DNA from: Candidatus Omnitrophota bacterium
GTDB lineage: Bacteria; Omnitrophota; Gorgyraeia; Zapsychrales; JANLHA01
Direction: 5' to 3'
Length of the DNA: 64,000 nt
NCBI GenBank assembly: GCA_963662715.1
Contig: OY759724.1
Coordinates: 1,946,662 to 2,010,661, forward strand
In this document: in pieces, positions 1 through 64,000 of the stretch
Layout of the letters: each line of letters begins with the position of its first letter
How positions within the stretch are numbered: the first letter of the stretch is position 1
Translations under genes and position numbers: made by a program
The notes under the pieces: model-generated
The model's database searches: none
Told to the model about the DNA's origin: nothing
The model's input: the letters and a program-made list of their open reading frames with translations, nothing else

Positions 1-563
1 ATCCTGACAGGAAATATCCTTTACTGATTGCCGTACACAAGGAAGGCGGCGACCCGCTGGATCAGGGGCATCTTTGGAGCCCCTTGGCCGATCGGGAACA
101 GTATATCCTGCTTTGCCCGAAGTTTAACGAAGGGTTCCCCACGATGGAAAGCAGTGAGGATTTGACGCTCATGCTCATTCTTCTTGAATTGCAGAAAGAT
201 TTCCCGTATGACCCCAGCAAAGTATATATGGTCGGTCTTTCCGGGGGAGCAGAGTTTGTCCATCGTTTTGCTTTTAAAAGACCCAATATCGTTCAGGCGG
301 TAGCGGTTTTTGCCCTTGGAACATATGATCCCCCGCCTCGTCTGTTGCGCAACCGGCAGGTCAGGTTTTTTGTGGGGGTCGGGGAAAATGACTCTTACAT
401 TAAAGATAATCGGGTAGAAAAGGCGGAAAATTTTTACCGGGTGCTGAAAGATTCCGTTTACGATGTGACGTTTAAAATTTATCCTCTTGTGGGCAGGGAG
501 CTTTCAGCGGAAATGCAGGAAGATACCATAAGGTTTTTTAACACATTACAAAAAAGCGAATAG
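1..563 (+). CDS. alpha/beta-hydrolase esterase (PHB-depolymerase/carboxylesterase-like), 5'-truncated at the window edge
   Basis: The frame is open from nt 3 (PDRKYPLLIAVHKEGGDPLDQG...). It has a GLSGGA nucleophile-elbow motif and an esterase-like N-terminus 'LLIAVHKEGG'. It stops at 563. Confidence 0.6.
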   Translation, partial: PDRKYPLLIAVHKEGGDPLDQGHLWSPLADREQYILLCPKFNEGFPTMESSEDLTLMLILLELQKDFPYDPSKVYMVGLSGGAEFVHRFAFKRPNIVQAVAVFALGTYDPPPRLLRNRQVRFFVGVGENDSYIKDNRVEKAENFYRVLKDSVYDVTFKIYPLVGRELSAEMQEDTIRFFNTLQKSE

Positions 564-775
564 AACAATAAAATTCAGAGAACCCGGTGATATGGCCTGC
601 GGATCCGGGGGCCGTATCAGCAGGCGATATCCTCTTATCTCGCACAAAGCGTATTTTACAGTTCATCATACGGATTTAAAAAGTTCATTTTTTCATTCCC
701 CTTATTCTCCCGGCGAATTATATTAAGTATGAGAAACCCCTCTGTATTAATCAGTCATTAAAATTTTTCAGATTC

Positions 776-2128
776 ATGTTGAATGCCATTTTGGACAAAA
801 CCTTCCGGATTTCAGAACAGCATACGAATATTCAAAGAGAAATATTAGCCGGCCTGACAACCTTCCTGACGATGTCCTATATTATCTTTCTTCAGCCCGG
901 CGTCCTTTCAAAAGACTTTGCCGGAAATCCTACGGGTTTGGATTTCGGCGCCGTGTTGCTGGCCACATGCCTGATTTCGGCTTTTTCGTCTGTTTTTATG
1001 GGACTCTATGCCAACTACCCTATTGCTTTGGCTCCGGGCATGGGGGAAAATTTCTTTTTTGTCTCGGTCATTATGGCCCTGTCCTCCCTGGGGATCCCTG
1101 AAGCCTGGAAGGTTGCCCTGGGAATCGTTTTTATTTCCGGAGTGATATTTTTCATCCTTTCCATCCTGAGGGTCAGGGAAGCCATTATCAGCGCCGTCAG
1201 CATGAGTTTGCGTAACGGAATTGCCGTGGGGATCGGTCTTTTTATCACGTTTATCGGCCTGCAGCACGGCCACATTATCATAGATCAGCCGGGGACCCTG
1301 GTTCAGCTGAATACCCGTTTTATTGCCCCGGAGATCGCCGTTTTTTTCTTTGGTCTTATTGTGACCAGTGTGCTGAGAGTCAGAAAAATCCACGGCGCGA
1401 TCCTTTGGGGCATCCTGGCGTCCGCCATGCTGGCTATGAGCTTCGGGGAAATTACGTATCAAGGATTATTCGGCCTGCCGGATATCAAACAGACGATTTT
1501 TTTGAAAATGAATCTGGCCGGCGCCCTGCGTTTAAGCTGTCTTCCTTTTATCGTTGTATTTGTTTTTATGGATATGTTTGATACGGTGGGGACCTTGATT
1601 GGCGTTGCGGAAACAGCGGGCTTTATGAAAGGGAACACCCTGCCCCGGGCTGACCGGGCTTTGATTGTGGATGCCGCCGGGACAGTCGGCGGCGCTTGCC
1701 TGGGAACGAGCACTGTCACCAGCTATATAGAGAGCGCCGCCGGCGTTGCGTTCGGCGGGCGTACGGGATTGACAAGCGTGACGGTCGGCGTATTGTTTGT
1801 TCTGGCTCTTTTTTTCAGCCCGTTTATAGGAATGATCGGCGAGTATCCCCCTATCACCGCGCCGGCCCTTGTTATTGTCGGGGTTATGATGATGGAAAAC
1901 GTGAAAAAGATACAGTGGGACGATGCCTCGGAAAGTATCCCTGCCTTTTTAACGATGATCGGGATTCCGTTCTGCTACTCTATTGCCGACGGACTTTCTC
2001 TGGGGTTTATCAGTTATCCTGTTATTAAAATGTTAAGCGGCCGGGCCAGGGATGTCAGTTGGCTGATGTATGTTTTGGCGGCGCTGCTCTTGTTGTATTT
2101 CATCTTTGTCCGGGCGCGGTTGGCTTGA
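776..2128 (+). CDS. NCS2-family purine permease (AzgA/PbuG-like adenine/guanine/hypoxanthine transporter)
   Basis: 450 aa and polytopic. The N-terminal 'REILAGLTTFLTMSYIIFLQP' and overall length are typical of COG2252 permeases. Confidence 0.8.
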   Translation: MLNAILDKTFRISEQHTNIQREILAGLTTFLTMSYIIFLQPGVLSKDFAGNPTGLDFGAVLLATCLISAFSSVFMGLYANYPIALAPGMGENFFFVSVIMALSSLGIPEAWKVALGIVFISGVIFFILSILRVREAIISAVSMSLRNGIAVGIGLFITFIGLQHGHIIIDQPGTLVQLNTRFIAPEIAVFFFGLIVTSVLRVRKIHGAILWGILASAMLAMSFGEITYQGLFGLPDIKQTIFLKMNLAGALRLSCLPFIVVFVFMDMFDTVGTLIGVAETAGFMKGNTLPRADRALIVDAAGTVGGACLGTSTVTSYIESAAGVAFGGRTGLTSVTVGVLFVLALFFSPFIGMIGEYPPITAPALVIVGVMMMENVKKIQWDDASESIPAFLTMIGIPFCYSIADGLSLGFISYPVIKMLSGRARDVSWLMYVLAALLLLYFIFVRARLA

Positions 2129-2195
2129 GTTGCGGGCCGCAGGATATTTTTGGTCATATATATTATTTCTTAATAAAAACGAAGGAGGGCTGCCG

Positions 2196-2864
2196 ATGTG
2201 TTTGCAAAGCGCCAAGGTCCCAGAATCCATGATCCCTGTGTTTGAAAAGGCAGAGGAATATGTGCAGAGTTATTTTTCCACTTTTACCGCAAATAAAAAG
2301 GAAGGGACCATCACGATCGGGGACGACCGGTATATTCTCGTGAGAGCAAAATCTTTACGTCTGCATTTTGCCAAAAGTCTTGGGGAAGCTATGGGCCTTT
2401 CCGAGGAGTTCGCGGAAGACGCGGTGGATAATCTTCTTTATATCATGGCCAAGTCGATCGGGAAAGAGGACGCCAAACATTTTGCCTCGGTGCAAAAAGT
2501 TGCTGACCCTGTTTCCAAACTGGCCGCGGGGCCGATCAGCTTTAATTATTCGGGATGGGCCTTTGTGAATATTTTCCCGGAGAGTAAGCCGTCCCAGGAT
2601 GACAATTACCTGCTTCTGTACGATCATCCGTATTCTTTTGAGTGCAACGTTTATCTGTCCACGTATGGCCCCGTGTCTAAGAAGGCTGTTTGTGTCATGA
2701 ATGCCGGTTATTCTGCCGGCTGGTGCTCGGAGAGTTTCGGGGTTGATGTGGACGCGAGGGAAATCTTGTGCCAGGCCAAGGGCGACAAGGCCTGCCGGTT
2801 TGTTATGGGCGTCAAACACAAGCTGGATGAATACGAAACCTGGGCGTTAGCGCATTTAAAATGA
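2196..2864 (+). CDS. V4R (4-vinyl reductase) domain protein, hydrocarbon/small-molecule-binding
   Basis: GGAGG lies 7 nt upstream of the ATG at 2196. The C-terminal 'AGYSAGWCSESFG...CQAKGDKACRF' Cys pattern is typical of V4R/XylR-N domains. The long track ORF from 2070 overlaps the permease; the internal start is preferred. Confidence 0.55.
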   Translation: MCLQSAKVPESMIPVFEKAEEYVQSYFSTFTANKKEGTITIGDDRYILVRAKSLRLHFAKSLGEAMGLSEEFAEDAVDNLLYIMAKSIGKEDAKHFASVQKVADPVSKLAAGPISFNYSGWAFVNIFPESKPSQDDNYLLLYDHPYSFECNVYLSTYGPVSKKAVCVMNAGYSAGWCSESFGVDVDAREILCQAKGDKACRFVMGVKHKLDEYETWALAHLK

Positions 2865-2883
2865 TATTCAAGGAACGGATACG

Positions 2884-3114
2884 ATGGGTTCTTTCTATGA
2901 TAAAGTTTATAAGGAGTGCGAGGTTTTCTTTGCCCAGGGGACAAAACGTTTCCTGGACCGGCAAATCGAACATCATCTGAATAAAAAGGCTGATAGGCTC
3001 GATTATGCAGATAAAGAAGAGCTGGCTAAGTGGATCAGGATTTCCGCCGGGCTTGTCCTGAAGAGAGAGGATGCGGAATCTTTATCGAATAAAGTACGGC
3101 AGATGAAGCCCTGA
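2884..3114 (+). CDS. small hypothetical protein (76 aa), co-oriented with the V4R gene
   Basis: The ORF has an AAGGAA-like RBS and sits 20 nt after the V4R stop. No recognisable motif. Confidence 0.35.
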   Translation: MGSFYDKVYKECEVFFAQGTKRFLDRQIEHHLNKKADRLDYADKEELAKWIRISAGLVLKREDAESLSNKVRQMKP

Positions 3115-3264
3115 TTTTTTGCCCCCCTTTTTGATTGTCCGTCCGCATTGAGGCCATTTCCTTAAGAATTCCGAGAAATTGCTTTGTTTGGCATGTGGAT
3201 GCCCTTCCTTTAATATGAGGATTCCCAAAATAAAAAGAGTTCGTAGGACGGGAAATACGGGTTT

Positions 3265-3993
3265 TTAAAATCCGGAGATGGCGTCCAGCAGATTGATGAG
3301 TTTTTCCTGCAGCAGGAGAACGGCGAGGATATAGACATTGGTCAGGATGAGCAGATTTCTTAGGGAAGGGTGTTTTTTGTTGAGCCGTAATTTAAAGAAA
3401 GTTATATTGATAAGGGTCAGGGTCAATATCTGAGAAACGAGGATGCTGGGAATGAGTCCAAGAAACGGGTTTAAAAAGAACGTGAAAATAAGGATGCCCA
3501 CACAGGCTCCGAAGTAATCACTGGTGAGAACTCCGATAATGGGTTTCGAGACATGCCATTTTTCTTTCTCAATGAGTTTGGAAAAGAACGGCAGTTCCGC
3601 TCCGGAGACCATTCCTATCAGCGTTGTTAAAACAATGCCTAAAGGGAATAATAAAAAGAGCAGGTCTTTTTGCTGCGCCCGGAGCAGATATCTCAGGATC
3701 TCGTTCAGGCCCATGATGCCGATAATGCCGGGATTGGCCAGCAGAATTCCTATGAGGCTGTTCAGAATAATCAGGGAAACAAACCGGTCGCTGTCCCCTT
3801 TGATTTTTTCAACGAACAACGTCCCGATTCCCATAGACATTAAGTATAATCCGGTGAAAAAAGAAAACACCAGGATAGAGTTGCTGAAAATGTAGCTCAG
3901 GGCTGTCGACAAAGCGATATAGGCCAGTGTGCAGTGACTGGATGTCACGAGGTTGAGGGTGATGAGCCTGAGAAACTGTTTATGGTTCAACAT
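3265..3993 (-). CDS. polytopic membrane protein (MFS-like half), paralogous to the N-terminal membrane domain of fused MFS/spermidine-synthase proteins
   Basis: 242 aa with 6-7 hydrophobic helices. It overlaps the upstream gene by 14 nt, suggesting translational coupling. Confidence 0.5.
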   Translation of the reverse strand: MLNHKQFLRLITLNLVTSSHCTLAYIALSTALSYIFSNSILVFSFFTGLYLMSMGIGTLFVEKIKGDSDRFVSLIILNSLIGILLANPGIIGIMGLNEILRYLLRAQQKDLLFLLFPLGIVLTTLIGMVSGAELPFFSKLIEKEKWHVSKPIIGVLTSDYFGACVGILIFTFFLNPFLGLIPSILVSQILTLTLINITFFKLRLNKKHPSLRNLLILTNVYILAVLLLQEKLINLLDAISGF

Positions 3994-5647
3994 GATCTTC
4001 GATAATTAATTGTATTTGTTTTTTAAAGGGAAGCCTGGAAATAAGAGGATCATAAAAGCTGAGGTAATGCTCCGCTTCCTCCACCGTGAAATATTGCATC
4101 ATACCGAAATCTTCCTGCCGTTTTGGCCGGTATTTTAAATGACGGTGATAATTTAGTTTATAATTGTTCAAGAATTCGTCCCGGCCTTTTTCCGAATTAA
4201 AAAGGATGATATGCTCCAGCCGGCTCCAGGTCCCTTCCTTTCCCGGGTAATAGCCGATCAGGGGCGCGAGTTTTGCCATGCGGGCGGTTTTGGCCTGGAT
4301 AGATAACCTTAACTTGGATGAATGGGTGTTGGAGGTGACGACGGCAACCCCGTTGTCAGATAATATTTTCTTGAGATCCCGAAAGAACTGAACGCTTAAT
4401 GTCCGGATTTTAGCCAGACTGGTTGGTTCGGAAGGGAAGTTCACAATAATAAGGTCGTAACGGTTGCGATCGCGCAAAACCCATTTAAACGCATCCATAT
4501 AATGCACTTTGAAGCGGGGGTCATCCCAGACATCTTTGGTTAAGGCATGAAGAAACGGATTGCTTTTGGCCAGTTCGACCCATTCTTTATCCAGATCCAC
4601 CATCGTAATTTTTTTAATCGAGGGGTATTTAACGGCCTGCCGGGCCGGCAGGCCGTCCCCTCCGCCGAGAATGAGAACGTTTTCCACCTTGGGATGGAGC
4701 GTGAGATAAGGATCAAATAAAAAGAAATGGTTCGGGTCGACTTTAGAGTCAAAAGGCAGGAAGAATTGCAGAGAGCCGTTCAGCAACCCGAAAATGTAAT
4801 ATTTATAGGGTTTGGCCAGGATTTCTTCCTGTGTGTCAAAGACGGCATGACCGTTTTTTTTTGAAATAAATAACAGCACTTCCTGATACGGGGTGTGTTC
4901 TTTGGCAATGAGGGCGGCGGGGCGGATGCCCAGATACATTTTCCTTAACATCGCATTCTCTATCTTGTCAATATGAAGACAGAGGGCGAGAAAAATTCCT
5001 GTAAAGACAGAGAGCCCCCAGACCCAGTTTTGGTTGAACCTTATGTCATTTTTTTGCTGTATGATAAAAATCAGGACGACCAGCATTAAATTGATAAAAG
5101 AAATCAGTATCGATGTTTTGAAAAATCCTAAATGGGCAAAAAAGACCAAAGTACACATCAGGGAAGCGAAAAAGCTCGCCAGGTAGTCAAAGAAAATGAT
5201 TTTTCGTATGTGTTTTTGCTCCATGTTTAATGAGGAACAAAAATGGAAGAGCAGCGGAAGTTCCTGTCCGCTTAAGAACCCGATAACCGCTGCGATAACA
5301 AGGCCGAAAACAACACCTTCAAGATTAATTATATACAGGGAATTGAATAACCAGTGATTGATTCCGGAGATGCTGAATATCCCGGCTATCGTCAAACCCA
5401 GTTCGATATTTCTGAGTTTCCGCAGCGTCCTTGAGATGTCGAGCGGTTTCTTCCGGTACCAGCGGGCGCTTCCCAGCCCCATGAAAAGGATAAATATCGC
5501 AATAACGGTCGGATAGACAAAAATGCCTTCCCCGAGAAGCCTAGACAGCCGCGAAGCCACGAGGATTTCGTAACAAATGGAGCAGAAGGCCATAAGAAAG
5601 GCGGTGAGGTTGCCGAGAATTTGATTGTGGGATGTGTTTTGATTCAT
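3980..5647 (-). CDS. fused membrane domain / spermidine-synthase-like (aminopropyltransferase fold) protein
   Basis: N-terminal multi-TM region, then 'VLILGGGDGLPARQAV...ITMVDLD...DPRFKVHYMDAFKWV...YDLIIVNFPSEP' (GGGDG SpeE-type motif). The canonical DSSDP Asp is replaced by NFPSEP. Confidence 0.7.
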   Translation of the reverse strand: MNQNTSHNQILGNLTAFLMAFCSICYEILVASRLSRLLGEGIFVYPTVIAIFILFMGLGSARWYRKKPLDISRTLRKLRNIELGLTIAGIFSISGINHWLFNSLYIINLEGVVFGLVIAAVIGFLSGQELPLLFHFCSSLNMEQKHIRKIIFFDYLASFFASLMCTLVFFAHLGFFKTSILISFINLMLVVLIFIIQQKNDIRFNQNWVWGLSVFTGIFLALCLHIDKIENAMLRKMYLGIRPAALIAKEHTPYQEVLLFISKKNGHAVFDTQEEILAKPYKYYIFGLLNGSLQFFLPFDSKVDPNHFFLFDPYLTLHPKVENVLILGGGDGLPARQAVKYPSIKKITMVDLDKEWVELAKSNPFLHALTKDVWDDPRFKVHYMDAFKWVLRDRNRYDLIIVNFPSEPTSLAKIRTLSVQFFRDLKKILSDNGVAVVTSNTHSSKLRLSIQAKTARMAKLAPLIGYYPGKEGTWSRLEHIILFNSEKGRDEFLNNYKLNYHRHLKYRPKRQEDFGMMQYFTVEEAEHYLSFYDPLISRLPFKKQIQLIIEDHVEP

Positions 5648-5941
5648 TTTTTCCGTTCGTAATGGCAGCAGAACCCTTGTTTAGAACAATCTATCAATTT
5701 TATCGTTAAGTTCGGCTTGGTTCAACAATAAATATTAAGAAAAAACTGAATCTTCAATATTTTTAAAAACACTTCCTGAAATAATAATGCAATAATACCT
5801 GTTGCACATGCTGAGGATATTGATAAAATATAGAAAACTTTTCACGAAGATTTCACATTATTCCTGAAAATTTTGGTCTGATGAAAGGACTGGTTTCAGC
5901 ATTAAACCCTTAAATTTCTAAAAGAGGAGAAAAGTAAGTTT

Positions 5942-7597
5942 ATGAAAGACATTGTGTTTGGGCTCATGGGCGGATTGGGGATCTTTATTTTCGGCATGAA
6001 ATATTTGTCAGATGCCCTGCAAAGGATTGCCGGCACAAAGCTCAGAAGGACATTAAGATCTTTAACGCAAAACCGGTTGCGCGGTGTTATTCTGGGGACA
6101 ACCGTAACGTCCCTGATTCAAAGCAGCAGTGTGACAACGGTCATGCTGGTCGGTCTGGTCAATGCCGGGATCGTGAGTCTTGAACAGGCGGCGACCGTTG
6201 TCATCGGCGCGAACATCGGGACGACGATCACGGCCCAAATCATTGCTTTCAAAATTTCCAAGTACGGTCTGCCGGCGATAGGGCTCGGGGTGGCGATGAT
6301 GCTCATAGCTCGTCAGCGCAAGACCCAGTTCTGGGGGCAGGTTGTTTTATCTTTCGGTATGGTTTTTGTCGGGCTGTCAACGATGTCCGGGGTCATGAAA
6401 CCTTTAAAGGATATCCCTGAGGTGACGGAATTTTTTGTCAATTTAAGCGGGACGCCTCTGCTGGCCATTCTTTTGGGGGTTGTTTTCACGATAGCGGTTC
6501 AATCGAGCAGTGCTTCCATCGGTATGGTCCTGGCTTTGGCCAGCAACGGGCTTATTGATTTTCAGACATCACTTTTTCTGGTCCTGGGGGACAATATCGG
6601 CACGACGGTAACGGCATGGCTGGCCAGTATCGGCGGAACGATTTCCGCCCGGCGCATGGCCTGTTTTCACACGGTCTTTAACATCCTCGGAGTTATCTAT
6701 TTTTATTTCCTTGTCCAAAGCAGTGTCTTTCCCCGGTTTGTTGATGCGATCACCCCGGGAGAAATCACCCCGGATACCATTTCCCGGCATATCGCCAACG
6801 CCCATTCCTGTTTTAATATCGGGAATGCGATCCTGTTCCTGTTTGTTCTATCCCCCATGGTTCTGCTGGTGAAAAAAATTATCCCGGGAAAAGACATCTA
6901 TGTCTCCACGGATTTCAAATTTCTGCAGGACCGGCTGCTGTCCACCCCGGAGATTGCCATTGAAAGCGCCAAAAAGGAATTAACCGCCATGGCGGAAATG
7001 GTTTTGAAAACAATCAAGACAGCCGTCGACGGATTCTTCGCTCATGATATCAAATCCATCCCTCATGTGCAGACGCAGGAAAGCGCTACGGATCATTTGC
7101 AGCACGACATCACTTTTTATCTCGCCAAATTAGCGGCGCAGGCGTTGACCCCTCAGCTGGCCCGGCAGCTTCCGCCGTTGCTGCATTCCATTAATGACCT
7201 TGAACGGATCGCTGATCATGCTGTCAATATCGCGGAATTGACGGAGAAAGTCCATGTCCAAGGCTTTAATTTTTCCAATAAAGCCCTGGCGGAGATGCGG
7301 ACGTTGTACGCCAAGATAGACGATATCTTTGAGGAGACGCTGCGTGCGGTCAGAGATGAGGATCAATTCGCCCCCGACCGCGTTATGCGTTATGAAGGGG
7401 AAGTGAATTTATTGCACCGTCAGTATCTGGCGGAACATTCGGAACGCCTGTGTCAGCAGAAATGTGATCCGATGAACGCTTTGATTTTTGTGGATTTTAT
7501 TAATAACCTGGAAAAGATTGCCGACCATTTGACCAATATTGCCCAGGCCTCAAGGCGGAGTTTTGAATTTACGGACAGCAAAGAAGAAGATAATTAA
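5942..7597 (+). CDS. Na+/phosphate cotransporter family protein (NptA-like) with C-terminal PhoU-like domain
   Basis: 'GGLGIFIFGMKYLSDALQ...RLRGVILGTTVTSLIQSSSVTTVMLVGLVNAG' duplicated Na/Pi repeat. The C-terminus carries paired PhoU-like helices. An RBS 'AGAGGAG' lies upstream. Confidence 0.8.
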   Translation: MKDIVFGLMGGLGIFIFGMKYLSDALQRIAGTKLRRTLRSLTQNRLRGVILGTTVTSLIQSSSVTTVMLVGLVNAGIVSLEQAATVVIGANIGTTITAQIIAFKISKYGLPAIGLGVAMMLIARQRKTQFWGQVVLSFGMVFVGLSTMSGVMKPLKDIPEVTEFFVNLSGTPLLAILLGVVFTIAVQSSSASIGMVLALASNGLIDFQTSLFLVLGDNIGTTVTAWLASIGGTISARRMACFHTVFNILGVIYFYFLVQSSVFPRFVDAITPGEITPDTISRHIANAHSCFNIGNAILFLFVLSPMVLLVKKIIPGKDIYVSTDFKFLQDRLLSTPEIAIESAKKELTAMAEMVLKTIKTAVDGFFAHDIKSIPHVQTQESATDHLQHDITFYLAKLAAQALTPQLARQLPPLLHSINDLERIADHAVNIAELTEKVHVQGFNFSNKALAEMRTLYAKIDDIFEETLRAVRDEDQFAPDRVMRYEGEVNLLHRQYLAEHSERLCQQKCDPMNALIFVDFINNLEKIADHLTNIAQASRRSFEFTDSKEEDN

Positions 7598-7688
7598 GAC
7601 CGTTCTGATTTGAAGTTCTTGATAATAAAAAACGGCCGGTGAGTTGCGGCCCGGAGCTTGATTCTCCCTGATGTTGAGGGGAAGAATT

Positions 7689-9872
7689 TCAGGGGGTGGA
7701 AACCTGCTTGAGGATATCCTGGGCCAGAGAGATGCTGATTTTGTCCACTTTGGTTAGCTCCTCTTCGGAAGCGTATTTCAGATCGCTGATATGCTTATAT
7801 CCTTTGTCGTAAAGATGCCTCGCCCGGATCCGCCCGATCCCTTTTAACTGCACCAGAGAGATGAGTTCTTCCCTGATCCCGTATTTGACACGGTTTTTTA
7901 AATTAGATAAAAGATACGTCAGCTTTTTGTACTTGAAGAGCTCGGCAAATGTGATGGAGGCGTATAACAGCCATTGAATGGCTTCCGTGTGCCGGTAGAT
8001 GTCTCCGGGGCCGATGTTGAAGTCATCGCAGATTTTTTCTTCCGACTCTTCTTCAATCCATTGGGATAACATCATGGTCGTTTTCATGATGGACATATTC
8101 AGCCCCATGTCCGTCAGCATGGGAAAATCTTCCTGCTGCAGAATGATTTCATCCTGACAATTATAGGCAAAAGCATCAATTTCCTCCCATTGGCGTTTCC
8201 AGTTCCTTAAGAGGGGGCTGTCCGGACAGCAGCACATCAAATGCAGAAGTCCTATATAAGAGAAGGATTTCCCTTTGGCCATTTTATGTAGCCCGTCGCG
8301 GATAATAATGCTGGAGGCCGGATCAATATAAAGGCGGCTCGTATACTGCCCGAAAGGGGTTGCCAGAAAACGGAAGCCCCGCTTTTCGATAAAATCCTCC
8401 TCCTGGAGGAAATCAAAAATATTCCCGATCAGCTCAATGAGGTTCAGCGTTTTTTTCTGATAAGCTAAAAAGGTGTGTGAGATGAAATCAAAGGTGTCAT
8501 TAATGTCGTAGACATATCCACCGGCAATCGAAGCCAGGATATGCGTCCGCAGAGCACTGTCCGAGCCGAGATGGGAGGATATGGGTTCCGGGGTGGCATT
8601 GATATACCGGTCAAACAAGGTTTTTGTTTCCGCGGCGGTCTTGGCCAGCAGCACGGCTTCCCCGGAATCGTCATATTGCGGACGTCCGGCCCGGCCGGCG
8701 CATTGTTTGTATTCGGAGACGGGGATGTATGCTGAGCCCAGTCCGTTCTCGAAACGTTTGTAATCTTTAATGATTGTCCTCCGGGCCGGCAGGTTCACCC
8801 CGGCGGCCAGTGTGGGCGTGGAACAGATGATTTTAATAATGTTTGCTTTGAAATTGTCTTCTATCAATTTCCTCTGTTCGGGTTTCAGTCCGGCATGATG
8901 GAAGGCCACGCCTTGCGCGACGACGTCTCCCAGCTTCCGGCAAATGCGGGTGGCCCGGGTTTCTGATCCGACCAGGGCTTTGGCTACCTGGGTGAGATGC
9001 TGCCGTTCATTATCTGTCAAAGAGGGGCCCACGGCTTTACAAAGCGCTCGGCTGGTGGCTTCGGAAGACCTCCGGGAGTTCACAAAAATCAGCAGCTGTC
9101 CTTTGCCGTCCAGAGTGTCCTTGACCAGTTTGTGGAGATCGTCCCCGGGGCCCTCGATGAGCCGGCGGCCTCCCTGGTTGAATTTGATTTCATTGTGGAA
9201 ATAAATTCCCTCTTTCAGGGGGATCGGCCGCCATTGACTTTCGACCAGTTCCGCCTTCAGCCAGGCAGCAATGTCTCCGGCATTGCTGACAGTTGCGCTC
9301 AGGGCCAGGAACTGCACTTCCGGATTCAATTGCTTGATACGGGCGGCAAGTATTTCCAGCGTCGGGCCGCGCTCAGAGTCGTTGAGGAAATGAATCTCGT
9401 CAAAGATCACGACATTCAGCCTGTTGACAAGCCATTGCGTGCGGGCCCGTAATAAAGCGTCAACCTTTTCGGCCGTGGCGATTAAAATATGGTAGCCGTT
9501 TAAAACATTATTAGGCGCGTCCGAGTCTCCGGTGGCTAAGCCGACTTTAATACCCAAGGGGGAATATTTTTTCTTTAAGTCTTCATGTTTTTCGCTGGCC
9601 AAAGCTTTGAGGGGGACGATGTAAAGACACCGGCCGTGAGTCGCCGACAATGAGCGTAACATGCATAATTCGGCGATAAGGGTTTTTCCGGCGGCCGTTG
9701 GCACGGATAAAACCAGATTCTTTCCGTCCAGGGCCCCGGCTTCAATAGCTTTGGCTTGCGGCGGGTAGAAATCCTGGACGCCCGATTGGATAAGAACATC
9801 TCTTATTTCTCTCGGGAGATTGTATTTGAAAAAAATAGTATCAATATTCATTTCTTGATTTGCTGCCCTCAA
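7689..9872 (-). CDS. Hel308/Ski2-like superfamily-2 DNA helicase (DEAD/DEAH box, C-terminal HhH)
   Basis: Walker A 'VPTAAGKT', DEIH box 'IFDEIHFL', 'LALSAT' motif III, C-terminal helix-hairpin-helix 'LKGIGRIRARHLYDKGY'. The first codon of the track ORF is TTG; an in-frame ATG at 9851 is an alternative start. Confidence 0.8.
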   Translation of the reverse strand: MRAANQEMNIDTIFFKYNLPREIRDVLIQSGVQDFYPPQAKAIEAGALDGKNLVLSVPTAAGKTLIAELCMLRSLSATHGRCLYIVPLKALASEKHEDLKKKYSPLGIKVGLATGDSDAPNNVLNGYHILIATAEKVDALLRARTQWLVNRLNVVIFDEIHFLNDSERGPTLEILAARIKQLNPEVQFLALSATVSNAGDIAAWLKAELVESQWRPIPLKEGIYFHNEIKFNQGGRRLIEGPGDDLHKLVKDTLDGKGQLLIFVNSRRSSEATSRALCKAVGPSLTDNERQHLTQVAKALVGSETRATRICRKLGDVVAQGVAFHHAGLKPEQRKLIEDNFKANIIKIICSTPTLAAGVNLPARRTIIKDYKRFENGLGSAYIPVSEYKQCAGRAGRPQYDDSGEAVLLAKTAAETKTLFDRYINATPEPISSHLGSDSALRTHILASIAGGYVYDINDTFDFISHTFLAYQKKTLNLIELIGNIFDFLQEEDFIEKRGFRFLATPFGQYTSRLYIDPASSIIIRDGLHKMAKGKSFSYIGLLHLMCCCPDSPLLRNWKRQWEEIDAFAYNCQDEIILQQEDFPMLTDMGLNMSIMKTTMMLSQWIEEESEEKICDDFNIGPGDIYRHTEAIQWLLYASITFAELFKYKKLTYLLSNLKNRVKYGIREELISLVQLKGIGRIRARHLYDKGYKHISDLKYASEEELTKVDKISISLAQDILKQVSTP

Positions 9873-10030
9873 TGGCCATCGGGGAATTTCAGGCTTATCT
9901 ATTTTGTCATAAATTTATTTAATAGTAAATAGGTAAGACATTAGATTATGATATTTACCGCTGGTTGTAAACATGATTTTGGGAAAGAATCCCTGTTGAA
10001 GAAATTTTTAATTTCTGGGGGATAATTCAG

Positions 10031-10059
10031 TTGACCGGGCTGATGATTCTCTTTATAAT
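10031..10059 (+). promoter_or_regulatory. sigma-70-like promoter upstream of dtd (TTGACC-17-TATAAT)
   Basis: TTGACC at 10031-10036, 17-nt spacer, TATAAT at 10054-10059, about 50 nt before the dtd ATG. Confidence 0.45.
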
Positions 10060-10111
10060 CGTTTCTATTCGGTGAATTTTTTATAAATACCCGTTCGATT
10101 CCTGATAAAAC

Positions 10112-10561
10112 ATGCGTGTTGTCGTTCAAAGAGTTAGAGAAGCCCGGGTCACTGTTGACTCTCAGGTTGTCGGGAGTATTCAACAGGGGGCCTTGGTCTT
10201 TTTGGGGGTGGCCAAGGATGACACTGGGCAGGATGTGGATTATCTTGTCCGTAAAGTATCACAAATGAGGATGTTTGAAGATGTGAACGGGAAAATGAAC
10301 CTTTCCGCGGAAGAGGTCGCCGGAGAGTTTTTGGTCGTGTCCCAGTTTACTCTGCTGGGGGATTGCGCAAAAGGAAGGCGCCCTTCCTTTGATAAGGCGG
10401 CGGATTTATCGAAAGGGGAGGAGTATTACAACCTTTTTATTCAGCGGCTTCGCGCTCAGGGATTTAAAGTCGAAGGAGGCCGTTTCAGAGCCATGATGGA
10501 TGTTGCTTTGATCAACGACGGTCCGGTCACATTCATTATTGACAGCCCTCAGCAACATTAA
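10112..10561 (+). CDS. dtd: D-aminoacyl-tRNA deacylase
   Basis: 'MRVVVQRV..A.V.VD..VVG.I..G.LV.LGV..DD...D.DYL..K....R.FED..GKMN' and 'SQFTL..D..KG.RPSF' with C-terminal 'NDGPVTF' are diagnostic of Dtd. Confidence 0.9.
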   Translation: MRVVVQRVREARVTVDSQVVGSIQQGALVFLGVAKDDTGQDVDYLVRKVSQMRMFEDVNGKMNLSAEEVAGEFLVVSQFTLLGDCAKGRRPSFDKAADLSKGEEYYNLFIQRLRAQGFKVEGGRFRAMMDVALINDGPVTFIIDSPQQH

Positions 10562-10586
10562 CTCATCTTTCCCCGGAAATCATGTT

Positions 10587-11360
10587 ATGCATATCATTGA
10601 CACCCACGCCCATTTAGACCATGTCGAGAATCTACCTGAAGTTTTGGCCGAGGCTTCGCGGGCGGGGATTTCTTCCATTATAACCATGGGGGAAGATCTG
10701 GCCTCCAATCAAAAAAATTTTCAGATCAGCCGGGACTTCTCCGCTCCCAGAATTTATCCGGGGTTCGGAATGCATCCGGGAAGCGTTCATCGCGAAGAAT
10801 GGAAGCCTTGCCGGGACTTTATTCTGGAACACATCGCAGATGCCGTGGCCATTGGAGAAATCGGTTTGGATTTCTGGTATCAATGGGTCAGAAAAGATCC
10901 TGTTTTGCAAGAAAAGCAGAAAGATATCTTCCGTTGTCAGTTGCAGATAGCGCAAGAACACCATTTGCCGGCCGTTATTCATTCCAGGGGAGCTTGGAAA
11001 GAAAGCCTTGAGATCACGCAAGATGTCGGTCATGCAAAGGCGCTTTTTCACTGGTATAGCGGACCGCTGGATGTACTAAGCGGGATCATCGAAAGCGGCT
11101 ATTATATATCCTGCTCTCCAAGTTTGAGTTACAGTAAACCCTCGCAAGAGGCCGCCTGCCAGGCGCCTTTAGAGCGGATTTTGATAGAAACGGATACCCC
11201 GGTTTATTACCGTACGGATGGCCGCAAGAGCGGTTTTACGGCAACTCCGAAAGATGTCATCAGGACATTGGAGGCCTTGAGTCATTTGAGGCAGGTCCCT
11301 GTTGAAGAAGCGGCGGAAATCCTCAATGCCAATGCCTGCCGGTTTTTTGAGCTAAAATAA
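10587..11360 (+). CDS. TatD-family metal-dependent hydrolase/DNase
   Basis: 'MHIIDTHAHLD' N-terminus, 'GEIGLDF' and 'HSR' motifs. The start is chosen at 10587 rather than the overlapping 10539. Confidence 0.85.
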   Translation: MHIIDTHAHLDHVENLPEVLAEASRAGISSIITMGEDLASNQKNFQISRDFSAPRIYPGFGMHPGSVHREEWKPCRDFILEHIADAVAIGEIGLDFWYQWVRKDPVLQEKQKDIFRCQLQIAQEHHLPAVIHSRGAWKESLEITQDVGHAKALFHWYSGPLDVLSGIIESGYYISCSPSLSYSKPSQEAACQAPLERILIETDTPVYYRTDGRKSGFTATPKDVIRTLEALSHLRQVPVEEAAEILNANACRFFELK

Positions 11361-11460
11361 ACATACCTTTTAATTATATTTTTTTTATGTATAATTAAGA
11401 GTGCTATTAAATCTATAAATAAAAGATGAAACGAAATTTAAAATTGAGGAAAGGATTATT

Positions 11461-13791
11461 ATGAAAAACTTTAAAGTCGTTCTCCTGATATTTTTAGTCC
11501 TGATTGTCATTGTCGGAGGGGTATTCTTATATAAGCGCAGTACAACCCCTCCTTTGACCGTGAATGCGATTCTGCCCCAACAGCCGGTGCTGTTTTTTCA
11601 CGTAAAGAATATTGAGCAGAATCTGAATGAGATGAGCCAGACCAAGTTTTGGAAAATCATGAGCGGTATTGATTATATTAGAATCATGCGAGAAGGAGGG
11701 ATGGATGAAAAGCTTATTGAGCGTTATGCGCAGATGAAATCCCAGGTGTTTTCGGAAGAATTCAAGCTGTTCATGAACATGTTTTTTGGAAGAGAAATCG
11801 CCTGCGCGGTTTATTCTCCGGAAGGCAGCCTTGTGGATTCGGAGAACATGCTGAACGTTGTTTCCAAAATGTATATCGTGACGCGTTTGAAACCCAAAGT
11901 GAAATTCGCGGAGAAGTTTTCCGGGTTGCTCGAAAAGGTTGACCCGAATATCGTTGTGGAAGAAGTTGAACATGAAAAGCATAAATTCTATATGATTTCA
12001 ACAAAAGGTATGCCGTTTAAAATTTGTTATACGAGAATTCAGGATTTCCTTATTATCGGTCTAAGTGAAGAAGTGGCACGCAAGACGATTGAGATTTATA
12101 AAGAGAAAATCCCGGCATTAAAAGAGGACAGCCTTTATCAGCAGGTGAATTCCGGGGCGACACCGCAAGCGGACCTTCTGGCTTATATGAATTATGCCAG
12201 GCTGGTTGGAGATTTAAAGAAACAGATTATGGGGTGGCTGGGCGCGCCCGAGGATGTTCATGATGTTTTGAGACAGCAAATTGATGAAACCTTCAAACAG
12301 TCCTCAGGCTTTCAGACCGTCAGCTTTTCCGCGCTTCTGAACCCCGAGTTAAAGCTGAAATTAAATGTTTATTACAACCCGGCCGAACTGGCCCCGGAAA
12401 TCAAACCCCTTTATGAATGTCAGGCGCAGGATAACGGTACGCTTCAATTTGTGCCGCAGGAGGTTCTCGGGTATCAGTGGAGCCCTTGCTACGATCTTGA
12501 CGCTTATTGGAGGCAGTCGCAGGATGATTTGCAGCGTGCGTTATTATCCAAAGGCGTGGATGTTGTAAGTTCAGAAGAGGTTGTCGCCGGCTTGGAACAG
12601 AACCTCGGGCTCAGTATCGAACAGGACATCCTTCCGGCTTTGGGCCGTGAATTCGGCTGGTACTGGAAAGACGTTAAGGTCGGGAGTGTTATCCCTGTGC
12701 CGCAGGTTGTGGTCTTCCTTAAAACCAGGAATCAGAGCAAGGTCGATCAAATCCTGAGGGACCTCATAGGGAAACAGCCTTTGCTGCGGGCCGACACAGA
12801 GGAATATGAAGGTGAAAATATCCGCTATTTTAATGTCCCGATGATTGAAGGGCTGGAACCGGCATACTCTTTTATCGACGGCTATTTGCTTATCGCTTCC
12901 AGCCGCGAGTCCATAAAAGAAGCTTTTGAAACAAGGAGCGGGAAAAACCCTTCTATTATCAGCCAGGCCGATTTTCGGAAGGAAGATTACGGATTAACTC
13001 AAAAGAATAATGCCATAATCTTTTTGAATTTTACGGGTATTGCGAAAAAGGCCTCGGATCTTTTAGCCTGGAGCCAGGGCTGGGTCGATCAGCAAATGGC
13101 CAAGCACCAGGCTTTTAGAGACGGCACGGAAAGAAGAATGAAGGACGTTATCGATAATATCATCGCGGATAAAGACCTTATTGCCACATTAGAGTCCGAA
13201 ATAGAAAGTTTAAAGGATCAAAAGGATTCTATCAAAGAGCAGCCGGAAGAATTGGCCAAAGTTGAAAATGAAATCGGACGTATTGAGAAATTTATGAATG
13301 TCTTAGAAAAAAGTTTGGAGCCTGATTTGAAGGAAGAGGCCGAATTGAAGTCCGTTCAGAATGACGAAAATTTCAAATTGCCGCCGGCGGGGGTGGCGCG
13401 CCTGAAATTCCTTAAGGACAGTATTGAAAAGAAACAAATGAAGCTGCAGTCCTTGAAAGATGAAATGAAAATGTATGCCGACCAGAGGCATGAACTGACC
13501 TCCATTGACGAGAAAAAAGCCCAGGTTGAGAAAACGATTGCGGAAAAGGCCAGAGAAATAGAAGAATTGAAGGTCCGGATTGAATCCTCCGTGGACACGC
13601 AATCCGAGCTGGAAGAAGTGATTAAGGAGCTTGATTCCCGGAGGACATTGACCCCGGAACAGCGGACAGATATCGTTGAGATGTTTGTTAAGCCTGTCAT
13701 CGAGGCCGTGTCCCAGTTGACTTCATTTGCTGCGAAAGCCTTGCTGGGGTCAGGTATGATTGAAATAGAAGCCTTTATGAGAATTAAATAA
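11461..13791 (+). CDS. large membrane-anchored protein (DUF3352-like N-terminal region, about 250-aa C-terminal coiled coil)
   Basis: 776 aa. One N-terminal TM helix. The C-terminal third is rich in E/K heptad-like repeats. It follows an AT-rich upstream region with an AGGA RBS. Confidence 0.5.
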   Translation: MKNFKVVLLIFLVLIVIVGGVFLYKRSTTPPLTVNAILPQQPVLFFHVKNIEQNLNEMSQTKFWKIMSGIDYIRIMREGGMDEKLIERYAQMKSQVFSEEFKLFMNMFFGREIACAVYSPEGSLVDSENMLNVVSKMYIVTRLKPKVKFAEKFSGLLEKVDPNIVVEEVEHEKHKFYMISTKGMPFKICYTRIQDFLIIGLSEEVARKTIEIYKEKIPALKEDSLYQQVNSGATPQADLLAYMNYARLVGDLKKQIMGWLGAPEDVHDVLRQQIDETFKQSSGFQTVSFSALLNPELKLKLNVYYNPAELAPEIKPLYECQAQDNGTLQFVPQEVLGYQWSPCYDLDAYWRQSQDDLQRALLSKGVDVVSSEEVVAGLEQNLGLSIEQDILPALGREFGWYWKDVKVGSVIPVPQVVVFLKTRNQSKVDQILRDLIGKQPLLRADTEEYEGENIRYFNVPMIEGLEPAYSFIDGYLLIASSRESIKEAFETRSGKNPSIISQADFRKEDYGLTQKNNAIIFLNFTGIAKKASDLLAWSQGWVDQQMAKHQAFRDGTERRMKDVIDNIIADKDLIATLESEIESLKDQKDSIKEQPEELAKVENEIGRIEKFMNVLEKSLEPDLKEEAELKSVQNDENFKLPPAGVARLKFLKDSIEKKQMKLQSLKDEMKMYADQRHELTSIDEKKAQVEKTIAEKAREIEELKVRIESSVDTQSELEEVIKELDSRRTLTPEQRTDIVEMFVKPVIEAVSQLTSFAAKALLGSGMIEIEAFMRIK

Positions 13792-13805
13792 CAAGTTTTT
13801 GGGCT

Positions 13806-14192
13806 TTGCACATGAATTCATTTGATAAAGGGGTGGCAACCCTTGAACAGATAGACAAAACAGCCTGCGCGCGCATCAGCAAAATGTTTGAGGACATTGC
13901 GCCGGACATGGCTCGCTGGATCATAGAATTCCCTTACGGTGAGATTTACTCCCGTCCCGGCTTATCTCTAAAAGTCAGAGAACTTTTAACCATCGCTTCG
14001 TTAACGACATCAGGGACAGCTCCCAGACAATTGGAGGTCCATATCCAGAATGCTCTTAATGTCGGGTGTTCCCCCCAGGATATTGTTGAAACCATTATGC
14101 AGATGGCTGTCTACGCCGGATTCCCCAAAGCTTTAAACGCCCTTTTTTCTGCAAAGGAAATTTTTTCTAAGAATAATCTTAATAAAGAATAA
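13806..14192 (+). CDS. carboxymuconolactone decarboxylase (CMD/AhpD-like) family protein
   Basis: 'RELLTIASLTTSG...QLEVHIQNALNVGCSPQDIVETIMQMAVYAGFPKALNA' matches the CMD family core. Confidence 0.7.
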   Translation: MHMNSFDKGVATLEQIDKTACARISKMFEDIAPDMARWIIEFPYGEIYSRPGLSLKVRELLTIASLTTSGTAPRQLEVHIQNALNVGCSPQDIVETIMQMAVYAGFPKALNALFSAKEIFSKNNLNKE

Positions 14193-14270
14193 TTTGATTT
14201 CATGACAGATGAAATCAAGCCGGTTTGATTCAACATGTGGGATTTGTAAATCAGAAGATTTTGAGGGCCT

Positions 14271-14594
14271 ATGCTGTTAACCTACGGACAAGGGGAATAT
14301 TTTGAGCAAGACAAGCATTTTTCCGGCCGTATTATCCTGAGTGAGCATAAATTGTATCTGACGGATTCACAAGGAGAATTATCCGCCACCTTTATCCCTT
14401 TGGAAAAAATAGCCGGAGTGAAGATAACCCGTTCCGGTGTCGAGATTTTTGTCCGTCCGTCTATCCTGGAGCGCTATCAGGTATTACTGAAAGGGGATCG
14501 CCGGACATTGACAGACCTGGCAAAGGAGATCGCGGAACGGAGAGGCATGAAAAAAAAGTTTTTAACTCGTGAATGGAATGACCCTGCTTTATGA
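14271..14594 (+). CDS. hypothetical protein (107 aa)
   Basis: ORF with no recognisable motif. Its stop overlaps the next small ORF (ATGA). Confidence 0.4.
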   Translation: MLLTYGQGEYFEQDKHFSGRIILSEHKLYLTDSQGELSATFIPLEKIAGVKITRSGVEIFVRPSILERYQVLLKGDRRTLTDLAKEIAERRGMKKKFLTREWNDPAL

Positions 14595-14749
14595 ATGGTT
14601 CACGTTATGGCCAATACGGGCTTGTTTTACTGTCTATGGTGTGCTTGCTGTTTTCCGGCTGCGCTCTTCTTCAGATACCCTTTCAGCTTGTCTCTGCGGC
14701 TTTGAAAATCGCCAGTCAATTGCCCATGCCGCCGCCCGGTGTGTTTTAG
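14591..14749 (+). CDS. putative small lipoprotein (52 aa), absent from the >=60-aa ORF track
   Basis: ATGA start/stop overlap with the preceding gene. The translation MNGSRYGQYGLVLLSMVCLLFSGCALLQ... has an n-region Arg, an h-region and an LFSGC lipobox-like motif. Confidence 0.35.
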   Translation: MNGSRYGQYGLVLLSMVCLLFSGCALLQIPFQLVSAALKIASQLPMPPPGVF

Positions 14750-14794
14750 CAGATATTTTTTGGCCGTATAACAGGTCTGAACGGGGAGGTTTTT

Positions 14795-15484
14795 ATGCCG
14801 TTTAAACTGAAAGTTTTTCGAACAGCAGTGTTGTGGACTGTTTTTTTCTTCCTCGGGATAGGGGCTTGGGGAGCCTATAAGCTGTATTCCCAGTATATTC
14901 TTAAGAATGAAATCCTTAATCAAATCATCGATCGTCTGGAATCAGAGTCCCGGATCGCCGAAGTCCTGGTGACGGATGTTGTTTTTAACCCCCTGACACA
15001 GAAACATATGACAACGATAAAATTTCTGGAATACAACAGTCTTCATCAGCCGATGAAGCCCCGGTACTTCACGTTCAGCCATAATATTATCCAGTTTCAG
15101 TCTTTGGTGATCCGTTTTGACGACATTTATATTGAGCAGGGGGACCCTTTAAAAGGCAAGAGCGTTTATTTGTTCTGGAAAGCCTTTGTCCTGGACGGGA
15201 AAAATACGGAAGAGTTTGTTATTACCCCGGTACATGAAATTCCTGAAGGTTATAAGGTTGCCGGCGGGGGCGGGGAATTTGAACGGAGGCTGTGGAGCAA
15301 ATTCTGGGACTTTGCCCTGGACTCTGATAAGGCCATTAGCAAAGGGATCAAGAATGCCCAGATAGAAGCTCCGGGAACCAAGTTTGTCCCCGGCATCCTT
15401 TATACTTTAAAAATTGAACATGACGGGGGCATCAGAATTGATTCGCAAAATATCCCGGAGGTTTTAAAGGGGGAAAATTTATAG
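14795..15484 (+). CDS. hypothetical membrane-anchored protein (229 aa)
   Basis: GGAGG lies 10 nt upstream. It has an N-terminal TM helix 'AVLWTVFFFLGIGAWGAY'. Confidence 0.5.
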   Translation: MPFKLKVFRTAVLWTVFFFLGIGAWGAYKLYSQYILKNEILNQIIDRLESESRIAEVLVTDVVFNPLTQKHMTTIKFLEYNSLHQPMKPRYFTFSHNIIQFQSLVIRFDDIYIEQGDPLKGKSVYLFWKAFVLDGKNTEEFVITPVHEIPEGYKVAGGGGEFERRLWSKFWDFALDSDKAISKGIKNAQIEAPGTKFVPGILYTLKIEHDGGIRIDSQNIPEVLKGENL

Positions 15485-15551
15485 GGACGGCCCTTTCCGG
15501 TCCCGTAGCCCTGTTGTGTCCTGCGAAACGAATTTAGGAGTTGATAATATT

Positions 15552-17195
15552 ATGGGTCATTTTTTAAAACGAAAAAATTTTATCAGAATTTTTTTCCTTG
15601 CGGCGTTTCTGCTTTATCCCCGGGAAACCCCCGTGGATTCAGCCGAACAACAGGATTTCTTCCGGAAAGCCGTTGAGGCTTTCAATCATCAGAATTTCGA
15701 ATCAGCTTACAACTTCTATAAAGTTGTGCTTGAAGAAGATCCGGGCAACCTGGAAGCTCAGAGCGGGTTGTTGATTTCAAGAATAAATTTACAGGAGTCG
15801 GTTGAAGAAATCCGGATGCAGGACGCCGCGGTTTTAAAAGAAACCCCCGGGGATTATCTGGCTAATTACCGGTTAGGTCTCCTGTTCGATATCCGGGATA
15901 TCCCCGATGAAGCTGAAAAATACTATTTGAACGCTTTGGCCGAAGCTCCGGCCCCGGCAGCGATTTATGTCGCCCTTATTAATCTCAAGTCGGAAAAGCG
16001 GCCGGACGATCCCGAGATCAGCCAATATCTGGAAAGCCTGGCCAACGTTGCCCCCGAGTCTTATCTTCATTACCTTGGCCAGACGAGTTATTATTTAAGG
16101 CTGGCGCAGAAGGAGACAGACTACGAGTCTCTCGATTCCCTGGTGAATCTGGCCGCCCAGACAGCTTTGGAAGCTCAGGCCCATCGGCCCTACTCAATCA
16201 CACCTTATTATTTTTTGTCTTACTGCAGCCTTATGCTGGAGGATATGGAGAAGACAAAGGACCTGTTGACGGAAGCGTTGTCTTTAGCTCCTATGGACAG
16301 TTTGCTTCATCTTATCCTGGCCACGGTTTATATGCAGGAGGAAAATTTCGCCGAGGCGCGGATTCATCTGGTGATGGCCAAAAAATCTTTAACCAGACTG
16401 GACAGATTATCCGGACATGATAAAACTATTCAGACGCAATTGGATATGATCCAGGTTCACAAAAAAATGAAACCTGTTGTGCTGCATGTCGCAAGCTTTG
16501 TGATTCTGATCTTTTCCATTATTTTGCATGAATTCATGCACGGCTGGGTGGCTTATAAGCGGGGCGATGCCACGGCTAAGATCTTGGGCCGGTTATCGCT
16601 TAATCCTCTTGTCCACATTGATCTGTTTGGCTCTATCATTCTGCCGGTCATTCTCATCCTCAGCCAGGCGCCTTTTCTGATAGGCTGGGCTAAGCCGGTG
16701 CCGGTTAATCCGGCCAATTACAGGAATCCCCGGAAAGATGACGCCTTGATTTCTTTGGGAGGGCCCGCAGCGAATATTTTTTTGAGCCTCATATTTGCCG
16801 GCTGTTTGTTTTTCCTGGGATACTACCTGAAAATTCATAATTATACCTCGTTCGGATTCGGGCTGTTAGGATACCAGACGATTATTGCGGGAACGCAAGG
16901 GACGGATTTGGTGTTAACGTATATGGTGAATATTTTCAAGTACGGCATCATGATCAACTGCGTCTTAGCGGGGCTTAATCTTCTGCCTATCCCTCCTTTG
17001 GACGGTTCTCATATTGTAAAGGCGCTGTTGCCTTTCGCCTGGCTGGATAAATTGTTCGCCTTTTTCAGCTCATCCGGACTTATAATGATAGCGTTTTTGG
17101 CTTTCTTCGGTGTGCTGAATTATTTGCTTCTCCCGGCGCTTATTTTTGCACAGCTTCTTATGAGTTCCGTCGCTTATATTTTCGGACTGGGGTGA
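15552..17195 (+). CDS. TPR-repeat domain fused to a site-2 protease (M50 family intramembrane metalloprotease)
   Basis: AGGAG RBS before the ATG at 15552. The N-terminal half has TPR-like helical repeats. The C-terminal membrane domain has 'LHEFMHGWVAYKRGD' (HExxH) plus downstream 'LNLLPIPPLDGSH' (LDG motif). Confidence 0.7.
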   Translation: MGHFLKRKNFIRIFFLAAFLLYPRETPVDSAEQQDFFRKAVEAFNHQNFESAYNFYKVVLEEDPGNLEAQSGLLISRINLQESVEEIRMQDAAVLKETPGDYLANYRLGLLFDIRDIPDEAEKYYLNALAEAPAPAAIYVALINLKSEKRPDDPEISQYLESLANVAPESYLHYLGQTSYYLRLAQKETDYESLDSLVNLAAQTALEAQAHRPYSITPYYFLSYCSLMLEDMEKTKDLLTEALSLAPMDSLLHLILATVYMQEENFAEARIHLVMAKKSLTRLDRLSGHDKTIQTQLDMIQVHKKMKPVVLHVASFVILIFSIILHEFMHGWVAYKRGDATAKILGRLSLNPLVHIDLFGSIILPVILILSQAPFLIGWAKPVPVNPANYRNPRKDDALISLGGPAANIFLSLIFAGCLFFLGYYLKIHNYTSFGFGLLGYQTIIAGTQGTDLVLTYMVNIFKYGIMINCVLAGLNLLPIPPLDGSHIVKALLPFAWLDKLFAFFSSSGLIMIAFLAFFGVLNYLLLPALIFAQLLMSSVAYIFGLG

Positions 17196-17202
17196 GAAAA
17201 AC

Positions 17203-17967
17203 ATGAATAAAGGTCATCGATATTACGGCGAATTCCGTTGGCAGCTTTTCCTGGGCTTGATCCTGCTGAGCTTATCCGCCTTTTTTTATCTGATTCATTA
17301 CTTTATTTTTCATGACATCCATCATATTCTTATTTATTTTATCGGAGATATTGCCTTTGTTTTCTGTGAAGTCCTTTTGGTCGCCCTGGTCCTGAACCGA
17401 TTGTTGGTCTATCAGGAAAGGAGAACGGTTTTAAAGAAACTCAACATGATCATAGGGGCCTTTTTTAGTGAAGTGGGCTTCCCGCTTTTAAAACTCCTGG
17501 CCGGATTCGACACGCGGATAGCTCAGGTACAGCCGAAGCTCGTTATCTCGGCCCGGGATACAGAGCAGGATTTTAAGAATATTCAAAAGATTCTGCTGTC
17601 CTATCAGCCGGCTGTCGAGATTAAAAAAGGGGATCTTGCGGAGCTGAAAGAGTTCTTGTCCCGCAGAAGAGATTCCCTCCTGAATCTGTTGCGCAATTCT
17701 AATTTGCTTGAGCATGAATCCTTCACGGATACGCTTTGGGCTATTTTTCATTTAACAGAGGAATTGATGTTCCGGCCCCAGTTAACCGGCCTGCCGGGCC
17801 ATGATTATGAACATCTCGCGGGGGATGCTGAAAGAGCGTATCGTTTGCTTATTGTCGAATGGCTGGCTTATATGAAGCATCTGCGCCGGGAATATTCCTA
17901 TCTGTTTTCCCTGGCCATACGCACGAATCCGTTTGACCGGAATGCTTCGGTTGTCATAAACGACTAG
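17203..17967 (+). CDS. hypothetical integral membrane protein (254 aa)
   Basis: Two or three N-terminal TM helices. It lies 8 nt after the S2P stop and is probably co-transcribed. Confidence 0.45.
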   Translation: MNKGHRYYGEFRWQLFLGLILLSLSAFFYLIHYFIFHDIHHILIYFIGDIAFVFCEVLLVALVLNRLLVYQERRTVLKKLNMIIGAFFSEVGFPLLKLLAGFDTRIAQVQPKLVISARDTEQDFKNIQKILLSYQPAVEIKKGDLAELKEFLSRRRDSLLNLLRNSNLLEHESFTDTLWAIFHLTEELMFRPQLTGLPGHDYEHLAGDAERAYRLLIVEWLAYMKHLRREYSYLFSLAIRTNPFDRNASVVIND

Positions 17968-18007
17968 TGCGCGTCTAGGCCGTGTTATTTAAAACAAGGA
18001 GAATTTC

Positions 18008-18376
18008 ATGAAGGATAAAAGAAGATGTCATCGTTTAAACGTGGAGCTGCCGGTTACGTTTCTTGCTCCCGGCAAAGAACAGGAACTGGTCTTGGCTGCA
18101 ACCATGGATATCAGCGCGACGGGTATTTGTCTTGTCACCAAAGAGCCCCTGGATATCGGCCAGGAACTGGTGATCCGGGTGGAGTTGCCGACCGGGGAAA
18201 AGCCCCAGATCCATGTGAACGTGATACGTGTTGAGGAGATGATTCAGATGGCTGAATTGGGAGGATTCAAGGAATACAAGATCGGTCTTCTTATCACTGG
18301 TCCGGTTGAAGCGGATGAGTCGGTTTTTGTTAAGTATTATGCTGAGAAACTGAAAGAAGTCTTCAATAAAAGTTGA
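18008..18376 (+). CDS. PilZ-domain protein (c-di-GMP receptor-like)
   Basis: 'RRCHRLNVELPV' (RxxxR) and 'DISATGICL' (DxSxxG) PilZ signatures. Confidence 0.7.
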   Translation: MKDKRRCHRLNVELPVTFLAPGKEQELVLAATMDISATGICLVTKEPLDIGQELVIRVELPTGEKPQIHVNVIRVEEMIQMAELGGFKEYKIGLLITGPVEADESVFVKYYAEKLKEVFNKS

Positions 18377-18379
18377 CAT

Positions 18380-20119
18380 ATGAAAAATCAATCCTTGGCC
18401 GATATTTTTAATCGCATGGGCGTTCTCCTGGAAATTCAGGGGGAGAATGTTTTTAAAGTCAGAGCTTACCATAAAGCCGCGGACAATATTTCACAGTTGG
18501 GGGAAGACATCCAGACTTTAAAAGATCAGGGGCGGCTCGGTGATATCCCCGGTATTGGCAAGGCTTTGCAGGATAAAATTTCAGAATATCTCGATACCGG
18601 AGGAATTTCCGCTTATGAAAGGATTCTTGACGCGGTCCCGGAGACTCTTCTGGATGTCGTCCATGTCCCGTCAGTCGGGCCGAAAAAGGCCAAGCTGTTT
18701 TTTGACCGGCTTCATATTCAGGACATTGCCGGCCTTGAATCTGCGGCGAGATCCGGGGCGATGCTGGGGCTCCCGGGCATTAAGGACAAGACTGTCAATA
18801 ATATTTTAGAAGGAATCCGGATTTTCCGGGCCGCACAGTCACGCATGACTTTGGATGAGGCCTTCATCGTCGCTTTGTATTTTGTTGATCAGTTGAAGAC
18901 ATTGCCGCAGGTATCGCGTGCCGAGATCGCGGGGAGTTTAAGGCGCCGGAAAGAAAGCATCCGCGATATTGATATCCTTGCGGAATCGCGGGAGGCGGAC
19001 AGAGTCATGGATGTTTTCGTCGGGCTGCCGGCGGTGGAGTCTGTGCAGGCCCGGGGCGAGACAAAATCCTCTGTGCTGGCCCGTGATCATATCCAGGTCG
19101 ACCTGCGCGTCGTTGATTCGGACTGTTTCGGGGCGGCTTTGCTGTATTTGACCGGTTCGAAAAATTTTAATATCGCCTTGCGGCAAATAGCTATAAAACA
19201 GAAAAAGAAGATCAGCGAATACGGCGTTTTTTCTGCGCAAGGCCCGGTTGAGAAAAAAATAGCCGGAACAACGGAAGAAGAGTGTTTTGCCGCTTTGGGC
19301 CTTCCGTATGTCCCCCCGGAACTCCGGGAAGATATCGGTTTGGACCATATTCTTAAGGGGGCGGAGAATCCCGCCGGCCTGCAGCTTCCTGATTTGATTC
19401 AGCTGAAAGACATTAAAGGCGATCTGCACGTGCATTCCTTGTGGTCGGACGGACGTTGCTCGATCCGGGATTTGGCCCAGGCGGCGGTCGCGAAAGGATA
19501 TGAATATATCGGAATCAGTGATCATTCCGTAAGTTTAAAGGTTGCCGGCGGGCTGGGGCGGGAGGACTTAAAAAAGAAAAAACTGGAAATCGATGCCCTG
19601 AATAAGGAGTTCAAGAACCTCCGTATCTTATTCGGGACGGAAGTGGAAATCGATGCGGACGGGAACATTGATTATCCCGATGAGATATTAAGTCAGTTCG
19701 ATATTGTCATCGCTGCCATTCATAACGGTTTTGAGCAAGGCCGGGTTCAATTGACGCAGCGGATCATTAAAGCCTGTCACAATGACCATGTTCACGTGAT
19801 CGCGCACCCTACCGGATTTCACAAGGGCAAGAGAGAGGCTTACGATATTGATTTTGAAGCTGTTTGTGATGCGGCCGTCAGCAGCCGAACGTGTCTGGAA
19901 ATCAACGCCTTCCCGGTAAGGCTGGATTTAAACGCGGTCAATGTCCATTTCGCCCGCGGGAAAGGCGTGTCTTTCGTCATCAACACCGATGCTCATGATA
20001 TCGGTCATTTGGATTATATGAAATACGGTCTTGCCGTAGCCAGGAGAGGGTGGTTGACAAAACAGCAGGTTCTTAATACACTGTCTTTAAAAGATTTGCT
20101 CAAAGTTCTGCATAAATAA
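18380..20119 (+). CDS. family X DNA polymerase with C-terminal PHP phosphoesterase domain (PolX)
   Basis: N-terminal HhH/8-kDa domain, Pol-beta-like core, C-terminal 'HVHSLWSDGRCSIRDLA...YIGISDHS' PHP motifs. Confidence 0.85.
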   Translation: MKNQSLADIFNRMGVLLEIQGENVFKVRAYHKAADNISQLGEDIQTLKDQGRLGDIPGIGKALQDKISEYLDTGGISAYERILDAVPETLLDVVHVPSVGPKKAKLFFDRLHIQDIAGLESAARSGAMLGLPGIKDKTVNNILEGIRIFRAAQSRMTLDEAFIVALYFVDQLKTLPQVSRAEIAGSLRRRKESIRDIDILAESREADRVMDVFVGLPAVESVQARGETKSSVLARDHIQVDLRVVDSDCFGAALLYLTGSKNFNIALRQIAIKQKKKISEYGVFSAQGPVEKKIAGTTEEECFAALGLPYVPPELREDIGLDHILKGAENPAGLQLPDLIQLKDIKGDLHVHSLWSDGRCSIRDLAQAAVAKGYEYIGISDHSVSLKVAGGLGREDLKKKKLEIDALNKEFKNLRILFGTEVEIDADGNIDYPDEILSQFDIVIAAIHNGFEQGRVQLTQRIIKACHNDHVHVIAHPTGFHKGKREAYDIDFEAVCDAAVSSRTCLEINAFPVRLDLNAVNVHFARGKGVSFVINTDAHDIGHLDYMKYGLAVARRGWLTKQQVLNTLSLKDLLKVLHK

Positions 20120-20157
20120 TTGCGGGCGTATTTTTTTCAGCTTTCATGTGCTAATTT

Positions 20158-21018
20158 ATGTTCCCTATTATCAACAAACAGTTATTGGCGAAAGACGTGA
20201 AGCGGCTTGATATCGTGGCAGAAACGATCGCCGCCAAAGCCCAGCCCGGGCAGTTTGTCATCGTTATGCCGGAAAGAGGCGGGGACTGGATTCCGCTTTC
20301 CATTGTTGAAAGCGATCCTCTGCGGGGCACGGTTTCGTTTATTTTTCAGGAGAAGGGCCCGGCAACGCGTCTGCTGGGTTCTTTATCCATTCAGGAATCC
20401 GTATCCGTTGTCATGGGGCCTCTGGGGAAACCCGCGACGATTAAGAACGCCGGAACGGTTGTCTGTATGGCCTCTGGCACGGGCATTGCATCGATTTTGC
20501 CCATATGCCGCGCCATGAAAAAGAAGGAAAACAAAGTCATCGGGCTGATCGGGGCGGCGCAGAAGAAATCTCTGCTGCTTGAGACTCAAATGAGGCTGGC
20601 GTGTCATTCGCTGATGATCACAACTGAAGACGGTTCTTACGAACGGAAAGGGAACATCGTTGAACTGTTGAAAGAGGTGCTGGATAAAGAACGGGTGAAG
20701 CTGGTTTACGTCATCGGCAATGCGCAGACGATGGAAGAGGCCTGTCAATTAACCCGTCCCAGGAAAATTGAAACGTTGATCCAGGCCAATACGATCATGT
20801 ATTGCGGATCAGGGCTTTGCGGCTCCTGCCGTCTGGAAGTTCAGTCTAAATCTGTTTTGTCCTGTGTCGAGGGGCCTGAGTTCAACGGGCATAAAGTGGA
20901 TTTCGAAAAATTGAAGATCCGTCTGCAGGCCCACGAAAGGACCGGGAAGAATTCGGGGCCTGATAATAATGCTGCCGGGGTGATGAAAAAAATCATATCC
21001 GGATTTTGGGACAATTAA
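20158..21018 (+). CDS. nfnA: NfnA/SudB-like ferredoxin-NADP reductase subunit (PyrK family, FAD/[2Fe-2S])
   Basis: PyrK-like fold with C-terminal 'CGSGLCGSCR' cluster-binding motif. It is directly upstream of the GltD-like gene. Confidence 0.75.
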   Translation: MFPIINKQLLAKDVKRLDIVAETIAAKAQPGQFVIVMPERGGDWIPLSIVESDPLRGTVSFIFQEKGPATRLLGSLSIQESVSVVMGPLGKPATIKNAGTVVCMASGTGIASILPICRAMKKKENKVIGLIGAAQKKSLLLETQMRLACHSLMITTEDGSYERKGNIVELLKEVLDKERVKLVYVIGNAQTMEEACQLTRPRKIETLIQANTIMYCGSGLCGSCRLEVQSKSVLSCVEGPEFNGHKVDFEKLKIRLQAHERTGKNSGPDNNAAGVMKKIISGFWDN

Positions 21019-21086
21019 CCCTGTGCCCGGGAGGATATCCGGACTGGAAGCTTGTCCGGGGCCCGGCATCCGCAGAGGTTTTAAAT

Positions 21087-22448
21087 ATGTTACAGCCTCC
21101 TCAGAAAATTCAGTCTAAAGAAAAACGCGTTAGGAATTTCCGGGAAGTTTGTCAGGGATTCTCCCGCAAGAATGCCGTGAGTGAAGCGCGCCGTTGCCCT
21201 CAATGCAGTGACCCGGTTTGCATGACGGCCTGTCCTTTGAAAATTGATATCCCGGGATTTATCCGTCTTTTAAGGGAAGGGGATTTCCCGGCGTCTTTGC
21301 AGAAAATCAAAGAGCAGAATCCTTTGCCGGACGTTTGCGGCCGGGTATGCCGGGCTCCTTGTGAGCAAGCCTGTGTATTAAAAAAAGAAGGCGATCCCAT
21401 TGCGATCCGGACCTTAGAGCGTTTTGCCGCGGATCACGGCCGGTCTTTTTCGGTGCTGAAGAGAAAACCCCGGCTTCACGGTGCCAAAGTGGCTGTCGTC
21501 GGATCCGGGCCGTCAGGATTGACGGTGGCTTCCTGTTTAGCCCGGCAGAAAATGAACGTTACCGTTTTTGAGTCCTTCCCGTTCCTCGGCGGAATCCTCC
21601 GCTACGGCATCCCGGAATTAAGAATGCCGCAAAAAGTTCTGGACACGCTGACGGATGACATAGAGATGGAGGGCGTTGATTTTAAGACTCTGACACGTAT
21701 CGGCCGGTCTTTATCCATCGAAGAACTGTGGAGCCAGGAGTACAAGGCGGTTATATTAGCGACGGGAACCGGAGGCGCCGCATTGAATCAGATCCCCGGA
21801 CACGACTTGGGGGGCGTCTTTTTCGCGGAAGAATTCCTCATGAAAATGAATGTTGCGGAAACGAGTTACAGCCGCATCCAGGCCGATTTCCACCGTTATA
21901 AGAGAATCGCCGTTTTAGGCGCCGGTCATAAAGCTCTGGACTGTGCCAGATTGTGCCGCCGGCTGGGTAAAGACGTGACACTTGTTTTTCCTTTATCTGA
22001 AGATGACCTGCCTATCCATCCTCAGGAGCGCCGTTTAGCCCTGGAGGAAGGGATCGAGTTTGCCGCCCGGACAAGGCCCCTGGACCTGATAGGAGATGAA
22101 ACTCATTTCGTTCAGGGGGTTCAATGTGACCGGCTGGATTACGCTGATCCTAAAGCTGACGGGCACTGGCAGCTGATGGTCGTCCCGGACTCGGCTTTTA
22201 TTTTTGCCGCAGACGCTGTTATCATCGCATCGGCTCATAAGCCGGACATGTCTTTATACGATGTTATTCCGGGCTTAACCTCAACAAGGGAAGGGTATGT
22301 CTGGGTTGAGGAGCTTTCCATGAAGACGCCGGCCGCCAATGTCTTTGCCGTTGGCGATGTGACGTGCGGTCAATTTGATATTGTTCAGACAATGGCTTCG
22401 GCCAAAAAGATTGTTGAATATGTTGAAAGAGGTCTTATCAGATTATGA
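21087..22448 (+). CDS. nfnB: NfnB/SudA-like subunit (glutamate synthase small-chain family, FAD/NAD(P)-binding with 2x[4Fe-4S])
   Basis: 'RCPQCSDPVCMTACPLKIDIP' and 'CGRVCRAPCEQAC' Cys motifs, 'VAVVGSGPSGL' Rossmann motif. AGAGG RBS. The start is at 21087. Confidence 0.8.
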   Translation: MLQPPQKIQSKEKRVRNFREVCQGFSRKNAVSEARRCPQCSDPVCMTACPLKIDIPGFIRLLREGDFPASLQKIKEQNPLPDVCGRVCRAPCEQACVLKKEGDPIAIRTLERFAADHGRSFSVLKRKPRLHGAKVAVVGSGPSGLTVASCLARQKMNVTVFESFPFLGGILRYGIPELRMPQKVLDTLTDDIEMEGVDFKTLTRIGRSLSIEELWSQEYKAVILATGTGGAALNQIPGHDLGGVFFAEEFLMKMNVAETSYSRIQADFHRYKRIAVLGAGHKALDCARLCRRLGKDVTLVFPLSEDDLPIHPQERRLALEEGIEFAARTRPLDLIGDETHFVQGVQCDRLDYADPKADGHWQLMVVPDSAFIFAADAVIIASAHKPDMSLYDVIPGLTSTREGYVWVEELSMKTPAANVFAVGDVTCGQFDIVQTMASAKKIVEYVERGLIRL

Positions 22449-23284
22449 AAAAGCGATTGACCCCCGAGGATATTCTTGAAAAGAAACGGCAAGGTCGCAG
22501 GCTGACGATGCTTACAGCGTATGACTATGCGTTCGCGCAGCTCATTGACAGCTGCGGCATTGATATGATTCTGGTCGGGGATTCTTTGGCGAATGTTGTC
22601 CTGGGCCTGGGTTCAACAAGGGACGTTGATATTGATATCATGCTGCACCACGCTAAAGCCGTTAACCGGGGCGTGTCGAAAGCCCTCCTGATAGGAGATC
22701 TTCCGTATTCTTCCTGTCATGCAGCTCCGGGGCAAACGGTCAAAGACGCCCGGAGATTCTTGGATGAGGCCGGATGCGATGCCGTTAAGATAGAATGGTT
22801 TGAAAATTGCGCGCCGTCTGTTGAAGCTTTGCGGCAGGCCCAGATTCCGGTGATGGGGCATGTCGGTTTGACGCCGCAGACCGCTGAACAATTGGGCGGA
22901 TTTAAGGTTCAGGGCAAGGGCGCTGAAAAGGCTCAGCAAATTCTGACACAGGCCAGATGGCTTGAGGACAAGGGGTGTTTCGGTGTTGTCCTGGAATGTG
23001 TCCCCGACCGTTTGGCGCAGATAATTACGGGCCAGCTGACCATCCCCACGATCGGAATAGGGGCCGGTCCCTATTGCGATGGTCAGGTTCTTGTAACGCA
23101 CGATGCCCTGGGGCTGTTTGAAAGTTATCAGCCGAAGTTTGTTAAAACCTTTATGTCCGCAGGGTCCTTGATCCAAAAAGCCGTTAAAGAGTTTCAGGAT
23201 GAGGTTGTCAACGGAACTTATCCGGATGATCAGCATTCTTATCATATGCCGGATGAAGAGTTTGCAAAGCTGCAAAAGGGTTGA
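22445..23284 (+). CDS. panB: 3-methyl-2-oxobutanoate hydroxymethyltransferase (ketopantoate hydroxymethyltransferase)
   Basis: 'LTMLTAYDYAFAQLIDSCGIDMILVGDSLANV' and 'AVKIE' are PanB hallmarks. It overlaps the nfnB stop by 4 nt. Confidence 0.9.
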   Translation: MKKRLTPEDILEKKRQGRRLTMLTAYDYAFAQLIDSCGIDMILVGDSLANVVLGLGSTRDVDIDIMLHHAKAVNRGVSKALLIGDLPYSSCHAAPGQTVKDARRFLDEAGCDAVKIEWFENCAPSVEALRQAQIPVMGHVGLTPQTAEQLGGFKVQGKGAEKAQQILTQARWLEDKGCFGVVLECVPDRLAQIITGQLTIPTIGIGAGPYCDGQVLVTHDALGLFESYQPKFVKTFMSAGSLIQKAVKEFQDEVVNGTYPDDQHSYHMPDEEFAKLQKG

Positions 23285-23356
23285 AAGGAAACGCTTTTTA
23301 AACTTTCCGGAACAGGTCATCTCTGTATGCTGATAGATGAACCATCGGGGTTATAG

Positions 23357-23680
23357 ATGAAAAAATGTCCGTTTTGCGCAGAAGAGATTCAGGATGAAGC
23401 GATTAAATGCCGTTACTGTAATGAGTTCCTCGATGGCAGGAAACTCAAGGGACGAAAGTCTCCGGACTGGTACTTCAGCAAGACCTTTCTTGTGATCGGT
23501 TTTTGCTGCGTGGGGCCTTTGGTTTTACCCCTGGTCTGGCTTCATCCCCGTTACAGCCGGAATACGAAAATCATTCTTTCTGCGGTGCTTATTATTCTCA
23601 GCTGGATGCTGGGTAAGATGGTTATGAATTATTTATCTTCTATTAGTCAGTATTACAGTATTATTTTTAACTCCATTTAA
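23357..23680 (+). CDS. zinc-ribbon (CPxC...CxxC) membrane protein, hypothetical
   Basis: 'CPFCAEEI...CRYCNEF' N-terminal zinc ribbon, followed by two TM helices. Confidence 0.45.
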
Positions 23681-23797
23681 TGCGTCAGGAATAACCCGCA
23701 AATCCAGCTTTGATAAACCCCTTGCTTTTTATAAAACTTTTAGTTAGAATATGGCTTCAATTAAATCCTCTTGACTTTATTAAGCTGAAGTGTTGTC

Positions 23798-25105
23798 ATG
23801 CAATCCACTGTTGATATGGACAAAATAGTTTCCCTCTGTAAGCGCCGGGGCTTCATTTTTCAATCATCAGAAATATACGGTGGTTTAGGAAGTGCCTGGG
23901 ATTACGGGCCTTTGGGTGCCGAACTGAAACGCAACGTCAAGGCGGCCTGGTGGAAAGCCGTGGTTCACGACCGGGATGATGTCGTGGGGCTGGATGCCAG
24001 CATCCTTATGCATCCCATGACATGGAAAGCGTCCGGTCATACGGAAAATTTCACTGACGTCCTTGTTGACTGCAAACAGTGCAAAAAACGTTTCCGGCAG
24101 GACCATGTCGGAGATACCTGCCCGAACTGCGGTGCGAAAGATTTTACCGAAGGTCGGGCTTTTAATTTAATGCTTAAAACTCATCTGGGGGCTGTTGAAG
24201 ATGAGGGAAGCGTTGCCTATCTCCGCCCGGAAACCGCGCAGGGTATCTTTGTGAATTTTCCCAATGTCGTGAATGTGACCCGCCGCAAACTGCCTTTTGG
24301 CATTGCCCAGATCGGCAAGTCCTTCCGCAACGAGATTACTCCGGGGAATTTTACGTTCCGGACCCGGGAATTCGAACAAATGGAGATTGAATACTTTACC
24401 CGTCCGGAAGAGGCTCGGGCTTGTCATGAAGAATGGATCCAGGCCCGATATAACTGGTATTTACAGCTGGGGATTCATAAAGACAAACTGCGCCTGCGTC
24501 CGCATGGGGCCGACGAGTTGGCCCATTATGCCGCCGGGTGTACGGATGTCGAATATCAGTTCCCGTTCGGCTGGTCGGAACTGGAGGGGATAGCCAACCG
24601 TACGGATTTTGACCTGCGGCAGCATGCCCAATTCTCCGGCAAGGACCTCAGTTACCAGGACCTCGTGTCACATCAGAAATTTTATCCCTATATTATCGAG
24701 CCTTCCGGCGGTGTCGACCGCGCCACGCTGGCGTTTATCGTTGATGCCTATCATGAAGAGGAGGTCAAAGAGACAAAGAGAGTTGTGTTGAAGCTGCACA
24801 AATCCCTGGTTCCTATCCAGATCGCTTTTCTGCCGCTTTTGAAAAAGAATTCGGATATTGTCACTCTGGCCAAAGCCCTTAAGAAAGAACTGCAAAAAGA
24901 TTTTACCTGCGCCTATGATGACACGGCCTCTATCGGTAAGTTATATAGACGGCAGGATGAAATAGGGACGTTTTACTGCGTGACTGTGGACGTTCAGTCT
25001 CTGGAAGACAAGCAGGTAACGGTCCGCTTCCGCGACACCATGGCTCAGGAGAGGATCGCCGTGGATCAACTTCGGGATTATCTTAAAGCACAATTAGAAT
25101 CTTAA
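23798..25105 (+). CDS. glyQS: glycine--tRNA ligase, alpha2 homodimeric type
   Basis: 'RRGFIFQSSEIYGGLGSAWDYGPLGAELK' and class-II motifs. The start may instead be the ATG at 23816 (MDKIV...). Confidence 0.9.
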   Translation: MQSTVDMDKIVSLCKRRGFIFQSSEIYGGLGSAWDYGPLGAELKRNVKAAWWKAVVHDRDDVVGLDASILMHPMTWKASGHTENFTDVLVDCKQCKKRFRQDHVGDTCPNCGAKDFTEGRAFNLMLKTHLGAVEDEGSVAYLRPETAQGIFVNFPNVVNVTRRKLPFGIAQIGKSFRNEITPGNFTFRTREFEQMEIEYFTRPEEARACHEEWIQARYNWYLQLGIHKDKLRLRPHGADELAHYAAGCTDVEYQFPFGWSELEGIANRTDFDLRQHAQFSGKDLSYQDLVSHQKFYPYIIEPSGGVDRATLAFIVDAYHEEEVKETKRVVLKLHKSLVPIQIAFLPLLKKNSDIVTLAKALKKELQKDFTCAYDDTASIGKLYRRQDEIGTFYCVTVDVQSLEDKQVTVRFRDTMAQERIAVDQLRDYLKAQLES

Positions 25106-25152
25106 AGGTTACACATTTGAGTTTAACAATTATAAAGAAAGGTTGAGAAACG

Positions 25153-27933
25153 ATGGCTAAAAAATATGTTTATTCCTTCGGAGGAGGGAAAGCCGACGGT
25201 AAAGCTGAGATGAAAAATCTTTTGGGCGGCAAAGGTGCCAACTTGGCCGAGATGGCCGGGCATAATGAACTGCGTTTGCCGGTTCCTCCCGGTTTCACCA
25301 TTACAACCGATGTCTGCACCTACTATTATGCGAATAAAAAGAAATATCCGGCGGAGCTCAAAGGGCAGGTAAAATCGGCTTTAGAGAAAGTCGAGAAGAT
25401 CACCGGTAAAAAATTCGGTGATGCCAAGGACCCTCTGCTTGTATCCGTCCGTTCCGGCGCGAGAAAATCCATGCCCGGGATGATGGAAACTGTCTTAAAC
25501 GTCGGGTTGACCCAGAAAACAATCCCCGGGTTGGTGGCTAAAACAAACAACGAACGGTTTGTTTATGACGCCTATCGCCGTTTGCTGACAATGTACGCGG
25601 ATGTCGTTATGGAAAAGGCCGCAGGCATTGAACCGGCAGACGGCCAGGGCATCCGCCGTCAATTAGAAAAGATCCTTGACCGGTATAAAAAAGAGCAGGG
25701 CGTCAAAAATGATTCTGATTTGGGCGCCGATGTTCTGAAGAATCTGTGTGCTGATTATAAAAAGAAAATCAAAGAGGTCTTGGGGAAGGAATTCCCGGAC
25801 AATGCGATGGATCAGCTGTGGGGCGGTATCAGTGCGGTCTTTTCTTCCTGGAACGGAAAGAGAGCTGTGGCCTACCGGGTGATCGAAGGCATTCCGCATG
25901 AATGGGGGACGGCTGTGAACGTCCAGACGATGGCTTTCGGAAACATGGGCGAGAATTCCGCCACCGGTGTGGCCTTTACCCGTAATCCCGGTAACGGGGA
26001 GAATGATTTTTACGGAGAGTTTCTCATTAACGCGCAAGGGGAAGACGTGGTGGCCGGTATCCGGACCCCGGCCCCGATCAACGCGTATTCTCAGACGGAA
26101 TATAACAAGAACCTCGAAACGCTTGAGCAGAATTCCCCGCAGATTTATAAACAGCTGGTCGATATCCGCAACCGTCTGGAAAAGCACTATAGAGACATGC
26201 AGGACATTGAATTCACCATTGAAGAAGGCGTTCTGTATATGCTGCAGTGCCGGGTCGGCAAGCGCAACGGGCCGGCGGCTTTGAAAATGGCTATGGATAT
26301 GCTTAAGTCAAAGCTGATCACGCCGGAAGATGCGATCAGCCGTGTGACACCGGCTCAGCTGGATGAGCTTTTGCATCCTATTATCGATCCGATGCAGGAA
26401 AAAACGGCAACACTTCTCGGGTCGGGGCTGCCGGCAGGCCCCGGCGGCGCAACCGGACAAATCGTGTTCACGGCGGAGGCAGCCGTCGCATGGAAGAAAT
26501 CCGGGAAGCAAGTCATACTCGTCAGAGAGGAAACAAATCCGGAAGACGTGGAAGGCATGCGCGCGGCTGAGGCTATTTTGACAGCGCGAGGGGGGATGAC
26601 CTCCCATGCCGCTTTGGTCGCCCGCGGGTGGGGTAAATGTTGTATCGTCGGGTGTTCGGAAGTGGAAATAGACCACGCTACCAAGAATATGAAAATCGGA
26701 GACAAAGTCCTCCCGGAAGGCTCCTGGATCACCTTAAACGGAACCAAGGGAAAAGTCTATGAGGGCCAGTTGGCGATGATTGACGCCGCTTCTGAGAATC
26801 AGCTTTTAAACGACTTCCTGAAGGTGTGTGATAAAATCCGCACATTAAAAATACGGACAAATGCCGATACTCCGGATGATGCCGCTAAAGCGCGGGCTTT
26901 TGGGGCGGAAGGGATCGGATTGTTCAGAACAGAACATATGTTTTACGGGAAGAATTCTGAGCAGCCCTTATTTAAATTGAGAAAGATGATCGTTTCTCAG
27001 AAACTTGAGGAACGCCGGAAGGCTTTGGATGAATTGTTCCCTTATGTCAAGAATGATATCAAGGGGACTTTGGCCGCCATGGACGGGTTCCCTGTTACGA
27101 TCCGTTTGCTGGATCCGCCGCTTCATGAGTTTGTGCCGCACAATGAAGAGGCTTTGCAGCAGTTAGCCGAGAGCCTGGGGATTACGATGGACATCCTCGA
27201 AAAGCGGGCTTCGCTTTTGAGGGAATCTAACCCGATGATGGGACATCGCGGTGTCCGTCTGGGGGTGACTTATCCGGAAGTTACGGAAATGCAGGTCCGC
27301 GCTGTCCTCGAGGCAGCCGTGGAATGTACCAAGGAAGGCAAAAAAGTCTTTCCGGAGATTATGGTCCCGGTTGTCTGCTCGGTTAAAGAGTTGGAGAATC
27401 AGAAAGAGATCGCTAAACGCGTCTATAAAGAAGTGTGTGAGAAATACAGTGTCAAGACCATTAAGCACATGTTCGGGACAATGATTGAAATCCCCAGAGC
27501 GGCCTTGACGGCTAATAAAATTGCTGACGTCGCGGAATTTTTCTCTTACGGAACGAATGACCTCACTCAGATGAGTTTCGGCTTCTCCCGCGATGATATC
27601 GGCGGGTTCTTGCCGGATTATCTTGAAACGTCGATTTTGCCGGAAGATCCTTTTGCCAGCATCGATGAAGAGGGCGTGGGCGAACTTATAAGCCTGGGGG
27701 TGCAGAGGGGCCGTTCTGTCCGTCCGAACCTGAAGATCGGTATCTGCGGGGAACATGGCGGAGATCCCAAGTCGATCGCATTTTGCCAGAATGTCGGCAT
27801 GGACTATGTCAGCTGTTCGCCTTTCCGTGTTCCGATCGCCCGCTTAGCCGCAGCGCAGGCTGCTTTGGCCGGCGCAAACAAGCCGAAAAAGAAAGCACAG
27901 AAAAAAGTTGCCAAGAAAAAGAGTAGACGTTAA
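25153..27933 (+). CDS. ppdK: pyruvate, phosphate dikinase, carrying an unusual Lys-rich C-terminal tail
   Basis: 'LGGKGANLAEM', the phospho-His region 'GGMTSHAALVARGWGK' and the C-terminal PEP-utilising domain 'RLGVTYPE...GICGE'. The last 30 aa are 'ANKPKKKAQKKVAKKKSRR'. Confidence 0.9.
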   Translation: MAKKYVYSFGGGKADGKAEMKNLLGGKGANLAEMAGHNELRLPVPPGFTITTDVCTYYYANKKKYPAELKGQVKSALEKVEKITGKKFGDAKDPLLVSVRSGARKSMPGMMETVLNVGLTQKTIPGLVAKTNNERFVYDAYRRLLTMYADVVMEKAAGIEPADGQGIRRQLEKILDRYKKEQGVKNDSDLGADVLKNLCADYKKKIKEVLGKEFPDNAMDQLWGGISAVFSSWNGKRAVAYRVIEGIPHEWGTAVNVQTMAFGNMGENSATGVAFTRNPGNGENDFYGEFLINAQGEDVVAGIRTPAPINAYSQTEYNKNLETLEQNSPQIYKQLVDIRNRLEKHYRDMQDIEFTIEEGVLYMLQCRVGKRNGPAALKMAMDMLKSKLITPEDAISRVTPAQLDELLHPIIDPMQEKTATLLGSGLPAGPGGATGQIVFTAEAAVAWKKSGKQVILVREETNPEDVEGMRAAEAILTARGGMTSHAALVARGWGKCCIVGCSEVEIDHATKNMKIGDKVLPEGSWITLNGTKGKVYEGQLAMIDAASENQLLNDFLKVCDKIRTLKIRTNADTPDDAAKARAFGAEGIGLFRTEHMFYGKNSEQPLFKLRKMIVSQKLEERRKALDELFPYVKNDIKGTLAAMDGFPVTIRLLDPPLHEFVPHNEEALQQLAESLGITMDILEKRASLLRESNPMMGHRGVRLGVTYPEVTEMQVRAVLEAAVECTKEGKKVFPEIMVPVVCSVKELENQKEIAKRVYKEVCEKYSVKTIKHMFGTMIEIPRAALTANKIADVAEFFSYGTNDLTQMSFGFSRDDIGGFLPDYLETSILPEDPFASIDEEGVGELISLGVQRGRSVRPNLKIGICGEHGGDPKSIAFCQNVGMDYVSCSPFRVPIARLAAAQAALAGANKPKKKAQKKVAKKKSRR

Positions 27934-27950
27934 TATCATATATTAGCCCT

Positions 27951-27985
27951 GGTGGACAGAAAAGTTCACGGCTTTTCTGTCCACC
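27951..27985 (+). terminator. perfect 14-bp stem hairpin 18 nt after the ppdK stop, with no canonical U-tract (terminator-like or regulatory)
   Basis: GGTGGACAGAAAAG-ttcacgg-CTTTTCTGTCCACC. A TATAAT box follows at 28001-28006. Confidence 0.4.
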
Positions 27986-28178
27986 GGAGATTCTTTCGTG
28001 TATAATATTTCTACCCCGCCAACAGAACTTCACCCCGCAAGATGTCGGGCTGCGATTTCCTTAGGGGCGTTCACCGATAAGGATGTGCTGGGCGGGTGAA
28101 GCATAGTGACCGCCTCCTGTAAACGGAGAGCGTCTAGTGTCTTTTGTAATTTCAGTATTACTTTAATAAAGGAGTTTC

Positions 28179-29000
28179 ATGGATCCGATTAAAGCCTACC
28201 TGAAAGATGTTCGTAAAATTCCGTTATTGACTCCCAAAGAAGAAGTCGAATTGGCCCGCAAAGCCAAAACCGGGGATCAGGAAGCCCGTAATAAAATGAT
28301 CCGCTCGAATTTACGCTTGGTGATCAGTATCGCCAAACGGTATATGAATCTTGGGGTGCCGCTCAGTGATCTCATTGAGGAAGGGAATATCGGGTTGATG
28401 AAAAGTATTGAGAAATTCGACCCGGAGAAAGGTTTTCGTTTCTCGACATATTCCGCCTGGTGGATCAAGCAGGGTATTTCCCGCGCCATTATTGATCAGG
28501 GCAAGATGATCCGTGTCCCTGTCTACATGAATGAGGAAATCTTAAAATATAAAAAGGCTGTCGAGGCTTTAACGCATAAACTCAGACGAAAACCCCGCAT
28601 GAGTGAAGTTGCCAGAAAATTACAGACAACGGTTGAAAAAGTGCGGGAACTGGAGCGGTCTATCGCCAAAATGTCCAGTCTCGACGCCCCTATCGGCAGT
28701 GACGGAGACAGCCAGGTTAAAGATATTATTGAGGATCAGAGTTCGGTCAGCCCGGACGAACAGTTAGAGGTGTTTTTCAACCGTGAACGCGCCCAGAGTT
28801 ATTTGAATATGCTCAATGAACGGGAACGTAAAATCCTCACAATGCGTTATGGCCTGGAAGACGGAAAAACTTATACCCTTGCGGAAATCGCCAAAAAACT
28901 GGGCGTGTCCCGCGAAAGAGTCCGGCAGATTGAAGCGGCGACAATTAAGAAAATACAGTTGCTTATACAGCAACAGGAATCTGAACAAGATGAAAAGTAA
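28179..29000 (+). CDS. RNA polymerase sigma factor, sigma-70 family (regions 2-4, no region 1.1)
   Basis: 'DLIEEGNIGLMKSIEKFDPEKGFRFSTYSAWWIKQGI' (region 2) and the region-4 HTH 'TLAEIAKKLGVSRERVRQIEA'. The RBS is AAGGAG. Confidence 0.85.
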   Translation: MDPIKAYLKDVRKIPLLTPKEEVELARKAKTGDQEARNKMIRSNLRLVISIAKRYMNLGVPLSDLIEEGNIGLMKSIEKFDPEKGFRFSTYSAWWIKQGISRAIIDQGKMIRVPVYMNEEILKYKKAVEALTHKLRRKPRMSEVARKLQTTVEKVRELERSIAKMSSLDAPIGSDGDSQVKDIIEDQSSVSPDEQLEVFFNRERAQSYLNMLNERERKILTMRYGLEDGKTYTLAEIAKKLGVSRERVRQIEAATIKKIQLLIQQQESEQDEK

Positions 29001-29841
29001 AAAGAGGAAAAATACTTTTGTCCTGGTGATTCCGAGTTTTGAGGACTTTTTTCATTCATTTTATGCCGGTGAGATTATTAAAGGCGTCAGTTTCGCGGCA
29101 AGCCGCTTGAAGATAGATATCCTCATTCATATCACGAACCGTTACGATCATCGCGGCTGGCTGGATTCAACCCTTTTAGACCGGAATTACATCGACGGGA
29201 TTATTTTTGCGGATATCGATAATGATGTGCATATTGTCAAAAAATCCATTTGCCGCGGCATCCCGACTTTTGTTTTGAATAATTCCCTTAAGGAGCCGAT
29301 CAACTGCATTTCAGTTGACAACTATAAGGCTTCTTTTGACATCGTGACCTATCTTCTGGAACTCGGGCATACAAAGATCGCCACTATCGCCGGGGACCTG
29401 ACGACACAGGCGGGAGAAAAGCGGTTGGAGGGCTATGAAAAAGCTTTGGCCGCCGCCGAACTTCCTGCCCTGAAATCCTATGTGACCCAGGGGGATTTCT
29501 TGCGCACGTCGGCACGGGTGGCGGCGAAAAAGCTGCTTAAACTCAAGGACCGTCCGACGGCGATTTTCGCCGCTTCTGATGTGATGGCGTTGGAAGTGAT
29601 TGATGTCGCCAGGCAGTTGGATCTGCGTGTCCCTGAGGATATCTCGGTCGTCGGGTTTGATAATAATCCCCTGGCCGCCACCGGTTCTGTCCCTTTAACC
29701 ACAGTATCTCAGCCGCTGGTCGAAATGGGGCGGTTGGGAACCGAACAATTGCAGCTTGTCCGTTGCGGAAAAGCTCAGTTGCCTGTCAAAATGACTTTGC
29801 CGACAAGACTCATTAAGAGGAAATCATCGGCCAGGCCTTAA
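28990..29841 (+). CDS. LacI/PBP-type periplasmic-binding-fold effector domain protein lacking an N-terminal HTH
   Basis: It starts directly in the sugar-binding domain ('VLVIPSFEDFFHSFYAGEIIKGV...IDGIIFA...DNYKASFDIVTYLLELGHTKIATIAG...'). The ATG at 28990 overlaps the sigma gene by 11 nt. The track ORF from 28816 has no HTH-like sequence either. Confidence 0.65.
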   Translation: MKSKKRKNTFVLVIPSFEDFFHSFYAGEIIKGVSFAASRLKIDILIHITNRYDHRGWLDSTLLDRNYIDGIIFADIDNDVHIVKKSICRGIPTFVLNNSLKEPINCISVDNYKASFDIVTYLLELGHTKIATIAGDLTTQAGEKRLEGYEKALAAAELPALKSYVTQGDFLRTSARVAAKKLLKLKDRPTAIFAASDVMALEVIDVARQLDLRVPEDISVVGFDNNPLAATGSVPLTTVSQPLVEMGRLGTEQLQLVRCGKAQLPVKMTLPTRLIKRKSSARP

Positions 29842-29898
29842 AAAACGCAGGCCCTGAAAAATAATTGTTTTAAGCATCTCAACGCAAGGAAACGGATT

Positions 29899-30432
29899 AT
29901 GAAAAAGCACGTGAGTTCAAAAAAGCTGGGCACCCTGATCCGGGATGTCCCTGATTTCCCTAAGAAAGGGATTATTTTTAAAGACATTACGACATTGCTG
30001 CAGGATGCGAAAGCTTTTAAAAAGGCTGTTAATGTTTTAGCGAAAGTGTATAAGAAAGAGAAAATTGATACGGTTGTGGCGATTGAATCCCGCGGTTTTA
30101 TTTTTGGCTCTGTTTTAGCGTATAAACTTGGGGCCGGATTTGTTCCGGTGCGTAAAAAGGGGAAATTGCCGTATGAAACAAAGAAAATCACCTATTCTTT
30201 GGAATACGGGACAGATACGTTGGAAATGCATATTGACGGGGTCGCTAAGAATGCCCGAGTATTGATTGTAGATGATCTTTTGGCAACAGGGGGGACGGTT
30301 CAGGCTGTTGTCAAACTTGTTAAGGGATGTAAAGCAAAGATTGTCGGGGTTGCCTTTTTAGTTGAACTGGAATTCCTGAAAGGCCGTAAGAAACTGAAAG
30401 GGTTACCGCTTTATTCGGTTATAAAATATTAA
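29899..30432 (+). CDS. apt: adenine phosphoribosyltransferase
   Basis: 'PDFPKKGIIFKDIT...VVAIESRGFIFG...VLIVDDLLATGGT' PRTase motifs. Confidence 0.9.
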   Translation: MKKHVSSKKLGTLIRDVPDFPKKGIIFKDITTLLQDAKAFKKAVNVLAKVYKKEKIDTVVAIESRGFIFGSVLAYKLGAGFVPVRKKGKLPYETKKITYSLEYGTDTLEMHIDGVAKNARVLIVDDLLATGGTVQAVVKLVKGCKAKIVGVAFLVELEFLKGRKKLKGLPLYSVIKY

Positions 30433-30526
30433 TAAGAAGGGGGGGCTCCGAGAGGCTGTTCTTCTCCCCGGGAGTCTTTCTGGCATTTGATTTTTTAATT
30501 TCTCTCCCAAGAGCGCATGTTCCTGT

Positions 30527-32368
30527 TTGTGTGAATCCGCATGGGCTGTCTTTATGTTTCAGACCTTCGATAAAAAGAAAGTTCTTATCACCAGCTTAAT
30601 TGTCTGTTGTGTCTTTTTTGTGCTCAGCCCGGTTCTCAGGAATGATTTTGTTAATTATGATGATAATGTCCATCTGCTCAACAATCCTTTTCTCCGGCCT
30701 TTAAATTCAGAAAATTTAAAACGGCTGTTTTCCACGACGGTCAATAAAACGTATATCCCGTTAACTTTATTATCTTTCTCCGTGGAATATGCGTTATGGG
30801 GTGCGGACCCTTTTGTCTATCACCTTAACAATCTTCTTTTCCACTGTGTGAACGTGGCTTTGGTGGTCAGTTTGGCCTGGCTTCTGGGGTTGTCCTGGCA
30901 GGTGGGGTGTTTGGCGGCATTGATTTTCGGCCTGCATCCCATGCATGTCGAGTCTGTGGCCTGGGTCACGGAAAGAAAAGATGTTCTGTATTCTTTTTTC
31001 TACCTGATCGCCGTTCACTGTTATGTTTTTCACTTGTTCCGGGTTTTCGCGCTTCAGAAAAACGCCTCCGCATGCTGTTCATCTCCAGGGAAGGGCGTGT
31101 CCCGGATCTCTCTAAAAGGAAAAGGCTGGCTGTGGGGCACAATCGTTTTCGGCGTTTTAAGCGCCTTTTCCAAACCGATGGCTTTAAGTTTGCCGTTTAT
31201 CTTGCTGTTGATTGACTGGTATTTGAAAAGGCCCATAAATGTTTACGTCCTGTTTGAGAAATTTCTATGCGGATTTTTTCTGTTTCCTGTTATATGGATC
31301 AGTTATTCTCTGCATATGCGTGCGGGGGAGATGTCTTTTCCCCAATCCGTTCTTATCTGGTTGTGGTGCTTTGCTTTTCATCTGAGAAAATTTTTCTTCC
31401 CGGATTCTTTTGCCGTGTTTTATGCCCCTCCGTGGCCTGTCGTCTTCTGGAATCGTGATGTGCTGCTGGCCTTGGGCATCGTGATTCTCGTCATCTGCGC
31501 CTTGATCCGCTTTCGGAGACAGCGTTTATTGCTGCTGGCGTTTTTTTGGTATTTCCTTTCGACATTTTTTCTTTACAGGTTTGACTACGGGGCGGATTCC
31601 CACGTTGTGGCAGACCGTTTTATGTATCTGCCGAGTTTGGGGTTTTGTTATGCGGCGGCGCTTTTTATGGCCCGCTTTGTATGTGAATATAATAAGAAAC
31701 GGAGTGAGCTGGCGGTTGCTTTTGTGTTGATTGTGGCGGTCTTCTTGTTCCTGTCCACTCAGGCGCGCAAACAGCTTTTTGTGTGGAGCAACAGTGAGCG
31801 GCTTTGGCGCCATCAGATTTCCTGGCAGTGGCAAGGGCAGCCCGGCTTGGTCCAGGCTGTGATCCTCACAAATTATGCTGATGCGGTTCTTCATCAGATG
31901 GGGGTGCGGAACCTTTTTCGGCCGTATTCTGACCGGGGGATCTCCGCCCTTAATAAAAGGCATGGCATCTCTTGTCATGACAGACGGCAGATAACGCAGG
32001 CTGTTTATCTCTATCAGAAGGCCCTGGAAATTCGTCCTCAATACGCCAGCGCTTCTTTCGGTTTGGCCAGGCTTTACGATCTTCTGGGGCAGGGCCGGGA
32101 AGCCGAGAGACATTACGGGCAGGCTGTTCATGCCGATCCCGCGCATTTCGACGCGTATTATTATCTTGGCCGTATTTTATTAAAGGAGAAAAGGGTTGAG
32201 GAAAGTGTCCGGGGTTTCCGGGCTGCGATTGAGGTTAATCCCGGAAACTTGCTTTTATTGGAACAGGTTATAAAGGAATACCGGGCGGCATTGGCTTCTT
32301 CTCCTCACCCCGAATTGATTGAAGAAGAACTGTCCCGTTTGATATCCCGGAGCCGAAAGACAAGATAG
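30527..32368 (+). CDS. TMTC/DUF1736-type polytopic membrane protein with C-terminal TPR repeats (putative protein O-glycosyltransferase, GT-C fold)
   Basis: 'NDFVNYDDNVHLLNNPFLR...SFSVEYALWG.DPFVYHLNNLLFHC.NVALV...GLHPMHVESVAWVTERKDVL', then TPR-like repeats ('YQKALEIRPQYASASFGLARLY...YGQAVHADPAHFDAYYYLGRI'). Confidence 0.6.
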   Translation: MCESAWAVFMFQTFDKKKVLITSLIVCCVFFVLSPVLRNDFVNYDDNVHLLNNPFLRPLNSENLKRLFSTTVNKTYIPLTLLSFSVEYALWGADPFVYHLNNLLFHCVNVALVVSLAWLLGLSWQVGCLAALIFGLHPMHVESVAWVTERKDVLYSFFYLIAVHCYVFHLFRVFALQKNASACCSSPGKGVSRISLKGKGWLWGTIVFGVLSAFSKPMALSLPFILLLIDWYLKRPINVYVLFEKFLCGFFLFPVIWISYSLHMRAGEMSFPQSVLIWLWCFAFHLRKFFFPDSFAVFYAPPWPVVFWNRDVLLALGIVILVICALIRFRRQRLLLLAFFWYFLSTFFLYRFDYGADSHVVADRFMYLPSLGFCYAAALFMARFVCEYNKKRSELAVAFVLIVAVFLFLSTQARKQLFVWSNSERLWRHQISWQWQGQPGLVQAVILTNYADAVLHQMGVRNLFRPYSDRGISALNKRHGISCHDRRQITQAVYLYQKALEIRPQYASASFGLARLYDLLGQGREAERHYGQAVHADPAHFDAYYYLGRILLKEKRVEESVRGFRAAIEVNPGNLLLLEQVIKEYRAALASSPHPELIEEELSRLISRSRKTR

Positions 32369-32415
32369 CCCGGAGAATTTCTCGGGGCGTTTAAGGGGAA
32401 GAACAGGAAATCTCA

Positions 32416-32444
32416 TTGACATGCGGTTTGATTAATGTTTAAAT
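32416..32444 (+). promoter_or_regulatory. sigma-70-like promoter for the tRNA gene (TTGACA-17-TTAAAT)
   Basis: Consensus -35 TTGACA at 32416-32421, a 17-nt spacer, TTAAAT at 32439-32444, about 50 nt upstream of the tRNA 5' end. Confidence 0.45.
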
Positions 32445-32495
32445 GGAGCACGAAAACACACATCCTTTTCAGACACCTTGTTGAAAATTATTTTT

Positions 32496-32569
32496 GCGCC
32501 TGTAGCTCAGATGGATAGAGCGCGGCTCTCCTAAGGCCGGCGTGGGTGGTTCGAGTCCACCCAGGCGCA
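32496..32569 (+). tRNA. tRNA-Arg (anticodon CCT)
   Basis: I folded it by hand. The 7-bp acceptor GCGCCTG/CAGGCGC, the 4-bp D-stem GCTC/GAGC, the anticodon stem CGGCT/GGCCG and the 5-bp T-stem GGTGG/CCACC with T-loop TTCGAGT all pair. The anticodon loop is CT-CCT-AA, the variable loop is 5 nt, the discriminator is A, and no CCA is encoded. Confidence 0.85.
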
Positions 32570-32805
32570 TATTTTTTTGTGAAAAATACGTGAAATTTTT
32601 TTAACAACGACCGATAAAAAAATCTCGAAAATCATTGACTCTGTTATATCTATGTGTGACAATAGTCATCATTTATTTTTTTAACCCAGTGATGATTCCA
32701 ATCTGACAAAGAAAGGAGGGGATGCAGCTATTTACGTCAGGAGTCATCGAACCCTGGTCTAATGAAGCCATTAGCTAGACCATAATATATCTAGTTTATT
32801 ATATA

Positions 32806-32825
32806 ATTGTCAGCTTGCTGACAAT
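32806..32825 (+). promoter_or_regulatory. perfect 9-2-9 palindrome ATTGTCAGC-TT-GCTGACAAT overlapping a TATAAT box, 17 nt before the porin-like gene (candidate operator)
   Basis: The inverted repeat is exact. TATAAT at 32802-32807 overlaps its left arm. A related half-site GTGACAAT occurs at 32656-32663. Confidence 0.4.
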
Positions 32826-32842
32826 CAGGAGGAGAGGTAAAT

Positions 32843-34228
32843 ATGAAAAAATTAGGTTTATCATTACTCGCTGTTGCTTTAATGGCCATGCCGGCTTCTG
32901 CCAGCGTGCAGAATATTAAACTCAGCGGGGATGTGGACTCAACTTGGTTGGTCCGGGACCAGTTTGATCTCGGAGCCCAAGGATCTGTTACAAATGATAA
33001 GCAATTCTATCAGAATCTTTTGCTTACACAAACCCGTCTCAGAGTGGATGCCGACTTAACGGACAACGTCAGCGCCACCATCGCTATGATTAATGAGCGG
33101 GCTTGGGGGACAGATGATGAAACAGCGAACGGGAACAACGACATTGATATCAACCTGGCTTACGTAACATTAAGGGAAATGCTGTATTCTCCTTTAACCG
33201 TTATTATCGGTCGCCAGAACTTTGCTTACGGGAACTCCTTTGTCGTTGATTCCGCCGGAACTAACAATGAAGTTTCTGTCGGCGGATTGAAGGGCGTTGC
33301 CGAAGACCTTACAAAACGTACGGCTTTGGACGCCGTCAGAATGGTGTTCGATTACAGCCCGCTGACCATTGACATCGTGGCCGCAAAGTACGACGCCAAT
33401 ACTTTAGTCGGTGTTGGCAGCCAGGATGACGACATTGACATCTTCGGGATCAACGCGAACTGGGAATTAGGCGATGACTTGGGTACGGTCCTGGAAGGTT
33501 ATTTCTGGAGCAAAATTGACCAGAGCGTTAAGGATGACGCTATCGGGAATAAGGCGGACACCGTTTACATGCCTGGTATCCGTATGGAAACCAATCTTCT
33601 GGACGGCCTTTGGCTTTCCGGAGAACTGGCTTTTCAGTTCGGTATCAAGTCCTACGGGGTTCAGGATATCGTTGCTGAACGCGAGGCTGCGGGCGCTCAG
33701 ATCATTGCAAATTATATGGTTCCTTTTGAAAGCACAAAGGCTTGGAGCCCGGTCCTGACAACAGCGTATAGCTATTACTCCGGGGACAGTGATCCATCTG
33801 ACCTCACCGATGTCTATGAGGCCTGGGATCCGGTCCTGGAAAATCAGGGTGGCGGAAAGATTTTCAACACCCTTTTTAATGCCACTAACTGTCACGTTGT
33901 AAAGGTTCGCGGAGCTATTGTTCCTATGGAAGATCTGACTGCGGCTTTTGAGTGGAACGGCTTGTGGTTAGATAAACCGTTAGCCGATACAGACGGAGAC
34001 GGCCTGACATCTCTGACGTTGATGCAGCCGGATGACAATGACATCTCTGTATCAACAGATACGGATAAACATATCGGGGATGACCTTTCTCTCGAGTTGG
34101 TCTATGACTATACTGAAGATGTCAAGATCGGCGCGAGCTATGGATGGTTTTTCCCGGGAACAATGTTCACGTCTGACAATGATCAAGTGGCTTCCCAGTT
34201 AATGCTCAATGCGATTGTTAATTTCTAA
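32843..34228 (+). CDS. outer-membrane beta-barrel protein (porin-like) with signal peptide and C-terminal Phe
   Basis: AGGAGGAGAGG RBS. Signal peptide 'MKKLGLSLLAVALMAMPASA'. Alternating amphipathic beta-strand pattern. The terminal '...LMLNAIVNF' ends in Phe. Confidence 0.6.
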   Translation: MKKLGLSLLAVALMAMPASASVQNIKLSGDVDSTWLVRDQFDLGAQGSVTNDKQFYQNLLLTQTRLRVDADLTDNVSATIAMINERAWGTDDETANGNNDIDINLAYVTLREMLYSPLTVIIGRQNFAYGNSFVVDSAGTNNEVSVGGLKGVAEDLTKRTALDAVRMVFDYSPLTIDIVAAKYDANTLVGVGSQDDDIDIFGINANWELGDDLGTVLEGYFWSKIDQSVKDDAIGNKADTVYMPGIRMETNLLDGLWLSGELAFQFGIKSYGVQDIVAEREAAGAQIIANYMVPFESTKAWSPVLTTAYSYYSGDSDPSDLTDVYEAWDPVLENQGGGKIFNTLFNATNCHVVKVRGAIVPMEDLTAAFEWNGLWLDKPLADTDGDGLTSLTLMQPDDNDISVSTDTDKHIGDDLSLELVYDYTEDVKIGASYGWFFPGTMFTSDNDQVASQLMLNAIVNF

Positions 34229-34260
34229 TTAACAATATACATTGTTGTTGTTGATGTACA

Positions 34261-34292
34261 AGCCCCTGCTTAATTTAAGCAGGGGCTTTTTT
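34261..34292 (+). terminator. rho-independent terminator after the porin-like gene
   Basis: AGCCCCTGCTT-aattt-AAGCAGGGGCT followed by TTTTTT. Confidence 0.75.
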
Positions 34293-34601
34293 GTCTGTGT
34301 CGTTGGGGCCGGGGAGAAATGTCGGAGGTGAACGGTGGCTTGGGAGATGTCGGGCAGCCACGGGGTGCGGCGTTCGGCAGGAGCTGTTATCGACCGGACG
34401 GGAGCAGAAAGACGTGAATTAGTCGGGGAAGATCATCCGTCCCCTCATGGATTATAAGTCCCGACGAGAATTTTTTCGCGACAGTGTTAAAAAAAACAAA
34501 ATTATATTTTAAAAAGATTATTTATTTGTTATTATAAAAATAAATATCTAAAAATTAAACGTTTTATCGAGTTCTAAATCATTAAAATAGAGGAAGTTAA
34601 A

Positions 34602-35177
34602 ATGACCAGAGATGAAATTTATGACCATCTGGCTCAGGTATACATAGGGAAAAAGAGTAAAAACGATAAGGAAAAGAAAAAACAGCTCAGCGCCTGGCTT
34701 GTTATTAACATTGTTATTACTGTTGTTATTTTTGCGAGCGCTTTTTATGGCTTTACGGCCTTTTTAACTCACCGGGGAGAATCTTTCGAAAACAAGGTGA
34801 TCTATTCCCTGAATAAAGGTCCGTTGCGTGTTAATTATGATCTGACATACCCATATCCTCCGGTCAAGACCTTTTCCTTAACAACCCCACATGTTAATGC
34901 CGGTAAGTACCAGAAATTGCAATTTGCCATCAGAGGATTGGAGGACGGATATCCCGGAATTGTCCGCATAGAAATCAAGAATGCCCGGAATGAAATATCT
35001 TCTGTCTTTGTCGACGGGGTCAACCTGGGGTGGAAACGTTTTGAAATCCCTTTTGCCGAGTTTGATAAAATTACCGATTGGACCAGTATTACCGAGGTGT
35101 CTTTTATCCTGGAATCGTGGAATACTGATAAACAAAAAGGAATTATCCTTATAGACGAAATTTGCTTTTCCAGCTAA
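34602..35177 (+). CDS. membrane-anchored protein with a C-terminal beta-sandwich, possible carbohydrate-binding module
   Basis: GAGGAAG RBS. N-terminal TM 'WLVINIVITVVIFASAFYGFTAFL'. The C-terminal 'IVRIEIKNARNEISSVFVDGVNLGWKRFEIPFAEF...SFILESWNTDKQKGIILIDEICF' resembles CBM/CIA30-type jelly-roll domains; similarity judged by eye. Confidence 0.45.
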   Translation: MTRDEIYDHLAQVYIGKKSKNDKEKKKQLSAWLVINIVITVVIFASAFYGFTAFLTHRGESFENKVIYSLNKGPLRVNYDLTYPYPPVKTFSLTTPHVNAGKYQKLQFAIRGLEDGYPGIVRIEIKNARNEISSVFVDGVNLGWKRFEIPFAEFDKITDWTSITEVSFILESWNTDKQKGIILIDEICFSS

Positions 35178-35195
35178 AAAGGAGGCTAATGTAAA

Positions 35196-36347
35196 ATGAG
35201 AATCATATCCATTGCGAATCAAAAAGGAGGATGTGGGAAAACCACGACGGCGATTAACCTCTCCTCGGCGCTGAGTCATAATAATAAAAGAACATTGTTG
35301 ATTGACTTGGATCCGCAATCGCATGCGTCCCTGGGGTTGAATTTCGAGAACCAAGACAGCCTTTATAATGTGATTTCTAAACTGACGCCTCGTAAGCTGA
35401 AAATCCGTAATATTATAAAAAATGTCGACACGAATTTTGATATCGTCCCTTCAAGCATTTTGGTCGGGACGCTTGAGCAGGAACTGGCCGATGAGATCGG
35501 GCGGGAGACAAAGATTCTGGAGATCATTAATGAAATTAAGGAAGACTATGACTACATTCTTATTGACTGTCCGCCAAGTCTCGGTATCCTAACCGTGAAT
35601 TCCATCAGAGCCTCGGATGAGGTCATCATACCCGTCGAGACAAGCCGTTTTTCCATGCAGGGGGTTGAGCATCTTATGGACATTATCCATCTGATCCGCG
35701 ACCGGCTGAATCACCAGGTGGACTATAAAATATTGATCACGATGTTCGATTCGCGTTTGAGACATTCATTTTCTATGATGTCAAGCATAAGAGAGAAGTT
35801 CAGGGATGTCTTGTGTGACACAATTGTGCATATTAACGTTAAGCTGAAAGAGTCGGCGGTTATGGGGCAGACCGTGACAGCGTACGATAAATACTGCCGT
35901 GGTTCCAAAGATTATTTCAGCCTGGCCAAAGAACTGATTGCCGCTGAACAGACGGTGGAGAATCCTGAGGCGGCCGTTTCTGCCGGGCGGGAGGTTCCTG
36001 CGGAGACAGCCGGCAGTGAAATTCCTCAGGCACTTTCAGAAAGAATGCAGGAAACGATCAGGGTCCATGCCGGAGAGATGTGCATGACGACATTTACACT
36101 CGCTGCTCCGGATGCCAGGTCTGTCTACGTTACGGGCAGTTTCAATGACTGGTCCTTGGATGAAAATTGCCGGATGCGCCTTGAAGGAGATTCTTGGGTC
36201 GTCAAGGTGCCTTTGCGCCCTGGAACCTATAAATATCAATTTATTGTTGATGGCCGATGGAAAGAGGACCCGGCAAATCCCCGGCAAGAGCGGAATTCCT
36301 TTGGCGATATTAATTCCTTGCTAGAAGTGGTCCCGGTCAATGCCTAG
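35196..36347 (+). CDS. ParA/MinD-family deviant-Walker-A ATPase fused to a C-terminal AMPK-beta-like glycogen-binding domain (CBM48)
   Basis: GGAGG RBS. 'IANQKGGCGKTTTAINLSSAL' (KGGxGKT), 'LLIDLDPQ' and 'ILIDCPPSLG' ParA motifs. After a linker, 'VYVTGSFNDWS...RPGTYKYQFIVDGRWKEDPANP...FGDINSLLEV' aligns motif-for-motif with the AMPK-beta GBD ('GSFNNWS...GEHQYKFFVDGQWVHDPSEP...GTINNLIHV'). Confidence 0.8.
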   Translation: MRIISIANQKGGCGKTTTAINLSSALSHNNKRTLLIDLDPQSHASLGLNFENQDSLYNVISKLTPRKLKIRNIIKNVDTNFDIVPSSILVGTLEQELADEIGRETKILEIINEIKEDYDYILIDCPPSLGILTVNSIRASDEVIIPVETSRFSMQGVEHLMDIIHLIRDRLNHQVDYKILITMFDSRLRHSFSMMSSIREKFRDVLCDTIVHINVKLKESAVMGQTVTAYDKYCRGSKDYFSLAKELIAAEQTVENPEAAVSAGREVPAETAGSEIPQALSERMQETIRVHAGEMCMTTFTLAAPDARSVYVTGSFNDWSLDENCRMRLEGDSWVVKVPLRPGTYKYQFIVDGRWKEDPANPRQERNSFGDINSLLEVVPVNA

Positions 36348-36663
36348 AAAGCAGGCCCTGAAAGAAGACCCCATTTCCGAAGGAAAGATTTTTGCCATTC
36401 TGGCCTATCTGTCGATACTCTGCATCATTCCCTTATTGTTTAAAAAAGATAATCAATTTGTTTTATCTCATGGGAAACAAGGACTCGTGTTATTTATCGG
36501 CGAGGTAGGTGTTTTTGTTCTCAGCATTATCTTCCCGTGGCTGTTGAGGATAGGTTTGTTTTGCCTGGGAATATATTCTTTTGTCGGGATCATTTCTGCT
36601 TTGCAGGGACGAACCATAAAACTTCCTTTTATCTCGCGTATGGCAGAGAACATTACTCTTTAG
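36340..36663 (+). CDS. DUF4870-like small membrane protein
   Basis: 'KIFAILAYLSILCIIPLLFKKDNQFVLSHGKQGLVLFI' matches the DUF4870 pattern. It overlaps the ParA-CBM48 stop by 8 nt. Confidence 0.55.
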   Translation: MPRKQALKEDPISEGKIFAILAYLSILCIIPLLFKKDNQFVLSHGKQGLVLFIGEVGVFVLSIIFPWLLRIGLFCLGIYSFVGIISALQGRTIKLPFISRMAENITL

Positions 36664-36727
36664 CTGTTTTTCCGTTTCCTGTCCCTTCGTTTCTTATTAA
36701 CATTAATATTATTTTCATTGAAATATT

Positions 36728-37468
36728 ATGCCTATAATAGAGAATATTATTTCCTTTTTCGAGAGAATGCTTGGGACCCCTCATCCCAAGAAAAAGAAAC
36801 GAAGTTTGCCCAGGAATAAATCGGTAAGCCGCAGAAAAACAACCCGGGCAAACGAAGGAGCCCGTAAGCCGGGACCGGGCCGGCTTTCTTCCCCTGGACA
36901 GCAAAGCCGGAAGCCTCAGGCAAAGAAGGGCGCTTCAGCGGCCAGGAAAGTCAAAAAGAAAGTTGTTGCAAAAGAAAAGGTCGCGGCGCGAACAAAACGA
37001 TATAAAGGTGAAAATAAAAAGACCGGGACAGCCCCTTCAGTTAAAAAGAAGGCCGTCCATACGCCGAATAAGGCTCGGCAGAGCCCTGTTCGTGGCAGAG
37101 CCCTGCCTGAGGTAAAGAAAAAAAATTCTGGGAAGCCGGTAAAGCAAGCGCAAAAAAAAGTTAAAAGGCCTTCTGCGGGCAATGTGGGAGACAGGTGTGG
37201 TTCAGCGGCGATAGAGTTTGACCGGGTGGGGCAAGTAACTCATTATTTTTCTAAAATTATGGTTTGTGTGGTTAGGGTTGAGGCGGCGGCCATCTCGCTG
37301 GGAGACCAAATTGTCATTAAAGGGAAGAAAACCAAGCTTTCTCAAAAGGTTCAGTCTCTTCAGGTTGAGAGTGTTGACGTGAAATCGGCCAAGAGAGGTC
37401 AACTGGTGGGCCTCAAAGTCGTCAGTCAGGTTTGTCCGGGTGATGTTGTCCAGAAAATAAGAAAATGA
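36728..37468 (+). CDS. lysine-rich protein with a disordered N-terminal 170 aa and a C-terminal beta-barrel resembling translation-factor domain II
   Basis: N-terminal KKKK/AKK-rich low complexity. The C-terminal 'GQVTHYFSKIMVCVVRVEAAAISLGDQIVIKG...VQSLQVESVDVKSAKRGQLVGLKV...PGDVV' follows the EF-Tu/IF2 domain-II barrel pattern. The start is uncertain; an alternative ATG lies at 36770. Confidence 0.5.
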   Translation: MPIIENIISFFERMLGTPHPKKKKRSLPRNKSVSRRKTTRANEGARKPGPGRLSSPGQQSRKPQAKKGASAARKVKKKVVAKEKVAARTKRYKGENKKTGTAPSVKKKAVHTPNKARQSPVRGRALPEVKKKNSGKPVKQAQKKVKRPSAGNVGDRCGSAAIEFDRVGQVTHYFSKIMVCVVRVEAAAISLGDQIVIKGKKTKLSQKVQSLQVESVDVKSAKRGQLVGLKVVSQVCPGDVVQKIRK

Positions 37469-37834
37469 ACCAATAATGCCAGGCCTCCCAAAGATGCGAA
37501 GAAGGAATTCATCGGAAAGATAGATGAGTATCTATTTAAGGTCTGGTGTATCTATTTGACAGAAATATTCTTTTTGTTATAATTTTCTCTATAAGCTTCT
37601 CGGGCGGAAAACGTTATGTTAATTGGCGCAGGCTTGATGAGGGGCAAACAAGATAAACCCGGAGAAGGACGTTAAAAAAATCACGCCTATTATTAAAATA
37701 TGCATTATCATATTTTCCCTGATGCTCCTCGCGCAAAGTCATTGGTTTTCATGTAAGACAGAATTGATAATTCACGGCTAAATTTAAAACTGTGCCTTCA
37801 TAGCGGTGGGAAGGATAATAAAGGAAAATGATAT

Positions 37835-38731
37835 ATGTCCAACGTCAATAAGTCCCCCATGCCTTCCAACGGAAATTTATTTATGATTTTTTCGGCTTTA
37901 AGGCCCTATCAATGGATTAAAAGTGCCTTTGTTTTTCTGCCGTTGATTTTCGGCGGCAAACTTTTCCATGTCCCCACGTTTATAAAGACAGTCTGGATGG
38001 CTTTAATATTCGCCCTTGCCTCCAGCGCCGTCTATGTCCTGAATGATATTTATGACTTAACCGAAGATCAAAAACATCCGGATAAATGCCGCCGGCCTCT
38101 AGCCGCGGGGGTTATGACCCTGTCCCGGGCCAGGATGATCATTGTTTCTCTCTCGCTTATTACGCTTGTCTTGTCATATACCGTTAACATTCATGCCGCA
38201 TTCATCATTATGGCTTATTTTCTTTTGAATTACCTGTATTCGAAATATTTAAAGCATATCGTCATTATTGATGTTTTTTGTATCGGAGCTTTTTATTATT
38301 TGCGCATCCTGGCCGGGGGGGTTGCCAGCGATGTTTATTTGTCAAACTGGATCATTATGTGTTCGGTTTTGTTGGCTTTATTCATCGGATTTAATAAACG
38401 CAAATATGACGTTGATTTTGAAAAAGACAATCACGCCCAGACAGATTCTTATACCCGTTATTATATTGACAGAATGATATCCGTCATTGCCTCCTCCTTA
38501 ATTATGAGTTATGCCCTTTATGTCATGGACCGGGAAACGATTGCCAAATTTCATACAACGGCCCTGATTTATACGGTGCCTTTTGTTTATTACGGGATTT
38601 TCCGATATATTTATCTGGTTGATATGAAATTACTGGGAGGCGATCCGGTGCGCATTCTCTGGAAAGACGGAGTTTTGAAATTGACCGTTTTGTTGTGGCT
38701 CCTGACGTGCACCGTCATCATATACGTTTGA
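37835..38731 (+). CDS. UbiA-family prenyltransferase, decaprenyl-phosphate 5-phosphoribosyltransferase-like
   Basis: 'LRPYQWIKSAFVFLPLIFGG' N-terminus and 'NDIYDLTEDQKHPDKCRRPLAAG' (NDxxDxxxD) resemble the DPPR-synthase (Rv3806c-type) subfamily. 8-9 TM helices. Confidence 0.65.
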   Translation: MSNVNKSPMPSNGNLFMIFSALRPYQWIKSAFVFLPLIFGGKLFHVPTFIKTVWMALIFALASSAVYVLNDIYDLTEDQKHPDKCRRPLAAGVMTLSRARMIIVSLSLITLVLSYTVNIHAAFIIMAYFLLNYLYSKYLKHIVIIDVFCIGAFYYLRILAGGVASDVYLSNWIIMCSVLLALFIGFNKRKYDVDFEKDNHAQTDSYTRYYIDRMISVIASSLIMSYALYVMDRETIAKFHTTALIYTVPFVYYGIFRYIYLVDMKLLGGDPVRILWKDGVLKLTVLLWLLTCTVIIYV

Positions 38732-38768
38732 ACGTGCAGATGAATTAACAGGGCGTTTTTGAAATTTT

Positions 38769-39512
38769 GTGATGATGTCTCCGGCACATATGAAATTATC
38801 CGTTATCATCCCTTTTTATAATGAAAAGGGGAACATCAGCTTTGTTCTTGATGAAATCAACGAGGTCATGGGGCCCCTGGATATCCCGTATGAAGTCATT
38901 GCCGTGGATGACGGAAGCGAGGATGCCACCCCGGACATCCTCCGGCGCTACTCTCAGGATTGGGAGCAGATGACCGTTGTGACTTTTCCTGAAAATAAGG
39001 GAAAGGATGCGGCCATGTTCGCCGGTTTTCATGCCGCCGGCGGGGATGTGATCGTGACTTTGGACGGGGACGGCCAGAACGACTTTCACGATATCGTTCT
39101 GATGCTTCCCTGGTTAAAGGACTATGACGGGGTTTTCGGCGCCAGAGTCAACCGGCAGGACCCTTTCAGCAAGAAAATCGTTTCCCGGGTGGCGGCTTTT
39201 TTCCGGAAGTTGATTCTCAAGGATGACGTGAAAGATACGGCTTGCGCTTTAAAAGTTTTTAAACGCCACGCGCTCGCGAGCCTCTTTCCGATGAGAGGGG
39301 TTCATCGTTTTATCCCGTTTTTATTCCATCTCTCAGGATTGACTTATAGAATCGTTCCGGTGCATCATCGGCCGAGAAGGGAGGGCCGGTCAAAATTCTC
39401 TCTTAAACGGTTTTATTTCGTTTCGACCATTCTTGATCTTATGTTTATGTGGTGGTTTAAGTTGAACTATATTCGATGTCAGCGTGAGGAAGGCGGTCTT
39501 GGTAGAAAATAA
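38769..39512 (+). CDS. family-2 glycosyltransferase (polyprenyl-phosphate sugar synthase, DPM1/ArnC-like)
   Basis: 'LSVIIPFYNEKGNI...VIAVDDGSEDAT...VTLDGDGQND' GT2 DxD motifs, plus a C-terminal TM anchor. An alternative start is at 38790. Confidence 0.8.
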   Translation: MMMSPAHMKLSVIIPFYNEKGNISFVLDEINEVMGPLDIPYEVIAVDDGSEDATPDILRRYSQDWEQMTVVTFPENKGKDAAMFAGFHAAGGDVIVTLDGDGQNDFHDIVLMLPWLKDYDGVFGARVNRQDPFSKKIVSRVAAFFRKLILKDDVKDTACALKVFKRHALASLFPMRGVHRFIPFLFHLSGLTYRIVPVHHRPRREGRSKFSLKRFYFVSTILDLMFMWWFKLNYIRCQREEGGLGRK

Positions 39513-39525
39513 CTCTCAACCGGGT

Positions 39526-40725
39526 ATGTCAAAAAAGATTTGTCATGGATGGTTTCTTCCCCCTGTCCTCATTTTAACCAGCTTTTTTTTAACAGTCATT
39601 TTTTTGGAAATCCTGGCCCGTCTTTTTTTGCCGGTTCCTCCGAGACTCGTCATCGAGAATTTGAACAAACCCGGCCAGAGCGATTATACGGAATATGGAG
39701 ACTTCCATGTTGACCAGGATGGGCATATTGAGAGTGAACGGCTTCCGGGAGGATTTTTTCTTTACTCGCATACGGGCACGCGGCTTAAAAGAAATGCCAG
39801 GGGAGTGGTGCGTAACCATGCTGTTTCGAATACCGATGTGGACATCTCAACCAATTCTTTGGGATTCCGTCACCGGGAACTTGGCCCGAAGAAAAAAAAT
39901 GAACTGAGGATTTTGGTCCTGGGAGACAGTATCACTTTCGGAGACTTTGTCCCGCAGGATCAGACATATCCTGCTTATCTTGAGCGCCATTTGCGGGCGA
40001 TGTTCCCGGCCAAACATATTGAAGTCATTAACGCCGGGGTCGGGGGGGTTGATCTTCAGAACGAGTTTGCCATTCTCATGGAAAGCGGTCTTTCCGTTGA
40101 GCCGGATATTGTTCTGGTAGGCCTGTACCTGAATGATGCCCATGAGTCCCCTTTCTTGAAAATCAGCCGTTTGCCCTCCTGGCTGGACTGGAGTCATCTC
40201 GCAAGATTTGTCCTGGGCAAGGTGGATAAATTGCGTGCGTTATACCGGGAGCATAAGTGGGAGGAGCAATCTCCCGAGGCTTGGAAGGAGGCCAGGGCAA
40301 GGTTTGCCAGGCAGAACCCTTTACGGGAAGGCGGCGGTAATACAGATGCGTCCCTGAATTGGGAGATTCACCATGCGTTCAGGGACTGGGGCTATGCCTG
40401 GGATGACGGGTACTGGGATAAGGTTCTGGACATTATTGATATGATGGCCGATGTCAGTCAGGACCATCATTTTAAATTGGCTTTCTGTTATTTCCCGGTT
40501 CGTTTTCAGATCACAGCCGCCCATCTGAAGAATGAGCCTCAGCAAAGATTTGAAATGGAAATGCAGCGGCGGCGTTTGCCGCATTTGGATTTGCTGCCTG
40601 TTTTAAGATCCAAATATTCCGGAGATCAGCAGGACCTGTTATATGATCATTGTCATTACCGGCCGGAAGGTAATGCTTTTATCGGGGAAATGTTAGCCCG
40701 TTTTATGGCAGATCATTTGCTGTGA
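39526..40725 (+). CDS. SGNH/GDSL-family hydrolase (esterase/acyltransferase-like), membrane-anchored
   Basis: N-terminal TM, 'LRILVLGDSITFGD' (GDS block I), 'NAGVGG' (block II) and a 'DHCH' block V-like motif. Confidence 0.7.
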   Translation: MSKKICHGWFLPPVLILTSFFLTVIFLEILARLFLPVPPRLVIENLNKPGQSDYTEYGDFHVDQDGHIESERLPGGFFLYSHTGTRLKRNARGVVRNHAVSNTDVDISTNSLGFRHRELGPKKKNELRILVLGDSITFGDFVPQDQTYPAYLERHLRAMFPAKHIEVINAGVGGVDLQNEFAILMESGLSVEPDIVLVGLYLNDAHESPFLKISRLPSWLDWSHLARFVLGKVDKLRALYREHKWEEQSPEAWKEARARFARQNPLREGGGNTDASLNWEIHHAFRDWGYAWDDGYWDKVLDIIDMMADVSQDHHFKLAFCYFPVRFQITAAHLKNEPQQRFEMEMQRRRLPHLDLLPVLRSKYSGDQQDLLYDHCHYRPEGNAFIGEMLARFMADHLL

Positions 40726-40792
40726 ATTTCATCACAGGCCATGAGGGCTTTATCCCGGACGGAAGCTGTCCGGGCAAACCCAGGAGAACAAA

Positions 40793-41512
40793 ATGGAAGG
40801 ACCTTTAACGTTGATCATGCCGGTTTTCAATGAAGCCGAAACCATAGAGAAGGTGATCCGTGATACTTACGGAGAAGTGAGCCGCTGGCAGACGGCGGTG
40901 AACTTCATTATTGCGGAAGACGGCAGTCAGGACGGGACAAAGGAAATATTATATGAACTTCAAAAGGATATCCCTTTCACCTTGGTAAGTTCGCAGGAAC
41001 GTAAAGGCTATACCCGGGCCTTCAAGGATGCCCTGGCTTTGGCCGGGACCCCCTGGGTCCTTTTCAGCGACTCGGACGGGCAGCACGACCCCCGGGACAT
41101 GAAGAAGCTCGTTGATGCCGCGGAAGGGTATGATATCGTCAGCGGATGCAAGACCCCGCGGCATGACCCTCCGCACCGGCTGATGTTATCGTTTTTTTAT
41201 AATTCTTTTATTCATGTGCTGTTTGGCCTGAAAATGAAAGACTGCAATTCCGGTTTTAAGCTCATCCGGAAATCCGTTATCGATCAGGTTCTCCCGCAGC
41301 TTCAGGATATGCGGGATTGTATTATGTCAGAATTTATCTTGAGGGCCTATTTATTAGGTTTTAGAATTAGGGAAATCCCCGTAACGCATTATGCCCGGCC
41401 TTTCGGGCAGACGGCTATTTTTCAACTGAAACAGTTGCCGGGTATCATCTGGGGGCTGCTTAAGGCCTTGGTTCATATTAAACGGGAAGATCAAAGAAGA
41501 AAAGCGATATGA
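40793..41512 (+). CDS. family-2 glycosyltransferase (dolichyl-phosphate-sugar synthase-like)
   Basis: 'LIMPVFNEAETI...IIAEDGSQDGT...FSDSDGQHD' GT2 signature. Confidence 0.8.
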   Translation: MEGPLTLIMPVFNEAETIEKVIRDTYGEVSRWQTAVNFIIAEDGSQDGTKEILYELQKDIPFTLVSSQERKGYTRAFKDALALAGTPWVLFSDSDGQHDPRDMKKLVDAAEGYDIVSGCKTPRHDPPHRLMLSFFYNSFIHVLFGLKMKDCNSGFKLIRKSVIDQVLPQLQDMRDCIMSEFILRAYLLGFRIREIPVTHYARPFGQTAIFQLKQLPGIIWGLLKALVHIKREDQRRKAI

Positions 41513-42834
41513 AGATCCTTATATTAGGCGCGGGGCTCGCCGGTTTAGAGTGCGGGCGGCAGCTCCGTCAGCGGGGGTGTGATTTTGCAATTCTTGAAAA
41601 AGAGTCGCAGATCGGCGGCCTCGCCAGGACCAACAAGACGGGGGATTATGCCTGGGACTTCGGCGTGCATGCTCTTTACAGCCGGCATCCTCATATGACC
41701 CGGTATCTGCACAGCCTGCCGTTGGACTACGTTCCGTCGGAACGGAGAGTTTCCATTTATCATACATCAGGCAGAAACGCGCCCCCGTATTTGATTAACT
41801 ATCCTTTTGAGGAAGGCATCAAGGGCCTGCCCTGGAAGGACCGCTGGGAATGCATCGGCGGATATTTCATTTCGAAATTTCGGCATCAATCCGAATATTG
41901 TCATTTGCAGGATTGGATCGATCACGGGCTGGGCTTCGGGATCGCCAAGCATTTTATGACGCCCTACAACCGGAAAATCTGGAACTGTCCCCTTGAGGAC
42001 ATTTCCATGGATTTGGTCAATGCGAAGATTCATCCCGCTTCACTCAAGAATTTTCTTATGGCCGCTTTCGGCAGGGAGGTTATCGGGCGAATCTATCAAT
42101 GGAAATTTGTTTATCCCCGCAGGGGCATTCAGGCCTTAATGGATTACACGGCGCAAGACATCCGCGATAAGATACGGGTCAAAAAGCAGGTGGAGAAAAT
42201 AAGACGGCAGGGTACGGGCTGGGAGGTTTTAACGACCGACGGGGATATTGAGAAGGCGGATAGGGTGATTTCTACGATCCCTTTGGTGGAATTATTGAAA
42301 ATGGTTGAAATGGAAGGCCTGCACAAGAGTTTTTCTCAGCTGAAATGGAATGACACGTATTTCATTCTTGTCGGATTAAGAAAGGGATGCCGGTTTTCAT
42401 TGCTGAACGACTGCCACTGGGCTTTTTTTAAAGAGCAGGAAATTTTCTACCGGATCACGATGATGCATAATTTCAGTGAGGAGTTTTTGCCCGCCTTGGT
42501 TGCGGAGGTGACAAATAAGGAAGCCGTCCGGCAGATGTCCCCGGAACAAATACAGGCCGGGGTCCTCAAGGACTTGACGCGTTTGAACATTATCAAGAAC
42601 TCCCGGGATGTCGCTGTCACGGACATACGATACGTTCCTTATACGTACCCTATCCCTACGGTCGATCTGGATTCCGTCAAGGATACGATCACCCGGCGAC
42701 TGGAAAGGGAAAATATATTGCTTGTCGGACGAAACGGGCGCTGGGATTACCTGAACATGGACGGGATACTCCGGTCCGTTTCCGAATTTATCCGGGGCTA
42801 TTTTGGTGATGAGCCGGACGGCCCGCCGCTTTAG
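41509..42834 (+). CDS. FAD/NAD(P)-binding oxidoreductase (amine-oxidase / UDP-galactopyranose-mutase-like fold)
   Basis: 'MKILILGAGLAGLECGRQL...ILEKESQIGGLARTNKTGDYAWDFGVHALYS' GxGxxG dinucleotide motif and 'GG.A.T' motif. It overlaps the GT2 stop by 4 nt. Confidence 0.6.
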   Translation: MKILILGAGLAGLECGRQLRQRGCDFAILEKESQIGGLARTNKTGDYAWDFGVHALYSRHPHMTRYLHSLPLDYVPSERRVSIYHTSGRNAPPYLINYPFEEGIKGLPWKDRWECIGGYFISKFRHQSEYCHLQDWIDHGLGFGIAKHFMTPYNRKIWNCPLEDISMDLVNAKIHPASLKNFLMAAFGREVIGRIYQWKFVYPRRGIQALMDYTAQDIRDKIRVKKQVEKIRRQGTGWEVLTTDGDIEKADRVISTIPLVELLKMVEMEGLHKSFSQLKWNDTYFILVGLRKGCRFSLLNDCHWAFFKEQEIFYRITMMHNFSEEFLPALVAEVTNKEAVRQMSPEQIQAGVLKDLTRLNIIKNSRDVAVTDIRYVPYTYPIPTVDLDSVKDTITRRLERENILLVGRNGRWDYLNMDGILRSVSEFIRGYFGDEPDGPPL

Positions 42835-42975
42835 GGCCGGTTTATCTCCAGGGCGCTGGCTTTTATAACAGTCCCCCCAGGAGGGCGGAAGGGGGGGAAC
42901 GGACACGGGCAGCGACTGGCCGTGTGTTTGTGAAATCAATGAATGGATACATTGCTTCTGTAAGATCTCTCCTTT

Positions 42976-44637
42976 ATGAAAATTCAATTAAGAAAAATAT
43001 CCCCTGGGGCTGTCTGTCACAATGAATGTTTCCCCGCTGTTCTGTTTGTGATCTTTTTTGTCTTGAGCTGGCTGTTCATGCAGCACACTTTCAGTTATAA
43101 AGACGATACATTTTTCCTGAGACATAAAGTCTGGAGCGATTTCGGGGCGCATATCCCTCTCATCAGATCTTTTTCCATGGGAGATAATTTCTCCCTCGAA
43201 CACCCCCTGTTCCCGGGAGACCGGATGCGCTATCATTTCCTTTTTTATTCCTGGGTCGGACTTCTTGAGCAATGGGGGCTTAATATCGCTGTGGCTCTTA
43301 ACCTGCTCAGCGCCTTTGGTTTGGCTTTGTTGATGTGGCTCATCTTTCGTCTGAGTGAAAAGATGTTCACCAGCCGTTTAGCCGGGCTGCTCGCGGTCCT
43401 GCTTTTTCTTTTTAACGGATCCCTGTCCTGCCTGTTTTTCTTCCAGAAACATCCCTTGCACTGGAGTTCCTGGCAGGACATTATCACGGCAGACTCTTTT
43501 GCTTCGTTTGGGCCCTGGAACGGGATCGTAAGTATTTTCTGGACCCTGAATATCTACACCAATCAGCGGCATTTGGCTTTAAGTTATGCCGTGATCCTTT
43601 TATGTTTGTGGCCGCTGATGACCCTGGCTTTTGAAGGGAGAAAGATATCCTTAAGGAATAAGATCGCGATCGGCATGGTCGCGGCGCTTGCCCCGTTTCT
43701 TCATCATACGATTATCCCCGTTGTTTTTACATATGTTGTGATGTGGATGATATTTTGTCCCCGGATGGCAAGGGCCATAGGCCCTTATTATCTGTTCATG
43801 TTCCTTTGCGCGGTCCCGGCATTATGGTATATGAACGACGGCTCTTCCGTTGATTTTGTCTATTCCCCGGGGTTTGTTCAGCAGCCCAAAAACTGGGTGG
43901 AGTGGGCGGAATACTGGATGTATAATCTGGGGCTTTATACCGTTCTCATACCCTTTGTCTTTATATGGGCGAAGAAAGGGGGCCGCGTCTGGCTGGCTTC
44001 GTCTTTCATCCTTTTTATTGTCAGCAATATCTGGCGGTTTTCTCCGGACATGTTTAATAATCACAAGCTGATCAATTTCTTTATGATTTCTGTGCAGATT
44101 GTCGTTGCCGGATTTCTTGCGCAATGGCTGCGGAAACCCGGTCTTTTCCGGGCAGGAGCCGTGGCGTTTTTGCTGACTTTGACTTTTTCCGGAGTGATTG
44201 ATTTTTTCCCGATCCTGAATGACGGCCGGGGGGCCCTGCGGGACTTCCGCAGATCGCCCGCAGCTGTCTGGATTCAGGAGAATACGTCTCCGCAGTCCGT
44301 GTATTTATGTACGAACGGGATGAACTCTCCCCCTTCGTTCCTGGGGCGCCGGATTTATATGGGGTACGTTTATTTTCCCTGGTCCGCCGGCTTTCCCGCC
44401 TATGAAAGACTCCGGGCGATTGAACCCGTTTTTCATGAGGATACGGACCAGGAATCGGTTTGCCGGCTGCTTCAGCAGGAGCATATCGATTATATTGTCG
44501 TCGAACCCGGCACCGATGCCTGGCCGGAGATCGATATCCATGACAGTCTGTTATTAAAGACATGGACGCCAATCTTCAAAACAGATGATCGCTACAAGAT
44601 TTATTCTGTCAAGGAGGAATGTGCTGAGACACGTTAA
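42976..44637 (+). CDS. polytopic membrane protein (about 12 TM), putative GT-C-fold glycosyltransferase
   Basis: 553 aa and highly hydrophobic, with large loops. It lies in the glycosylation gene neighbourhood. I recognise no family. Confidence 0.4.
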   Translation: MKIQLRKISPGAVCHNECFPAVLFVIFFVLSWLFMQHTFSYKDDTFFLRHKVWSDFGAHIPLIRSFSMGDNFSLEHPLFPGDRMRYHFLFYSWVGLLEQWGLNIAVALNLLSAFGLALLMWLIFRLSEKMFTSRLAGLLAVLLFLFNGSLSCLFFFQKHPLHWSSWQDIITADSFASFGPWNGIVSIFWTLNIYTNQRHLALSYAVILLCLWPLMTLAFEGRKISLRNKIAIGMVAALAPFLHHTIIPVVFTYVVMWMIFCPRMARAIGPYYLFMFLCAVPALWYMNDGSSVDFVYSPGFVQQPKNWVEWAEYWMYNLGLYTVLIPFVFIWAKKGGRVWLASSFILFIVSNIWRFSPDMFNNHKLINFFMISVQIVVAGFLAQWLRKPGLFRAGAVAFLLTLTFSGVIDFFPILNDGRGALRDFRRSPAAVWIQENTSPQSVYLCTNGMNSPPSFLGRRIYMGYVYFPWSAGFPAYERLRAIEPVFHEDTDQESVCRLLQQEHIDYIVVEPGTDAWPEIDIHDSLLLKTWTPIFKTDDRYKIYSVKEECAETR

Positions 44638-44641
44638 TTTT

Positions 44642-46357
44642 ATGACAAGGAAACCATTTATAACAAGTCTTTGTCTGGCCGCTATTCTTCTTGCGGCGGC
44701 TGGCTTTCGTTTTGTCGGGATCAACTGGGATTACGGATATCAGCAGCATCCCGATGAACGCATGCTGATGCTCGTTGCGAGCCGGATCCGGTTTTTTGAC
44801 AAGCTTGACCCGGATTTTTTTAATTACGGAAGTTTTCCGGTTTATTGTGTGCGCGCCGTCGCTCAATTAAGCGATGCTTTGTTTCACACCCGGTGGGCCA
44901 ATTATGACGGCATGCTCTTTGTCGGCCGGGTTTTGGTTTCCCTTCTTGACATCCTGATGGTTTATTGTGTCTATCGGCTGGCCGACAAGCTTTTCCGTGT
45001 CCCGAGGCTGTCCCTTTGCGCCGCGGCGTTTTATGCTTTAAGTTTTTTCCCTATCCAGAACAGCAATTTTTATATCGTTGATAACTTTGTAAACTTTTTC
45101 CTGACATTATTATGCGGCCTTCTTCTGCTGTATTTAAAAAAGGCCTCTTTAAGCAAGGTTGCCGGCCTGGCGGCCCTGTTCGCCGTTTTATTAGCAACAA
45201 AAGTGACTCCGGTGATTTATTTACCGGTCATTCTTTTAATGCTGTTTTTTCAGGTCCGGGGTTTTCGGTGGCATCTTTTGCGTCCGTGGTACAGGCCGTT
45301 TCAGTACCAAGTGTTGTTTGTGTTGCTTTGTCTGGCCTGCCATTTTGTCCTCATGCCGTATGCCTATATCCGGTTTGATAAGTTCTGGAGTGATATCACC
45401 TTGCAGATGCAGATGAGCCGGGACCCTTATGTGTTCCCTTACACGCTGCAATACGTGGGGACAAAGCCTTACAGCTACTATTTTATCAATATGTTCTTCT
45501 GGGGGCTGGGCCCGATGCTGTCTTCGTTTTTCCTCCTGGGGCTTTTGTCGGTTTTTCTTCCGGGTGCGCAGCAGGCGAAAAGACAGGGACGAGTGTTTGT
45601 CTTCGTCCTGGTCTATGTTTTATGGAATTTTTATTATTTTGCCGTTTTGGGCCGGTCGGCGGTCAAGTTCATGCGCTATATGCTGCCTTTATATCCTTTC
45701 GCAGCCGTGATGGCGGCGGCGGGATTTGAATGGACCTTAAGCTTATTTAAAAGAAAAAAAATGCAGGGGCTTTATTTTGTTGCCGCCTTCGGGTTCATTT
45801 TCCTATGGACCGTCTGCTTTGTTGATATTTATTCGCGTCCTCTCACCAGGATTGAAGCCTCCAAGTGGATTAACCGGCACATCCCGGCCGGAGCTGTTTT
45901 AGCGGTGGAACACTGGGACGAACGTCTGCCGTTGTTCGGTGTTGACCGGTATGTTTTCGTAGAACTGCCGCTGTACGAATATCCGGACCAGGAGAGAAAG
46001 TGGGCGGGGATGAAAGATAAACTCCGGCAAGCCGATTATATTATTATCGCCTCACAAAAATTGTTTGTCCCTTTGCAGAAGCTGGGAAATTGTCAGGAGG
46101 TCGCAAGGTGCTATCCGAGAAGCGGGGATTATTACAGAAAGCTCTTTGCCGGGCAGCTGGGTTTTGAGAAAGTCGCTGAGTTTACCTCTTATCCGGGATT
46201 AACGGTTTTGGGCCGGCGGTTTGACTTTCCTGATGATCAGGCCGATGAATCCTTTTCCGTTTATGATCATCCGAGGGTTTATATTTTTCAAAAGAGGGGC
46301 TTTTCCCAATCCGAACGGCAGTATCCTTTTCCCGCGGAGTCACCGGGGCGGCAGTGA
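44642..46357 (+). CDS. ArnT/PMT-like GT-C glycosyltransferase (GT39/GT83-like)
   Basis: 'WDYGYQQHPDERMLMLVA' acidic first-loop motif and the ArnT-like topology. The start is given per the ORF-track frame (MTRKPF...). My own nucleotide count around 44639-44644 disagrees by 1 nt, so treat the start as +/-1. Confidence 0.55.
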   Translation: MTRKPFITSLCLAAILLAAAGFRFVGINWDYGYQQHPDERMLMLVASRIRFFDKLDPDFFNYGSFPVYCVRAVAQLSDALFHTRWANYDGMLFVGRVLVSLLDILMVYCVYRLADKLFRVPRLSLCAAAFYALSFFPIQNSNFYIVDNFVNFFLTLLCGLLLLYLKKASLSKVAGLAALFAVLLATKVTPVIYLPVILLMLFFQVRGFRWHLLRPWYRPFQYQVLFVLLCLACHFVLMPYAYIRFDKFWSDITLQMQMSRDPYVFPYTLQYVGTKPYSYYFINMFFWGLGPMLSSFFLLGLLSVFLPGAQQAKRQGRVFVFVLVYVLWNFYYFAVLGRSAVKFMRYMLPLYPFAAVMAAAGFEWTLSLFKRKKMQGLYFVAAFGFIFLWTVCFVDIYSRPLTRIEASKWINRHIPAGAVLAVEHWDERLPLFGVDRYVFVELPLYEYPDQERKWAGMKDKLRQADYIIIASQKLFVPLQKLGNCQEVARCYPRSGDYYRKLFAGQLGFEKVAEFTSYPGLTVLGRRFDFPDDQADESFSVYDHPRVYIFQKRGFSQSERQYPFPAESPGRQ

Positions 46358-46558
46358 CCCTGCTTGGGCGTGGGGGAGGAGAGACGAGCCGGAGAAGGAC
46401 GCGTACTTTTAAAATAATGATTCTGTGCGTGGGCCAGGATCAAAATATGATATAATTCCCTAAAATTAAGGAAGAATGCCGGATTCCTAAAATTTATAAA
46501 TATTTAAAGGCCGTTTCCTTGTCCCGGGTCCTCTGAGGCCGCATGTGATTTCCTGTCC

Positions 46559-48265
46559 ATGGATACAAAAAATAATATGATATGTCCTCAAAACCGGTTT
46601 TCCCTGAACAGAAATTTTCTCCTTTTTATCGGTTTTTTTATCTTGATTATTATTGAGTTCTGTGCCTACCAGTGGCAAGGCAAGCTGTCCTTCATCGCTT
46701 CAAGGCTTTGGCTGCTGCATGGGAGCTTTTATGTCCTCTGCAGTCTCGGTGTTATAGTCAAAACCTTGAAAAAAGATTTTCAGGAAAGAAATTTCCGCGG
46801 GCTGTTAATTTTTTTCCTCTTTGGTTTGGTCCTTTTTCATACGGTGGGTTCCCGGGGAATAACCATAAATCACGAAAGCACGCAACAGGTGGCGGACGGC
46901 TGTGGTTTCTTTAAGCAGCCGGATTTCAGCTACACCAAAATAGGTTTTCTGGGATATCCGGCCCGTCAATATCTGCTCCTGGCCCTTCCGTCCCTGATGT
47001 TCGGCCGGAGTCTCATAACTCTCCGGTTGCCTTATGCCGCAGCCTTTTTTCTTGGGGTGATGCTGTTTTATTGCGGACTTAACCGGTATTTTGACGAAAG
47101 GAAAACAGGCCGGACCCTGCTGGCCCCGTTTGTCACCCTGTCATTGCTGTGTTTCCCCGTCCTTGTCAGTATCCTGATTTCCTTTGAACAGGCTGTCCTG
47201 CCTTTATCCTTTACTTTGCAGGCGACGGGGTGGTTTTTATTGTGTCTGAAAACGATAACCCGTCTGCGGGCTGTTTGTCTGGCGTTCATCGGCGCCTTGT
47301 TGGCGACGGCGTACACCCCCGGGCTCGCTTCATGGGGCCTGCTTATTGTCCTGCTGGGCGTTCAAATATGGCGTGAGGGCCGATTGAAGGATTTTAACTC
47401 AACGGTCCTTTGGATAAATGTCCTGTTATTCGCTGGTCTTGTCGGAGCATTTTCGTTCTTTACGCGTATCGATCTGTTTTCCCGGGAGAGCGGATTATGG
47501 ATTCCCCATTATTTGATAGGCCCCTATTTGTTGGATGTCTTCAAGGCTCTTTTTATCCCTTTCGAACAGGCCTTTCTTCCTGTTCCCGTCGTTATTTATT
47601 TCATGTTATCCTTAATGTCTGTATTCCGTCGCCGGGATTTTGCCGTATCTCTCTGGGCGATGCTGACAATTTTTCTGGCCACGCAGCTGGGAGGATTTGC
47701 CAAACCGGCACCCCCTTACAGCCTGCACAGGGCCCTGGTGATCATTCCGCCGCTTTTGACCTCTATGGCCTTGACCATAGAGTCCTGGGTGGCGGATAAA
47801 GGTGTCAGAGTGTTGAAAAGGGTCGTTTTTTTCGCCCTGTGCCTGGGGGTTTTGTTTGCCGGCAAGAATTTGTACGAAAGTTTAAAACTTTGCCGCAGCG
47901 GTCCCCGGGATGTCGTGATATTTAATGTCCTGGATGCGGTCGAGGAGTTCGGGGTTGATAAGTCCGGTAAAATGAGGATTCTTGTCGCTCCCGGCAATTT
48001 AAATTATAGCAACCTTTATGACTGCTTCAGATATTTTCTGCCGAAGTCCGAATTCTTATGGCACCCGACCACCGTTGGTAAGCTTGAGAATATGGATGCC
48101 CCTGCTTTTGTTTATCTTGATAGACCGGAGTGGCGTGCAGGAATTATGGACATGATGAAGGGAGGGCAGGGCCATTATGCCATCATTAGATTTCATTATG
48201 ATAATAAAGAGATACAATTTCTCAGAATTATTTGCGTCTCGGAGAAAAACAAAGACAGAAAATGA
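46559..48265 (+). CDS. polytopic membrane protein (568 aa), putative GT-C-like transferase
   Basis: More than 10 TM helices and a C-terminal soluble domain. It lies in the glycosylation neighbourhood. Confidence 0.4.
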   Translation: MDTKNNMICPQNRFSLNRNFLLFIGFFILIIIEFCAYQWQGKLSFIASRLWLLHGSFYVLCSLGVIVKTLKKDFQERNFRGLLIFFLFGLVLFHTVGSRGITINHESTQQVADGCGFFKQPDFSYTKIGFLGYPARQYLLLALPSLMFGRSLITLRLPYAAAFFLGVMLFYCGLNRYFDERKTGRTLLAPFVTLSLLCFPVLVSILISFEQAVLPLSFTLQATGWFLLCLKTITRLRAVCLAFIGALLATAYTPGLASWGLLIVLLGVQIWREGRLKDFNSTVLWINVLLFAGLVGAFSFFTRIDLFSRESGLWIPHYLIGPYLLDVFKALFIPFEQAFLPVPVVIYFMLSLMSVFRRRDFAVSLWAMLTIFLATQLGGFAKPAPPYSLHRALVIIPPLLTSMALTIESWVADKGVRVLKRVVFFALCLGVLFAGKNLYESLKLCRSGPRDVVIFNVLDAVEEFGVDKSGKMRILVAPGNLNYSNLYDCFRYFLPKSEFLWHPTTVGKLENMDAPAFVYLDRPEWRAGIMDMMKGGQGHYAIIRFHYDNKEIQFLRIICVSEKNKDRK

Positions 48266-48295
48266 TTCCGCTGCCATGAATTTCCTGGGGGTTCT

Positions 48296-49894
48296 ATGAC
48301 CCGGCTATTTATCAGTTTCCCAATGTTCCGCGGTGTTTTTCTGGGTGTGCTTCTGTCTCTGTTGTGCATCCTGAAGAAGGAATGCTTTGTCCGTATTCAG
48401 CTAATAAGAAAGATTCTTCTTGCGGCCCTTGCTTATTTAGCCATCCCTTCTCTGTTGTTTTGTTTTTCTTTGCCTCTCCCGCTTCCTCATCGCAGCGCGC
48501 TTTGTCTTCTGGTCATGTACTGCTTCTTTTCTTCCGTCCGGAAAATTAAGAACCACAGAACTTTCCCGCCGTGTGATTACGAATATAAAATAAGGCTCGA
48601 TTTTTTCCTCATGGGTATTTTGTTATTGGCGTTGAATCAAGGGGCTATCTTTTTTGACCTCAGTGTGGTGGGGGACTGGCATAAACATCGCAGTGTTTTG
48701 ATGAGCCTGTACGAGAATCCCTGGGACCCCTTGTTATGTACAGGCTTTGATTGCTCCGCCCAGGTCGCTCCGGGCATGCATCTGGTTTATTATTACGCCA
48801 TGTATCTTCCCGGCGTGTACGTTTGCAAATTGTTGGGAGGAATGGTTTCGTCTTTGGCCGGGCCGTCCCTTTGGAGTATCCTGTCGGTGTCTTTCCTGAT
48901 CTGGAATCTTTTGGGGATGATGATTGTTTTTCTCCTGTTGCCTGTCGTGTGTCAGGTCCTGTTTAAAACAAAAGACAGGGTGTCCTGGGGGATTTTTTAT
49001 CCTGTCTTAATATTTTTCGCGGGCATGGATTATTGGTTCATCTGGATTCACAAGAAAACCTGGCTGATCGGTCATGCCGAATGGGGGGCGACGGCCTATA
49101 ATGCGCAGATGAGTTCTTTTATCAGTATGTGGTCATGGGTCCCTCATCAGCTTGTTGTCGGGTTCTTAGGGATATCCCTGCTGATCTTGTTCAGCCGGAA
49201 TTTTTCTTTGTTCCCTTTCTGTTTGTGGACTGTTTTCCTGCTGTCCGGGGCCAGTCTGGCCTGGATCGGCAGCATTCCGATATTGGTTTATTTTCTTGTC
49301 GTCCGGTTCCTGGACATCCGTCAGGAATTGTCCTGGGGCTGTCTGCGGAATATTTTTGCCGCGAACCTGATAAACATCCTGGCCGGACTTTTTATAACGA
49401 TGACCATTTTTCTGTTTTACAGCACGAAGGTGGAGGCCGAGGGATTTGATATCTTATTAAAGAGGACAACGGTGGGGGATTTCCTGCTGTTTCATTTTAT
49501 CGAATTTTATCCGACGTTTATGCTGGTTGTCGCGTATCGTCTGTTGCGCCGGACTGTCCCGCCCATTCTAGGGTTTTTATTCGGATGGATTGTCTTTATT
49601 GCCATGTTTCACGGCGGCAACTGGAATGATCTGGTGATGCGGGGAAGCCTGCCGGCGTTGTCTGTTATTATGATTTTCTGTGCTTATGCCGTTCAGGCCG
49701 TGATTCAGAAAAAACGGACCGCATCCCTTATTTTAGTGCTGCTTGTGCTCCTGCTGACCTTCCCTTTATTTTTAAATGAATATTTTGTCGCTTTGGAGGG
49801 GATGCATCCTCAGCTGGAGGAAGGCTACGCTGTTTATATGCAGTATGCCGGAGACGGCCGTGTCCGGGGGGTTTGGAAACTGTTTAACCTGTAA
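48296..49894 (+). CDS. polytopic membrane protein (532 aa), hypothetical (possible polymerase/ligase or GT-C)
   Basis: 12 or more TM helices and no recognisable motif. Confidence 0.4.
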   Translation: MTRLFISFPMFRGVFLGVLLSLLCILKKECFVRIQLIRKILLAALAYLAIPSLLFCFSLPLPLPHRSALCLLVMYCFFSSVRKIKNHRTFPPCDYEYKIRLDFFLMGILLLALNQGAIFFDLSVVGDWHKHRSVLMSLYENPWDPLLCTGFDCSAQVAPGMHLVYYYAMYLPGVYVCKLLGGMVSSLAGPSLWSILSVSFLIWNLLGMMIVFLLLPVVCQVLFKTKDRVSWGIFYPVLIFFAGMDYWFIWIHKKTWLIGHAEWGATAYNAQMSSFISMWSWVPHQLVVGFLGISLLILFSRNFSLFPFCLWTVFLLSGASLAWIGSIPILVYFLVVRFLDIRQELSWGCLRNIFAANLINILAGLFITMTIFLFYSTKVEAEGFDILLKRTTVGDFLLFHFIEFYPTFMLVVAYRLLRRTVPPILGFLFGWIVFIAMFHGGNWNDLVMRGSLPALSVIMIFCAYAVQAVIQKKRTASLILVLLVLLLTFPLFLNEYFVALEGMHPQLEEGYAVYMQYAGDGRVRGVWKLFNL

Positions 49895-49960
49895 TGTGCT
49901 CCCCTTGCGGTGCAGAACCCTGAGATTGAAATCTGATGAGCGGGAGGTTGAAATCAACGC

Positions 49961-50998
49961 TCACATGAATTTTTTCACCAGCCCCAAAAGCCCTTGCTTC
50001 CAGGCCGCTGTGTGGGTGATCCCTGCTTTACGGCTTTTGATGTCCTGATAATTCTCCAAATACCAGGCATAGGTCTTGATAAGAATCTGTGCGTTGGAAT
50101 AGCGCGGGGACCATTTCAGGGTGTTTTTAAGTTTGTCAATGGAGACATAGGAATCTTTATCCGCGGTATCGTAAACCCATTGATAAAGAGGAGAGAGCCG
50201 GATAGCTTCCAGGAAACGCAAGAAACCTTTAATTGTGTTCGCTGAAGTGGGGAAGAGGGTGGAGCCCGATTCCGCAAAATGGAATAAGGCTTCCAGGTCA
50301 TCCTGGACCGTGCTGAATTTTTCTGCCGCGACATTAAAGACGTCGTTGAACGCTGCGTCCTGTTTCTGAACAAAAAGCGCGATGACGTCAACCAGATCAT
50401 CGACCGCCAAAAGCTGGTAGGAGTTCTGTCCGTCTCCGATAACCGGAATCTTCTTGCCGTCATGCACCCAGTCAAAAAGGATTTCAAAGACGCCCAGCCG
50501 GCCGGTGCCTAAAAATGTCTTTGGCCGTAAAATCGTTACGTTAAGGCCTTTTTTTATATATCCAAGACACAGTTCTTCTGCGGCGATTTTGGATTCGCCG
50601 TAAGGCCCGACGCCCATTAACCGGTCGCTTTCTAGAATGGGATGTTTTTCCGGAATGCCGTAGACAGCCGTCGAAGAGATATAAATCACTCTCTGAACAT
50701 GGTGGGTATGCGCGGCATCCAGGATGTATTTTGTCCCGCTGACATTGGTGGAAAAAATATCCGCTTTTTTCCAGAGGGGGAGCGCCGCAGCGGCATGAAT
50801 AACGATATCCATCCCTCTGACAAGCTCCGGGATGTTTTCTTCCTGCCGGATATCCCTGCGGATAAAACGGCAGGATTTTTTTAAAGGATTGTCGACCGAA
50901 GCGATATCCACCAGCGTGAGTTTATGATTTTGTTTAAGCAGGGAATGCGCACAGTGTGTGCCCAGGAAACCGGCTGCGCCTGTAATGAGAATATTCAT
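49961..50998 (-). CDS. NAD-dependent epimerase/dehydratase (SDR, extended family)
   Basis: 'MNILITGAAGFLG' Rossmann motif and 'YGESK' catalytic YxxxK. It is the only minus-strand gene in the locus. Confidence 0.8.
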   Translation of the reverse strand: MNILITGAAGFLGTHCAHSLLKQNHKLTLVDIASVDNPLKKSCRFIRRDIRQEENIPELVRGMDIVIHAAAALPLWKKADIFSTNVSGTKYILDAAHTHHVQRVIYISSTAVYGIPEKHPILESDRLMGVGPYGESKIAAEELCLGYIKKGLNVTILRPKTFLGTGRLGVFEILFDWVHDGKKIPVIGDGQNSYQLLAVDDLVDVIALFVQKQDAAFNDVFNVAAEKFSTVQDDLEALFHFAESGSTLFPTSANTIKGFLRFLEAIRLSPLYQWVYDTADKDSYVSIDKLKNTLKWSPRYSNAQILIKTYAWYLENYQDIKSRKAGITHTAAWKQGLLGLVKKFM

Positions 50999-51128
50999 GG
51001 AGGCCCCTTCTTTAAAAATGAGAGAAAAAAGATATTTTTGTTCCGTTCAGGAAATTAGTGTTTTATTATATCACAGAGGAAAAGTCTTCCCAAAAGCCAA
51101 ACGAGGTAATTTGTCGGTTAAAAAATAA

Positions 51129-53228
51129 ATGAATCCTATCCTGATAAATTTAGGTCTTATCGTTTTTGCCTGGTTCATGACGCTCATTCTTCAGCTGTTC
51201 GCTGTCCCGGTGATCGTCGTGAAGCTCCGGAACGTGTTGTTCGACGCCGGATGGGCTTTCGGCCGGCTGGTGTCCTGGTTAAGCCTTGGCCTGCCGATAT
51301 GGTTTTTAGCCCATTTCCAATGCCCTGTGAATAATCAGCCCGGGCTGTTTATCGTTTTTTTCCTTTGGGCGGCTTTGAGCTGGAGAACTTTTCATAAGAA
51401 TAAGGATGAAATAGTGCTTTATCTGCAGGAAAAGTGGCCCTGGCTCCTTGCAGAAGAAGTTGTTTTCGCGTTTGGCTTTTTCTTTTTCAGCCTCATGCGG
51501 GGTTTTGCTCCTGATATCCTTGATTTAGAGAAGTTCATGGACATGGGCCTGATGGCCTCTTATCTCCGCGCTGACACTTTCCCGGTTTTGGATATGTGGT
51601 TTGCCGGAGAAACCATGAACTATTATACATTCGGGCATTTTTTGGGTTCCATCATGACGAGGTTCTGGTCGGTGCCTTTACATTACAGCTATAATTTATT
51701 ATTGGGCCTTGTGTTCGGCCTGACAATGGTCCACAGCTTTGGTTTTGTTTTGAACCTTTTACAGAGAAGCGGGGATGAAACAGCCCCGCCCCTGGGCCCG
51801 CTGGTCTGGGGAGGGGCTGTCGGGGCTTTTTTGATTGTTTTTGCCGGGAACAGCCATGCGATTTGGTACGGGATCAAAAACCACGGCTGGCAGGGATATT
51901 GGTATCCGGACGCGACGCGATTTATTCCCTACACGATTCATGAATTCCCGGCGTATTCATTTATTGTCAGTGACCTGCATGCCCATGTCTGGAATTTCCC
52001 CCTGGTGATCGCCTTATTGACAGCGATTTTTTTGTGGTACCGCGCGGTATTGATTTCCGAACAGCCGAGACGGATTTATCTTCGGGCTTTTTTTGTGAGT
52101 TTGATGTTCAGCATCTGTTTTATGACCAGCGCCTGGGACGGGGGTATCTATGCGCTACTTTTAGGTGTTTGCGGAGTGAGCCTGCTGATGTTTTATCCGA
52201 AACGTTTCCGGCATATTGCCGCTTCTCTGGGGCTCATGGGGTGTCTGTCGGCCTTGATTTCTTCAGCCTGGTGGTTGCATTTCCGTCCTATTTCCGAAGG
52301 GGTCGGGATAGTGGAAACCAGTACTCATTTCTGGCAAATGTTGATTGTCTGGGGCGGGTTAGGCCTCGGGAGTTTTTTGGCTTTCAGCATCGCTGACCAT
52401 CAAAACAGACATTTGATTTATATGGCCCATGTCGTTAAAAGAAGAAAGCAGGCTGTCTTAGGTCTTGTGATGGCGCTTATTGCGGCGGCCTGGATTCTCA
52501 TATTGCTCCCGGAACTTATTTATGTCAAAGACATTTATCCGAATCATCCCCGGGCCAACACGATGTTTAAATTTACTCTGCAGAGCTATATCTTTATGTG
52601 CCTCTCAACAGGCTGGGCTTCGGGTTTTATTTGGCTGAAAGAGTTTCTGCCGCATAATAAATACCGCTTATGGATCAGGGGTTTTTTGTCATTCGTTCTT
52701 ATTGTTGTTGTTTCTTCGCTTTTAATTTATCCGTATTTCGGCTATCGGGACAGATACGGTCAGTTGAAAAATTTTAAAGGACTCGACGGATTAACCTGGC
52801 TTAAAGAAAAATATCCTGATGATTATGCGGCTGTCTTATGGCTGAATCAAAATGTCTCCGGACAGGCTGTTATATTAGAGGCGGTGGGCACCAGCTATTC
52901 TGAATTCAGCCGGATATCGGCTTTTACCGGCCTTCCGACGGTCGTTGGCTGGCCGGTCCATGAATGGTTGTGGCGGGGTTCATACGATATCCCGGGTTCA
53001 CGCATCGAAGAAGTCAGGAGGATGTACGAGAACCCGGTCTCTTATAATTCGGCCATGTCTTTTGAAAAGTACCTGGTGGATTATATATTTGTGGGAGCCA
53101 AGGAGCGGGAGGCCTATCCTGAGCTTAAAGAAAGGCAGCTCCGGGCGTTAGGAAAGGTGATTTTTGAACAGGGAGACACGTTGGTCGTTAAACGTAATAT
53201 AAGCCCTGCGATGTATCCGATTTATTAA
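51129..53228 (+). CDS. large polytopic membrane protein (699 aa), DUF2298/GT-C-like
   Basis: About 14 TM helices with a C-terminal soluble domain. The pattern resembles predicted GT-C families. Confidence 0.4.
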   Translation: MNPILINLGLIVFAWFMTLILQLFAVPVIVVKLRNVLFDAGWAFGRLVSWLSLGLPIWFLAHFQCPVNNQPGLFIVFFLWAALSWRTFHKNKDEIVLYLQEKWPWLLAEEVVFAFGFFFFSLMRGFAPDILDLEKFMDMGLMASYLRADTFPVLDMWFAGETMNYYTFGHFLGSIMTRFWSVPLHYSYNLLLGLVFGLTMVHSFGFVLNLLQRSGDETAPPLGPLVWGGAVGAFLIVFAGNSHAIWYGIKNHGWQGYWYPDATRFIPYTIHEFPAYSFIVSDLHAHVWNFPLVIALLTAIFLWYRAVLISEQPRRIYLRAFFVSLMFSICFMTSAWDGGIYALLLGVCGVSLLMFYPKRFRHIAASLGLMGCLSALISSAWWLHFRPISEGVGIVETSTHFWQMLIVWGGLGLGSFLAFSIADHQNRHLIYMAHVVKRRKQAVLGLVMALIAAAWILILLPELIYVKDIYPNHPRANTMFKFTLQSYIFMCLSTGWASGFIWLKEFLPHNKYRLWIRGFLSFVLIVVVSSLLIYPYFGYRDRYGQLKNFKGLDGLTWLKEKYPDDYAAVLWLNQNVSGQAVILEAVGTSYSEFSRISAFTGLPTVVGWPVHEWLWRGSYDIPGSRIEEVRRMYENPVSYNSAMSFEKYLVDYIFVGAKEREAYPELKERQLRALGKVIFEQGDTLVVKRNISPAMYPIY

Positions 53229-53253
53229 TTATTTTTTGTCGGGGAGGGGAATT

Positions 53254-53691
53254 ATGAAAAGAATAACTAAGATGACCAGAGATGAAAAAAATTTGTATAA
53301 ACGGTATCTTCTTTGGTGTTATAAGACGACCCGCGAATCCCTGGAAAGGATTGACAGGAAATTTACGCAGTTGGATATCGATAAGTTTGTCTATGACGAT
53401 ATCTGCAAATGTCCTGAACTGCGAGACAAGTCTAAAGAGAAAAAATATCAAGGGAAACTTGTTGAATTTAAGCAGTATATAACGCATAAAGAGAAAAGTG
53501 CTTATGTTGAAAAATTTGAACGGGGCAAGATCCCGGAGTTAAAAGCAGATTACTGGTATTGGGATAAACGATTAAAAGCCATTAAAAAAGCCGTAAGACA
53601 TTTCTTGGGGGCAAGAGCTTTAACCCAAATTGAGCGAGCTTATGAAGAGGAAATGGAGCGGCGTATTTTGGCGGCACGGGAGCATTCCTGA
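53254..53691 (+). CDS. hypothetical soluble protein (about 145 aa), basic
   Basis: GGGGAGGGG RBS 5 nt before the ATG at 53254. No motif. Confidence 0.4.
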   Translation: MKRITKMTRDEKNLYKRYLLWCYKTTRESLERIDRKFTQLDIDKFVYDDICKCPELRDKSKEKKYQGKLVEFKQYITHKEKSAYVEKFERGKIPELKADYWYWDKRLKAIKKAVRHFLGARALTQIERAYEEEMERRILAAREHS

Positions 53692-53821
53692 AAAAATATT
53701 TTAACAATGGACGTTTTAATTTGTTTGTTATTTTGTAAATTATTGCAATTAAATATTTTACGGCTAGACAATTTGTTAAGACTTCTTCAATTCAGATAAA
53801 AATATGTTATAATATAACTAA

Positions 53822-54061
53822 ATGAAGAAAGAAATGCTGAAGAAATTATTTAACAAGAAAGCCCAGCAGACAGTTGAGTTTTTGTTGGTGTTTACGGTTG
53901 TCGTCGTGGTTATTTTTGTCTTTATGAGGCCAGGCGGTGAATTTCAGACCGAATACCCCAGGGCTCTTAATGCCCCTGTTCAAAGTATGGTCGAAGTTGC
54001 CGATATGGTTTGGGGAGACGCAACCGGAACATTGCAGGTCTCCTCTCCGGGCCCTCCGTGA
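53822..54061 (+). CDS. Flp/type-IV-pilin-like prepilin (class III signal peptide), 79 aa
   Basis: 'NKKA|QQTVEFLLVFTVVVVVIFVF': basic leader, a Glu at +5 and an aromatic at +6 after the putative cleavage site, then a hydrophobic helix. The size is Flp-like. An alternative start is at 53834, preceded by a GAAAGAA RBS. Confidence 0.5.
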   Translation: MKKEMLKKLFNKKAQQTVEFLLVFTVVVVVIFVFMRPGGEFQTEYPRALNAPVQSMVEVADMVWGDATGTLQVSSPGPP

Positions 54062-54380
54062 TCCGTATCCTTTTATTCCCGTAGAATTTTACACTGCCTT
54101 TTTACATAATAATACTTTTGAGAGCAGGCTTTTATCCTTATTAGGCCTTATAAAGGCCTTGTGTTTGCTGTCTCATACATATCAAAAAATCCGTTATTGG
54201 GGCGTTTCCCGTATAATAAAAGCGATTCGGGCCTATGCACGCATCATTTTATTGGTTTATGGCTTATGCCCAAGTTATTAGGTAAATCCAGAGAGAAATA
54301 CAAAATTTTTTATTGATTTTTGAAAATTATGTTATACTAATATTAAATTATCTCTATAAAAATTGATACTTCATTAAACC

Positions 54381-55694
54381 ATGAAAGTTGTTAATAAAAA
54401 AGCCCAACAAATCATAGAGTACCTTTTGCTTGTTGCTGTTGTGGTTGTTGGAATCTTGTCTTTTGTCGGGCCTTTCGGGCCTTTTCGTCCTGCGGTAGAG
54501 GACTCCATAAAACAGTCTTTAGCGCAGATTAATGCTGAAACAGCAAAACACTGCAGTGATCCCAGCTGTTTCTCCGTAATCGCCTGCCCGGATGCCCTTT
54601 TCTGCCAGCTGGCTTATATGGGTGATGTCGGCGCGTGTCAGCAGTGTGAAGCCTGTTGGCCTTGTTGCGGCGACGGGACCTGTGGTGCAGGGGAAGACAG
54701 TGGTAGCTGCCCGGAGGATTGTATCGCCTGCGGGGATCCCGCCTATGACTGCTCGACGCAAGCCAATTGTGCGGCCTGTGCAGCCTGTTCTCCCTGCTGC
54801 GGAGATGGTGTTTGCGATGCCGGGGAAACGGCACTTTCTTGTCCTGTTGATGGCTGTGCCGCTGCCTGCGGGGAACCGGGTTTTGACTGTGTCGCTGGCT
54901 GCGGCAGTTGTGCGGCCTGTTCTCCATGCTGCGGAGACGGCGTTTGTAATGAAGACCCGGCGTCATGTGTCGCAGACTGTCCTATAGGCTGCGGTCATCC
55001 TTCGTATGATTGTAGTATTCCGGCAAATTGCGCCTCATGCGGTTATTGCCAGCCCTGCTGCGGTGATTCCCAATGTACCTCGGGGGTTGAGACTTATTGC
55101 GGGACAGGCGGGACAGATGCCTGTACATTGGATTGTACCGCTGACTGTCCTAATGGTGTTTGTGATGACTGTGCCGGAGAGAACTCGACGAACTGTCCGG
55201 AAGATTGCGGGGCGCTGTGCGGGGATGGCACGTGTGATTATCCGGGGACGGAAGACTGTGACGCCTGCTATCAGGACTGCGGATATTGCAGCTGGTGGAC
55301 CGGTGCCTGGGGGGCTTGTCTCGGTGACTGCACGATCCCTTCCTGTATTCAAACGAGAACGGTCGAATGCCGGGATTTCGGTTCCAACAGCGTTCTTTTC
55401 GGATACTGTGAAGCCTCTGGAGAACCTGAGCCGACCCAGACATGTACTTGCCCTACTTGTACGCCGACGCCGACCCCAACGCCGACGCCAACCTCAACCC
55501 CGACTCCGACAGTGACGCCGACCCCGACGGAAACTCCGACTCCGACGCCGACTCCGACAGTGACGCCGACCCCGACAGTGACGCCGACGCCGACGATTAC
55601 CCCGACCCCGACAGATACCCCGACGCCGACCCCAACGCCGACGATTACCCCGACCCCGACAGATACCCCGACGCCGACCCCAACGCCCGGCTGA
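54381..55694 (+). CDS. pilin-like secreted/surface protein: class III signal peptide, tandem Cys-rich repeats and a C-terminal Pro-Thr tail
   Basis: The N-terminal 'NKKA|[18 protein letters not shown]' is paralogous to the 79-aa gene. Aa 86-216 hold three repeats of about 43 aa (CxxCxxCxPCCGDGxC...E...CPxDC...CG.P.YDC...AN) plus a degenerate fourth. The last 85 aa are (PT)n. Confidence 0.6.
54636..55028 (+). repeat. three tandem repeat units of about 130 nt, encoding the Cys-rich repeats
   Basis: The units share near-identical stretches such as tgtgcggcctgt...tgttctccatgctgcggagacggcgtttg. Confidence 0.5.
55593..55688 (+). repeat. exact 2 x 48-nt tandem duplication within the Pro-Thr-coding tail
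   Basis: acgattaccccgaccccgacagataccccgacgccgaccccaacgcc(g/c) occurs twice back to back, encoding [16 protein letters not shown] twice. Confidence 0.8.
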
Positions 55695-55975
55695 TGCCTG
55701 AATCCTGTTATTCTTAGAATATCCCTTTTTGTCCGTAAGCGGGGTTCTTTCTTCTCGTGAGACTCGGGGAAAGAGGCATTTTTGTTTTGCAAGCCTTTAC
55801 GTCATTCACTTCTTTTCTTGCAAAACTTAATGAATATATTAAAATATTAAAAGTTGTCTCTGGATTTTTTTCGGTATAAAGGTCTGTCGCCCGGGATAAT
55901 ATCTTTTCTGCAGACAGGATGAGCCTGTCTGCAAAATTTGTTTATGAAGAGGCTGAATAACGTATTGTATTAAGA

Positions 55976-57832
55976 ATGGTTGTCCCCATGATGATGAATT
56001 TTTTAACTTTATTGTTATCAACGTGTTGTCTTTGTTATGTGTTCATCCTTGCGCGGGCTATGAGCTTATGCCTGCATCAGGAAGTTTTCTGGCTGAGCCT
56101 TGCTCTGGGAGGTTTTTTCAGCGCGGGATGTGCGGGGTTTTTCTTTTGGATGCGACGTTCTAAAACCGATAAAAATTCTTTGATTTTTATCGAAATGGGC
56201 CAGACAACAGCCGGAGCGCTTGCCGTTCCTTTCATGTATTTGAGTTATTGTTTGAGCCTATATATAGGGGAAACATTGAATTACTACGCGGGTCTGTTTT
56301 TGTTTTTCTCTTTATATTTGTTTGTCGTTCTTTTTCTGGGTCTTTGTTCGGGAGGGGCTTTGTTTCTCTTGTCTCGAGGGAACGGCAAAGATTCAGCCCG
56401 GAATGAAATCGTTCCGGAACGCCTCAGGTTCCACTTTACAGGGTTTCTGTTGTCTGTCATCGTTTTTGTCGTCTTCTGTTGGCTGCGCCGTGAATTGTTT
56501 GTCATCGGATTTTGGTTGGGTTTATTGAACCTCGGTATTGTCTGGGTTTTGATTTTTATCCTAAGACCCCATGAGCAGAATCGGACGCGTAATATTACGG
56601 CCGCGAGTATTCTCCTTTTTTTGCTGACGGTCGCTCTGGTCCGTCAGGCCTCTCTGGAACAGTATTTTTTAAAAAAGTTGTATTTTGTCAAGCCTGTGCA
56701 GCAGATTATGGATGTGTTCCGCCTGGACCCGGAGTGGCAGGATATTACCCGGTATAGAACATCTCATAATAATATTGATATTGTTCCCTTTAACCCTAAT
56801 CCTTTTGATATTTGGCTGTTGTCTTCATACAGCAGGAAATATTTAGACAACCCGGCCTATCCCTGGGCCTATTTTATACTTTTAAATCATCAGCTTCTTC
56901 AGAATGCCCAGTGGGATGAATTTCATCATGAATATTTTATTCATGTCCCTATTATTCTCCAGGGACAGGTCCCCAGAAAAGTTCTCATATTGGGAAACGG
57001 GGGAGGGTTGTTATTAAAAGACCTTATTCAATATGATTCTATCGAGAGCATCACTTGTGTTGAACGCGATCCCGAGATAATGGATTTCTTCCTGAGTCAT
57101 TCCATGATGCAGTATATGGGCAGTGGTTCCCTGGGGGACCCCCGGGTTGAAATCGTTGATGAAGAAGGCCTGTTATTCATGCAGGATAAAGCCCGGGATT
57201 ACGATGCTATCTATATAACGTCTCCGGATGTTTCGGGTTATGAATTCAGTCAATATTATAGCCAGGAATTTTTCCGTTTTATCGGAGAACATTTGAATGA
57301 GAACGGTTTTATCGTGATTGATCCTAAAGGGATTGTTGGTCCCGGTCCGGAGACCGTTACGGACCGACGGCTTAACCCCTGGCCGAAATATTTAAGTACT
57401 CTGATGTCTTCCGGGTATAAAACAATCGTGCCTTATGCCATAAATTTGGAGCCCGACAATCCGAAAATTCTTGAGAAAATAGGAATTGTCCTCTACGGCC
57501 GGGACTTTTTTGCGTCCGGTTCCTGCGACCCTCAAATTTCATCTTGTGTGCCTGAAGAAGAAAAATTGCATGCTGTCAAACGCATTGTTTCATCATTCGT
57601 TAAAAGTTTCCGGCAGGGATTTATTTTTATGAAGAAAAAAGAGACTCCCTTGTATTCGGATGTTCCCCTGGCAGGCGTTCCTTGGCAGGTTTTAAATCAG
57701 AACCGGGTTGACCGGGCCCTGGCATGGCGTCCGGCTTTCCCGGAATCCTTTGATAGCACGCAAGTCAATTCTCTCCTGCGGCCCACGTTGCCCGTGTTCC
57801 GGTTGCGTTCTTTATTGCCCATATCCGAATAA
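55976..57832 (+). CDS. fused membrane domain / spermidine-synthase-like protein (second paralog)
   Basis: N-terminal 6-7 TM, then 'VLILGNGGGLLLKDL...ITCVERDPEIMDFF...DPRVEIVDEEGLLFM...YDAIYITSPDVSG...FFRFIGEHLNENGFIVI' (SpeE-like fold with the Asp retained). Confidence 0.65.
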   Translation: MVVPMMMNFLTLLLSTCCLCYVFILARAMSLCLHQEVFWLSLALGGFFSAGCAGFFFWMRRSKTDKNSLIFIEMGQTTAGALAVPFMYLSYCLSLYIGETLNYYAGLFLFFSLYLFVVLFLGLCSGGALFLLSRGNGKDSARNEIVPERLRFHFTGFLLSVIVFVVFCWLRRELFVIGFWLGLLNLGIVWVLIFILRPHEQNRTRNITAASILLFLLTVALVRQASLEQYFLKKLYFVKPVQQIMDVFRLDPEWQDITRYRTSHNNIDIVPFNPNPFDIWLLSSYSRKYLDNPAYPWAYFILLNHQLLQNAQWDEFHHEYFIHVPIILQGQVPRKVLILGNGGGLLLKDLIQYDSIESITCVERDPEIMDFFLSHSMMQYMGSGSLGDPRVEIVDEEGLLFMQDKARDYDAIYITSPDVSGYEFSQYYSQEFFRFIGEHLNENGFIVIDPKGIVGPGPETVTDRRLNPWPKYLSTLMSSGYKTIVPYAINLEPDNPKILEKIGIVLYGRDFFASGSCDPQISSCVPEEEKLHAVKRIVSSFVKSFRQGFIFMKKKETPLYSDVPLAGVPWQVLNQNRVDRALAWRPAFPESFDSTQVNSLLRPTLPVFRLRSLLPISE

Positions 57833-57973
57833 TTTCTCCTGAAATTATATTTCTAGAAGAGGAATAAAAACGGCCTCTTTTTTCCCGGCCGGCAGAAGGC
57901 ATCATATTTTTAAATAGGAAAGCCTGTGTTTTCTTTGAGATTTTTAAAGGAGAAATAATTTATGCGAGGGGGC

Positions 57974-58207
57974 TTATTCAGATGGTTTGTAAGACTCCAG
58001 CCTTTTTTTCTGCAGTTCCTTTTGCTGTTCCAGCAGCTTGCGTTGCTGTTCTTTTCTTTCAGCCTGCAATCTTTCCATGTCATTCGAACCGGAAAAAATG
58101 TTTTCTATGGCGGAGGAACTGGAAGAGTTTTCTGCGGAGGAAGAATCAAAGGGCTGCGAGCAGCCCGTGCATAATATTATACATAAAAATAAGCTAAAGA
58201 ATTTCAT
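57974..58207 (-). CDS. possible small lipoprotein with Ser-rich and coiled-coil segments (77 aa)
   Basis: 'MKFFSLFLCIILCTGCSQP' signal peptide with a Cys. A plus-strand ORF of equal size overlaps it, and there is no clear RBS. Confidence 0.3.
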   Translation of the reverse strand: MKFFSLFLCIILCTGCSQPFDSSSAENSSSSSAIENIFSGSNDMERLQAERKEQQRKLLEQQKELQKKRLESYKPSE

Positions 58208-58255
58208 CGTGAGAAAGGTCAGGGGTAAAAAATAGTTGTTCCGGTGCGGCCGATT

Positions 58256-58483
58256 TTAACGTCTCTGCAGATCCTTTATCCTCTGTTCCCTGTCTTGTTG
58301 GAGCCGACGTTGGCGTTTTCTGACCTCCTCGGCTGTATTCTGGGTGTAACGCTGCTGCTCTGCTGAAACGGAAGCATCGACTTCTGGTTTGCTGTTATAA
58401 GTTTTTTCAACGAAGTACAGCCATCCGAAGTAGAGGGCCAATAACCAAGCGATTCCTGCTACTAGAATAATAAATCCTCGCAT
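58256..58483 (-). CDS. small membrane-anchored protein (75 aa) with a basic coiled-coil tail
   Basis: 'FIILVAGIAWLLALYFGWLYF' TM helix, then RRLQQDREQR... No clear RBS. Confidence 0.3.
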   Translation of the reverse strand: MRGFIILVAGIAWLLALYFGWLYFVEKTYNSKPEVDASVSAEQQRYTQNTAEEVRKRQRRLQQDREQRIKDLQRR

Positions 58484-58756
58484 AGAAGTAGTATAACTAA
58501 AAAAAACAGAATCTTCAATAGCAAGATAATAGTTCTTGATCTTTAATAAAAATTATGTCAAATTGGTTACGTTACTTCCTGGGGAATCGGGGGTTCCGGT
58601 TCTCTGCAGCCGTTGATGGGCATTATGGAATGCCTTGGGATGCAGCCTGTCGCGCAACGGCAAGATGTCAATGCCGATGGTCTTTTCGCTCGTTGAGTCA
58701 TTACGTCATTCGTAAGAATAAATTTAACAATTCGCAGTATTAAGGAGGAGTGCGTT

Positions 58757-59146
58757 ATGGATGAAGGATATGATTTTAAAAAGGAATGGCCTAAAATTCA
58801 GAAAGAATTGCGACGAATGAGTGACGAAGCCCTGAAAGTGGTTAAGAAAGGAGAGAAGGAATTAGTCAAATTTTCTAAAGTCAGCAGGGTTCATGTTGAT
58901 TCCGCTGCCTTGCGGCTGAAACAAGAACATTTGTTCCATCTTTTGGGCAGGGAATATGTTAAAGCAAAATTCCCCGGGACGCATTCCCCGAAAATGAAAA
59001 AACTTATAGGGGAGTATAGTAAGCTGGAAAAAGAACTGACTGTTCTCAGGCAGGAGTTGAAAGCAAAGGGCCCCGTGAGGAAGAAGAAAACTTCAGGAAC
59101 AAAAAAAAGGACTAAACAGGCGTCTTCAGCCGGTAAGAAAGCTTAG
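58757..59146 (+). CDS. basic coiled-coil protein (129 aa) with a Lys-rich C-terminal tail
   Basis: Strong RBS AAGGAGGAG. Helical N-terminus and the tail 'VRKKKTSGTKKRTKQASSAGKKA'. Confidence 0.5.
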   Translation: MDEGYDFKKEWPKIQKELRRMSDEALKVVKKGEKELVKFSKVSRVHVDSAALRLKQEHLFHLLGREYVKAKFPGTHSPKMKKLIGEYSKLEKELTVLRQELKAKGPVRKKKTSGTKKRTKQASSAGKKA

Positions 59147-59202
59147 CTGTCCCGGCATAATTCGTTGATTTATCAGATTTCGGGAGTATGGAGTTATAAG
59201 GC

Positions 59203-59231
59203 TTGACTATTCTGAGACCTGATAGTATAAT
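59203..59231 (+). promoter_or_regulatory. consensus sigma-70 promoter for rpsO-pnp (TTGACT-17-TATAAT)
   Basis: TTGACT at 59203-59208, a 17-nt spacer, TATAAT at 59226-59231, about 55 nt before rpsO. Confidence 0.55.
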
Positions 59232-59286
59232 ACACGCCACGTTTATAACTATTAATAATTAATATAATTAGGGAGGAAAAGGTAAA

Positions 59287-59556
59287 TTGGTGTTAATTAA
59301 GGAAAGAAAAACTGAAGTGATCGACAATTTTAGAGTGCATGCGAAGGACACCGGGTCGGCAGAAGTCCAGGTGGCTTTGTTAAGTGAAAAGATCAAATAT
59401 CTCTCGGAACATCTGAAGGTTCATCGCAAGGATTTCCATTCTAGACGCGGTTTGCTTATGATGATTGGAAAAAGACGGCGTCTTTTATCCTACCTTAAAA
59501 AGAAGAATCCACAGAGATACGAAGAAACCATTAAGAAACTCGATTTACGTAAATGA
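59287..59556 (+). CDS. rpsO: 30S ribosomal protein S15
   Basis: '...[48 protein letters not shown]' is an S15 signature. The start is TTG/GTG, 13-16 nt after GGAGG. Confidence 0.9.
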
Positions 59557-59565
59557 GGTTAATAC

Positions 59566-61677
59566 ATGACGTTAGGACGAATTGAAATCCCTTTCGGTGC
59601 CCAGAATCTAATTATTGAAAGCGGCAGACTTGCCAAACAAGCTAATGGTGCAGTAACAGTGACTTATGGCGGGACTGTCGTTCTTGTAACAGCCTGTATG
59701 GCTAAAAAACCCAGAGAAGGAATAGATTTTTTCCCTCTTATGGTTGAATATCAAGAAAAAACATATTCTGCCGGCAGAATTCCGGGGGGATTCTTTAAAC
59801 GGGAAGGCCGGCCGACGGAAAAAGAGATTTTGACAGCCCGGGTCATTGACCGGCCGTTAAGACCGTTGTTCCCGGAAGGATTATATAATGATGTGCAGAT
59901 CGTTGCTTCAGTCTTGAGCAGTGACGGTGAATATGACCCGGATATCCTCGCTCTGGTCGGGGCTTCGGCCGCTTTGATTGTTTCGGATATCCCGTTTGAC
60001 TTCTCTCTGGGGGCTGTGCGGGTCGGCTGTATTGAAGAACAGTTTATTTTAAATCCTTCTTATGCGCAGAGAGATGAGAGTGATTTGGATTTTATTGTCG
60101 CTGGACATGAAGACGGAATTGCGATGATTGAAGGCGACGGGAAGTCTATTTCTGAAGAAAAAATTTTGAATGCTTTGAAATTCGCTTATGAAGCCTTAAT
60201 CCCTATTGCCGCGATTCAGAATGAATTGCGCAAAGAAGTCGGAAAGCCCAAACAGGAGGTGGAGGTCCGCCTGCCGCATCCGGGCCTGATTGATAAAATC
60301 AGAAATTTGGCGCAGGGACGGTTGACGGATGTTTACAAAATCGGTGACAAGGAAGAACGCGAAGACGCTTTACACGAAATTTTTGAAACCCTTGTCCAGG
60401 ATATGTCTGTTTTTGATGAATTTAAATCAGAAGAGGATGATGAGATTAGCGAATCCTCAATCCGCCGGATTTTTGACCAGATTGAATATGAAGAGGTGCG
60501 GCGTCTTATCCTTAAAGAGGGCCGCCGGGCAGATGGCCGGGGGCTGAAAGATATCCGTCCCATTACCTGCGAGGTGAACGTTTTGCCCCGCACGCATGGG
60601 GCCAGCCTTTTCACAAGAGGGCAGACACAAAGTCTGGCCATTGTGACTTTGGGGACGAAAAGAGATGAACAGCTGATTGAATCGCTGGAAGAAACGTCTT
60701 ATAAGAATTTTATGCTGCATTACAACTTCCCCTCTTTCAGTGTCGGAGAGACCCGGCCTATGCGCGGACCTGGCCGTCGGGAAATCGGGCATGGAGCTTT
60801 AGCCGCGCGGTCTCTTGTCCCTGTATTGCCGACTAAGGATGAGTTCCCTTACACGGTCCGGGTGGTTTCGGAAATATTGGAATCTAACGGATCTTCGAGC
60901 ATGGCTTCTGTCTGTGCCGGCTGTTTATCCCTGATGGATGCCGGGGTTCCGATCAAGGACACGGTTGCCGGGATATCCATAGGATTAATCACGGATGAAG
61001 AGGATCAGCTCCTTATTACGGATATCATGGGATTAGAGGACCATTTCGGAGATATGGATTTTAAAGTGGCCGGGACACGAAAAGGGGTAACGGGTATTCA
61101 GCTTGATTTGAAAATCAAGCAGGTCAACCTGGATCTTTTAGCTAAGGCGCTTGAGCAGGCCCGGGAAGCCCGTTTATTCATCCTGGACAAAATGCATGCG
61201 GCGATTGCTTCTCCAAGAGAGGAGTTGTCGGAATATGCGCCAAGAATTATGAGTTGTCAAATTCCGACAGAGAAGATCGGAGAAGTGATCGGGCCGGGCG
61301 GCCGTGTTATCAAAAAGATCATGGAGGAGACCGGTGTGACCTCCATCGACATTGAGGATGACGGGAAAGTGCTTATAGCATCTTCTGATAAGATCGCTGC
61401 CGAAAAAGCGCTGGAAACCATAAAAGCTATCATCGAGGAGCCGGAAGTCGGAAAAATTTATATGTCGACGGTTAAACGCGTCACAAACTTCGGCGCGTTT
61501 GTCGAATTTCTCCCCGGGAAGGAAGGCTTGGTTCACATATCCGAGTTGTCAGACACTTATGTCAAAGACTGTAATGATGTTGTGCATGAGGGAGACCGGT
61601 TTAAAGTAAAACTTATCGAGATTGATAAGTTGAAGAGGGTTAACTTGAGCAAAAAGCAGGCAGAAGCTGCTGAATAA
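59566..61677 (+). CDS. pnp: polyribonucleotide nucleotidyltransferase (PNPase)
   Basis: Two RNase PH domains, a KH domain ('IGEVIGPGGRVIKKI') and a C-terminal S1 domain ('GKIYMSTVKRVTNFGAFVEF'). Confidence 0.95.
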   Translation: MTLGRIEIPFGAQNLIIESGRLAKQANGAVTVTYGGTVVLVTACMAKKPREGIDFFPLMVEYQEKTYSAGRIPGGFFKREGRPTEKEILTARVIDRPLRPLFPEGLYNDVQIVASVLSSDGEYDPDILALVGASAALIVSDIPFDFSLGAVRVGCIEEQFILNPSYAQRDESDLDFIVAGHEDGIAMIEGDGKSISEEKILNALKFAYEALIPIAAIQNELRKEVGKPKQEVEVRLPHPGLIDKIRNLAQGRLTDVYKIGDKEEREDALHEIFETLVQDMSVFDEFKSEEDDEISESSIRRIFDQIEYEEVRRLILKEGRRADGRGLKDIRPITCEVNVLPRTHGASLFTRGQTQSLAIVTLGTKRDEQLIESLEETSYKNFMLHYNFPSFSVGETRPMRGPGRREIGHGALAARSLVPVLPTKDEFPYTVRVVSEILESNGSSSMASVCAGCLSLMDAGVPIKDTVAGISIGLITDEEDQLLITDIMGLEDHFGDMDFKVAGTRKGVTGIQLDLKIKQVNLDLLAKALEQAREARLFILDKMHAAIASPREELSEYAPRIMSCQIPTEKIGEVIGPGGRVIKKIMEETGVTSIDIEDDGKVLIASSDKIAAEKALETIKAIIEEPEVGKIYMSTVKRVTNFGAFVEFLPGKEGLVHISELSDTYVKDCNDVVHEGDRFKVKLIEIDKLKRVNLSKKQAEAAE

Positions 61678-61966
61678 ATATATTTTGCTTCTTAGGCAAA
61701 ACGGAATTTGGGAATGCGTTTGTTTTATGAAAGTTCCGGAAGCGAAATGGTCTTTAAAGAGAACTATAAATATTAGAAATAGATTGAAAAATTTCTAATG
61801 TGATAGAAAATAAGATAAGAAAGCAACAACAGACTCTCAGGTTTCTTCAATAAACTATTGTATCTGTGTGTATAATCCTGAATATTTTCAGGCTTGCCGC
61901 TCCTGGATGAAATCAAGACCGCAATTTGTATTTAATTGATTCGTTTTTGGTTTTTATCGATCTCCG

Positions 61967-64000
61967 ATGAAAAAGGAACTCCTCAATGAAATCCAAGGAA
62001 TTGTCGTTCTTGCCATTGGCTTGATTCTCCTCGCCAGTCTCATTTCTTTTGTTCCGGAAGACCTCCCCTGGTACAGCACGCAAACCCAGGGGGCCGTGAG
62101 CAACCTTGTCGGTATCGTCGGTGCTTATACCGCCGGGACACTTTTTTTCGCTTTTGGTTACAGCGCTTACTGTCTGGTTATCTTCCTTTTCTTCTGGAGT
62201 TGGAACCAATTTTCCCAGCAGGAACTGGATTTCACTGTCCCGAAGGTCCTTATTGCATTTATTCTTTTTTGCGTTGTGAGTTCTCTGCTGGCTATGGCGG
62301 GGGATGGGGCGAGTGTCGCCCGTTTTGAACGGGGCGGCCTTATTGGCTTTGTTTCGGCCGATTATCTTGTCCGTTATTTAAGACCCACCGGAGCGTATAT
62401 TATCCTTTTAACATTGGGATCGCTCACCCTGGTTTTAACAGGGGAGTTTTTAGTTTCTCCCCTGCTTTTTAAATTAACCGAATGGGGCCGGCGGTTCCTG
62501 TTTTATTGCCGGGACGGATTGCTGGAATGGGTTGAACAGAGGAAAGCCAGGGCGATAACAACTCCTAAAAACAAGCCGCGTTTTAAAATAAATATTCAAC
62601 AGCCGCAGAGAAAGAAAGAGACGGCCGAGGTTGCTGAGGAGGACGAAGAAGAGGATGAAGAATATGAAGAGGAGGAATATGAGGAAGCGGAAGATTCTTT
62701 CCAGCCTGCTCCCGGTCGCCGGAAGCCCAGAATACGCATTGCAAAATCTAAAGGAAAGTCGCCTGATCCTGAATCTTTGACCCCTAAAGTCGTTGGGGAA
62801 TATATTATCCCGAGTTTAGAGCTTCTGGCCTCTCCGCCTCAAATTCCGACTTCAAAGCTGGAGAGTGATCTGGAGGAGGGGGCGAGGACATTGGAAAACA
62901 CGCTGGGAGACTTTAACGTCAGTGCTCGGGTTGCGGATATAGAGCGGGGGCCGGTTATTACGCGGTATGAACTGGAGCCGGCGCCTGGGGTGAAAATTCA
63001 GAAAATTACAACATTATCTGACGACATCGCTTTAGCGATGCGGGCGGCCGCGATACGGATCGTTGCTCCTATCCCGGGCAAGAACCGCGTCGGGATAGAA
63101 GTTCCCAACAGTTCAACGGCAGCGGTTTTTCTTAAGGAAGTGTTAACGGAAAGCAATTTTCAGAAATCCAAGTCAAAACTTATGCTGGCCATCGGGAAGA
63201 ATATCTCGGGGCGACCGATTATCGCAGATTTGGGGGAAATGCCTCATTTATTGATCGCCGGGACCACCGGAGCCGGCAAGACGGTTTGCGTGAACAGTTT
63301 AATTATGTCCATGTTGTTTAACGCCACCCCCGATGAAGTGAAATTTCTTATGGTTGACCCGAAAATGGTCGAACTTGCCCAGTATAATGATATTCCCCAT
63401 ATGCTTTGCCCGGCCGTAACCGACCACAAGAAAGTCTCTTCGGCTCTTAATTGGGTCGTGGGGGAAATGGAAAACAGGTATCAGATGTTGTCGAAAGCCG
63501 GTGTCCGGAATATCAAGGCCTATCATGCCAAAGGGATGAGTCTGCCGTATATTGTGATTATTATTGATGAGCTGGCGGACCTTATGCAGGTGTCGGCCAA
63601 GACCGTTGAAAGCGCTATTACACGTCTTGCCCAATTATCAAGAGCGGTGGGGATCCATCTGATTCTGGCGACTCAGAGACCTTCGGTCGATGTCATCACC
63701 GGGGTCATTAAGGCGAACTTTCCGGCCAGGATATCCTTTAAAGTGGCCTCAAAGGTCGATTCAAGAACCGTTTTGGATATGAACGGGGCCGAGACTTTGC
63801 TGGGGAAAGGGGACATGCTTTTTATGAAGCCGGGTGATGCCAAGCCGACCCGGGGGCAATGCAGTTATGTTACGGACGACGAAGTTCATCAGGTGATTGA
63901 TTTTATCAAGAATCAGCAAGAGCCGACTTATGACAACACGATCCTTACGTCACAAAAAGGGGGCGGGGCCGGGGATTCTGACCATAAAGATGAATTGTAC
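61967..64000 (+). CDS. ftsK: DNA translocase FtsK, 3'-truncated at the window edge
   Basis: The frame is open from the ATG at 61967 to the window end. N-terminal 4-TM domain, acidic/Pro linker, Walker A 'LIAGTTGAGKTVCVN', 'IIDELADLM' and 'HLILATQRPSVDVITG'. It is absent from the ORF track because there is no stop within the window. Confidence 0.85.
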   Translation, partial: MKKELLNEIQGIVVLAIGLILLASLISFVPEDLPWYSTQTQGAVSNLVGIVGAYTAGTLFFAFGYSAYCLVIFLFFWSWNQFSQQELDFTVPKVLIAFILFCVVSSLLAMAGDGASVARFERGGLIGFVSADYLVRYLRPTGAYIILLTLGSLTLVLTGEFLVSPLLFKLTEWGRRFLFYCRDGLLEWVEQRKARAITTPKNKPRFKINIQQPQRKKETAEVAEEDEEEDEEYEEEEYEEAEDSFQPAPGRRKPRIRIAKSKGKSPDPESLTPKVVGEYIIPSLELLASPPQIPTSKLESDLEEGARTLENTLGDFNVSARVADIERGPVITRYELEPAPGVKIQKITTLSDDIALAMRAAAIRIVAPIPGKNRVGIEVPNSSTAAVFLKEVLTESNFQKSKSKLMLAIGKNISGRPIIADLGEMPHLLIAGTTGAGKTVCVNSLIMSMLFNATPDEVKFLMVDPKMVELAQYNDIPHMLCPAVTDHKKVSSALNWVVGEMENRYQMLSKAGVRNIKAYHAKGMSLPYIVIIIDELADLMQVSAKTVESAITRLAQLSRAVGIHLILATQRPSVDVITGVIKANFPARISFKVASKVDSRTVLDMNGAETLLGKGDMLFMKPGDAKPTRGQCSYVTDDEVHQVIDFIKNQQEPTYDNTILTSQKGGGAGDSDHKDELY

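Follow-up and report, generated by a model that had tools for sequence, protein, structure and literature searches.

Two paralogous genes for putative Tad/Flp-class prepilins, one of them modular, sited away from the pilus-assembly locus in an Omnitrophota bacterium

What do two neighbouring genes with pilin-like N-termini encode, when the DNA around them carries no pilus machinery? The genes lie, both on the + strand, in 64 kb of DNA from an Omnitrophota bacterium, the whole of which was analysed and is called the window below. Omnitrophota are uncultured, mostly ultra-small bacteria, and are suspected to be predators or parasites. Tad and T4a pili are common among them, and few attachment devices have been predicted for the group, Tad pili among them (PMC10066038). 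An earlier note on this DNA had drawn two ORFs of 79 and 437 aa, had read both as class III, Flp/Tad-like prepilins with paralogous N-termini, and had placed their machinery elsewhere. The ORF list contains both frames, with the N-termini as claimed (Table 1). The pair is a variant of a well-known type of surface fibre subunit and not a new system. Sequence comparison makes it fairly probable that the products of both genes are paralogous Tad/Flp-class (type IVc) prepilins encoded away from the pilus-assembly locus, and that the large one is modular.

Table 1. Features of the pilin-like pair and its surroundings (window positions)
Feature	Position	Strand	Basis or remark
Polyprenyl-phosphate-sugar/GT-C glycosylation cluster	37835-53228		adjoins the pilin-like pair
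Conserved 151-aa soluble partner protein	53236..53691	+	directly upstream of small gene
Extended -10-like element TGTTATAAT	53805..53813	+	upstream of small gene; read from sequence
Small Tad/Flp-class prepilin-like gene	53822..54061	+	ORF, 79 aa as drawn
Small protein, leader end	Ala14, at 53863	+	predicted
Small protein, mature part, 65 aa	53864-54058	+	predicted
Terminator-like hairpin AGGCCTTATAAAGGCCT with T-rich tail	54143..54159	+	between the two genes; consensus scan alone
Extended -10-like element TGTTATACT	54330..54338	+	upstream of large gene
Large modular pilin-like gene, 437 aa	54381..55694 (stop codon included)	+	ORF
Large protein, leader MKVVNKKA	54381-54404	+	leader and pilin module together 54381..54536
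Large protein, pilin module, aa 9-52	ends 54536	+	hhalign
Putatively disulfide-rich region, aa 58-303	54552..55289	+	regex positions, ortholog Cys alignment
Four PCCGD modules	54636-54683, 54768-54815, 54900-54947, 55029-55076	+	regex
Thrombospondin type-1-like (TSP1-like) module, aa 303-360 (...CIQTRTVEC...C)	55287..55460	+	Pfam, PDB sequence match
C-terminal Pro-Thr tail, aa 361-437, 77 aa	55461..55691	+	composition: 38 T, 29 P

The two proteins share the leader end KKA/QQ[TI][VI]E[FY]LL (here and below the slash marks the predicted cut), followed by a hydrophobic helix of ~20 residues. The small protein begins with MKKEMLKKLFNKKA/QQTVEFLLVFTVVVVVIFVFM; in the large one the predicted cut falls between Ala8 and Gln9 (54404/54405). 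Both have the features of a class III signal: a short basic leader with Gly/Ala at -1, and Glu at +5 within the N-terminal hydrophobic helix, whose best 19-residue Kyte-Doolittle window scores 2.84 in the small and 2.76 in the large protein. Orthologs retain G or A at -1, Q at +1, E at +5 and F/Y at +6. Scanned in all six frames, the 64 kb contain [KR]..[GA]Q...E[FYWL] followed by a hydrophobic run only at the sites of these two genes. That the two N-termini are paralogous is borne out by pairwise alignment, in which 52 residues align with 42% identity (E 4e-5).

The ortholog alignment and the position of the ribosome site suggest that the small gene probably starts at the ATG at 53834 (Met5), which would give a protein of 75 aa; the predicted mature part is the same under either start codon. 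Its eight orthologs (identity 64-84%) keep [GA]/Q.T[IV]EF. AF2 predicts two helices in the small protein (2-35 and 40-68), block-mean pLDDT being 84-93 across residues 11-30; searched against the PDB with Foldseek, the model gave nothing at E<=0.001 and matched no solved pilin. In Pfam the protein matches PF04021 Class_IIIsignal with 16.9 bits (E 0.006), below the gathering cut-off of 23.7.

Relatives of the small protein were sought by profile. A word-index search with the N-terminal profile found 9 proteins, and the exhaustive search of representatives found 680 clusters at E<=1e-3, mostly of 55-75 aa. The best-matching Pfam family is PF04021: Class_IIIsignal is matched by 43 of 51 sampled members at E<=0.1, with 28.8 bits (cut-off 23.7) for the member P0136. 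Flp_Fap (PF04964) is matched by 17 of the 51, Flp1_like by 10 and TadE by two. The Flp_Fap matches are weak (best E 1.1e-4), no member reaching the cut-off of 32.2 bits, and neither window protein matched this model. One ortholog carries a precomputed PF04021 match, two are named 'UPF0333 family' by JGI, and the family profile has weak N-terminal similarity to geopilins among PDB sequences (E about 0.09). The earlier description of the small protein as Flp-sized is upheld.

Within a conserved Tad-like locus, canonical members of the family come first in the pilin block. Searching 185,579 species genomes for family loci yielded 101 confirmed loci, of which 80 were kept, nearly all of them Omnitrophota; by their titles, 55 of these are from Omnitrophota and 20 from 'uncultured Planctomycetales/-ia'. 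The locus is made up of RcpC (a recurring neighbour in 53 of the 80), a secretin (55), a ParA-type/T2SSE fusion ATPase (60) and two T2SSF proteins (49), with four to six further pilin-like genes in each. The pilin-like genes share the signal [KR]-[GA]/Q...E-[YFL], with Q at +1 in 93-100% and K/R at -2. Those that pass a [GAS]xxxxE filter always have G or A at -1 (211 G and 144 A in cluster c0). Ala at -1 is normal for the Omnitrophota Tad-like system, and is therefore unremarkable in the two proteins of the window. The class III, Flp/Tad-like reading of both is thus upheld by signal conservation in orthologs, by the Pfam matches of the family, by the signal of the Tad-locus genes, and by the profile comparison described next.

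The large protein appears to carry a complete pilin at its N-terminus. Compared with hhalign, the profile of the Tad-locus small pilins aligns to the large-protein family at residues 3-52 (97.7% probability, E 2e-12); the first 52 residues of the protein correspond to the entire small pilin. The module is nearly the same in sequence as the free-standing 62-aa proteins P0139 and P0141, and Pfam finds no match at this N-terminus even at E<=10. The C-terminal 380 aa bear no relation to pilins. A modular pilin is recognised by just this arrangement, in which unrelated domains follow an N-terminal module that has a free-standing pilin homolog.

The remainder of the large protein contains, as had been noted, four tandem Cys-rich modules and a Pro-Thr tail. 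The modules (C..C..C.PCCGD..C) begin at aa 86, 130, 174 and 217, a 44-aa period, and two shorter modules of the CxxGxC...CPEDC type lie C-terminal to them. There are 62 Cys in the protein and 62 in each of five orthologs, with 59 aligned Cys columns invariant; such constancy fits an extracytoplasmic, presumably disulfide-bonded domain. Isolated Cys-rich modules match no Pfam family even at E<=10. A link between these modules and the giant Tad-locus protein (cluster c6) was dropped because one CGDGxC...CPKDC unit is present in only 2 of 55 c6 members. The TSP1-like module matches PF19030 TSP1_ADAMTS over model positions 1-55 of 55 (E 2.9e-4, 21.5 bits; gathering cut-off 23.8), as it does in two orthologs (E 1.3e-3 and 2.8e-3), and the sole match of the whole Cys-rich region to PDB sequences is the TSP1 domain of THSD7A (8oxr_A, E 0.0015). 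The tail, encoded by tandem repeats of period 18 and 48 (55461-55687), occurs, at varying length, in every full-length ortholog as well as in the distant homolog P0270. For the large protein AlphaFold gave no usable model (pLDDT 37).

Among the fetched loci (numbered with L), the large ORF is intact in L001, L002 (partial), L004, L005 and L007, with 66-68% identity. The gene is not called in L004-L007, an illustration of how gene callers miss Cys/Pro-Thr-rich genes, and the exact protein is absent from a collection of 15 billion proteins. Searching with the full 437-aa protein gave only one true homolog in 1641 matches, the search being swamped by Pro-Thr low complexity.

Promoter-like TATAAT elements had also been noted before the two genes. 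They are partly confirmed: TGnTATAAT is retained in 5 of the 6 orthologous regions that precede the small gene, where the surrounding DNA has diverged, and TGnTATACTAAT is kept ahead of the large gene in 6 of 6 orthologous loci. The generic promoter scan, on the other hand, found 6 sites against 4.2 expected, which is not above chance, and missed the element upstream of the small gene because it has no -35. Evidence for the hairpin is weak because the scan finds sites of this type in the region no more often than chance would. Rfam detected only a tRNA in the window.

The pair is an orphan copy, with no pilus machinery in the window. Pfam identified no tad, pil or secretin gene among 44 window ORFs, and tblastn with all members of 11 Tad-locus clusters (80 loci) returned only the two genes and an unrelated ParA-like gene at ~35199. 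The proposal that the machinery is located elsewhere gains from the related MAG JAKQKX01 (its PNPase is 86% identical to the window's), which has an orthologous pair (L007) together with a Tad-like locus of nine class-III-type genes (L038). Every context recovered for the window-like sub-branch is orphan (L003, L089-L093), and therefore none of these proteins is physically linked to a pilus machine. The partner gene upstream of the pair holds the same position in 6 of 6 related loci, and its sole Pfam match is a weak one, to DUF7202 (E 0.0024). In the distant locus L089 a homolog of the partner (44% identity, E 4e-40) lies directly downstream of an orphan 62-aa pilin-like gene. A metagenome scan added only three further close orthologs, all from activated sludge.

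The following model may be proposed for the pair. Both proteins would enter the inner membrane via the hydrophobic helix, and an A24-type prepilin peptidase would cut the leader off before Gln+1. A Tad-like machine encoded elsewhere (ParA-type/CpaF fusion ATPase, TadB/C platform, RcpC and secretin) would extract both into a filament. The small protein (65 aa when mature, two helices) would be the filament subunit. The large protein would be a modular pilin, consisting of a ~50-residue pilin module, a ~250-residue conserved-Cys region, the TSP1-like module and the Pro-Thr tail, and most likely, we infer, would act as an adhesin exposed at or close to the pilus tip. We know of no characterised precedent in Tad pili for a subunit of 437 aa that has up to 31 disulfides and ends in a Pro-Thr tail. 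A bolder version can be offered very tentatively: the large protein might be the first Flp/Tad-class modular pilin, a disulfide-knotted, TSP1-like, heavily O-glycosylated adhesin on a Tad pilus, with a tail glycosylated by the adjacent GT-C cluster, serving host or prey recognition by an Omnitrophota nanobacterium.

The N-termini could also be read in other ways. The hydrophobic stretch has the length needed to cross a membrane, and one or both proteins, most plausibly the large one, might keep it as an uncleaved signal-anchor and be bitopic inner-membrane or periplasmic proteins, perhaps accessory parts of a Tad system, rather than filament subunits. Pfam and motif scans found no A24 prepilin peptidase in the window or the 93 fetched loci (the scan for the active-site loop motif gave no candidate in the window or L001-L091), and none was found <=10 kb from the pilin in the 80 Tad-like loci. 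These loci also encode proteins of 430-1700 aa (clusters c3 and c6) whose N-termini are similar to the pilin-like ones. Anchoring is nevertheless unlikely in our judgement: the exact -1/+1/+5/+6 signature is conserved and a plain anchor needs none, family members that exist as free-standing 62-aa proteins are nearly identical to the large protein's pilin module, and TSP1-like and Pro-Thr modules typically occur in surface-exposed proteins. Signal peptides of the ordinary Sec type, with cleavage by signal peptidase I or II, would likewise have a basic n-region and then a hydrophobic region, which are common to all signal peptides. They would not account for a Glu within the hydrophobic region that is invariant in the 51-member alignment, nor for the nearly invariant Gln four residues earlier; the hydrophobic run is ~20 residues, no lipobox or AxA site is conserved past it, and the family is embedded in Tad-like loci, all of which makes Sec processing highly improbable.

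The neighbourhood of the pair suggests another emphasis. The gene order is GT2, FAD oxidase, several large membrane proteins (PMT_2), epimerase, DUF2298, partner, small and large gene, and this block is kept from GT2 to the large gene in the four loci that reach that far upstream (L002 extends back to the epimerase only). The distant L089 has neither the GT-C cluster nor the PT-tailed protein, and in Pseudomonas aeruginosa, too, pilin genes adjoin GT-C glycosyltransferases (TfpW/TfpO). The two proteins might accordingly be surface glycoproteins tied to the cluster, the tail being O-glycosylated by PMT_2/DUF2298-type enzymes and the pilin-type signal serving mainly as an export route. However, all six genomes are close relatives, which makes their shared synteny weak evidence, and the 10-kb contig of the PT-tailed homolog P0270, which adjoins lpxB and ribosomal genes there, carries no GT-C gene. 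We regard this account as doubtful; it overlaps with the prepilin reading and does not exclude it.

The wider use of these results is that [KR]-[GA]/Q-x-x-x-E-[YFL] is a sequence signature marking the pilin-like genes of the Omnitrophota Tad-like locus, and that there is evidence for extra pilin genes scattered outside that locus. The large protein is a candidate adhesin on an Flp-sized pilin module and, if displayed on a pilus, would give a concrete handle on what Omnitrophota cells bind.

Among known systems, the pair resembles the Flp/Tad (type IVc) pilins, such as Flp1 of Aggregatibacter and PilA of Caulobacter, which have a short leader, ~50-65 aa when mature, Glu at +5, Tyr/Phe at +6, a hydrophobic helix and little else; the family genes, like theirs, are found in a locus with RcpC/CpaB, a secretin, a CpaF-type ATPase and TadB/C. 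Unlike these pilins, which have Ala or Val at +1, the window proteins have Gln there; Ala occupies -1 in about 40-65% of the Omnitrophota genes, matches to the Flp_Fap model are no more than weak, and the window copy lies outside any tad locus. TadE, TadF and TadG are pseudopilins that accompany the major Flp pilin as larger proteins with an Flp-like hydrophobic N-terminus, as the large protein may do. The window pair, however, has no TadE or TadF Pfam match (the two TadE matches among the 51 family members are weak) and no vWA-type domain, and its genes are outside a tad locus.

In its architecture the large protein is like the modular type IV pilins and large minor pilins (PilB and PilC of Streptococcus sanguinis, CofB, TcpB and GspK), in which a bulky module is grafted onto a small N-terminal pilin module. 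Modular pilins polymerise via the pilin module, probably at the tip, and the grafted module has been proposed to be displayed there for adhesion (PMC8179133). The known examples belong to the T4a, T4b or T2SS classes, whereas the carrier here is an Flp-sized module, and the survey that described them used the IPR012902 methylation motif (PMC8179133), which the large protein does not have. Its cargo also differs, being a Cys-rich array that belongs to no Pfam family, a TSP1-like module and a Pro-Thr tail.

The archaeal EppA-dependent (Epd) pilins (DUF361/UPF0333/PF04021) share with the pair a leader that ends in Gly/Ala, Gln at +1 and Glu at +5, and, much like the small protein, are short when mature (54-63 aa), many of them being encoded by stand-alone genes outside the main locus (PMC3875500, PMC4858521). 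In Methanococcus the stand-alone class III genes include that of the major pilin (PMC4858521). The Omnitrophota proteins differ from Epd pilins in their bacterial host, in the secretin of the locus, and in Tyr/Phe at +6, which is absent from Methanococcus pilins (PMC3875500). An Epd-like archaeal system is the presumed ancestor of the Tad systems (PMC6668835).

Both pilin-like ORFs lie exactly where the earlier note had placed them (see table), and their products are related (42% identity over 52 residues, pairwise alignment, E 4e-5). The small protein reads MKKEMLKKLFNKKA before and QQTVEFLLVFTVVVVVIFVFM after the predicted leader cut; the large one begins MKVVNKKA before the cut, followed by a hydrophobic stretch. 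When all six frames of the window were searched for a basic residue, Gly or Ala, Gln, three residues, Glu, an aromatic residue or Leu, and then a hydrophobic run, only the sites of these two genes came up. Both have orthologs in identical synteny in six related genomes (loci L001, L002, L004, L005/L006 and L007), and additionally on three activated-sludge contigs. Small-protein orthologs are 64-84% identical; the nearest homolog of the large protein is from Candidatus Omnitrophota. Because the orthologs are syntenic, the large ORF is intact in relatives at 66-68% identity, and its cysteines are conserved (exactly 62 in every ortholog, with 59 invariant aligned columns), both ORFs are real genes under selection. 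The large gene, intact as its ORF is, is nevertheless uncalled by public annotation in four related assemblies, and the exact protein was not found in a 15-billion-protein collection. Long spurious ORFs, antisense or in other frames, overlap the gene. The true start of the small gene is probably 53834, since ortholog starts match Met5 of the window's protein and a Shine-Dalgarno sequence is present there. The promoter-like elements that had been noticed fared unevenly: extended -10-like motifs are conserved before both genes, but the promoter count of the region in a generic scan is not above chance.

Features of the window and of homologous loci (window coordinates unless a locus is named)
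Feature	Position	Strand	Remarks
Small pilin-like ORF	53822-54061	+	79 aa
Large pilin-like ORF	54381-55694	+	437 aa
Extended -10-like motif TGnTATAAT	before small gene		kept in 5/6 genomes
Extended -10-like motif TGnTATACT	before large gene		kept in 6/6 genomes
Spurious ORF (example)	55349-55792	-	overlaps large gene
Soluble helical neighbour	53236-53691	+	44% identity, E 4e-40, to L089 counterpart
Soluble helical neighbour, L089	4569-5006
Gene cluster, ~16 kb	37835-53228		UbiA prenyltransferase, two GT2 enzymes, GDSL-like protein, FAD amine-oxidase-like protein, four 530-590-aa membrane proteins (one PMT_2), NAD epimerase (- strand), DUF2298/chlor_Arch_YYY
Spermidine-synthase-like membrane protein	3980-5647	-
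Spermidine-synthase-like membrane protein	55976-57832	+
DEAD/Hel308-like helicase	7689-9872	-	727 aa
Stand-alone PilZ-domain protein	18008-18376	+	122 aa
Giant protein with CGDGxC...CPKDC unit, L014	14210-19009		tblastn
Giant protein with CGDGxC...CPKDC unit, L016	14213-19009		tblastn
Tandem small pilin genes, L008	238-634		720-bp contig

The class III signal proposed for both proteins is conserved. Orthologs of the small protein begin ..NNSG/QSTIEFLL, ..NNQG/QQTIEFLL or ..NRRG/QHTIEFLL and those of the large protein ..NK[KTR]A/QQIIEYLLL (slash, predicted leader cut). Gly or Ala invariably precedes the Gln. The Gln, the Glu and the aromatic residue are fixed, and after them come some 20 hydrophobic residues and a P-x-G-x-F turn. 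The window's small protein matches Pfam Class_IIIsignal below threshold (E 0.006, 16.9 bits); two of its orthologs are named 'UPF0333 family' by JGI, and PF04021 is in the precomputed annotation of one ortholog.

The same signal recurs in pilin-like genes beside pilus machinery. A scan for QST[LVI]EY[IV]IL in a single genome from each of 185,579 species gave 101 confirmed loci, 80 of which were kept; their titles name Omnitrophota (55), 'uncultured Planctomycetales/-ia' (20) or other labels (5). All ORFs of the 80 loci were clustered, and cluster representatives were named by Pfam. The gene architecture is strikingly constant: a PpiC/SurA-like protein, RcpC/CpaB, a secretin with a C-terminal TonB_C domain, a 720-aa fusion of a ParA-type ATPase to a T2SSE (CpaF/TadA-type) ATPase, DUF192, a ~600-aa protein without Pfam match, a pilin of 60-70 aa, four to six pilin-like genes of ~115 aa each, pilin-like genes of 430-570 aa and ~95 aa, a 1100-1700-aa protein and two T2SSF (TadB/C) genes. 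By gene content this is a Tad-like locus; surveys in the literature likewise describe Tad systems in Omnitrophota (PMC10066038). In its pilin-like clusters the -1 residue is Gly or Ala (G/A 211/144, 19/38 and 24/26); Gln occupies +1 in 93-100%, Lys or Arg predominates at -2, and +6 holds Tyr, Phe or Leu. Since these clusters share the -1/+1/+6 pattern, KKA/QQ..E[FY] of the window proteins, Ala at -1 included, is the standard address label of this Tad-like machine.

A profile built from the small-protein orthologs and the large protein's N-terminus retrieved 680 relatives at E<=1e-3 from 1.84 billion representative proteins. Nearly all are of 55-75 aa, and both the N-terminus [KR][GA]Q[SQN][TI][IVL]E[YF] and a C-terminal pattern are shared among them. 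Among 51 members scanned with Pfam, 43 match Class_IIIsignal (one exceeding the curated cut-off), 17 Flp_Fap, 10 Flp1_like and 2 TadE. These results make the small gene a new member of an extensive family of Tad/Flp-class pilins that is found throughout Omnitrophota and is for the most part unannotated. On one short contig (L008) two small pilin genes lie in tandem, one weakly matching Flp_Fap and the other Class_IIIsignal; the two models thus label neighbouring paralogs of one family.

The large protein does carry the four tandem Cys-rich modules and Pro-Thr tail described for it: four C..C..C.PCCGD..C modules with a 44-residue period, 62 cysteines, and a tail of 77 residues encoded by tandem DNA repeats. 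Small pilins of the Tad loci match the large-protein family over large-protein residues 3-52 (profile-profile, 97.7% probability, E 2e-12), and two free-standing 62-aa proteins (P0139 and P0141) are almost identical to the pilin segment, so that the protein can be read as modular: an entire Flp-sized pilin module to which ~380 extra residues are joined. Pfam found no family for the extra residues except at 303-360, where the full TSP1_ADAMTS model aligns below its cut-off (E 2.9e-4, 21.5 bits; cut-off 23.8); the model also aligns in two orthologs (E 1.3e-3 and 2.8e-3). The sole PDB sequence match of the Cys-rich region is the thrombospondin type-1 domain of THSD7A (phmmer, E<=10; E 0.0015). 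Cys-rich modules recur in other long members of the small-protein family: in P0270 (418 aa), together with a TSP1-like module and a PT tail, and in P0200 and P0231 (150-170 aa). Tails rich in Pro/Thr or Gly occur in P0162 and P0197. A single CGDGxC...CPKDC unit, resembling the large-protein modules, occurs in 2 of 55 giant Tad-locus proteins (tblastn E 3e-5) and is absent from the other 53.

The pair is an orphan copy. As the earlier note had stated, tad, pil and secretin genes are missing from the window: neither Pfam on 44 ORFs nor tblastn with every member of eleven Tad-locus protein clusters found pilus machinery there. All contexts recovered for the window-like sub-branch are likewise orphan (L003, L089-L093). 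Several orphan loci share a backbone of an AlgE-like porin, a 191-aa protein, a ParA-like protein with a glycogen-binding module and a small membrane protein, then the pilin-like gene and rpsO-pnp-ftsK. The related MAG JAKQKX01 (PNPase 86% and DUF2298 67% identical to the window's) combines the orthologous pair (L007) with a complete Tad-like locus that includes nine class-III-type genes (L038). In the related archaeal Epd system, stand-alone pilin genes, the major pilin included, lie off the main locus (PMC4858521).

Close relatives and one distant lineage conserve, next to the orphan pilin-like gene, a gene for a soluble helical protein of 140-151 aa, which has no informative family match; the two genes are in reversed order in L089 relative to the window. 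In the window's lineage a ~16-kb cluster has been inserted into the backbone, which lacks it in L089 and L093. The cluster resembles a polyprenyl-phosphate-sugar and GT-C glycosylation system. The pilin pair may be linked to it, judging from synteny among close relatives only, and the distant homolog P0270 does not share the linkage. Two large membrane proteins are paralogs that both end in a spermidine-synthase-like domain; the second (55976-57832) is encoded directly downstream of the large pilin-like gene, in conserved synteny. The window is of bacterial origin and encodes a sigma-70 factor, PNPase, an AlgE-like porin and a PilZ protein. The PilZ gene immediately precedes that of a PolX/PHP DNA polymerase; its product has a c-di-GMP receptor fold and is no pilus component. 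The helicase of this bacterial genome matches Pfam 'Archaeal helicase, domain 4' (E 3e-28). All long ORFs of 1-64000 except four are on the + strand, and of the 1-kb windows only 55001-56000 (the Pro-Thr-coding repeat) lacks a positive GC skew, which places the 64 kb within one replichore with strong gene-strand bias.

Leader cleavage of both proteins is predicted from the motif alone, since no A24 prepilin peptidase was found in the window, within 10 kb of the pilin in the 80 Tad-like loci, or in the other loci up to L091. The predicted structure of the small protein has two helices (moderate confidence) and matches no solved pilin; the model of the large protein is uninformative (pLDDT 37). 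Gln at +1 resembles archaeal EppA substrates and is also found in Gram-positive Flp pilins (PMC3875500). It fits the archaeal origin proposed for Tad systems (PMC6668835) and does not identify the peptidase.

Family membership, the Tad-like locus signal and the profile match of the large N-terminus together support the Flp/Tad-type prepilin reading with which the earlier note began. The large protein is of value as a candidate adhesin of a nanobacterium suspected of predation or parasitism, and the signal as a clean signature for Tad substrates of the Omnitrophota phylum. Modular pilins are known in T4a and T4b pili, where they are thought to occupy the tip (PMC8179133); the search motif of that survey is absent from Flp-class pilins, so the Flp class was outside it. 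The evidence supports an Flp-class modular pilin with Cys-rich, TSP1-like, Pro-Thr-tailed cargo, a new variant. The pair as a whole is best supported as a variation on the known Tad/Flp pilin theme, and nothing indicates a new kind of system.
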